Of a stretch of DNA of 52,456 nt, positions 1 through 52,456 are shown piece after piece. The translations under genes were made by a program, and so were the position numbers. Numbering within the stretch: position 1 is the first letter of the stretch; the number at the start of each line of letters is the position of its first letter. This DNA is from Catajapyx aquilonaris. Its lineage: Eukaryota. The stretch is taken from positions 1 to 52,456 of the forward strand of contig JYFJ02002699.1 in NCBI GenBank assembly GCA_000934665.2, given 5' to 3'. Under the pieces are notes generated by a model that saw nothing but the letters and a program-made list of their open reading frames with translations, did not search any database and was not told the DNA's origin.

Positions 1-297
1 CACAGCGAAGCATTTTACAACAATGACGGGGCGCGTTCTATAACACCATTTTTGCGTTCATTTCACTTCGCGTGACGTCAACATTTTCTAGGGAAACCGT
101 GACGTCACCATTTCCCTACATAAAAACCCCAATTACTCCGGAACGGGAACTGATATCTTAAAACGGAATATGCCAAAAAAATCCAAAAAATATGAGCGAA
201 TTTATTATGTAGTTTCCAAAATGAAGGCTAGTTCCCCATTCCGGCCCAATTAATTAGTTTGAATCAACATGTTAGACTCGTAAGTTAACCATCATTC

Positions 298-1386
298 TCA
301 CCTGCTCCTGTGCTTGTCCCGTTTACGATCATGCCCATGCCTGTGCTTCTCATCCCGTTTCTTGTCCTTCCCGCTCTTAGGACTGCCCACTTTCTTAGAC
401 TTGGAGCTGCCTGACGACATGCTGTCGCGACTTATCTCTTCGTCTTTGGACTCCTGTTTTGGCAGGCTATCACGAGTAGTCTCCTCATCTTTAGACTCTT
501 GCTTCATGAGGCTGTCGAAAGTGACATCCTCAGCTTTGCACTCTTGTTTTATAACGCTGTCCTGTGTGGCCTCTTCATCTTTTGACTCCTGCTTCATCAG
601 GCTGTCCCTCGACGCAGTGTCTTTGGTTCCATCCGGGGAATCAACCTCGATTCGTTCATACGGAGGTGATTCTTCTTCATCCTCATTATCATCCTTCAAC
701 TCACTGTCACTGAATTTCTCAGGAGAAGGCGATATCGGGTCGAGGTCCATCGGAAGGAAGTCAATCGAATCCTTTTTCTTTTCAACCGGAACCGGTTCTG
801 GCTTCGCCACCTCATTCTTCTCACTAGGCTTTTCAAGTCCGAGGAACCCATACACAACATCCTCCACTTTAGGAAGAAACACCGTGTATATCTTCGGGTT
901 CACCACCTGATCCACTATCCGCTCCACTCCCAGTTCAAGAAACCCAGACCTGCAACCAAGTGTCATTAGAGGCCAATCGCACCTTTATATGATTTATTAC
1001 AACTCATATTGCAATTTTACTCGTGAATGTGCTTTCTGAGGCTGTCCCTAAGCTGGTTCTTGTTCAGATCCGGTCTCCAGGGCTGGTCGGCCAGATACCC
1101 TGCAACGGTACCCTCCACTCGCTGCCTGAGATTCTGGTACGCAGGCTGAAACGCAAGAACGTGACATTGAGTGGAACGCTCCACATTTCCTATTATCCGC
1201 AGACGTGCAACTAATGCAATTGTGTATGTATTATTCTGTAATGTATGACCAATTATTTACCTTTGTGTCCACATCTGAAAGCAAGTCCTTTCTGAACTGG
1301 TCGAATATTCCTTGCGATTTGAGCTGCTGAACTATCTTCTCTATCAACCTTGGGTCGCCCGGGGGCAGGTGCAACCCCACCTCCAT
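298..1386 (-). CDS. BOD1: BOD1/BOD1L-family protein (Shg1/COMPASS-associated N-terminal domain); exons 1386-1261, 1145-1021, 949-~302. Either stops at TGA 298-300 or splices at AG|GTGAGA and continues beyond the window
   Basis: Spliced translation MEVGLHLPPGDPRLIEKIVQQLKSQGIFDQFRKDLLSDVDTK|PAYQNLRQRVEGTVAGYLADQPWRPDLNKNQLRDSLRKHIHE|SGFLELGVERIVDQVVNPKI matches the BOD1 signature (LKSxGxFDxFR...PAYQNLRQRV...QVVxPKI). GT-AG introns have consistent phases; an acidic then Lys/Arg-rich low-complexity tail follows. Confidence 0.88.
427..606 (-). repeat. Coding tandem repeat, 4 x 45 nt (15 aa: DSLMKQESKDEEATQ-like) inside BOD1 exon 3
   Basis: Units DSLMKQESKDEEATQ / DSVIKQECKAEDVTF / DSLMKQESKDEETTR / DSLPKQESKDEEISR with an exact 45-nt period. 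Confidence 0.9.
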
Positions 1387-1588
1387 CTTTTAAGGCTGCT
1401 CGGCCGTTAATTAGGCGCTCTAATTAACTTAGAAAAAAAACACTTGTTTTCACCTTTTTCTTTTTTGGCGTTCCAACCCAAGCCAAGGTTCTACTAATGA
1501 TGGGAAAAAAAGTGAGTACTTTGACACATAGCCGTGTGGCGGCGACACCATCGTAGAATGCCCAGAAGGCGCCACAGAAAGTATTGGG

Positions 1589-1622
1589 TATTTAATATTT
1601 TAATATTTAATATTTAATATTT
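1589..1622. repeat. AT-rich (TATTTAA)n minisatellite between ebony 3' end and BOD1 promoter
   Basis: tatttaatattttaatatttaatatttaatattt. Confidence 0.7.
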
Positions 1623-1942
1623 AGAAAGCAGTGTTGTGCAATACTTAAGAGGGATTTATGTAATTAAAATTAAAATTATCCAGCCAATGACAAATGTGTA
1701 CGCATTTCGCGGCCTTTTTGAACATGTCTATTTGTGAAGTGTTCGATTTTTTTTATTTTTTTTAAAAATAATTTATTATTAAGCAGGGTTGTGTAGAAGT
1801 GCGAGTAATAATTTATTATCTTAGCATATACACTGTGACTAATACAAATTCATACTTGTAAAGAATACGGAAATGTACAGTAATACAAAAAATAATAATA
1901 ATTTCTGGTACCGGACCAAAATTCTCCTCCAAATAAGGCACA

Positions 1943-4900
1943 TTATGCATCGTTGACCAACTTTTTCCATGAGCAAATTGCAGTCTGGTCGTCTGGAGCT
2001 TGACCAAAAGGCTTGGTACCATCTGGAGCCACGTACTGATTCACCTGGCTGCAAGTGATGGGTTTGTACCCGAGCACATCTTCGCAGACCTGCTGGGTGA
2101 GTGCGCTTGTGTTTGTGGTCATTAGACCGATCATGCCTCGACGCTTGGCAATCCTCATGTTCTCCAGCTCCATGAAGTGAATGACGTCCACATTCTGAGC
2201 AGGAGTCATCTCTGGAGCTGTTCCCATCATGAAACTGTGCAGTAGCTTCCCTTTGCCTTGAGGTATCTTCTCTCTGGAAGGCGCTTCGACGAACTCCAGG
2301 AAGTCGAACACGTACTCGATGGCTTTGGCTGGATGTATCTCCGGCTCGTCGTACACGTCGAAGTTAAATGCGACGGCCACGATCGTCCCTTGGGCGTCTC
2401 TGACCGCGAAGCTGAAGCCTTTCTCAACCAGAGGATCCCACGCTTGGCCCACCAAGTCGACGAATTCCTCGTAACTGCCCCTGGTCCACTTCTCCAGATC
2501 GCCCTTTTCGGAGAAGCTGCTGGCCACGATGTGGGTTATGGCGGTACGGTGGTCTGGTCCTAACATCTCGGCTGTGTACGTAGATCTTGTCTCATTAAGT
2601 GAAGAGGATTCGTCTTTGGCAACAGGCTGCATGCGATTCAGGACGTCTTCAAGTGTGGCTGCTTCCAGGAAATCGGCAATGCCTGAAACACAATCATTGC
2701 TCATGTTTATAGCAACAACAACAACGTACATATTGCACCGAGTATTGCAATGTACTTACCAATGGAATATCCCTGGTCATTCAGTCTGGTAACGGTGTAG
2801 ACAGCATTGAGAGAGTTTCCTCCAGAGTGAAAGAAATTTGACTTGAGTGAAATCGCCTTGACTCCGGACAGCACACTGCAGACTGTTCCCATGAGGACCG
2901 TTGCGGTCGGTACCTTCTCTTCGGGTACTCCAGACAGGTCAAAGTTCAACGGGGAGTCTGCCTGTTTCGTTACTTGGTCTCGATACAGCTTCAGGAGTCC
3001 TTGGCGATCGATCTTCCCGTTGTGAAGAAGCGGGATTGAATCCAGCTTTTCAACCTGTGAATGATTTGCTGTGTTGTGGACACACATATTTGTATAGATA
3101 TGAAGCACCAAAACTCACGTGATCAGGCATCATGTACGGAGCCAGAGTTCCTGTCTTCAGTGTCAGCGTCACGTCATCTGCACTGAGGGTGTCACTAGTG
3201 AAGAAAGCAAGGATGACCTGTCCGGGCATCCCAGGGTCATGGGCCAAGACGACAGCCTTGTCCACACCTTCTATCGCCTGAAGTCCAGATTGAACTTCAG
3301 ACAGATCCACGCGATGTCCACGAACCTTCAGCTGGGAATCTGCTCTTCCTTCGTACACCAGAGTGTCACCAAACAGACGACCGTAGTCACCGGTACGGTA
3401 CAGATGTCGTGATCCGCCGAATGGGTTTTGGACAAACTTGTCCGAAGACTTCACGTTGACATATCCAGTGCACAGATTGTCACCGCCTACAAAAATCTCT
3501 CCGACTTTTCCTTCTTCAACTGGAGACAATGTCTGGCCATCGAGAATGTAAATTGAGCTGTTGTCCACACTTCGACCTGAAATTATGGCGCATTATGTCG
3601 TAACGTTCCATTATTGAGCCCTAATTTCCTTTCAAGCTTGACTCAATTGAAAGTGCTCGAGCTCAAACTGACCTTGGTCAATAAACAGTTCGTACTCTAA
3701 TGGCTCGCAATAAAGCTATACACTTACCAATTGGAACCTTTCCATCCACCAAAGCAGCTTCTGCTTCCTGTCCACTTCGAAATGTTTGAAAGGTCACATC
3801 GCCCATGACCTCAGTGCTTCCGTAGAAGTTGGCCAGGGTGTGTCCGGATGGGAAGCACCTGAAGAACTCCATGAGAAGGTCGGCAGGGAGAGTCTCTCCG
3901 CTGCAGATCCACAGCTTCAGAGAGGGCAATGGGTCACTCTTCTTCCTGAGTCCGATGGCCCAGAGGAGACTCCTGAGCAGGGAAGGTACCAGCACCAGCC
4001 TGGACACCCTCTTCGCCTCCAGCATGTCCAGGAAGGCGTCCGGGTTCTGGGTGTCCCTCTTGGCCACCACTACCACTGACAGCCCTTTGGTTAATGGGGC
4101 GAAGATCTCGCTGACCGAGTCCACAAAGGTCAGCGCGGTCTTGAAGCAGGCCACTTCTGAAGGATCGAATGGAAACTGCCTGAACTGCCAGCCCAGCCGG
4201 TTCAGGACAGCCCGATGGGACAGTCGGACGCCCTTGGGTGTCCCAGTGCTTCCGGAAGTGTACAGGACCATGGCCACCTTCTCCGGGTCGCTATCGGATC
4301 CGGACAGGGTCTCTTCAGGAGCCAGATTGTCGTCCGGAATGTTGTCGTTCAGCTCGTCCCAAGATATAACCGGGACACCTCCGACTCCTTCCGGACCCAA
4401 TGGAGCATCCGATTTGATCATGATGAATGGACCAGAGTCCCGGATAATGTGGTCTATCCGGGCCTGTGGGAAGGACATATCCAGAGGGACGTATGCGGCT
4501 CCAGCTTTGATGATTCCCAACAGGAGGACCACCAGGTGGTCACTCGGGGGCATCTGGACAGCCACCAGGTAATCCCCGTCCGGATTAGGAGAGGCCTTCA
4601 GAATCCGGGCAGTTCGGACTAGGATCCGGGCAGTCCTGTTGGCCATCGAGTTCAGCTGCTCGTAAGACAGTCTCTCATTGCCGAATTCAAGTGCAAGGTT
4701 GGACGGAGATGAAGACGCCTGACGCTCCAAAAATCGGTGAAGAAGTCCCAGTGGATGCTGGTGTTTAGGACCCTCCATGATGCAACTGCAAAGAGGACAA
4801 TTAGCATAATTAATTGCGACTAATCCTCCACCGAAACCTGCCTCGACATAAGTACTTATCTCATAATCCGTTTTTGAAGGGGGGTTGCTTCCAGTGATTT

Positions 4901-5721
4901 GACCTGACCTTTTCAACCGTGTTACGAGTCCAATAGAGGTGTGACAGGTCCTCACGTCGAAAAAAAACGTGTCCTTTTAAAATAGGATGTTCCTCCTTCC
5001 CTATAGCGAGGTTCCATTGAAAGCCCTGGATTGTTGCCAACTAGGCCGCTTAGTGTTTCATTAACCCCTTTCACTGGCAGTATACAATTCAAGCTTTTAC
5101 AACAAAAATGGCCTAATTATGTCGGTTTCTGGCTCTGCACGCAACGACATGAGATGATCTCACCGTATAATAAAGGCTTTTCTACCTTTAAAAAAAGTAG
5201 CCTACCGCATATCCCAATTGAAGATATACATAATTACATGTATGGCCATTAATCAAGAAATGACCTTTTGAAAGTCTGATTGATATCTGTAACCTATATG
5301 TAAACATACTCAGCTGGAAGATACCTTTTTTTTCTAATGCAGATTAGATTAAATACGGTCTAGCACACTCCAGATAAGTTTTGCGATTGCAAAAAAACCA
5401 ATTTTACAGCCCCAGCTTGCGAACTCGGTATCATTTACCGAAGCGGAAAAGCGTGAATTCGAGTGTTGTAAAGTAGGACAAGGACAAAAGAGTCCAACTC
5501 CACATATAGGAAAGGTCTTACATATCCAACAAGTACTACCCATGACCGAGCACGCACGTGCGTGTGCGTGCGTTTTTTCCCCCCTCTCCAATATTGACAG
5601 TGCATAAATCACTGAAAGTGACAGCCCTTAACGAGCACTATCATGTAAAGCAGAAGTAATCTACACAGGACGACACATGTGATATGCAATGATTAATTAG
5701 GCTCATATACCTCTTATCCAT
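1943..5721 (-). CDS. ebony: Ebony, beta-alanyl-biogenic-amine (NBAD/carcinine) synthetase: A domain + T domain + C-terminal amine-selecting domain. Exons 5721-5711 (predicted MDKS start), 4785-3728, 3576-3119, 3054-2760, 2682-1943
   Basis: Adenylation motifs LYTSGSTGTPKGV, NFYGSTE, YRTGD, GRADSQLKVRGHRVDLSEV, NGKIDR. Pantetheinylation motif FFHSGGNSL (Ser codon 2812-2814). Ebony-type N-terminal PNPDGDYLVAV and C-terminal SFSEKGDLE...HSFMMGT...TTNTSALTQQ...YVAPDGTKPF. All introns GT-AG and in phase. Exon 1 is inferred from ATGGATAAGAG|GTATAT (phase 2 fits the 4785 acceptor); ATG 4778 is an alternative start. Confidence 0.95.
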
Positions 5722-8700
5722 TGTTGGTTGTGCAGTTGCCAGACTTTCTCTCCTGTGGTCAAAAAGCTTAATCAGCAGCTTCCGTGTAAGTCAACCTGTC
5801 CCTTGATCGGCTTCTACTCGACTGATTGTGGCGCCAGACACTCTCACTTGAAGCTGCAAGCTCGAGGGTCAACCAATCCCTTCCTGCTGGTTTGATTCGT
5901 GGTATAATATACACGTTTTTTTTCTCATGTTTCCGCAGAACACCTTCATATGACGTCGCAAGGATATTCCATTACGTCATAAGATTCCTTGGAAGGATGC
6001 CTGCGGTTTTGTGTTGAAGACTTCCCCGGTTGCAATAACAAAAAAATAAAAGTGGTGAATGTATGCTTGAATGTAGTTTGAAAATTCAATGTTAATTAGT
6101 TGAAATATTTGAGCAAATGGGCTTCAGGAGTGATAACAAATCGGCCAAAGACCAGTCAGTCACTGGTGTAATCGGACACATCAAGTCACAGACAGCTTGG
6201 TTTGAAATCAGGCAACCTCCTACTGCAGATACATATTGTTTTTGCTAGAAAATAAACACTGTGTTATCACTCTCTGATATTGGGATGGTGCACTATGCCA
6301 CACTTTCTCCTGCTTCTAATGCCATTTCGATATATTTGCAACTTGGTCAATCAGCCGTAACATCTCCGCACACCTGATTTTCGCAAGGCTTTTAATGTCT
6401 ACAATTCTGGCCCCATTTCTCGGCAATATTACACCACAATTTCTTCTTCAGCTCCGTTGCTCCTGCAAGGCAATCCGTATCAACTCCAGTACTTTCCAAA
6501 CACTTAGAAGATCCTAAGTAATCACTCTGCAACGAATATAATGCCCATGGGACCAATTGCATCTGGCAATAAATACCATCGCTAAAGGGCCAAGGACCGG
6601 ACAAGTGATGTCAGCAAAGGGACATCCAGGGAAGAATTTCGGATGGGGGAAGTCCCCAGTGACCATCTGAAAGCAGGTTTAGTGCGTCAAGATTAGTGAC
6701 CCCAAAAAGAACAGGAATTTTTGTTCGCTCAAGCAACATCATCAACCAAAATATTGTGAAGAAATGGACCCAACACACGTGGTTCTTGCATAAATGTTTT
6801 TATTTCAAGTACACACATAAATGCAGTCCACATCTACAGCTGGAAATTTCAGCACGGAATAATAGTAATTTTCTCTCTTCTTTTTCCCGCCAGTTTGCAC
6901 CTTGATTACCATAGTCTGAAATATCCACACACACCTATAGATACGCATTAACTAAGAGTACAATAACTTTTTTTTTTTTTGCAATTTTTCAGAAGTGTGC
7001 CCCAGATGTTTCTCTCTTTTTTCTTTTTCAGCTGAATATTTGAAGTTACACATAAGCAGACAGGATGATGCATGCCTGCTGATACTGTACAATTGAGCCA
7101 AGCATCACAAAAACTATGACTGAAGCAAAAGGAGGGCAGGGGGAAAAATGTTACAGCAAGAGACTCAAACTCACTTTGGCCTAAAATCTGCATTTTTTTG
7201 GAAACCTTTCAATGAGCCAAAGTAAAAAAAAAAGTGACAATGCCACTCTTAACCAGTGTCACTCGAACCTGAATGACATGATTCACATTCTTCGAGAGGT
7301 AATTAGGCCTGCTTGAATAGGTTATGAGTATTCCAAAATTCACATATAGGGATAGCAGGTACCTCGCAGATTCTCTCTGAAGGCCGAGTCTTCCAATACC
7401 CCTGGCATAACAACAGGGTACAATAATGTAATTATAAAATCTGCTCTATCTCGGGCGGATTGGAACAAGAAGGACTAGCACCAATGCTTGCCAGCCTCAA
7501 ACTATCCACTGATTCTACAAAGTATAAAATGCCGCAGCTGCAGATGGTCAGCTCCATTCAGATTCACACCCTAGAGCGCTTTCACACCCATTTGCTCTAC
7601 AGGGAAAAAGTGGTAACTATCGTCGCAACAACCAAAGTTGAGAGTACAAGATAATGAGTTTGGAGGGTTCCGTCTGAATGTGTACTCCGGATATGTATAG
7701 CTGCCCTTCTGCTGGTATGAATATGTAGAAATGCTTACAAACATGAACACATGGTGCCAACTATGTCTGTGGAACAGTGGAACCCCAAAAAAACAACAAA
7801 AACCCAATGGAAGCACACCTGTGTAGCTGCAACTGCTTGCAAGATATTTACTTATTTCAATCCGAGGACTGGCACATCGATCAACTCCATGCTGAAAGTT
7901 CCCAAAATCATCATTGCCATAAAAATAATAAAGCATTCATCCCAGTAGGTCTCCATGTGCTCGCTTACAATTGCTATTACCCCCGCTCATTACTTTACCA
8001 TCCGAGAAATATAAAAATCGTCACCACTTTACTGTTGTACATGACTATGCCAGCCTCTTAAAATCCGTGCTGGGCTCATCCCAGAAGCTCAAAAATAATT
8101 GACAACAATAATAGTGAAGTTGTATTTTTTTTTTCAGTCTAAGCTGCAAAGGCATAATATCCATATTATTTGCAATTTAATGGAAACTAATCTGTTTAAC
8201 ATCCCCTTACACTATTACTTACACGTACAATGAACATATCTTTGAATGTGAAGCATCACCAGCAACCCAATTCGCAGTACAAAGTGCTAAATGTCTTGCC
8301 CACATTTTCTTGCTTGTGTTAACAATATCCTATTAAAGCTTAGTGCAAGGTTTTTCCATTTTATAGTGTGTTTTTTTTTTGTCGCAAAAGACAGTATATT
8401 CAGGATTGCCTTTGTAAAGCTTTGGTACTGATCATTGTCCTTAAAATAACAAGTGCAAGATAAAAACAACTTAAATGATTGCTTCCAGCGAAAAAAAAAC
8501 CAAAATAAAACAGATGAGTCGAAGAGAATGATATTACAAGAATACAGCACTGGAATGCTTCCCAGTCGTGCTGGGAAAGTTTCTTCTTGTTGAAATATTT
8601 TAAAATCAGCTTCCACGCACAATTAAAATTACCTGCCACCATAAAACCACTGTGACATGTTACGTGGCAGATGAATGCCCCATTCCAAATTGTGCAAATT

Positions 8701-8903
8701 CATGAAAGGCCACATCATCCCTCTCCTACCTGCCTTTTTTTTTTTTTCCTGCTCTTGTTTATCTACAGCACAGGTCTCTTTCCATCTCTCCCTTTGTAGT
8801 CAGACTACTTTGGAGCAAGTGAAAGCGACAATTTAAACCTATGGAGGATAGGATTTAAAATAACCCTCAAAAGCAGGCATTTCCCGCATCTATCATAAAA
8901 ACC

Positions 8904-11900
8904 CTAGAATAACTTGGCTCTTCTTTTCAAGTCATTTCTTCGCCAACCAGGGAGCCGGTAGAACTCCACTCGAGGCACATGAAGCACAGCCTCAAATTCT
9001 GCTTCGGACATGTGGCGCTGAAATGAAATTCAGGGCAGTTAGAGATCCGATCAAATCTGAATTCCAAAGAACTGGATTCCCATGCAAGTTAAGAGTGACA
9101 GACACAAGCAGGCACATGCGACATACAAATTAGCATTTTGTTTTACCTCCAGGTTACAGCGATCAACATCAGCAGGCAGGCGATAATTGGTGGTGATGAG
9201 GAGATGGTAGGGATATATCTTGGGTGGCTCTGATGACATGTGGGACATGTTAGGGAGAGACCGGCGTAAGTGTGGACTGTACGACGCGTGGTAGCGAAGC
9301 CCAGACGCGTAGGTGGAGGAGCAGTGGAGTTCTGCATTCTGTTGGGTGGGAGGAGGCCCAATTGTTGTGTGTTCAGAAAATTTTTTGTGCAAAAATGATA
9401 AATCAAGAAGAAAAGCTGACAAGTACACACCAGTGCTTTTTGCTCCGCTTCAGTTATGGAACCCACTGAAACTGTTCAAGCAAACATTAATTCTCGTGTG
9501 TTGAGGTGAAAAAGCTTGGATGACGAGGCTTGATTTTCCCAACATACAAGTGCATTTTTTGTAGGAATGTTTGGTAACAAAGACTTACTGTCGGACTTTC
9601 CACTGCTAAACTCTGTACTGTGTGTCTTCTCACCAAGGCCGTAGGGGTAATCACCCTGAAGAAAATCAGTTTAGAATTTTACATGCGCACTTTGATTGTT
9701 CAATCATACCACTATTAACTAGGGCCAAAAAGTCAAGTGGTATATGCAAACATTTCGTTATGACTGCCACTGTAGGCTGATATGAAGTTTTCAAAACAAA
9801 TTGGACTGATATCAAAAGCATCGTGAGGTCTTCTTAAAAAAGCAAGTGTACTATTGACATTGCAAATAAACACCCATTATCCAAATCCCTGATGAATTAT
9901 TATTCAAAACCCCATTTCTGGGCCTCAGAAGCCAAAATAATAACTGCTGTATCCATTAACTTTTGAACATGCAAGAATTTACAATAGTGGCTGATTAAAA
10001 TTCTTCATTAGCAATCCATTTTAATTAAATATTTCACAGAAGTACTTTGAGTGCAAGGTGCCCACACATTAGGAACTAAAAACAATGTAAAAAAACCAGT
10101 GCAAAAGTGACCATAATCAAGACCAGTGATGTGCATAAAATCGCAATGCATGCCTGCTATAGACGTACTGTACCATTACTTCATACATTGCAAGTAAATG
10201 TTTCAGATTTAAATATTACAGATTAGGCATGATCCATTGTTTAGTCACCTGATCTTATGACCATCTTTGCACCTTAACACACATCCATCCCATGTATAAT
10301 CTTTGCCCAATAATTTCCCAATAATCCCCATTCCCCTTCCCTCCTGACTGGCTTCATAAACGATCCCCTACCAAAGTCTTAAACTTACTCCTATCCCCGA
10401 CATGGATCCTCCTGTGGAGCTGAAGGTGTGAGACCTGGGCGCCAGGCCATATCCAGGTCGAGGTACGTGGCGAAGAGCACTTACCACTACAAATGGGTCA
10501 GAACCACCACACTTCACTTACGCTCACTCTCATCACACACACACACACTCAATCATTCTCACAGACAGTGCAGATGCGTGCTGGCTTGTTCTTTAAAAAA
10601 ATAATAATACCAGGATTCTCCGGATGTCACTCGACACAACTTGGTTTTAGCCCCCCCCAATTTCCCTCCCGTCTCAACCCCAGTACCCCCTAAAGAATTA
10701 ATAGAAGCAGCACTATCACTTGCTTATTCACTCGCTAAATAGGTTGGGGAATGGTGTAAAAAATATATATTATGGAGAGAAATAGTTACTCACAGCCATG
10801 CCAGCCGTGCCTCCGTTCCGTCCGGCTGCAGGGAGAGTGGAGGCTTTGAGCCCATAGCCAGGCTTAGGGACTGAACGGAGGGACGAAACAACTGCCAACA
10901 ATCAAAAATATCATGGGGATATTTGAGGGGGGGGGCCTGGGGGGGAATAAACAGCAAAAACATAGCCTGGTGTGGGTTAGATGCTGTATTAAAACCACAC
11001 AGACTGTTTGAATCTTTAACTGGGGGACAGTGCCTGTGATTCATTTTAAAAAACACATTTCTGGCATGCTTTATGTGGGGGGAACAATATGCACCCTCAC
11101 TTGTGAGGCTTTCTCTGTTTCATTTATAAACTGCCAGCAAAGTCAAGAATCAGAAATTAAAAAAATAATGACACTGCACATCAACAGCATTCAGTCTCTT
11201 GAAAACTTTGAACAAGTCAAAATGAAGAGTTGAGCAATCTGGAGCTAATTTTCTGCTATATACCGTATTTAACGGCATATAAGACACATGGGCAAGTCAG
11301 ACGAACCCCTATATCAGACAATCATATTAAGAGAAAATGGTATTAGTATGTTTTTGCATACAAGGGCGATTTTTTAAAGTCATTTTTGGGGGAAAAAAGT
11401 GCGTCTTATATGCCATCAAATACGGTAACTGTTTCAGACCATGAGTAGGTTGCATTCCTGTAAGCAAGGAGGCATTTACAAATCGGCCACGTAGGTTACG
11501 ACACAGACTAATCTCTCCAGATTACCTCAACAATAAAAATAAAATTTTTAAAAATGGTTCCTTATGGGCACTAAAATTTATTACATCACAATATGAACAC
11601 TATATTGTGACGTATAATCACACAATACACTAAAACAGTCACAGAAAAAAAAGGTTAATTTGCACACAAATACCAATCACTGCCACTTGATGTGGTAGTA
11701 ACATGTACACCCGAAACATGACAGTAGAAAGGAAGTAGCCATACCCGAATGCCCTTGAGTATGGAAGCAAGAATTAACTCTCATCCAACAGACCATGCAG
11801 GATATGGTTGTCCACTAATCAAACATACCAACATACAACTAATGCAGAGAAATTTGCATTCAAGGAAAGAAAAGCCCACTGACGCAAAGCTCGATGCGGA

Positions 11901-14900
11901 AAAAGAAAATTTCTGCAGAAAGAGGAGGGAAGAAGAGGAGGGCTATTCTGGTTTCTTTTTTTCTTCTTCTTTGCCATTTTTTTCTCTATTCCTCTTTTCT
12001 TTCGTCTTAATCTGTTCTCATTCTGAGAGCCAGCTTGCACATCTTGCTTCAATACACTTTCAATTCATCACCATGGACACTTTCAACATCATCAAGCCTT
12101 TTTTTTCCTCTAATAATAAAATGGCATGCAAATGTAAAACAGTGCCTACTTTACTTTTTAATAGTTTCCACTGAAGTGATTATTCTGGAATTTAAATGGG
12201 TGCAAATCTATAAAAACTTTCAGGTAATCAGGTGGCTGCATTTCGATAATATGTGATCCACCAGCAGACTACTGAATCAAATCATAGCAACAGAAGGAAC
12301 TGCCTTGACAAATTATGATACTGACAGCTTCACTTTATAAGTTAGCAATTGTAACATTTTTCCCCGTATGAGGCTAACAATTAATTAATGGTATTCAGGT
12401 CAAGTAATGCTTTCAAAAGCAATAACTTACATATTCCGGATGTCTGACTCAAACATCAATTTCCGGAAAAACATCAGTCTCCATGATAATTTCTTCACTA
12501 ATTAGTAACATAGTCTGCTAATGGATCACATTGAAATCTTCAGCCCCTTTACTTCTCTCCTCACTACAATATTGCCTTGGTGTTTCAAAAATGACAAAAA
12601 GTGCCTCCCTAGTTAAATCCAGCCTCAAGTGCTTTTCTGTTTTTGTAATCTCCCACTCACCATTGTAGCTTGGGATGGTTCCCATGGAGCGCCCCATAGA
12701 CGATCGGAAGCTGGAACTCTGATCCAGTTCATCTTCCTCCCATGGACGGGGATGGTCCATGTAGCGAGAGGGGGCTGCAAATTCACCAGCACTTGCTGTA
12801 TGATACCCCCTCTCTCTTTTTGTTAACCCCTCTCATATTATTAATTGGTGTGTGGATTTGTGGGTGGTGCAATATTACTCATGTAGGTTATTTAGGGTAT
12901 GCCCCCAAATTAAGAACGGAATTAATTATCTGGGAACTGGCCTGAGCTGAAGCAGAATATAGGTTTAGCAGGGCTGACGAATATTTGTAGCATTCATTCA
13001 CCTTTTCATGCCACTTAATATAATAAATATTAAATGGCATTTTTGGTGAAGTAAATGTCGCAATATCCATAATTAAAAGAGAAAATGTATTATCTTCTTG
13101 CCATGCTTTGCGAGTCATAAGCAATTTCTTTGGCCACAGGGTTCTGTAAATATGTTCAGAATCCTAACCGCTCCCCATTTCATGCCAAAGCTCATCAAGA
13201 GTCAGATGTGACAGGTTTCAGCTCATTGGGTTTTGTCATCCTCCATTAAAGCCAATAAGAAAATAGGTTCAAGGGTCAGGGCAGATGATGGCATTGAATA
13301 ATATAAAAAAAAGGATAGATTACAGGCCATCTAATCTAACACATCCTGAGGATTAAGTAAAATATTACTCCAATAGCTCTCCCCAGTAGGACAAACACAA
13401 GACAATTCACAACAGGATTAGGCCCAATAATAATACAAAAGGAGGGATTGTTTGAGAACAGAACGGGACCTGAGTGATCCCCTGACTAAATTTGTTAGTG
13501 CAGAGAACAAACGCAGTTCATACTGTCCTACTCACAGGCGTTAATTGGTGACTCATAACGCAGGCGATGTGTGGGCTCCTTTGATGCACTTGGGGTCCTA
13601 GATGCATTTCGGGGGTCCATGTGGGTCATCTTCCACTGGCGCATCTTCTCTCGCTCCTTCACATTCTGCAGAAACACTTTCCCTATTCCAGTCGCTATTT
13701 TGCTCAGCTCTTCTTCTTCCTTCTGCAAAGCAAAGCAACTATGACAACTTGACCAAGTAGGCCTACTATTGCCTGGTTCAACCCCTTAAAATTTAATTTT
13801 ATATACAAAGTGTGTAGCAAAATCCTTCAGGCCTCATAAATGGAATTAAACTAACCTTAAGCCTCCTATCCTCAAACACCTGATCATCTCCAACACCATC
13901 TTCCTCATCTTCAGAATCAGGAACACCCTTGTAGCTATCAGACCACCTCTTCCTCCGTTCTGCCAAGTAGAAGCATTACGTTAACGACAAATCCTTCAGG
14001 CTTTGTCAGCACAACTTATATTACCAGGATCTGTGTATGGGTATGGTGGAGCTGGGAAGTCATCCCTCTCTATCTTCGGCATTTCATTTGGACCAGGTGG
14101 TTTCGCAGCCGGAAAATGGGCCAATCCTATTGGTTCCTCATTGTTCATGTGAGGAGACCTCGGCCTGGGTGTCTCAACCTGTATGCTTTCAACGAGTGCC
14201 TTCATCCCAGTCTTAGAGCTTGTCTTGGGAAGGTTCAGCTTGGTCCTGGACTGGGCAGCTGTAATTGGAAGTTACTCAGGTGAAATAATGATACAATTGA
14301 AAATGCGCTAAACTCAATAAAATAATCGCAACCGAAAGAAAGAATATTCCATGGGCTCTGTTTTAAAAGTCAGCATTGATAAATTCAGATTTCTCTTACA
14401 TTTAATTCAACAATATTACATGTGGTAACAGTGCAGAAAATCCGCTATTTCTCAATTCAGCACATAAGGATAATTGACATCGCATCAAGAAGAACAAGCT
14501 CTGCAAGATCCAATGATTGGAGTTACGTACTGTGGAATACAGGCCTTATTTCATGCCCCAGTCAAGGTGATTTCAAATTTAATAGCCCATCCACGACAAC
14601 AAAAAAGTTCCCTTGAGAAACAATAGGGAAAAAGATCACTACTTTCAAGCAATAACGATTTTTTCCTCCAAGAATATAAAGTACATTCCACAACTACTCA
14701 CTTCAGTAACTGTTAGTAAACATGTACCTAGAATATCATAAAAAAATCACCTTCCCAATTTTGGGGGTTGAGTAATGTCATGATTACAAGGTCATCAGCC
14801 TTGTCCGGTTAAGCAATTACAATGCTGTCAATGTTATTCATGGCATATGATCTGTATTTCAACGTATCTTTATACAGAGCATTTCCAAGATTAAATGTTA

Positions 14901-17900
14901 TTTTTAGGCATGGTTAATACATCCAGAGCTTTTCAGAAGTGCAACACTTACATGGTGGGCGGTGAAAATGAGGTGAAGTGGGAGGCTTGTCGTAAGGGTC
15001 GATTGGACGCTTCAAGTAACCCTGGGCAGGTTCCACTGTCAAGAAGCTGTAGGTGTAGATGCGGGTTATGTCATCTCCATAGTGGGGGCTCTTGTATTCA
15101 CGGAGAATCAGACCAGGGCTACTAGTTCGATATCCGGAGTACTGCAAATATTATCATAACGGGGTCACAAACAATACAAACAGTGATGAGAGAAACACAG
15201 GTAATTGAAGAATTCAGGTCAACATTATGATAATTAATGACGCAAGCTGTGAGAGATACTATTCAGACACCAACAAAAGAGAAAAATATTTTCCCTGTAA
15301 CACAATAATATGGAACATATTTGAAACTGTCATTTTATAATGCTTGGAATGGATTGTCACTAGAGCATATCAAACTTGTGCTACATTAGTGGAAAGCAGC
15401 ACACATCCAAAACTCAAAAACTTACAAAAATGTTCAACTAAAAAAAAACAAAGAACCAACCTTACTCCTAGGCAAGCTGTTATAAGGGCTATACAGAGAA
15501 CCATTAAGGCTTGGGGTGCGGGATCGCAATGAAAACTGAAACAAACAAAAATCAACAACTGTTGAAAAAAAATGACACGAAAAAGGCAACAAAATTACTG
15601 TACAAGTTACTCATTCCCATGCTTCAAAATTTAACAAACCAACACAACTGACCTGAGTTTCACTGACAGAACTACTAAGACGATCAAACTCTGCCTTTTC
15701 CGCCTTTGAATCTGGTCTTCCATCGACCACAACATGACCATTCTCAACAGATCCATTCAAGATGGTTCCATTTTCGGTGGGACCAGGTCCACATCTTGGA
15801 TGCCATATGGCGGCACCTACAAAATGAAAATTGGGTTTTCATATTGTCTACTGGCACTTCTTCATTACAATTATTATGAAACTGTTATGAAATTATTGCT
15901 TCCAGTGTACTTCTGCTGTCCTAGTTTGGGCACAAGAGAACTGATAAGCTGTTGAAATATAAAGGCCAACCTTGAAGATACATTTCTTCTCCATCTCCAA
16001 ATGGATCACCACATTTAGTGCATCGAGCACATGTAGGATGAAAGTGGTGGTTGTCGCCTGCCTGCAGTACCTTCCCGGAGATGTATCGTTGGCAATATGC
16101 ACACCTGACTCCAAACTGCTTCTGGTAGTCTTTCTCACAATAAGGAACACCATCCCTTTCAAGAAGGAAAACAAGTTCTCAGCTGTGGTTAACGATGACT
16201 CCAAAGTGCCTCATGCATATTCCAACGATCCACTTTCACGTTTATATGCAGCCACAGGGAAGCTTGACTCACCTGCCCATATACTCGCCATGGAGCACAG
16301 TGTCACAAGCCCTGCATTTGAAGCACCAAACATGCCATTGCCTGTCCAAGGCGATTAAAGCTTGTCCTTCTTTCAGCTCTTCTTTACAACCGGCGCATTC
16401 TGAAATGGGAGCCAGGGATTAGAAATTCTACGAGTTAAAGAAGACTTTAATAGACAGCATCTGCATACCAGCTGCGTCATCTAATGGGCTCAACTGGGCA
16501 GGTGAATGTGCATCTCTCACAGGGATATGTGCGCAGCGCTGGCACAACACTTCCTTTCCTGTGTAGGTGACACGTTCTCCAGCTGGGAATGCTTGCCTGT
16601 AGTGGTACAAAACTTTTTAGCCATACTATCCCAAGTTCAGATCATGAGATGCACTTGTGTAACAAAGTTATGCTGTGCAATGCACAGAATGCAATATCAA
16701 AGCCTTGAGCTTTCGACTTTGTTCAGTTTGCTATTTTCAATCATTTTTTCCCCCCTGCATGGTAAGATATGTTGTTTGCTGGTGAATTTTCACTTGCCTG
16801 CATCTGACACAGGTGAAGCATCGCTGGTGGTACGTGTTTCCCAAGGCAGTGACTACCTCACCTTCCACATATTCACCACAAGAAGCACAGCGTGTGCCAT
16901 GTAGCCTGTGGTAATCATTTGTGCAGAGGTAGTCTCCGTCTTTGCAAAAAAAGCCCCCTTGGGCTAAAGAATTTTTACATACTGCAAAGGAATAAATGAT
17001 AATTTATTAGTCATGGGAGGACAGGTTCTCAGTACAAATGGTGTTTTCGTACTGGAAAAAAAAACCCACCTTTACACTTGAAGCAATCTATGTGGAAATA
17101 TTTATCCTGCACTCGCAAAACTTCCCCGGAGCATTTTTTCTTGCATGCTTGGCATTGGGCCTTTCCTAAAATAGATAAGGGCAGAATTTTAATGTCGCTA
17201 TTACTGCATTCTGGTTTGCAGTCCCAGTTGTTGCTCTCAACCACACATATTGATCACTGGATAGCAAGCGATGACTCAGCTCCTTAAAAAGTACTACTGT
17301 TGTCAGTGCCCTTGATCGTGTCTGGATTTTAATTGCTGTACATATCAAGTCTGTATGGCACCATGCCAAAGGAACATTTCCATTACTTTATCAATTTTGA
17401 CACTGAGCGGTGGCTAAACATGTTTTGCATGCCCAGTCAAAGTTCTTATGAGAAGGTACTGCTTCACCAGGCACGCAACTGAATATTATCCTGCCAATGC
17501 TACACACAACCAGAAAATTAAGGAGCGTCTGCCTCATTACGACAGGTTGTCGCATGACACTACAAACTGTCTAACTCATCCACCTCAACGAATGTTGCAG
17601 GAACCCAGCAAGATTTTGAATTGCTACGCTTCAGTTTTTTTTCTTCTTAAAGCACATCCTGTCAGTTCCTGGCAATGACAACCCTTGGCAGATTATACTA
17701 TATATTTGCATAGCTTTGCCACAGATAGAACATGCCAACTCATGAGTCAACCTCATTTCCACTGCACTTTCTAGAGCTGTACCCTAAGAAAACACACCAT
17801 TCACCTCCATTTTAACTACAGCATGTTTTGAAAGACTCTCGACACTCCCTGAAACCTTATCCTGCACTTAAAAAAAAAACAGTGGCCACAATGGCTCTCC

Positions 17901-20900
17901 TTATCACTCCAGAAGCACACAAAAAAAGGAGTGATTAAGGGTTCTTAAGAAACAGTGAGCTATAGTGGGGGGATGACAATGCAAATGAAGCAAGTCTCCA
18001 ACATCTGTGGCTCTAAGTAAGAGGGGGCCCATGAGCCCCAATAAGGTCATTTCCTGTCTCCCCCCAAAAAATCAGTCAAGGGTAGCACGTCCCCCACACA
18101 CAAGGAGTGAACTTGGTGCCAAACGGAGCCAGTACAAGTTGAGCGACACCCCCGCCCCACAAAAGCCAGCTCAGACCAATAAGCAACCTCCAGGTCATGG
18201 TCGCAGCTGAAAAGAAACACTTGGCAAATTCCCCTGGAGCACTTATTGCTGCAGCAGATGCTGATAATAAAAAAAAGAAGAGAGGTCCCTTCACTCTTCG
18301 CCAAATATAATATGGACGCACAAACAGGATTTCATATTTCATTTCAGATTATTTTTTTGGCAAGTGCTTGGACCACCCTGTGGAAATGGCGTAGGTGGGA
18401 CATCTGATAGGATAATAGGCATGATGGTCGTAATGATCTGCCCTTGTAGAAATGATGAAATAAATTGCGTCACCACTCTTCATCACGTATGCTCGCACAA
18501 GGCCATTTTAGCACAGCACCCGGGGGTCGCGAGCAAAACTGGTGCAACATGTAAATGCTGCGAAATAGAGATGATGAGAGTGTTACTATATAGCCCATGA
18601 TGTGACCCACTTCGGGATCTTACTGGATGGCAACAGCAGCGGCCCCAGGAATGCACGCGGTGCTCTTGGCACTCACCAAAATAGGGGGGGGATAATTATA
18701 GCAACCAGCATATTTAGCAATTATAGCCATAACTTGTAGAGAGAGAGAGAGCGGGTCATGAAGAATTCCGGGCAGGTAAACACACTTATGCGGACCGCAG
18801 ATATTTCAAATATGCAAAATAACCACCCGCTGACTGCCGGATTTATCTGCCGCCATATTGGCGCAACAGCTCTTCTTTTTTCATTTTCAAACGTCCCAGT
18901 GCAGCACACATGAACAGACTTGAAGGTCAGGTTCTGTACATATACATATGCAGGTGCGGCCATTTTCAAAGAGGATTCCCCGGCTTCTGGACCGGCGCCA
19001 ACTTGAACCCCTCCAGGTTTATCATTAGTATATCAGTCATCCACATCTCGTGTTTGGTGTTAGGAGAAAATCACCTGGGAGTGATGAAGAGCGAACATGG
19101 GCCCGCCTCTTTGTATATCCAGAGTCCTTTCATCCTGATTATGGCCAGGAATCACGGAATGGAAGATGTTTCGATCCTCGAAATGAGCCTGACAGGTCTA
19201 TGAAGTTGGAGGCGGCAGTCCATCAAACACAGCCACGGTATAAATCTAAGTTTAGACCGGGTCGGTAAGCAAATAAAGTTTGACCTTATCTTTACGAACT
19301 GACGTTGATAAGGCCACTATTCCAAACTGCAGGCAGTACAAAACAATAGGCTGAGTTGCTACGCCTCAGCTATTTCCTTCCTGAATTACATAAATGGCCC
19401 TGTTAAGTAACCTCTGCAGATTTAACACATTTCAAATGCCATAACTTCCCGTGGCACTTGAAATTATGCTTCCGTGCACATTTGAGGCACGGCCTTCAAA
19501 CGGTTCACTGTTATGTCATTACATAATTCAGCAATGTTTTCAATTGCAGTTAACATGCTCTGGGCCCCGCAATATTTTTGGCTCCTTGTCACAATACCTT
19601 TCTTGTAAGTGCCGCCCACTTTCTTTTCCTTCTTAGCTTTCTTATCCTTCTTCTCTTCCGCCTTCCTCTTCTTGCTGTCCTTTTCTTCCTTCTTTTTCTT
19701 CTTCCCTTTCTCCTCCTGTTGTGGCTGACTTCCGCTGGCACCCTCTTGAGACACCCCCATCCTTCTCCTGGAGCACCTCGACACCAACTGGTCCAAATGC
19801 AAGAGCAGCACAGGCCAAAAAAGAAGGAATCCCTGACGTGGACCAACCAGCTGACTCACTCCTAAATCTGTGCCTGGCTTCTCCGGTGATGCAGTCACAC
19901 CAGGTGACAGCCCGTGTGTGGGCGACGGCCTTCAAGGTCTCTCTAGATGTGTGTCTTAATGGGTTATCCACACAGACCCTTTCACGCCGAGGGCCTCAAC
20001 TCCTTGACCTTACACGTAAAATGAACGGCACCTAATTGTCTTCAACTCCGTGTGCAAATAACTGCTCACGAAGTTTTGCCCAATTCCTTCTTCCTCGTTG
20101 GGTGGGCTCGAGAGAGAGAGATTATGCCATGATTAGGTGGTTGTTACGCCGTCCTGATTTGCGAATTGGACAATTGTGAGTCAGTGTCCAGAGAGCAGGT
20201 GCCAAGGAAGCGCAAATCCGCTTCTTTTGAGTAGCCACGCTGCACATTACGTCATCCAAACATTACACAAGCAAATGTAGACTGGAGCAATGTACCACCC
20301 TGTAAACAAATTGCGCAAGGTGGACCAGGTCATTAATTATATACATTTTTTTTTCCGAAACAAAATGACCCCCAGACTGGTGTGACACCCCCGCCTTCAT
20401 TATTATACAGTGTTCCACTTTCATCAGGCCAAGTTGTCTTTCACTGCGAAAGTGAAAGTTGCTACAACAGCCACTTGTACTTCGACCGGTTCAAGTCCTC
20501 TCCGGTTCAATTGCTGGCCGTATATTTCAAGCGATGAGTCATACCCTATTACACATATATTGCGTGTGAGGCGCACACACCGGTGAAAATGGGTCCGGAT
20601 AGATTTGAAAAAAAAAAAAGATGAGATAGAAAAAATGGTCGGGGTCATTCCACCGTGTCGGACATCACCTTTTTTGTGTGTGTGTACGATGTTGCGGACT
20701 ATGAGCACCGGTGTTACGAAAAAAAAAATATATATTGCTCTCAATTGTCGCTTTATTGCAGCTTTACTTCCAACCAAAGTGTATACAGTCTGAGAACTTC
20801 CGAGGGTTTGGATTCCCTCCAGACATTCTCGCCCCTCTCCAAAAAATTTCATGGAGTCAAGGCAAAAAGGTTTTCGACCTCAACCATTCAGGTCATCCGC

Positions 20901-23276
20901 TTTAAAAACTGCCCCTCACATGCCATCCCCCTCCCAAAAAATTACTGTAAAGTCACCAACATTTAACCAAAGTTCATTGGCTTCTGGTTACAAAATCAAA
21001 CGGGGAATTTAGTCCAGACATGTTCAATAATTAAGAAAGGAACCAGAATAGACTGGGTTACCCTATATATTTTCTAGGGGGGGACTAGTTGGAGGGCACC
21101 AAGACAAAATCAATGCCCTCTTTCCTAGGATCAATATCCCACCTTGCTTTGCGGTACATGTAACCGGACGCACCTAGTACAACTTTGAAAGAAAAAGAAA
21201 AAAAATTTTTTTTAAATACAAATCGTGGGTTCTCCGATAATATCAATAATGTCCTACCAATGAACAAAGCGGAAATTTCGTGCTCGGGAAACCGTTAACC
21301 AATCTTCTCATCATTTCAGGGAAGTACATCCTCATTTCGCCAATTTTTTTTTGCCAGGTGTGATTCATTCGACAAACAGGATTCAACTTTGACGCTTCAA
21401 GGCTGGATCGTCAATACTGTTTTGTTTTAATTTCCATACGCATTATGTTACTGCCGCATTTTTAAAAAAAATGTCTGCCCACTGGCCTATTTTTAGAACA
21501 TATATCACCATTCAAATATGCTGATACATGCGCTAAATACTGGCTGGAGTTGGCCGTCACAAAAAAAAAAACAATGCCCGTGCTTATCTGCATCGCCATT
21601 GATTACATGCACCTGCGGCACGAAGGCCACATTTTTTTTTTCCTTCTCTGGCAACCTGAGGCCAAACCGGAAAGCAGCGAAAAGTTCACTAGATCACAAA
21701 ATGCTAGAAGGCATTTTAGGAAGTCCCAATGACGTGGGTCAAGCCAAAGGAGCCTGACCCCCTCAATTTTCATTGCGAAAAAAAAAACTGCATAATTTTT
21801 TTTGTGGGTGATGACCTGGCTTGTTAATTTACCTTTCTGTATGGAGGACACTACAGCTACGTCCATTTCCTGGGGGGTCTTCTGGTACACTCTGTGTGGG
21901 TGGGTGGGGATATGAAACAACCCCCCCTCCCCAACCTCCCTGCAATCCCCCCCCCCCCTTCCAGCCAGACTGGAATCGATTTTTGTGGGCACCTTCATGT
22001 CTGAGACAGCCTTTTTCCCTCTCTCTCTGTTGTGTGATATCGGTTCAAGACTGCGGCACACTACACTTCATTCATGCCCCCCCCTGGACACCCCCCCAAA
22101 GGCTAAATTAGCAATTGCGTAACTGGACGGAGTGACGTCATGAAATTAAGGTGACAACCAGGATGTGTGTTTGGTGAATTTTTCAGAAGCATCTGCTGCC
22201 TGGATGCATATTGCATGAACGTTGTAGTTTTGCATGCCCCCATTTTTGTCGTGCAAATGCTGGCACTTTATCCGTGGTATTCAAATTCCACATATTTTTT
22301 TTGATGGCTGAACATACAATGCGCTAGATTAGGCTGTGTGAGATAACAGCGGTTGAAGCTGTGCTCGTACAGTCTTGTAAGTTGTCGATGAATGTTGCGG
22401 CTTTGCATTTTGAAATCTGCACAGGCAGCTGCATGTACAGGTGTAGCCTGATATTCTGACCATTTTTACCAACACTTGCTGCTGTTGCTTCCATAAATGA
22501 AATTGTACCGTACATCAATACCCTCGCATTTATAATGGAATTAGGGCCGGCTTCACTGAGCTCGGTATATGATAAAACCAGGTTTCTTTCGGAAAATCCC
22601 TACATATTTGTATGGATTTTCCTAAAGAAACCTGGCTTTATCATATACCGAGCTCGGTGAAACCAGCCCTTGGTATATGAATTGCTCATTGCTTCTAAAG
22701 TTTAAATTAAATTGCACATCAATACCCTTAGTTTTACTAGCCAGGTGCGAATAAATAAAAGCCCCTATTTGCTCACATTTCATTGATAGTGACGCTCTAA
22801 TCTACATTTATGCCCGATTACAAACTGATACCGATAACAAAATAAAGCCACCAGTTTCACCATTTCAGCCGATCATCCTTCCTTTATCGTCAGCCCCGAT
22901 GACAGACAACGACAAAGGTTCAAACATTACACCGACGCTGAACTATTCCAAAGCCTTTGCTCATACTGTACCAACAAAACCGCAAAACCACAAGTACATC
23001 CTATCAGTACATTATGGTAATGCCCAACGGTTACTGATAATACTTTTTATTTTCATCATTGCGTCTTAAGGCATCACCAAGTGTGTATGCCACGTACTTC
23101 TTTTCTCTCCTTTAAAAAATCAGTGACTCCTGAGGCGGAACCAAAACCTTCCCCTTTCTTTTTATCCCTTCCTCTTTTTTTTCTCTCTCTTTCAATCCCA
23201 CTTCCCCCTCCCATCCAGTGCTGTACCGGATGTACCATAAATTCCTCCTTTAAAAAATGTTCTCAAACTCACCCAT
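8904..23276 (-). CDS. unc-115: Actin-binding LIM protein (abLIM/UNC-115): four LIM domains + villin headpiece; about 17 coding exons
   Basis: ATGG|GTGAGT (23276-23273) joins exon 17165-17070 giving MGKAQCQACKKKCSGEVLRVQDKYFHIDCFKCK. Further LIM exons at 16981-16798, 16596-16469, 16399-16273 and ~16155-15972 (HPTCARCTKCGDPFGDGEEMYLQG). Conserved KIERDDFPAPPYPY and ELSKIATGIGKVFL. Headpiece KIYPYHLLITTNYRLPADVDRCNLE|RHMSEAEFEAVLHVPRVEFYRLPGWRRNDLKRRAKLF with stop TAG 8904-8906. Confidence 0.93.
10389..10486 (-). CDS. abLIM mutually exclusive exon B (98 nt)
   Basis: ttgtag|...|GTAAGT; phase 1 to 0; VVSALRHVPRPGYGLAPRSHTFSSTGGSMSGIG. Confidence 0.8.
10794..10891 (-). CDS. abLIM mutually exclusive exon A (98 nt)
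   Basis: tggcag|...|GTGAGT; phase 1 to 0; VVSSLRSVPKPGYGLKASTLPAAGRNGGTAGMA. Confidence 0.8.
11261..11427. mobile_element. MITE, Tc1/mariner-pogo-like, in an abLIM intron
   Basis: About 28-bp imperfect terminal inverted repeats TACCGTATTTAACGGCATATAAGACACA / TGCGTCTTATATGCCATCAAATACGGTA with TA at both ends; non-coding interior. Confidence 0.7.
19598..19760 (-). CDS. Putative alternative first coding exon of abLIM encoding a Lys/Glu-rich N-terminus
   Basis: ATG 19760 opens MGVSQEGASGSQPQQEEKGKKKKKEEKDSKKRKAEEKKDKKAKKEKKVGGTYKK G|GTATTG; 163 nt, phase-1 donor compatible with the 17165 acceptor. Confidence 0.6.
22544..22669. mobile_element. Foldback MITE (PIF/Harbinger/Tourist-like), 126 bp near-perfect palindrome in abLIM intron 1
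   Basis: Arms GGGCCGGCTTCACTGAGCTCGGTATATGATAAAACCAGGTTTCTTT... and ...AAAGAAACCTGGCTTTATCATATACCGAGCTCGGTGAAACCAGCCC; flanks TTA / TTG (imperfect 3-bp TSD). Confidence 0.7.
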
Positions 23277-23849
23277 AGTGTCCTCCCTGCTGCTCTACCA
23301 CACCCTTTCGGTCTTGTTCCTCCTAGAGCCTGCACTTGCTGGGGAGTGAGCGCCGGGAACAACTACTGCAATGACCGCGGGATGGATGGGGAATAGGGGA
23401 GGACGAATGGGGCAGGGCAAGTCGGGAACAGGGAAGAGAGAGAGAGGAAAAAAAAAGAGGAGGGAGAACCTACGCCCGTTCCTTCGTCCGAACCACCCGC
23501 CCTCCCTGTTCCCTCGTTCAGAACCAATTCGAACCACAATTGGACTGGCGAGCCATCTGCCGGTCGATAGTGCAAATTGGTAGTTCTGAAAATGGACGCT
23601 AGATAAGGCGCTGCAATCGGCAGTGACGCCATGAAAAAGGCGGGGATTTCAAACTTGAAATGGAGCAACTAAATCGAGGGGGTTATTAGTAGTCCCAGGG
23701 GGGTAATCACTCGACCGAAAAGTGTACACTGGAGTACCAGGGAGTAATAAAGAGGGAGGTACCTGAGGAGCACCTGGGAATACCACTCGCACCGGAGTAC
23801 CGAAGTGGTTACCCCCTTGGGTAGTCCGAGGTTAGTGCAGACGTACTCA

Positions 23850-23976
23850 TGCCTGGTTGCACCAACAAAATTACCGGTCCGATAGCTCCTAATGGACAGA
23901 TAGGTAGACCTATTAACATGTGCTATCGGTCCGTTAGGAGCTATCGGACCGGTAATTTTGTTGGTGCAACCAGGCA
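23850..23976. mobile_element. Foldback MITE (PIF/Harbinger/Tourist-like), 127 bp, upstream of abLIM first exon
   Basis: About 54-bp inverted arms TGCCTGGTTGCACCAACAAAATTACCGGTCCGATAGCTCCTAA...; perfect 3-bp TSD TCA (23847-23849 and 23977-23979). Confidence 0.8.
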
Positions 23977-25418
23977 TCAGGAGGTAGTCTGGGTAGTCCA
24001 TGTACGCAAAATATGGGTTAAAATAGAATCAGATGAGGAAAAAAAAAACAATGCGAATACAAAATCACATAGTTTTCACTATTATTATTATCTTCGGATT
24101 ATTCCTTCTTCTTTCTCTCTTTTTTTTTTTTNTTTTTTTTTTTTATCGGGCTTATAACAATATCCTATTAACAACAATCTTTTTTGTTTTAAAATAATAA
24201 CAACCCACAGCACCTAAAAAACAGTTTCATATACATCGACATAACCACGACTAAAATCGCAATCATATGTTGTAGTTTGTTTGTTTTTTTTTCTCCTAAT
24301 CGGGAGGGAGGGTTTACATTATTATATATTTTTTTGAAAATTTTCTCTCTCTCGTTTTCTTCCATTTTGCTCTCTCACGCTCGCTTTCAATCCAGTTTTA
24401 TCAGTCATACCTTAAGCTTCTTTTTTTTTTCAATTAAACCGGCACACCTGGCGCAAAAAATCAGGCATCAATGTCGATATAACAGTACATCACCTTTTTT
24501 TTTTTTTGGTCTTAATTTTTTATCAGTTAATTTTTAGGGACAGGATACAGAGGAAAGGGAGATGGTAAAAGTTGAAAAATTGTACTATATTATTATTATG
24601 ATTATTGTGTTGTTTTTTTTTCCTGTGTAACAGCCACCAAGTAAATATCTATTCTCGATATAGACCTGCATATGCCATACACTTTATGATCATATATTTT
24701 TTTTTCGGTAAATGTGTGCAAGTTTTAAGTACAACATAGTGCATAGGGATTTTTTTTCTTTTCTCATTTGCTTTAAAATCCACGGATCGACAAAAAAACA
24801 ACAACAATTCAATGTAATTGGGTAAATGCAAGATGACAATGTAGGTGAACTCATGATTTTTAGACGTGCCATGTAATTAGATTCGAAAGAGTTCGGAGAC
24901 GTTGCAACACATACCCTATTAATATTGCTGCAATCCCACGTACCTAACCTGCTTTGGTAAAAAATAAATAAAAAATCCACCAATGAAGTGTAGGCCATAA
25001 GCAATATTACACACCGACATTTTTGGGTCAAGCATGTCTTGGCTGACTAAAAATAAAAATAAAAATTATCGCCGTTAACAGCAAGCATTACGTTAAAAAA
25101 AATTTTTTAGGCCTGTGCTGTCACAAGCCAGGGATTTTTTTAATATAAAAAAAAACTATTATTGGGAGTAGGATCGAGTATGTGGTGGGGAGGAGAGGGA
25201 GATACGGCAGAGAAAATATATGCCTTTTTTTTTTCCTATTTTGACAAAAACACTCCAACATGTAAGTGGACTAACCTGTGAGAACCTATCTGCAGCACAT
25301 ATTATTATTTTTATTATTTGAATTTTGGTTTTGCTTACTGTTACTGGATGATAAAGATATTTTTTTTTTGTGTGTCGACAAAGTCTAATTGACCTGCTTT
25401 TATTACTGGCAGAATAAA

Positions 25419-28400
25419 TCATTCTTCGTCCGAGTCGCCATCGCTGGACGACCCTTGCACTGGTGCTGATTGGATGTAAGGGGCGGATGTAATTTGCCTG
25501 CAAGGAAGACAAAAAAATACCGCAGGTCAGTCATGAAATCATGATAAAAATTAGGCCGTAAGCATTAGGTCTTTCTCATGCAACCATAATTCGTTCAGGT
25601 TGGAGAATACATACGCTAGTCTCCTGTAATGATTCAGCCACTCCTCCACCATCTGGGCAACAAGCAACGGCCTCTTATGGAGCCTCTGCTGGGCAACCAG
25701 AATGCCGCCCTCAGTCACGCACACGTCCAGCCATTGACGCAGGATCATCTCTTCCCTGCCAAGCTGTCAAAAGACGAAATAAAATAAAATCCTGATCGCA
25801 ACTAGTGTTGTAAAGGCTGAGGGGGGAACCTGCCTTTTTGGAGAGTCCAAATACCGCAAAAATATGAAATATGAATAAATTTTTTCGATATATGACACAG
25901 CATCAACCAAGTGCAGGCGTTTTTCATAAAACACTTGGGGGAAATAATTGTGAATGCTCTCTTATTTTGTATAGGCTTTTTAGCCGGTGAAATGAATAAA
26001 AGTATCACAAAAGATTCTACCAAATCACTGCAATATGGACTCTTTTTGGCCTATCATTTGACAAAATATCCGCACGGAAAACACTGTTGATGCAGTGACT
26101 GGATCCTTCGGGGAATCTTCAAGCAAAGAACCAGAATCAAATGCAGTGTTAATATTAATAATTTGACTTTTCTGAACATAAGGACTCCATAGTGTGCATA
26201 AAAAGCCCAAAAAACTGCGAAAAAAGTAAGGAGATAAACCCTGTTTTTTCCAGCAGTCAAAATTTCCAGCTTTTTTACAACACATGATGAAAAGTTCAGC
26301 CTGATTCTAAACCAGACACTTTTCATTTGATGCGCTTATTCGTGACACATTAAAACATGTTGAAAACATTTACCAGTAAATGTAATGATAATTTAACATA
26401 GTGAAATATCTAATGAAAAATACCATCATTAACTGTGTATGTGGAAATTTCATGATACAAGTTTCTTACTTCTGCCTGGCTGAGGAAATGCACGGGGAGG
26501 ACCTTCCCGTCGTGTCCCATGAGCGGAAGGAAAGTAACTTGCATCTCCTCTCCCTGCGGATCTTTGATGGGAGCTCCTGCGCCAAGAGGATCGGCGCAAG
26601 TGTACGGCTCCATTGCCACCAGGGCTGAGAAGTGACCCCTGGTGTAACCCAGGGCCACGGGTGACCTCCAGCAAAAGCTCTGCTCCCACAGTAAGGGAAG
26701 GTAGACCCCCTCGAAGCGTGCGTATCCAAGAGCCTCCCCTCTGAAGCTCTTCACGTACTTCACCCCATACACTATTATTGGCCTGCGTAGGACATGCGCC
26801 ATTGCGAACACGTGCAGCTGCTCCAGGGATGCACCAGGTTGGCTCGCCAGCTGCAACAGGCCAGTCCAATCCTCCTCCCATTGGCTCTCCTCCAAGGTGA
26901 AATCTAGGGTCCGCGCCTGGATAGCCTCGTACTCCTTCCAGCGCGGGTAAAATGCATGGCCGGCGTCATGGAGGCTGCCAGCCAGGGCACGGCGCATCGT
27001 GTTGTCACGATCAAACACACCCCAAGTGGCCTGAGGGACAGGTTTTCCCAAATTAACACGACACATAATTTTCACCCAAATCTGATGTATTTCTAATCAA
27101 CTACTGACCTGCAAAAGAGAGTCGAGGAGGCAATCCCCAGCTGTCCTATTCCACAGAGCATACAGCCTCGATCCCAGCCTTTCCACAATCTCCAAGCTCC
27201 AGTTGACAATGGGCGACTCAACCTCCAGCTCCTTCTGTGCGTCCCTGTCTAGAAGTTCGTCATACAGCTGCTCCTGGACACGGGGAGGAAGCTCCTCGAT
27301 GTCGGCAGGAAGGGAGAAGGTGGTCAGATCCGTCACAAAGTGGCAGGGGAAGTGGCCTTTGCGCTGCCTCACCCCTGCACCCACAGCACGCCGAATGTCA
27401 CCCGCAAGGTCAGGGGCTATGTAAGATGGGACCCGCTTCACTCCAGGACCGCCACCGTCTATTTGGGAGAGAAGGGTCGCCAGCAGGTCCTGGAAGAAAC
27501 AGTGCATGTTGCAATGAACACTTCCCAAATGGCGGCACTGGAAATTACCTCTCGGTGGAAACGGATTGCAAGGTGGACCAGAGTGTGACCGGAGTCAAAT
27601 GCAGATGGCCGGTTTAGCACCGCGACCTCCGAGGAGGTGAGCTGCCTGGTGGGGTCGCCACCAGAGGTCAGGTACGCCTCGACAGGGTTTGGGTCACCAT
27701 CCACGACCCCCAGGCAAGCATTGAGCCAGGGCCAGTCCGCGTCTCTCAGCCGCCTACGCATCACCCTCAGACGCTTCTCCTGCTCGTAGTTGTTGGTGTG
27801 ATGGATCTGATTCTGATCCTCCCACTGTTCATCCGCTGTTGAGAGAGGATTAGCCGGCGGAGGTGCCACAATGACCCCTCCCTCCGCCCCTCCTACGGCC
27901 CCTCCCATCTGCCGGGACAACTGGCACATGACGCATTTGGTCGAACGTGGCCAGTTCTCATATGTGCATGCAGGGCAGGTCCACTTCAGGCTGGCGCAGG
28001 AAGAGGTCATTGGGGTCACTGTGGTTGCGCAGGAGGCAGGCATGGTAGCAGGGGTGATGGTGATGCTGGTGGTGGGAGGAGTGGCAGGAGAAGAAGAAGA
28101 GGGAGAGGGTGATGATAAGTTGCAAATGATGTGGTTGTTTTCAAGCTCCTTTGTCGTCGGCTGGAATAACAACAAAAATTTGTTAATAGCGATTCATAAT
28201 GATAATGCCTACAAATACATGTCCAAAGTTAAGTAACACAATCATTCTGCTTGTCCGCAAGGTGAATAAAAATATGCCGCCAAACATACTTTGTTATGTC
28301 CGTTACTTCCCAATGTACCAAAAGGGCAATTAGGTGAATGTATGGTCGGGATAAATCTGAAGAAATACTGGCTATAATTGCTACCTTTTGCAATTTTTTC

Positions 28401-29583
28401 GCAACGTCCCACCTCTCAGCTGTATCTCACATGTACTATCATGAGATGAGCTTATAGCATGATCGAGACATACCTTCCATTGACGTGATCGGACACACCC
28501 CATCCAGGACAATATCCGTTTGTGTTTATACATTTTGCCATTATCATTGTTCATTGCTATGCAGCTTGTTCGTAGCCATACATACCACACAATATTACAA
28601 TTTGGTTCTACCATAACCTATGTATTACTATTTTTTTTGCTGATGATAGTGATTTCACACCCTGACACTTGGTTTTGCACAATAACACGAAATAATTCAT
28701 CTCATCTCATAGGAAAACGAAAGCATCTTGGGACTTTTCTGCACATGGCACAGTCGATTTTGTTGTACAGATTTCCAAATATTGCGAAGAATCCTATTGG
28801 AAATTCCTGGCATGACTAATTAGTCTACATTGAAATCCTCAAAACATTAAATCAGCATCACTGATGAGTCTCCAATGGAGCATTAAAAAATGAGAGACTC
28901 ATCAGTGATGGTCTTTTAATGTTTTGCGGTTTACAGTGTAGCCATCAATTAGACTTCAATTAAAGATGTTATACAGCACATTCAATTCTACGGCTGGCGC
29001 TCCTCCCCAAGATTGCATCTGATATGCACTACTAATTGCCACCGAATGAACGACTTCCTCCAAAGAGCTACATTATCTACTAGCAAACTGGAGAGAAATT
29101 ATGGGGGCTCACTGGTGAATTCTGAACGAGGCTGATCCTGAGTGGCTGCAGTTCCTTGTGCAGCCCCTTAGCTGTCTCCCTCCCGTTGTTGCTGCCTGTC
29201 GTGGCAGTCTCCGCGGCGACCTTCTTCCTTGGCGACAAGCATTGGGCGCAGTGGGTTCGGTTGTGGCCGGAGGAGGACGGGTTCAGGTAGGTGCATCTGT
29301 GGCAGGCCCACTTGGATGAGGATGGAGGGAGGGGCGGAGGAGGAGGAGGAGGAGGCGGAGGAGGTGGCGGGTGAGGCGGGGACGGCGGGGTTATGAGCAG
29401 CCCTCCTCCTCCTCCTCCCAATCCCCCTCCTCCTCCGCCCCCTCCTCCGCCGCTCTCCTCCTGCTGCTGCTGCAACCGGTAAATGTCGGCCGGCTTGGAT
29501 CCCCTGCACATGGTACACTTGAGTGACGACGGCCAGTTCTGGTAGGTGCATTGTTGGCAGACCCACTTCTTGTCTTCGCTCAT
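25419..29583 (-). CDS. trabid: Ubiquitin thioesterase Trabid/ZRANB1 (3 NZF zinc fingers, AnkUBD, OTU domain); exons 29583-~29089, 28160-27549, 27489-27109, 27030-26470, 25763-25615, 25497-25419
   Basis: NZF motifs KWVCQQCTYQNWPSSLKCTMC, KWACHRCTYLN...HCAQC, KWTCPACTYENWPRSTKCVMC. AnkUBD YLTSGGDPTRQLT...GHTLVHLAIRF. OTU catalytic LWNRTAGDCLLDS and LGYTRGHFSALV. Acidic end RRLAQITSAPYIQSAPVQGSSSDGDSDEE with stop TGA 25419-25421. Confidence 0.95.
28826..28940. mobile_element. Degenerate foldback MITE in a trabid intron
   Basis: TA-CATTGAAATCCTCAAAACATTAAA...CATCACTGATGAGTCTC pairs with GAGACTCATCAGTGATG...TTTAATGTTTTGCGGTTTACAGTG-TA. Confidence 0.6.
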
Positions 29584-32500
29584 TGTTGTGGCTGGGAAGG
29601 TGGGTCTTCTTGGTAATTATGATGGGTTGAAAGGGAAGGGGGGTAAGGCCATAAAAAAATAGTGATGTAAATAAATAGCAAAATATGATGGAGGGGGTGC
29701 TGTGGGTGCTTACAGGGGAGGAGGAGGAGGGGGTTGCAGGAGGGGCAGTCAATGTCAAAGGTACGTTGGGAGGCCGACCACGTTCATTGGCACCTTGACG
29801 TGGGGCGGTGAAGGAGGAAGGTGAGGGGCGACGACCAACCACATCCGAGGTCGCCTCAGGCACCTTAAAAGAAATGCAGAAACAATCAGTTTAAACATGC
29901 AATACTAAATGCAAATCTTAAAAACTGCAACATTTTTCATTGGAGTGTAGGTTACTTCCCCATCCCCTCAATGGGACTTAACCAGAATACATTGGTTATT
30001 CTCATGTATAAAATGGCAATGCACCTTGCCTCATTATGCATGGAGTCGATCAAGTATCTGACAGGCTTTTGACATTGACATCAAAACAATTCTGACAGAA
30101 AACAACATGCATAAAATGTTGACGAACCAAATCAATACTAAGAAATTGTACCGGCAGCCCCAGTTTTATTGTGTTTCCATTAACGACCTTTCCACAATTA
30201 CCTTAAAAAATTAATAACATTGAATAGAACTAGAACAATTTTTTTTTGAAGTGCCAAGAGTTTTAATGTGAATGACATTACTTCTTGAAAACTCTATGCG
30301 ATCAGGTGTTATGACAGCACAACACTCAGATAGCCACCATTGTGCACAGCCCCCTTTCAACATACCGTTCTATTGTTGTAACTCAGACTGTAATGTGCCC
30401 CAAAAATTCCTGACACACTTCCAGGATAACTAGGAAACTGTGGACATTTTAGTGCACAATATGCGGAATTATATTCTCACCGACTTTTCTTCGAAGCTGT
30501 TGATTACAGCTCTTTTTATATTCACAGCCTGACTCGAATAAAATTAGAGGCTCAGCTGAATTAATCAAAATGACTGCAGAGTAACACGTGAACACAACAA
30601 CTGCTCCTCTTTCCGCAACTCATCCTGAATCCATCTATTGCATATCTCAGGGCATCACCGATTTAAAATCTTTTCAGAAAGTAATTCGTCACCATTTGTT
30701 TACATGTACAGATATTAACATGAGTCAACACAAATGTAGTGTCATGCAGCATGCAAAATAGCTATCCACAAAGCCTGCGCGTCTTTTTTTTGAAGTACAG
30801 ATGCATACTCTTATAATTGCATAGACAATGAACTACATTTCTGTCTGGATTATTTCTGATGCTCATACGTGACTATGATGACGACGCAGCTGTTTGAACT
30901 CTTCGAAGCGACAGCTCGCATGGCCCCTATTTCCTCCTTCGTAACAAGTCACATCTGTCATTCTTTTTCTTCAAGTGAGCAACTGAATTATTACCGTCCC
31001 GAATACTATCATCCGGAAAAACAACCAGGACATTCCAACTCACCCTGCACTGCTTTCCACTCAACTTTGAGCGTCCTAAGGACTTGTGCACGACACCAAC
31101 ACGTAACAAGTTGCATTTGATGTGCACAACTTATGCCAACTGCTGGACTCGTGCCCTACGCTTCTTTTTTTTCTTTCTTTTCTTTCTGTCTATTCCTCGC
31201 ACCCTTTTTTTTTCTCTCTCTCTCTCACAAGGGTCCATCCTTGTCCTTGGCTACTACCCGCTATTTATAAACTCCCTTCAACTTTTCACTCCCAAGGATA
31301 CTCAAGCCACAACAATACGACCCCCAAACTTTAATTGAGACGGGCCAATAGAAATCGACCCATAAATTATCCCTGCCCTCTATTGAAGTCGCATGTTAGG
31401 CTTTCAAAGCGCAACAATACTCGTAAGGTCATAGTGCGCTCTATGTAATCTCGGACTCTATTACTACAATCAAGCAACAATGCCGGTTGATCGCTGACAG
31501 TTGCTCATGTAACATCACGCTCCAGCGCATTATTGCTAATTGTAATTACACCATTATTTTTTGATAATGTGCCGATCATCGCCGACTACCCCCTTATAGT
31601 TGTTGTAATTACCAAGCGCACGTTTCTACCGAACAATTGCTTCCCACACCGGCCTGCGTCGTTACCGACAACCGTGCTGGTCCATCGCAGCATCTTCCGC
31701 TACATTCCGCAGCGACGCTCCAGCATTCCCAAACAATACAAATCCAGACAGAAATGGGCATTAATTTTTTCTCTAATCATGAACTCAACAATGGTGTGTG
31801 TGTGAGAGAGTCAGAAAGGTGGCCATTGTTGCCCCCATTTCCCCCCCCCCCTCCTCTTCCTCTCTCTCTCTCTCTTTCCCCATCCCCCCCTTCCCCACCA
31901 TTCCTTTCCACCCCAAATCATGCACAACAGTGTCACTACACGATGCACACCACACAACAATGGTAAGTGCCCCAACAATGAGGGGAGTTTAAAGAAAATC
32001 GTTCCTCACAGGAGTTCACAACAAAACCTTCAGCTGCACCAGAAAACATTACGTCACGAAGGAAAAAGGGGGGGGGGGTAAATTGAGGGGGAGGGGAGGG
32101 GGGGAGGGAAGAGAGAGAGAGAGAGAGAGAGCGCACCTGGTGGATAGAAGAGGAACTAGTGATGACAATAAGTTTTTTTTGGATAGGAATGTAGTTTAGG
32201 AGCTGTTTGGACAGATGGCGTATGTGGATGGATGTGCGCATCTGGTGGCGGATATTTGGACTACTTACTTACTTGAAGTACCCACAGTACAGTACAGTTA
32301 ACGGAACCTCTGTCAGCACGTGTCGAAGCGCAACTGTTTCGTAACCTCACATTTTTTTGGGGGGGATGCACAGCCAAAAATACATGGACGCGACCGGGTT
32401 TTCGCAACCAAAAGCGCGACAAAATCAGTACGCTAACTGAAAACAGTTGGGTTCTGTTCCGCCAGGTGGCAGCATCATCCCCCCCCTGGATAAATTTACA

Positions 32501-32643
32501 TGTGGTAGTTCCCCTGCGTCTAATTGGCTGTCAACTGTATAATCCTCGGCTGCTATTGGCTATCGGATAAGTCCCGCCAACGGTCGTGGCTTGGCCTTTC
32601 CATTGCACATGTAAACTTTCGAACATTTTCGGGCCGATCCAAG

Positions 32644-35600
32644 ATGGCGAATGTTCGGGACAGCGACACTTCTCTTTGGCTTCACAACAAGCTGGGAACA
32701 TCGAACGACTCGTGGACAGGAGGATCCATATGCTCACAGCTCAACACGGAAGTACTCAGGAAGATCAAGGAGTGCTTCGTGGACCTGCAGACGCAAGTCA
32801 AGCTCAAGCTGCTGCTTTCGTTCTTTCACATACCCAGGAGAAACGTTGAAGAGGTCAACAACACAGCTTTTTTAAAAAAAGGCTGGGAATTAATTACTTT
32901 AGAAAGTCTTTAACTAAATTCTTTATTGCAGTGGAAGGTAGAATTGGAGGAGATTCTGGAGGTGGCTTTGATGGATGGAGATCAGTGGGTGTGTATGCTT
33001 TCGGAGGTTCTCAAGACCTTTCCGAGCACGGGCAACCTGAACATGGAGATCCAGGAGCCGGAGGACAGCAGAAGAATTTTTCAGGACCTCATTAATGACC
33101 TCAAGAAGTCAGGTGTGACCACTTGGTTCATATCACTTAAAAATAAGTCGTACACATGTGCGTAAATCATGGCTTTAATGTCATTTCCTTTACGTATGGG
33201 TGCAATGAGAAAATTTAGAATTTTTCAGAACCTAATTAATTGCCTGAAGGTGTCAGGTGTGACCATTAAAAATTTGGGTTCAGATCATTTAAAAATTATG
33301 CGTTACACATGTGCGTAAATGATGCTGGATGGCGTTAATGGCAATCTATGATCATTTCCTTTAATGTATGGGTGCAATCACAAAATTGAGAATTTTTCAG
33401 GACCTAATTGCCTGAAGGTGCGACCATTTTAAATTTTGGTTCAGATCATTTAAATATTATGCATTACACATGTGCATAAATGATGTTGGATGGCTTTAAT
33501 GGCAATATATCATTTACTTTACGTTTGGGTGCAATCACACATGCTTTTTCAGGGCCTAATTAATGACCTAAAGAAGTCAGGTGTGATTATTAAAAAATTT
33601 CGTTCATATTGTACAAAAAATATGCATTACACGTACATGTGCGTAAGTCATGCTGGATTGGCTTTAATGCTAATCTTATGACCTTTTCCTTTGCTTACAG
33701 GCTCAATCACATGTTTATTAACCTGATCATGTGCAATTAACAGACTTTGCATATAACGTGAAGGTAAATAACTGATTATCATCATTTTTTCGGCAGTGAA
33801 AAAGCACTGTGAGCAAGGGATGCTTCCGACGGAGTGCCTGTACTTAAACAAAAATGCACTGATCAGCGTGGTGGGCCAGCAGGTGAGCAACCCTTTAAAT
33901 TTTGGGATGTGTTGGCAACCGTGTTTTGTTTGGAACATTTTGCTGATGAGAACCCATTTTTGTAGAGCCAACCAGCAAAGCACTTCACTCTGAAAAGGAA
34001 GCCCAAGTCGGCCGCATTACGAGCTGAGCTCTTGCAGAAGTCGGCCGAGGCTGCCACCAATCTCAAGAAGAATCTGGTCCCTACTGTTCCAGTCAGGTCT
34101 AGAGGAATGCCTAGGAAGATGACAGACACTAGTAAGTATACAGGGATGGATTAGATTTTTATCATACATTGCAAAAATGTACACGTCAACAATGATTGAA
34201 GTTGCCATGCACTTGTAACAGGACAGTATGATGTAATTATTTATTTTTTTGACAGTGCAACAAATTATTATCTTCTGTGCAAATTCTTGCTATTCTGGTG
34301 GTTCAGATAGGCATAATATGCTGGCAATGCATTTTTGTTCATACATGACATTCAGTGCGTTGCTTTTGTTGGGAAGGATTTGTGTGCAGACATTCTGGCC
34401 TGCGTAGGGAAAAATACGTGGTGGGAAAAATTTGTCAGGGATGGTTGCCATGAAAAATAATTTCAAACAAAATTCCATCACAGAAAGTTCCGAGTGTTTC
34501 CCATTGGTATGATTCCGTTGATGGAAGTCATAGTGGAGCTGGATGGTTTGGAATGTGTAGTATTCAAGGGGGAACTCAATCTCCTCTGTTGCTATGGAGA
34601 ATTCTGAGAGTAAGATTGGTGTGGGGTTCTGACCTGACTGACTTCACACTTGTTGACGAAACTAATGTCACTTGCATACGCTATCTAAATCCCGTCTAGG
34701 CAACATGTTTTCTAATCTTTGCGAAGGAGTTGGCTATACCATGCAGTGTAAAATTATGTTCACAAGCTTACAAGCCCAAGATGATAATCATGCCTTTCAC
34801 GCAGCTCCACTGAAAGGCATCCCCAGTCGTGTCCCAACGAGTGGCTTCCGCTCTTCTCCTGCATCTGGCAACGCCTTGTCACGCCCCTTATCGAGGACAC
34901 CTGCAGGCAAAAAGGAAGGTGGAGTGAAACTGTTGGACATTAACGAGCAGCCACTGGGATACGCCCAGGCCCGCAAAAGAAAGAGGCAGCAAGAACTTGA
35001 GGCTGCAGCTGCCGCTAAAAAATCGGCAGTGGAAACACCCCAGGCTGGCCAGGCCCAGACAGCAGGCCAGCAGGGGAACCAGGTGCAGCCACCAGCAACA
35101 CCAGCGCCACAACCAGGGCAAACCCCAGATTACGCTGCCGGTTTGGTACCAAGCAACCCACCTACTCCTGCTCCGGTGGTTCAAGTTTCGACACAGGCTC
35201 CAGCTGCCACTCCTGTGACTCCGCCAGTGTATGTGCCAGCATCGGCAGCACCACTTCTGCCGCCACCAACTCCAGGCAGGGTGAGCCCTGTGCAAAACAG
35301 CGTTGCTCCCACCACACCCAACACTGGGGCAGTGCAGTACGTACAAGCAACACCACCTGCTACGGTTGCAACGGTCACCATACAGACCGTGCCACAGGCA
35401 ACAACGCCAACCACATCACCAACACCCACACCCACAAGTCAGCCCACCAATGTCATCGTGCAGCAGCAACAGCAGGGTGCCCAGGTGCAAGGACCTGCAG
35501 GAAAGAAGACGTTGCAGCTCACGGTAGGGCTTCTTAACTCTATTTTCATCAGCAATGTTTTGTTTGAACTGTAGGATATCTGAGCTGTCCGGGAAAAACC

Positions 35601-36024
35601 CATTTGCTTTTGTATCAGTCACGTTTTTGAAAACATCCTGATTAAATACGTTTGTGTATTTTGCAGAGGGAACAAATGTTGGAAGCACAGAAAATGTTCA
35701 GGTCAGCCAACCGAGTCACCCGACCAGAGAAGGCTCTTATCCTTGGTTTCATGGCTGGATCGCGAGGTGCGTATATTGGCTTACTCTGTTTCACTTCAGA
35801 TCGCCATTCACACATCTCCTTTGCTCTTTTGTGTAGAAAATCCTTGCCCGCATCTGGGTAACATAGTGACCATCAAGCTTAGTGAGAATCAAGAGAATGT
35901 CCAGCAACAGGACTCGACCTTCCTCACTATGGTGGTGGAAACACACTTCCAAATGAACTATAACACAGGCGAGTGGAAAAGGATCAAGAAGTTTCGCCGC
36001 ATGGAGGAAAACACAACTGCTTAA
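32644..36024 (+). CDS. NELF-A: Negative elongation factor A; exons 32644-32853, 32932-33112, 33797-33882, 33966-34131, 34805-35523, 35667-35766, 35837-36024
   Basis: MANVRDSDTSLWLHNKLGTSNDSW...LQTQVKLKLLLSFFHIPRR; MLPTECLYLNKNAL; KHFTLKRKPKSAALRAELL; GVKLLDINEQP; C-terminal REQMLEAQKMFRSANRVTRPEKALILGFMAGSRENPCPHLG...MNYNTGEWKR. All GT-AG and in phase. Confidence 0.96.
33073..33715 (+). repeat. Four diverged tandem copies (~145-170 bp) of the NELF-A exon 2 3' end + donor + intron start
   Basis: Units begin near 33073, 33217, 33389 and 33545 with TTTTTCAG(G/A)ACCT..., followed by AGGTG(T/C)GA, TACACATGTGC(G/A)TAA, GGCTTTAATG and TATGGGTGCAAT. Confidence 0.85.
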
Positions 36025-37045
36025 TTATTGAACATTACAAAAATGAAAAATGTTTCATGCAGTGTATGCCAATACCTACATATGACCGTACAATTTTCTT
36101 TTCGCATTCACGCAAGAATGCAAACTCTTTCTGTCTTCTGTCTGTAAATAAAATATTTTTCTAATTGACTCCCCCTCCTACTACTCCTGCAAACCACATA
36201 CATCACCTTATGTGCTTTAAGACAAAAAGAAGGACAAAAAAAAAACGTTAGGTGCCAGTACTTTTTTTTTGTTTGTATTTGTTTACAATTACCTAACAAG
36301 GTTGTGAATTTTCATTTGCAGATTTTTATCGGTCTTGCGTTCAATAAATAAATAGTTTATTGCGACATGCCTTTTGTTCCTGAGCATTGAAAGTATAGCT
36401 AAGCAACCGGGAGCCAATTTTTCAGAATATATTTTTGCGAAGTGCGTCTGCGCTATTGTCGACCCGTCTAGCCCCCTACCACCCTCTCTTCACACACGCC
36501 TTTTGAAGGAGAAGAATTGAATTGGGAGGGGGTATTGATGCCTTTTATCGGCCCTGCAAGCCCTGCACCTGCTCCACTGAGATTAGAAGCTTAATTGGGC
36601 GGGAAGGCTCTCCTTTTTTTTTGTTATATTCCTGGTTGGGCAGGAGGATGCCTTCCCCCCCCCCAAAAAAAAACAAGGTCCGATACTAAAAAGCCATATA
36701 AAAATATTTATCAAATAATCCCGAGAGCACACTTTTTTGCAATTACAAAAGATTCGCACTGTGATGTATTACAGCAGGTTCTGGAATTGGTTTTGGAGTA
36801 TCTGGGACATAAATAATGGTTTATCCGATCCGTTGGCGAATGGAGAGGGGGGGAAGAGTTTAGATCCGCGCAAGTGCGAGGGATGCAACAAGTGAAAATG
36901 CTGTAGTGTGTTTCCTCCAACCCAACGGATTACTCACAAAAAGGGGTCGCTTCCCCCCGGATGAATTTGGCCCGTCTCTTAAATCCGGAAGGGGAAAAAA
37001 AAGCTGTGTAGTGTTTGCAAATTTTGATTAACAAATTCGCACAAA

Positions 37046-39278
37046 ATGAGTGATTCGCAGGTGAATCGGCAGCGTTATGTGACAATATTTGTGTACATGT
37101 CGTTATTACTGGACAATGCTCTACTGACAGTCGTTGGTGAGTAATTACCCGATTTTTTTCTGGGCTGTTTCCATATAATTGGTGCAATTTGTGCCAAATT
37201 GATGTCCATTCTTGCGCAAAATTGCAATCTCTCCTCCCCTTTTGTGTCAGACGAGGGGATCAAATTACATCTTCCAAATTGGATTGGCTCGTTTTACCTT
37301 TCTCTCTCTCTACAGTTCCGATCCTGCCAGACTATCTCCTGGGTCTGGAGATTGAATCAGACAGATTTCTCCAGCTCCAGCAGAACAACGGGACACTAGA
37401 TGCATCTGGAGAGAACGGTCGAATGGGCCTGTTGCTCTCGTCCAAAGCTCTGGTTCAGTTGGGGGCCAACCCAATCATCGGTTGCCTGACAGGTCATCTG
37501 GGTCACCTACTGCCTCTATTCGCCGGAAGTGTCCTTTTGGCCGCCTGCGCTCTTTGTACGTCACAAAATTAATGGTTCCAGGGATGGTTTTGACCTAAAC
37601 GATGTTAAAGTGAAAATTGAAGCAATATTTTCTCCTAATATGCTTATTCTCTCCGTCTGATGTTTGTCCGACATGATAGTACTACTATCTCTCGCACGAC
37701 TTGAGTGGCAGTCTGTGAAGCGGTGTGAAGACGGGTTAAGCGCCATCTATGCTTGATGAATAGTACTAGGTGGTAAATCGGCGAGTCGTCTCATTAATCA
37801 CTGTCATACTTATTACATATTTTGCCAAATTTTGGCAACGGGTTCAGTAGTATCCACAGAAATATATTATTAAACTACTCCGCACTCTCAGTAGTCAGAA
37901 AGTGCGTTAGGTAGCCCGGACATACAAAGAAACTTTCTGATTTATTATGTAAGATTGAGATTTGTAAATTTGCTTCTAGTGTTTGCTGCTGGGACGACGT
38001 TTGAGGTGCTTTTGATTGCCAGAAGCCTCCATGGTTTGGCGTCTGCATGTGTGGCTGTCGCTGGTATGGGCGCTGTTGCTGAGAGCCAACCGGAAGAGGC
38101 GGCCCGTGGGCAGGCCCTGGGGCAAGTGCTGAGCGGGGCAGCAGCCGGAGTCCTTCTTGGATATCCTCTTGGTGGATTCCTGTACGCTGCATCCGGAAAA
38201 GTCACACCTTGTCTGTTGTTATCAGCTGTAGCTGCAGCTGATGCAGGTAATGAGTTGTTGGTTGGCTATCTTACAGGATGTACTAACACTAGTTATTGAA
38301 GGCTTGCAGTTGGTGATCCTCCGTCCTGCAGCTACTCCTCAGGTAAGTTCATACACTGTCAGCTTTTTTTTTTACGCTGACACATTTTGCAGGTTGTACA
38401 GGACACACCATCAGCTTGGATGTTACGTGATGTCCATGTGCTGCTGGTGGCCGGTGCCATCTGTGTCAGCACCATTGCCATGGCTGTGCTGGAACCATGT
38501 CTTCCACTCTGGCTCATGGACACACTCCGACCACCTGTACGTATCATCAGGAGTTTTTAAAAACATGAGGTATGATTAATGGACGTACTTGGTATATAGA
38601 AATGGGCATTTGGACTGGTGTTTGTGCCGGACAGCGTGGGCTACCTGTTGGGTACAAGTTGCATGGGAGGAGTGGCCTTCAGAGTTGGCAGATGGAAGGT
38701 GGCCTTGGCTGCTTTGCTCCTAGTCGGATGCTGCTCCCTGTTGGTCAGACACTACAAAATTCCAGCGTGCACTTTGTTTGGTATGTGTCACATCAATATT
38801 TTTGTATTGCAGCTGCCGGAAGCCCGTGCTTTTTGGCAACTGACTGGTCCTCATCTGGGTCTGGGCCTTGGCATTGGGGCAGTCGATGCAGCTCTGATTC
38901 CTCTTCTGGCTTCTCTGGTGGATCGACGAGGAGCTCATGGGGCGTACGGATCGGTCTATGCCTTTTCGCAAGTGGCCGTTGCGTTGGCCTACAGTCTTGG
39001 TATGACCACACTGGCCGGTACACAGACGTCGGATGCTCAATGTCGGATGTCTTTCAGGTCCGATGCTGGGAGGCCAGCTGGCTAGAACCATCGGTTTCCC
39101 CTGGCTGATGAGGCTGGTTGGGATACTCAACCTGGTCTACTCTCCATTGCTCTTCTGTCTGAGAGACACGGAGCGTGCCAATGACGAAGGACAGCAAGAG
39201 GAAGGGATACTCTTGGGGATACCTCGTCGACGACCAGAAGAATACGAGAGGTTCGAGGACGAGCAGGATGATTGTTAA
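37046..39278 (+). CDS. prt: SLC18 vesicular transporter (MFS), portabella-like; exons 37046-37136, 37316-37555, 37980-38246, 38302-38342, 38393-38536, 38600-38743, 38813-38999, 39058-39278
   Basis: SLC18 motifs YMSLLLDNALLTVV|VPILPDYL, ENGRMGLLLSSKALVQL, ARSLHGLAS, GVLLGYPLGGFLY, LEPCLPLWL, FVPDSVGY, GIGAVDAALIP, YGSVYAFSQ, IGFPWLM. Gln replaces the TM11 Asp of VMAT/VAChT (YAIAD), as recalled for Drosophila Prt. SLC18 assignment is strong; prt orthology is moderately strong. Confidence 0.85.
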
Positions 39279-42200
39279 TGTTTTCATGGTTGTCACATTT
39301 TGTCTAATGTGGTACACTGCCAAAGTAATGTACCACCATACGTGTGTAACTGTGTGGTTCACCGTGCTATTAAAGGTATTGCGTACGCAGCTGTTGTTAT
39401 TTACTCTCCTCTTGGAATGCAAAATTCTGCGGTTGCCAATTAGGGATATCATAATGGGCTTGCAATGACACAGGCTCACCCTTGTCAGTAACTTGTAAAA
39501 CGTGTAGCTGCAAAAACTTGTTGTCTTAACTTGTTGTGTCCCTCTAACATTGAAAAGGACAAGGGTGTCAGTTGAGTTGCGGATTTAGCAGGATACAGGT
39601 GGGACTGTCACGTATAATGACAAGTTTATGGACTAACATGTCCTTTACAGAATATTCAAAAATTCATCTTGTTATGTATGATGTGTATACAGATAGGTTT
39701 ATTTATGAACCATTTCCATTGTCGCTTAGCACGTGGTGCACACGTTAACACTTCTGCACTGTCAGATAGTTTTCATGCTACCATTTTTGAAGGACGTGCT
39801 GAACGATGGTAATTATTGTATTAAACTTTTTACCCCCGCATATGATGGGGTACAAGTTATTAACCTCTCACTTTTTTTTCCAGGCCTCTTATAATTACAC
39901 GCGCATGGAAAACTGCAATTTTAAAAAAAACCGCGGTGGTCTCCTTAAAATGTCAATGCACCGCTTTTTAATTGAGGTTTTACACCACATTGCGGAAATG
40001 ACTCCGGTTTAATGGTATGCACAACGGTGTGCAAGCCAATATCTCGTCCTTCCCCCTCCATTTCTTTCTTTTGATGAGGACACGTCTTTGTCAGGTGTAC
40101 GTGTTACCTGATCGGCAAACCTACCTTACTAGCCCAGATACTGCATTAACTGGCTGTGATCCAAGGCCGATTGGGGCGGGGTAGCCATAGGGCAGGGCGG
40201 ACTTCTCTTCCACCTTCAGACAAAAACCAGGCAGCAAATGGTCCTCCTCTCTCAATAGCTCTCTACTACAGTATGCTCCTCTTCCAGATAAAAACAGCCT
40301 TGGACGAGGCCGCCCTCACAACCAGGACCACATTAATTCATGTAGTTGCACCTCACCGTTACCTCTCTGCGAAAGCAAAAGTTGACACCCCGTTAGGTAT
40401 TTATTAGGACACCATTCTCTCTGGATGTCTGTCTATACTCACAACAACTTTTTATATTTTTTTCTTCATTTATATCACAAATTGTGATCGTGTAGTCTGG
40501 ATTATTTACACGGATCTGTTGAATGTGATTTTTCAGGCTGCAAGTTCACACAGCTATGAGGAAGTTGGGGCCAAAACACCCACGGTGAGGAAACCTTTCC
40601 CTGATGATGTGGTTGCTTAAGGCCTTCACATTCTGCAGGTGCCTTCGAACCGATTTTATTTATTGGGGAGGGTCTTTGTAAGGGGGTTACTTCGTGACCC
40701 GAGAATAAAGGTGCATTGCAACTGATCATACAGGGTGGGTACTACCTGCCTAAATTACACACGCTGACAAACATTGCAACAATAATGGATATACAATACA
40801 TAAGAGCATATTTTTGTTCCTGTATAGTGAGCGACCACCTTACTCGACGTGCATTCATCGCTGAATAATTGCGACAATAAAACCAGTAAATCGGTTGTGG
40901 ATGACCAGAAGGCGAAAGGGCTTGCAGTAAACTGGTTTAGAAGGTTATAAGTGATCGTATCGGGTTTGTGCACTGAAATGTGCTGGATGTTGAGATTTAT
41001 AGCCTTCCAATAATTACTGCTTTTGGGTTACATTGTTCTTGACGGCTTATTTTTTTGAGGGTCTGAACGAATATGGAAGCACCAGGATATTGAATTAGTT
41101 GACCATATTTAGTAAACATGTCGAATTTGCTACATATTGAAATTAATATGGAACAGTGTCGAAGGGACAATCACTACGTACAAATGTGCTAGTTAATAAA
41201 CACCAGTAGTATATTAGTGCATTTAAAATTTCAGTTATGAGTATTCTTCAGAAATCTTTACGTGAGTGAACTGATCCTTGTAGAGAGAAAAAACGTTACT
41301 GCATTGGCATCACACAATTTCTGTACAAAGTGTATGATTAATGGAAAGAAGCTGACCTAGAAACTGCGTTATCCTATAATTACGGGGAATACATTTCCCA
41401 GAGAGGTATTTTTACAGGTTGCTGTGCAGTCAACTACCACTCAAACCTTTAGTTTTTACTGATAAAAAATAGAAGCAAGTTGCGAATACCAGCATTCCAC
41501 TTTTGACACGATTCATTTCTCGTCGAATCAGAGCATATTGTTCCCACGCTAAAGTTATGGAATTCAACAGAAGCCTCCTGTCAACCGCTTCATTTATGGT
41601 TATGACATGCCAAATTGCTTTATGTTCTGCCCTCAGAGTTTATTAAGCTATTATAAACAGGGGGGGCGAGTCATTTACGTCGAGGTCACCCAGCACTCCG
41701 ACTACAATCCCGATGATACACATCGTGACCCAGGCTGACCCATCCCACAGGAGCCAGGTGACCTTCCCCGCACGACCTCGTAAGACCCGTCAACAAACTT
41801 AATCTCCCCATCACCTAATTGAGAATCCAGTTATGCCGCCCCAAGGAAACTTCCCTTTCACCCCCCTCCATCATTTATAAAAATCAACCATAAGTGATCA
41901 TAACCACTTGCCCTATCCAATTAGCTCATCTTCTAAAGACACACAATGTACTCGTGAGCTAGGAAGTGCCACAAGAGTCTCGAATCTGACAATATTGTTT
42001 TAGCCCCCCTGGAACTTGATTTCTGATTGACCTCCAATGCATACCGTATGCTTGTTGTTTTTTTTAATTCTTCACCTCCTCAAGCTGCCTAATACGTGAG
42101 TGTCCAAGGCCGGATTCCGAGGCAGGGCGGTGGCCGCCAATCAGGATTACTGGCCAGGTTTGTAGACTACTAAGGCAGGCATTGCGGAAGGAAAAAGAGA

Positions 42201-43726
42201 AGCTGGATTTCCATGAGTAAGTTCAAGGTCCAATCTGGGCATATTATCCATGGCTTCCTGTCTGCATCCCAAACGAGGATGAGTCCAATGAGAGCACTGC
42301 TCCTGGCACGTGGTTTGACTGCTCAATGGAGTTGGCAGCACATCCTCTGTGAAACGTGTTTTCCATTCATGGGATGGGAAGATCTACACTTGTTACACAT
42401 ATACACGTGGAAGATGGCCTTTAGAAGCGATCGTTTCCTGATTGCTATTATGGCGGGACGTGGAATTAGAGCACCTTTTATATTGATGGGTTGTGGGTTC
42501 CTTGGCGGAGTTTGGGGTTAAAGAGCGAGGTCGAAAGGGGACCCCATTGTTTTCTGGTTTGGAAATCGATGCAGTTTGGTGACATGAAGGTCAAAAAGAC
42601 GATTCTTCACTAATAGCGTGCGACTGTATAGTGCGAGATAACCACTTGTGATAGAGCATCAAGGAAGTTGGGCCCCGTGGAGAATGGGAGGAATTCAAAT
42701 GGTGTAAAAGGTCGACAATGGTGCTGATGACTTATTGTTGTTCATGCTTCGAATGTGTCAGTTGACTAAAATATTGTCACAGTCTAAAAATTTATATGGG
42801 TACTTTTAAGGGCATGCCAGGGAAGGCCGATTTATAGGAATTGACCATAACGAAAGAAAATTGCTGTGTATCGAAATACATAATAACTTTTTGAGCACGT
42901 AACGCAACAAACTCGAATTAACCGGGGTTGACCCAATGTTGTTGCTTGTGGAGTTGATTTAAAATTGCGAAAATGTCCGTAGAACATGTGTAACAAATGT
43001 GTCATCCAGAAAGCATCATGCTAATTTTCGCAAAATTTGGTGTCAGGTGGGGTAATATATTTTTCGTTATTTATTTACTTTAATGTGATATTAATTTATT
43101 TTGTTGCTGTTATCAGAAATAGCTTTGAAGTGACAAAATAATTATTGCTACTTGTCACATATTATGACAGGTATCGCATAGGATGCCAAAATTAATGATA
43201 CTAATCATTCAGCTGTATATTTTCATTGCAAAAACCATTTTGTGGCTCAAATAAAAATTTTACGAAATATTGTAGCAGCCTAATTTCTAATTTCCGATAT
43301 GAATAATTTAATTAATATACACTACCGCTACATCAACTGATAATGTGGATACTTAATATCAGACAAATCGAGCAGATTTAATTATGTAAAACATCTTTGC
43401 GAATTATTATTATTGCAGGAGGTAAATTAACTTCAAATTCAAAGTGATAGTCGCAATTTGGTCGACACTACATTGATATAGTCTCATTGATAATAATCCT
43501 TGACGCATGCCTTGTGCTGATTGTTTACCATTAAATCTAATACATATTTCTGCTTCCTAAACCATTTAAAAAATTGTTCCTTCAATGCAACCAACCAACT
43601 TCAAACCCTCATTTCTCAAAATCATTCGATTGACTTTTTCATAGTTTTGCATTTCAGGTTCACAAACGTCATTGCCGCGGCTTAGAATAACCCAGGAACC
43701 TGTAGTAACAGCCCATAACTGTATCT

Positions 43727-43750
43727 ATAAATAAATAAATAAATAAATAA
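43727..43750. repeat. (ATAA)6 microsatellite
   Basis: ataaataaataaataaataaataa. Confidence 0.85.
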
Positions 43751-44660
43751 GTTACTCAAAATAAAAATCTTTTCATAATAAAGGACGATGATTTTGGCTA
43801 TACGACGACCGCGAAGGCTCATAAATCACTGCACTCTAACAACCTAGAGTGTGTAACAACGTGACAAAACTACACGTCCATTAATGAGAACATCGTTCCA
43901 ACTTGGAGCTACGCCAAATGTAGGCTAGTGTATCATCAGTTTATCACAAAAACAGGTGTTCGTGCCAGGGAAGAAATGAACCCTTAGTAGTAGTACCTGT
44001 ACAGTAGTATGCTCTTAGACGGCGATTGAAATCTTGTAAGCCTCGGGCGACTGATCAGTTATTCCGAGTGCGTAGAAGACGAGTGCAGTATATCCAGATC
44101 ATCAACCTCATCCTACCACTTGCACTTTCATTCGGATATTCAGAATTTATAACGCACATTTTTGCAAGCACAACAAATTAAAAGGAAAGTGCCACTTTAT
44201 AGCAAATATTGACACAAATAATATTAAAGGTGATGCTAAAATTCCGTCGGTTAATTCTTGGAATACGTTTGCAGTTGTATTACCTTTTCCTCAGAAAATT
44301 CGCACGTAAAACAAGTTCCTTTCATTCTCGTACCACCACGCCCAGTAGAAAACCGGGCACAAAATAACATGGTTTCAGGCAGCACACGATAACTGTAAAT
44401 TCGCCTTCCTGTCTGCCACCGAAGATATTAAAATGCTAATATATGACAGATTCAAAAAACCTTTCGCTTTTAAAATTCGCAAGAGTTGAGCCAGTTTTAT
44501 ACGTGTACATCGGAATTTCGGCAATGCCCCGTGCGAATTTTATGGTGGTTGTTTTTCTGCCCGGAGTGACCTAAGAGGAAGCAAAAACAGGAGGAGACAA
44601 AAAGCGGCTTCAAGGCTTCCAATACGTGCCCCCCTGTTGTAGCACCTTCTTCCATGAAGG

Positions 44661-44887
44661 CAACTGGAGCACCTCTTTTTCCCTGTCTCTCGAGAAGTGT
44701 GTACCGCCCCCGAGATGAAGGGGCAAAACCTTGAAGGGCCCCGCTTGTCCCATACGGGCCAGCGGGATCCAGAAGAAGGCGGGATTGGGTCCTGGACAAG
44801 GACGAAGCCACAGCCACGATGGGGTATATAAAGATGCCGGGAGCTTTTCCAGAACCATCGACAAGGCACACTCAGCCTTTGGATCAC
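44661..44887 (+). promoter_or_regulatory. Promoter of cuticle gene 1 with TATA box (TATATAAA 44825-44832)
   Basis: TATA about 100 nt before ATG 44922. The block is clearly homologous to 49259-49476 (CAACTGGAGCACCTCT, AAGAAGGCGGGATTGGGTC, GGGGTATATAAAGATGC, CAGCCTTTGGATCAC). Confidence 0.8.
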
Positions 44888-44921
44888 ACTCAAAAAAGCA
44901 CCACCTCCCCACTTCGCAACA

Positions 44922-46271
44922 ATGAAGCTTTTGGTAGGTTTCAAGCTGCAAATTGTTTGGTGGGGATTGTTGGCTTAACAATGCTCGTTTTCCAACAGGT
45001 CATCCTCTCTCTGGTGGCGGCCGCACACGCCGGCTTCCTGGGCGCCCCTGCTGTCCATCATGCAGCCCCATTGGCTGCTGTCCATCATGGACACGGATAC
45101 GCAGGCCCCATCCATGTCCCAGCCATCGTCGGAGGATTCGTTGACGAGACCCCTGAGGTGAAGGCCAACAGGGCTGCCCACTTCGACGCTCACGTCCAGG
45201 CCAACCACCGCAACGGATTCGGACACGCTGTTGCCCACGGTGTCGCCCACCACGGTGTTGCCGTCGCTGCCCCTCTTGCCCACCACGGACACGCTTATGG
45301 CGGTCCCATCCATATCCCCGCCATCGTCGGAGGCTTCGTCGATGATACCCCTGAGGTCAAGGCCAACCGTGCTGCCCATCTTGATGCCCATGTCCAGACC
45401 AACATCCGCGAATACGGAATCGCCGGTGTCGGTGTCGGACCTGCCCTGCCCGGACCCGTCGTGCACGCCCCTGTCGCTGTCGCCCATGGTTTCGCCCATG
45501 GTCATGGCGTGGCTGCTCCTCTGGCCCATGGATTCGCCCATGGACACGGCTATGCCCATGGACATGGACACGGCTACCACGGCCCCCTGGCCATCCCCAC
45601 CGTCGTCAACGGCCATGTCATCGACACCCCCGAAGTCGCCCACGCCAAGGCTGCCCATTTCTCTGCCCACGTTGAGGAGAAGGCCCGTCACGGAATCATC
45701 CTCGGTGAGTGACGGTATGCACTCACTGGTTAGCAACGTGCTAATATACTTACTTCAAATTACAGGCCGCAAGAGGCGCAGCCCCGGATTCGTCGGTGCC
45801 CCCGTTGCCCACGGCCATGCTGTTGCCGTCGCTGCCCCTCTTGCCCACCACGGACACGCCTATGGTGGCCCCATCCATATCCCCGCCATCGTCGGAGGAT
45901 TCGTCGATGATACCCCTGAGGTCAAGGCCAACCGTGCTGCCCATCTTGATGCCCATGTCCAGACCAACATCCGCGAATACGGAATCGCCGGTGTCGGTGT
46001 TGGACCTGCCCTGCCCGGACCCGTCGTGCACGCCCCTGTCGCTGTTGCCCATGGTTTCGCCCATGGTCATGGTGTGGCTGCTCCTCTGGCCCATCATGGA
46101 TTCGCCCATGGACACGGCTATGCCCATGGACATGGCTACCACGGCCCTCTGGCCATCCCCACCGTCGTCAACGGCCACGTCATCGACACCCCCGAAGTCG
46201 CCCACGCCAAGGCTGCCCACTTCGCGGCGCATGTTGAGGAGAAGGCCCGCCATGGTGTCTTCTTTGGTTAA
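44922..46271 (+). CDS. His/Ala/Gly-rich secreted cuticular protein precursor 1 (18-residue motif type, no R&R domain); exons 44922-44933, 44999-45704, 45766-46271
   Basis: Typical 4-codon first exon MKLL| then signal VILSLVAAAHA. Five copies of the cuticular 18-aa motif (xDTPEVxxx[KR]AAHxxAH), AAP[LV] repeats and an internal GRKRR site. Confidence 0.88.
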
Positions 46272-49258
46272 ATATTTAAACTAAATAAAAATTGCAAAAC
46301 CCGCAAAAACACGATTAAAAAAGAGACGAACGAACAACGGACGACGCTTGTACAAAAAAGACTTTATCTAGTAGGACGTAGTATTTCAGAAAAAGAAACG
46401 CAAAAAAAAAATGTACCACCTGCAGACGAGGATGACAACCAGCTTCCTTCTTGCTTTCAATGTATAAGTGGCCAGCTGCTCCGATAATGTATTAATGTAT
46501 TTGTGAACAATGGTTGAAAAAATCCGCAAAAAAATAAAGTATGACAAAATATATCCAAGGTCGAATTTTTCCGAGAGAATGGTAACCTCTACCTGCTGCA
46601 TGCCTAAACGCCCTTATAAAAGCATTGTAAATGTTACCTCCGAAAGATATGTTTCCTAGCGATCAAGGCCGAGCTTGAAGGTCCTTGATACCAAGACACA
46701 CAGCTGCATAGCTAAACACGAGAGGAGTCAAGGTTTATCCTGAATTGTTAGGCAACCAATCAGACTCCTTTGCTCGCATGAACGCATGGTCAACAGGAGC
46801 AATAATTATGGGGACTCTGTGAGAGCCTCAACTTGATTTTCGAGTTTTTTTCTATATAAATTTTTAAATGGTACTTGCTGCGGCGTGCATGCAATTAAAA
46901 TATGCAAAACATAAGGTAATCATGAGAGTTCGCAATCGAGTAAGTTTCTTTTTCAGCACTAGTCATATTATAGATTGATGAGAGCTGTATCAGAGTGATT
47001 GCAACTAGATTTTTTTCCATTGTAATTATTGGTAAGAGCGATGGTGCAATTTTTGTATAAAACAATTGAGAGTCATAATACGAAAATTTTGATTTCAAAG
47101 TATAGCGACACACTCATATTACTAAAATAATTGCGTATAAAATAAAAACTACCGTAGGTTTTTCGTATCAGCAGAAACGGTTTAATATTTTCCCAATAAA
47201 TATCTTATTGAGGTTTGTACCCTCATACTTCCTCTACATATCCGTGTGCAGATCATATCGATAACTTTATCCGTTACAAAAAATATTCACATTTACATTT
47301 GGCACAAAGTCATCCCCCGCTCCCTGACGATATTCAGAGTGCCGAAAATAGCTTTAAAATTGTACCCTGTTTAGAGATAAGATTAGCATGAACCTTACGT
47401 AACAATCGTGAGGCAAAATCGTGACTTGTAATTGCACTAATATCAAAGCAGAATTCGTGACATGTACTGCAGGTCTAATGGATGGCTAATTAGAGAGTAT
47501 AACACAAAACCATATTGTAATAGTAAGCAGAGTTGTAAAGAAAGAATGCTGAGTCCAAACGTGTTAGTAAATGAGCGATAATTACTTTAATTACAAACAA
47601 TCAGAGCTTGGCGACAAAATTATATGAGCAGTGAATACATTACTTCGCGCGTATAATTATGGAATTCGATATTTTCAAATTGATAATCAAAATCTCTTTT
47701 GGAGAAAACTATTTTAGGCGTAACGCTATTCAAATGTTACGAAACTGAAATCATTGAAGATGTTATTCATTGTGCAATGGGGTTCAAGGCGATCCATGAC
47801 TGCTTTTTTGTGCATTATTCTGGAGGATGTGGCGAAATAACCCCCCCAAAGAAATCACTTTTAAAATATTCCCCTCGTTATGTACAAGGCCAGAAGTAAC
47901 AGTCATTCAAAGGGAAAACCCGTAAATTCTATTAGTATATAGTTGCGAATTCACCCCCACAACTGCTTGATTCAGAGGAATGTGCACTTGCTTTTATTGT
48001 TACTTCCAATACTTATTATTTTGAGTGTAAAATGACGTAAAATTATCTGTGGAATTTAATGTGCTGCCAAAATTACGCCAATTGCCAGGGAGCAGTGTAA
48101 TCCTGCCAGGTAAGTTTCTCTAATAATAATAATTTGAATCCTAGGTTTTCATACCAATCGGTCACATTTTGGTTGAAGTTGAATTCCACAGCAGCATTGC
48201 GTAACAGAGTCGTACACTCTGTTATATGGTACAAAGTCACAAAATTTGAATAATGCCCTACAGATCAATGGCTCTTTACATACAATCTCACGTAAGTAAT
48301 CATTCAAGCCATCACACAGCATTTCATAATCATTCCAATGTGATTTTTATCGTTCTTCACTTCTACTGTATGACCTGTAATCTTCCAGAAAAATTGTTGA
48401 GAATCGATATTGGTTTTTGTTTTGTTTTCTGTAATGGGAGTAACTAGAGTAACTAGAAAGGAAACAAAACGATATTGTATAGTAGACCTGCGTCAGACGG
48501 ATGAAAAAAGACAACATATGGAAATCAGCATTCTTATACCGGTACTGTATCAGTAATGGAGCATCAAAGACTTTCCAATACATGTACTTCTTGTTTGGTC
48601 TCGATGGTCGATGGATTTATTCCGCATGTAATGAAACTTGTTCAGCAAGGTAAACTTTTCCTGGACGAAGCAAATCCATTACAGTTGCACATATTTCATT
48701 TTATTCTACGCCATGATTTCATTAAATTGCTGCATGGACCATGTGGACCATGTGATGCTCCGTTGAGTTACTCTGATGGTTTCATAAAATGAGAGCATTG
48801 TTCAGAAAATAATAATGCACACTTTTCGAATACAAAAACACAACACTTGGCATGTTTACATCCTTCGCCTGCACTGCAATGACTTGCAGCAAATTGCAAT
48901 TACCTTCGCAGGTTATTGTTTGAATACATCAGATAATTGACTTATAGTGTTGTCACATTCCTATGCACAACCAGTATATATGACTCCGCCGCAACCACGC
49001 CCATGCAGGAAACCAGAATCACCCAATATGTCGTCAATATATAGGCTAACTGTGAAGTTGATGCCCTCCTGAAGACCACCAGAGACATTGAGCCCCACCA
49101 TTATTAAAATGAACCGTTTTTGTGGCTCTATAGAATATTTAGGATTGAGGAACATGGATTTTTCCACAGTAATGTTATGCCCTCCATGGTCCATAAAGAT
49201 GCACATACAAACAATCAACCTGCCCTTCTCAAGGTTTTGTGCTGCATAACTTCCAGAG

Positions 49259-49476
49259 CAACTGGAGCACCTCTTCCCCCCTCTCTTTGAGAAGAGGCTG
49301 CAACGCCCTTTGAGGAAGGCGGAGGACCTTGAGGGCTCCGAAGGTTCAATCGAAACATCAGATCCAAGAAGGCGGGATTGGGTCTTGGGCAAGGTCGACC
49401 CTACAGCTAGGAGGGGTATATAAAGATGCTGGGAGCTCTCTGGAAGCATCGACAAGGCAGACAGCCTTTGGATCAC
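49259..49476 (+). promoter_or_regulatory. Promoter of cuticle gene 2 with TATA box (TATATAAA 49417-49424)
   Basis: Paralogous to 44661-44887; TATA about 80 nt before ATG 49495. Confidence 0.8.
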
Positions 49477-49494
49477 TCTCAGCCTCATCTCAAC

Positions 49495-50922
49495 ATGAAA
49501 CTCCTGGTAAGGTACAGGGTGGTGCAAGCTGCATTTGGATGTTGTGCTATAACACTTCTTCTTCTTCCACCAGCTCATACTCGCACTTGTTGGGGCCGCC
49601 GTGGCCAAGCCCGGATTTCTGGGTGCTGTTCATGCCCCAGTGGCCCACGGGCACTATGCTGGTCCCATCCATGTACCTAACATAATCGGAGGATTCGTCG
49701 AAGACACCCCTGAAGTTAAGGCTGCCAGGGCTTCCCATCTGGCTTCACATGGACATGGTTATGCTCATGGGCATGGTTATGCTCACGGGCATGATTATGC
49801 TCACGGACATGGCTACCATGGTGCTCTGGCCGTCCCCACCGTTGTTGACGGCCATGTCGTCGACACCCCTGAAGTCGCCCATGCCAAGGCTGCCCACTTC
49901 GCCGCTCATGCTGACGAGAGGGCCCGACATGCTCATGTTGCCCCAGTGGCTCACTTCGACGGACATTACGACGGACATTACGACGGCGGACACTACGCAT
50001 ACGCTGGACACCACGGATACGCCCATGGACACGGCTACCACGGAGCTCTGGCCGTCCCCACCGTCGTCAACGGCCATGTCGTCGACACCCCCGAAGTCGC
50101 CCATGCCAAGGCTGCCCATTTCTCTGCCCACGTTGAGGAGAAGGCTCGTCACGGAATCTTCTTTGGTAATATCACTTACTTTACAATGTGTTTATTGTTG
50201 ACCAATGCTCATCTGCTGTGGTCATTTCAGGCCGCAGGAAGCGCAGCCCTGGTTTCGTTGGCGCTTACCACGCTGGTGCCTACCACGCTGGTGCTTACCA
50301 TCATGCTCCCACTCATGTTGTCAATGGCTTCGTCGAAGACACCGATGACGTGAAGGCTGCCAAGGCTGTCCACTTCGCTGCCCATGCTGAAGCTCGCGGC
50401 CACGGACTCCACCACGGTGCCCACGGATACGCCCATGGACACGGCTACCACGGCCCCCTGGCCATCCCCACCGTCGTCAACGGCCATGTCGTCGACACCC
50501 CCGAAGTCGCCCATGCCAAGTCTGCCCATTTCGCCGCCCATGCTGAGGAGAACGCCCGACATGGATTCGGTCATCACGGATACGCCCATGGACACGGCTA
50601 CCACGGACCTCTGGCCATCCCCACCGTCGTCAACGGCCATGTCGTCGACACCCCTGAGGTCGCCCATGCCAAGTCTGCCCATTTCGCCGCCCATGCTGAG
50701 GAGAACGCCCGACATGGATACGCTCATCACGGACACGCTGTGGTTGCTGCTCCTCTGGCCCATCACGGGTATGCCCACCACGGGTACGCCCATGGAGCTT
50801 ACCATGTCCCAACCGTCGTCGGCGGTTTCGTCGATGACACCCCGGAGGTTAAGGCCGCCAAGGCATCGCATTTCGCAGCGCATGTCGACGAGAAGGCCAG
50901 GCATGGCATCATCTTCGGTTAG
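49495..50922 (+). CDS. His/Ala/Gly-rich secreted cuticular protein precursor 2 (paralog of 44922-46271); exons 49495-49506, 49574-50165, 50231-50922
   Basis: [15 protein letters not shown] signal peptide; seven 18-aa motif copies; GHGYAH repeats; internal GRRKR site; same exon structure as gene 1. Confidence 0.88.
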
Positions 50923-52019
50923 AAGACTGCTCAACATTCTCGGGGAATCTCCGTATAGAAAAATGGGGGAAAAAATTCTTCTTTAAAAATGGTAAAAAAG
51001 GTAGACGAACGAACTTGTACAAAGGACTGTCAGTAGGACTCTTAGTAGGACATTTTCATACGAAAATAGCAGACGAGGATGACAATTTGCTTCTTTCTTC
51101 ACGCTTTTTATGTATAGTATCTCTGCAATGCTCGTTGTAATGTATTTTTGTAAACATTGAAGGACAAAAAATCTACAAAAAAATAAACTAAAGATACATG
51201 TACATACCAATATCATACATTTATTTTGCCAACTACTCAACTCCCATACCAACAACAACTTTACGATCATGAAATCCAGAATGAAGGGTGAGATACATGT
51301 AATTTTATGGACCCATTTTAAACGGCAAGTGCATTGTTCGCTTACTGTGGTCGGAGCTGCAACGACAAAGCCCGCATTTTTATGAGACATTAATCCGCCT
51401 AATGCTCCTGTTGGAAAGGAAGATTATTATGCGAAGTGTGTTCCACCACGCCCAAGTGAAAAAAAACATCTCATCGTCCTTATATGGTATAGCCGGCTAA
51501 CTGTAAAGCTGCTCTCATGGAGTGTCACCAGTAATGTCACCTTATATTTGCATATAAGCCCACATCTGAATTTAAGGAAGTGGGAGCTTTCACTATTAAT
51601 TTGCGGCTCACAAACAAGCTTTGCTGATCTTATTTATTTTGACTGCTATCCTTAAAGGTGAGAATAAAGTTGCAGGGTGCGGAACAATAATTATTGTAGT
51701 GAGCTTTATGGCTTTATGAGTGTTGGCAAAGCATATCAATGGTGTGGTCTATTCAGGAAGAGGCTCGCCTGCTGAAGAAGGTGGAGGTCCTTGAAGGACT
51801 CCCTGCTGGTGCTGCTGGTTTCCATTGAGTAATCTGATCTAAGAATGCGAGATAAGAAGGAGTGATTGGGTCCCAGGCAAGGTCGAATGTGCGACAACAT
51901 GAACTTCAACCCACCGCTTATGCAAATTTGGTAATCACGACTCTCAAGAGCCATTGTTGTCGGGAGTCTTAAATTGCGCATTTAATTAATGGAAATTCAC
52001 AACAACCCCTAGCTGGTAT

Positions 52020-52456
52020 TAGGGGGCACGGCAGTGCCCCCGCCAAGTTCTCGCCGTACTGCCGGACCACCTTTACCCGACACAACTCACGTCATTTTGA
52101 CCCCCTCGAATCTTCGCACTGGTGAACATACGTGGCTTCAAAATTTTTATTTGGGTAGATAAAAATCGATTAAAAATAATGCCCCCTTACTTCCATGTTC
52201 ATATCTCTTTTCATTTCCGACTTTAAAAATCCTAAAAACTCCCGAAACGGCCAAAATATGACACTCACTCACTCACTCACTCACTCACTCACTCACTCAC
52301 TCACTCACTCACTGATCATCAAAATTATACGGTACTTCCCGTGGTCCTAGGATGCTGACATTTGGTATGCTGGTAGATCTTGTCAAACAAACACCAGAAT
52401 AAATCTGAAAACGGCACTTTTTTGAGTCTAAATGCTCAAAAAAAATTATTTTCGCG
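52020..52456. mobile_element. Probable non-autonomous Helentron/DINE-1(HINE)-like element, truncated by the window edge
   Basis: Terminal GC hairpin GGGGGCAC-GGCA-GTGCCCCC (52022-52041) plus an internal (ACTC)n microsatellite, the combination typical of these elements; no coding sequence. Confidence 0.5.
52262..52313. repeat. (CACT)n tetranucleotide microsatellite, about 13 units
   Basis: cactcactcact... uninterrupted. Confidence 0.92.

What the first reader, a model, noticed from the sequence alone, without database searches (positions are those of the whole stretch)
44922..50922. Cuticle-protein polyproteins with neuropeptide-style processing grammar (furin site, amidation Gly, X-Pro dipeptide)
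Seen: after splicing, gene 1 reads signal|GFLGAP...[23 protein letters not shown]...EEKARHGVFFG* and gene 2 reads signal|KPGFLGAV...[23 protein letters not shown]...[11 protein letters not shown]. All four modules start (xP)GF[LV]GA and end KARHG-hydrophobic x3-Gly. Established: R-X-[KR]-R is the furin/proprotein convertase site; a C-terminal Gly, exposed directly or after carboxypeptidase trimming, is the PHM/PAL amidation donor; X-Pro dipeptides are removed by DPP-IV-type enzymes. Inference: each gene yields two mature structural proteins, possibly Leu/Phe-amidated and trimmed to a common GF[LV]GA start, meaning peptide-hormone machinery would be maturing cuticle proteins. Convertase-cleaved cuticle precursors are not unprecedented; the conserved amidation-type Gly on every module is the unusual part.
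Basis: partly seen in the sequence, partly recalled or inferred. Interest (0 to 1): 0.72.

Follow-up and report, generated by a model that had tools for sequence, protein, structure and literature searches.

The report
Two-part cuticle proteins with hormone-like processing
Two arthropod exoskeleton genes each encode a pair of structural proteins joined by a protease cut site and carry the end-trimming signals best known from peptide hormones; each signal alone is common among relatives, the three together were seen only here, and none has been tested in this animal.

Summary
They are 18-residue-motif (DTPEV) cuticle proteins. The furin site is not unusual: 85 of 276 relatives carry R-x-[KR]-R (5.2 expected), 65 with motifs on both sides, usually after Tyr, not Gly. 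X-Pro removal gains outside support: the Swiss-Prot locust protein LmNCP18.7 starts at GYL, exactly after the Lys-Pro of its 96%-identical Schistocerca precursors. The terminal Gly is also kept in 4 of 5 single-module paralogues in this genome and in 10 of 12 orthopteran clusters with tails of varying length, but in only 4 of 260 other relatives. Against: the four modules are not independent, the internal Gly is a split codon favoured by splice consensus, no RNA or proteomic data were available, and amidated cuticle proteins are already reported (recalled). Verdict: furin cleavage very likely (~0.85), amidation probable (~0.6), X-Pro trimming probable (~0.6). A new variant of a known kind; the under-described part is a family-wide processing pattern.

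The parts
44825..44832 (+). TATA box of gene 1, with two CAAGG-core (FTZ-F1-like, consensus recalled) sites 28 and 97 nt upstream
   Evidence: the same arrangement in 7 of 7 family genes in this genome
44922..44933 (+). Gene 1 exon 1 coding part (start of the signal peptide)
44934..44998 (+). Gene 1 intron 1 (65 nt, phase 0, GT-AG), same position as in all paralogues
44999..45704 (+). Gene 1 exon 2: rest of the signal peptide and module 1 (starts GFLGA at 45032; three 18-aa motifs)
45705..45765 (+). Gene 1 intron 2 (61 nt, phase 1), splits the Gly codon; retention gives a stop two codons in
45768..45785 (+). Gene 1 furin-type site RKRR followed by the Ser-Pro dipeptide
45766..46271 (+). Gene 1 exon 3: module 2 (two 18-aa motifs), terminal Gly codon GGT 46266-46268, stop; AATAAA at 46284 and 46533
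49417..49424 (+). TATA box of gene 2, with CAAGG-core sites 27 and 91 nt upstream
49495..49506 (+). Gene 2 exon 1 coding part
49507..49573 (+). Gene 2 intron 1 (67 nt, phase 0)
49574..50165 (+). Gene 2 exon 2: signal peptide, Lys-Pro dipeptide (49607-49612), module 1 with three 18-aa motifs
50166..50230 (+). Gene 2 intron 2 (65 nt, phase 1), same position as in gene 1; retention shifts the frame
50233..50250 (+). Gene 2 furin-type site RRKR followed by Ser-Pro
50231..50922 (+). Gene 2 exon 3: module 2 (four 18-aa motifs), terminal Gly codon GGT 50917-50919, stop; AATAAA at 51182

Best explanation
Two tandem genes of the 18-residue-motif (cuticle protein 18.7-like) family encode His/Ala/Gly-rich secreted precursors. 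SHOWN in sequence: signal peptide, two homologous modules, one R-x-[KR]-R linker, a Gly closing each module, X-Pro before three of four module starts. INFERRED: in the epidermal secretory pathway a furin-type convertase cuts after the linker; a carboxypeptidase strips the basic residues; a dipeptidyl peptidase removes Lys-Pro or Ser-Pro so that all four products start GF[LV]GA; PHM/PAL turns the exposed Gly into an amide. The result is four proteins of about 16-23 kDa ending Leu/Phe-NH2. The polyprotein is thus a way to make, at 1:1 ratio, the same mature units that single-module paralogues make one per gene. The likely purpose (speculative) is an uncharged hydrophobic C-end that resists carboxypeptidases and packs or cross-links in hard cuticle. 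Step odds: splicing 0.95, furin cut 0.85, amidation 0.6, X-Pro removal 0.7 for Lys-Pro and 0.55 for Ser-Pro.
For: Gene models and the sole dibasic site. Intron 2 lies at the same place in both genes with diverged intron and conserved flanking codons. R-x-[KR]-R is in 85 of 276 relatives against 5.2 expected; 70 sites in 65 proteins have motifs on both sides, and in 41 of 70 the residue before the site equals that protein's own last residue, so the site marks a module end. Single-module paralogues with the same termini exist in this genome: 5 of 5 start xPGFLGA, 4 of 5 end NGIIFG-stop. LmNCP18.7 (P82165) begins at GYL directly after A-K-P of six 96-97%-identical Schistocerca precursors. Orthopteran relatives: 119 of 131 sequences and 10 of 12 clusters end in Gly (Gly content 8.7%), with tails of different length after Lys-Ala (KARLG, KAALLG, KAGHHLG, KARAGIFHG), so the Gly follows the terminus, not an alignment column. 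Gly-less members end at the equivalent of the pre-Gly residue (SGIIV, NGLIL). The terminal Gly is not a genome-wide habit: 11 of 21 CPR frames end in Tyr/Phe, 2 in Gly. PHM/PAM-, convertase- and DPP-IV-family genes are in the genome.
Against: No RNA or protein data for this animal. The four modules are recent or homogenised copies, so they count as perhaps two or three observations. The internal Gly can be explained by splice consensus alone. Most of the family does without it: only 4 of 260 non-orthopteran relatives end in Gly, 1 of 70 internal sites is preceded by Gly and 2 of 70 have Pro at P2'. One paralogue in this genome ends VFHH. The only mature-protein record I could fetch (P82165) is from a Gly-less member, so it says nothing on amidation. 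The orthopteran set was seeded with a Gly-ending query and is redundant. Enzyme genes being present is expected in any arthropod and shows no epidermal expression.
Confidence: 0.58

Rival explanations
1. Furin splits the precursor, but the Gly is kept: it is an inherited, structurally neutral or capping end residue, and the internal one is held by the splice sites. Products end in a free Gly acid.
For: Intron 2 splits the codon G|GC. Modules are homogenised. Most relatives use the furin site with no Gly (1 of 70). All six terminal Gly codons in this genome are GGT although GGT is 28 of 116 Gly codons in the two genes, which fits common descent as well as selection.
Against: Gly is kept at the very end in 10 of 12 orthopteran clusters with different tail lengths and preceding residues; neutral descent would not tie it to the terminus. 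By established enzymology PHM acts on most exposed C-terminal glycines wherever it is expressed (recalled).
Confidence: 0.27
2. The mature G[FY]L start is made by signal peptidase cutting after Pro, not by a dipeptidyl peptidase; second modules keep Ser-Pro.
For: P82165 shows only where the mature protein starts, not which enzyme made the end. Gene 1 module 1 reaches the same start with no X-Pro. Only 2 of 70 internal sites in relatives have Pro at P2'.
Against: Ala-x-Ala before Lys-Pro fits the -3/-1 rule and Pro at -1 is rare (recalled; no signal-peptide predictor was run). X varies (K, R, E, S, A, T, N) while Pro is fixed. Both genes keep Ser-Pro behind the furin site, where signal peptidase cannot act.
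Confidence: 0.25
3. The precursors are not cleaved, or intron 2 is not spliced, and each gene gives one chain.
For: No read evidence for the junctions; gene 1 with the intron retained would still give a near-normal single-module protein of 241 aa.
Against: Exon 3 is intact, has no promoter, start or signal peptide of its own, begins with a conserved basic site in both genes, and retention frame-shifts gene 2. Spliced two-module forms with the same linker are common in relatives.
Confidence: 0.1

Closest known systems
18-amino-acid-motif cuticular protein family; LmNCP18.7 (UniProt P82165) and Schistocerca 'cuticle protein 18.7-like' genes such as XP_049956753.1
   Same: Repeated (P/V)xDTPEVAAA(K/R)AA(H/F)xAA(H/Y) motif (12-15 of 16 defined positions in 12 copies), signal peptide followed by xPG[FY]L, end in Lys-Ala-(Arg)-x-Gly-hydrophobic, terminal Gly in most orthopteran members.
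   Different: The orthopteran members printed are single-module with no furin site; these two genes are two-module and much richer in His (15-17%).
Two-module 18-aa-motif proteins of beetles, lacewing, whitefly and Daphnia (for example P0122 Nicrophorus, P0104 Chrysoperla, P0151 Bemisia, P0130 Daphnia sinensis, unnamed P0003)
   Same: Internal R-x-[KR]-R between motif-bearing halves; the half before the site often ends like the whole protein (41 of 70).
   Different: Their junction is typically His-Tyr, basic run, then Ser/Gly and an aliphatic residue: no Gly before the site (1 of 70) and rarely Pro after it (2 of 70), so no amidation or dipeptide signal.
Amidated insect endocuticle proteins (locust Abd-type RR-1 proteins; recalled from Andersen's protein-chemistry papers, not found in the library)
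   Same: A structural cuticle protein with a C-terminal amide.
   Different: RR-1 chitin-binding family, one protein per precursor; these genes have no R&R domain (no PF00379 hit).
Furin-processed nematode cuticle proteins (BLI-1 collagen, NOAH-1; PMC10233720, passages seen)
   Same: RXXR convertase sites in secreted cuticle structural proteins.
   Different: Unrelated proteins; the cut removes a pro-piece or anchor and does not release two like units.
Neuropeptide and antimicrobial-peptide precursors (convertase, carboxypeptidase, PHM/PAL, DPP-IV; recalled)
   Same: The same order of signals: Gly, basic site, X-Pro.
   Different: Products here are 160-225-residue low-complexity structural proteins under a cuticle-type promoter, not short signalling peptides.

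Membership tests
18-aa-motif cuticular proteins | One or more copies of (P/V)xDTPEVAAA(K/R)AA(H/F)xAA(H/Y) | tested here: met
   Consensus from PMC7497268 and PMC2542385 (passages); 5 copies in gene 1 and 7 in gene 2 match 12-15 of 16 positions
18-aa-motif cuticular proteins | Signal peptide and low-complexity Ala/Gly/His/Val composition without Cys | tested here: met
   Hydrophobic 15-residue leader judged by eye, no predictor run; Ala 20%, His 15-17%, no Cys or Trp
18-aa-motif cuticular proteins | Best database relatives are annotated cuticle proteins of this family | tested here: met
   Named hits are mostly 'cuticle protein 18.7-like' and 'pupal cuticle protein-like'
18-aa-motif cuticular proteins | Expressed in epidermis and present in cuticle | not testable with these tools
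   No expression or protein data; only the shared TATA plus CAAGG-core promoter layout
CPR (Rebers-Riddiford) cuticle proteins, including RR-3 | PF00379 chitin-binding domain | tested here: not met
   No PF00379 hit in the four large exons; no hit on this contig among 66 in the genome
Furin-cleaved polyprotein | R-x-[KR]-R between repeated units | tested here: met
Furin-cleaved polyprotein | Cleavage shown on the protein | not testable with these tools
   Needs proteomics
PHM/PAL amidation substrates | Gly at the C-terminus or before a basic cleavage site in a secreted precursor | tested here: met
   4 of 4 modules, 4 of 5 paralogues
PHM/PAL amidation substrates | Amide on the mature product; enzyme in the same cell | not testable with these tools
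   A PHM/PAM-like gene is in the genome; no mature record of a Gly-ending member could be fetched
DPP-IV-trimmed precursors | X-Pro at the exposed N-terminus, absent from the mature protein | tested here: inconclusive
   Present in 3 of 4 modules; absent from the mature locust homologue P82165; not testable for these proteins, and the enzyme is not identified
Neuropeptide precursors | Several short bioactive peptides flanked by basic sites | tested here: not met
   One site per precursor, products of 163-225 aa

The most novel reading that the evidence does not exclude
The 18-aa-motif cuticle proteins have an unrecognised, family-wide maturation code. Across insects and Daphnia, furin splits multi-module precursors into units with matched ends (65 of 276 relatives). 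In an old subfamily shared by this arthropod and Orthoptera, the epidermis also runs dipeptidyl peptidase and PHM/PAL on bulk structural proteins, giving a fixed G[FY]L start and an amidated hydrophobic end. These ends would be the assembly or cross-linking signals, processing would time cuticle hardening, and part of the moulting defects of convertase or PHM loss would be direct cuticle defects rather than hormone failure.
Probability: 0.3. Interest if true: 0.68.

Novelty: new variant of a known kind. Interest (0 to 1): 0.42.

Why it matters
Cuticle-protein catalogues treat each gene as one protein with only its signal peptide removed. If the reading holds, about a quarter of the 18-aa family examined here yields two or more proteins, and a locust-shared subfamily has trimmed, amidated ends that standard proteomic searches would miss. 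It gives a cheap test (re-search of locust cuticle spectra for ends 58.005 Da lighter than the gene predicts) and a direct route by which furin, DPP-IV and PHM could shape the exoskeleton. It does not reveal new chemistry: every step is a known secretory-pathway reaction.

Tried and rejected
RNA evidence: no RNA holder was listed for 44880-51200; this is no evidence either way, and no reads could be laid. Pfam: no family over its cut-off for the four large exons; weak Nebulin, G2F and GRP hits are low-complexity noise. Alternative acceptors at 45733 and 50237 would shift the frame and were rejected. Looking for a mature-protein record of a Gly-ending member: 30 clusters looked up gave one mature Swiss-Prot entry, P82165, which has no terminal Gly. 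A genome-wide liking for terminal Gly was rejected (30 of 66 CPR hits fetched, 21 with a plausible end, counted by eye). More family copies by a DNA pattern: 8 family ends already known plus 4 two-mismatch hits that look unrelated and were not followed. Literature: ten searches listed no paper on furin, amidation or dipeptide processing of 18-aa-motif proteins; term look-ups for amidation and/or furin found nothing relevant in PMC2222620, PMC13299641, PMC6794787, PMC7497268, PMC2542385, PMC13073896, PMC5377371, PMC12426002, PMC8839503 and PMC2990333. The primary cuticle protein-chemistry papers and Willis's reviews are not held, so absence from print is not established. The FTZ-F1 consensus was not found in PMC4535481 and stays recalled. 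The GFLG likeness to tachykinin-type peptides (recalled) was dismissed: it sits at the N-end of long modules. No structure or complex prediction was run; the proteins are low-complexity and it would not bear on processing. My starting odds for X-Pro trimming (15%) were too low and were revised.
Full report
1. What is in the sequence. The window is a whole contig (C1315) of a 286-Mb arthropod assembly. Joining exons by coordinate gives two intact genes on the + strand: gene 1, 44922-44933/44999-45704/45766-46271, 407 aa; gene 2, 49495-49506/49574-50165/50231-50922, 431 aa. All four introns are GT-AG and 61-67 nt. Each gene has a TATA box about 80-100 nt before the ATG and AATAAA after the stop. 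The second intron is at the same place in both genes, splits a Gly codon (G|GC), and has diverged while the codons after it differ mostly at silent sites. Retention stops gene 1 two codons into the intron and frame-shifts gene 2. Splicing is therefore very likely, but no reads were available to show it. RKRR and RRKR hold the only adjacent basic residues in each precursor.

2. What family. No Pfam family passes its cut-off and there is no R&R domain. The proteins carry 5 and 7 copies of the 18-residue cuticle motif, matching 12-15 of the 16 defined positions of the consensus given in PMC7497268 and PMC2542385 (passages seen; match). PMC10138643 and PMC13073896 list '18 aa' as a recognised family (passages). 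Named database relatives are mostly 'cuticle protein 18.7-like' and 'pupal cuticle protein-like'. PMC5377371 reports that locust NCP18.7 transcripts peak 72 h after the moult (passage). All 7 family genes in this genome have two CAAGG-core sites about 27-37 and 91-106 nt before the TATA box, against a window background of 0.55 per kb; these resemble FTZ-F1 sites (consensus recalled) and fit moult-timed epidermal genes.

3. Paralogues in the same genome. Contig C2865 holds five single-module genes. All five have X-Pro-GFLGA after the signal peptide (X = K, R, R, R, E). Four end NGIIFG-stop and one ends NGVFHH-stop. Three of the four are about 99% identical where compared. So the unit (xP)GF[LV]GA...K-A-R-x-G-hydrophobic-Gly is made both singly and in pairs, as expected if the pair is cut.

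4. The furin site is real but common. Of 292 proteins fetched have the motif (16 dropped). Of these, 85 carry R-x-[KR]-R against 5.2 expected from shuffles; 70 sites in 65 proteins have motifs on both sides. Named carriers include many beetles, Chrysoperla, Bemisia and Daphnia sinensis. In 41 of 70 the residue before the basic run equals the protein's own last residue, usually Tyr. The sequences are related, so these counts are not independent events, but they show that cutting a multi-module precursor into like-ended units is a family-wide design. It is not peculiar to this window. What differs here: Gly precedes the site in only 1 of 70 relatives and Pro follows at P2' in only 2 of 70.

5. 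X-Pro trimming has outside support. A cluster look-up returned the Swiss-Prot entry P82165 (LmNCP18.7, 193 aa, no Met or signal peptide; that it was sequenced from purified cuticle protein is recalled) with six Schistocerca precursors of 213 aa. The locust sequence starts at GYL, exactly after Ala-Lys-Pro in precursors 96-97% identical to it. Of 131 orthopteran sequences, 124 have xPG[FY] near the start; so do 22 of 260 other relatives, two of them probably chance matches. X varies and Pro is fixed. The simplest route is signal peptidase after Ala and a DPP-IV-type enzyme next; a cut after Pro by signal peptidase is the rival and is disfavoured by the -3/-1 rule (recalled; no predictor run). 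That both genes keep Ser-Pro behind the furin site, where signal peptidase cannot act, favours the dipeptidase, but trimming of module 2 is untested.

6. The terminal Gly. For: it is kept at the very end in 119 of 131 orthopteran sequences and in 10 of 12 clusters at 70% identity (5 of 7 at 60%), against 8.7% Gly content, with tails of 5-9 residues counted from the last Lys-Ala. It follows the terminus, not a column. Gly-less members (SGIIV, NGLIL) end where the others would end after losing Gly. It is not a habit of this genome's cuticle genes: of 21 CPR frames with a plausible end, 11 finish in Tyr/Phe, 2 in Gly and 3 in Gly plus basic residues (30 of 66 hits fetched; counted by eye). Against: that orthopteran set was seeded with a query I chose because it ended in Gly, and it is redundant. 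Only 4 of 260 other relatives end in Gly; most of the 276 end in Tyr (133), Trp (57) or His (18). The four modules here are not independent: gene 1's halves are 95.7% identical over 446 nt, and the ends of the two first modules differ at 2 of 31 synonymous codons. The internal Gly is also what a phase-1 intron with consensus flanks tends to give (recalled). No mature record of a Gly-ending member turned up in 30 cluster look-ups. The genome encodes a PHM/PAM-like protein (E 5e-23 to solved PHM), convertase P-domain genes (6 matches) and DPP-IV-family genes (14 exon matches), which is expected in any arthropod.

7. Mechanism. Most likely: signal peptide removal; furin-type cut after the linker; carboxypeptidase trimming; dipeptide removal; PHM/PAL amidation; secretion of four His-rich 16-23 kDa proteins into hardening cuticle. 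Only the signals are shown; every enzymatic step is inferred. Odds: splicing 0.95, cut 0.85, amidation 0.6, trimming 0.55-0.7, all together about 0.4. Why the ends matter is speculation: an uncharged hydrophobic end could resist carboxypeptidases and aid packing or His-based cross-linking. A side inference: all six terminal Gly codons in this genome are GGT followed by TAA/TAG, and both second introns start at that G|GT, gene 2's reading GTAATAT like the end of gene 1. The intron may therefore have arisen from the stop region of a single-module ancestor; this was not tested.

8. Against what is known. Convertase sites in cuticle proteins are known from nematodes (PMC10233720, passages). C-terminally amidated locust endocuticle proteins and DPP-trimmed insect peptides are known to me from recall only; the primary papers are not in the library. 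Ten searches (listings and abstract starts seen) and term look-ups in the papers named under Tried and rejected found no description of furin, amidation or X-Pro processing in the 18-aa family; a 2025 review has none of those terms (PMC12426002). Since subscription papers are missing and no supplements were read, this does not show that it is unpublished. Earlier scan notes had nothing on this sequence or idea; one unchecked note suggests a non-insect hexapod affinity for the genome, which would make the Gly shared with locusts very old; I did not test the lineage.

9. Verdict. A real feature and a true member of the 18-aa-motif cuticle family. Within what I examined, the furin layout is shared with beetles and Daphnia, the X-Pro and terminal Gly with Orthoptera, and the full Gly-basic-Ser-Pro junction occurs only in these two genes.

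Noticed in passing
window 51444-51886 (+): A degenerate third copy of the gene 2 upstream region (CCACGCCC box, CAAGGTCGA site) that stops just before the TATA box, with no coding part; probably the relic of a third tandem gene, near the contig end.
   Followed up: partly
window 44253-44892 and 48914-49481: The two promoters align over about 600 nt with conserved blocks (CCACGCCCA, GCAACTGGAGCACCTCT, AAGAAGGCGGGATTGGGTC); two CAAGG-core sites at fixed distances from TATA recur in all 7 family genes.
   Followed up: partly
G000:C2865:3133-16135 (L019, L020): Cluster of five single-module paralogues; three are near-identical tandem copies; the inverted one ends in His-His instead of Gly and is a natural non-amidated control.
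   Followed up: yes
window 1943-4976 (-): AMP-binding-domain gene (PF00501, E 1e-58) with a downstream domain that by recall looks like ebony (NBAD synthase, cuticle tanning), 40 kb from the cuticle genes; probably incidental.
   Followed up: partly
window 26410-29616 (-), 32524-36024 (+), 37895-39085 (+): An OTU-domain gene with zinc fingers (trabid-like, name recalled), a NELF-A-like gene (recalled) and an MFS transporter lie between that gene and the cuticle genes.
   Followed up: partly
L058, L066, L069, L047, L063 (CPR genes of G000): Five of 21 R&R-domain frames end in Gly or Gly plus basic residues (YGRR, GRR, TGK, QRG, YHG), so some unrelated cuticle proteins here may be amidated too; ends not confirmed as true termini.
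   Followed up: no
P0182, P0183, P0248 (database relatives): Longer polyproteins of this family with three or more repeated basic cleavage sites (KR-SP in P0182; RSKR/RLKR in P0183; RRWKR in P0248).
   Followed up: no
G000:C5330, C4163, C12834, C596: Several tandem copper-monooxygenase (PF01082) exons, apparently an expanded MOXD/TBH-like group; not classified.
   Followed up: no
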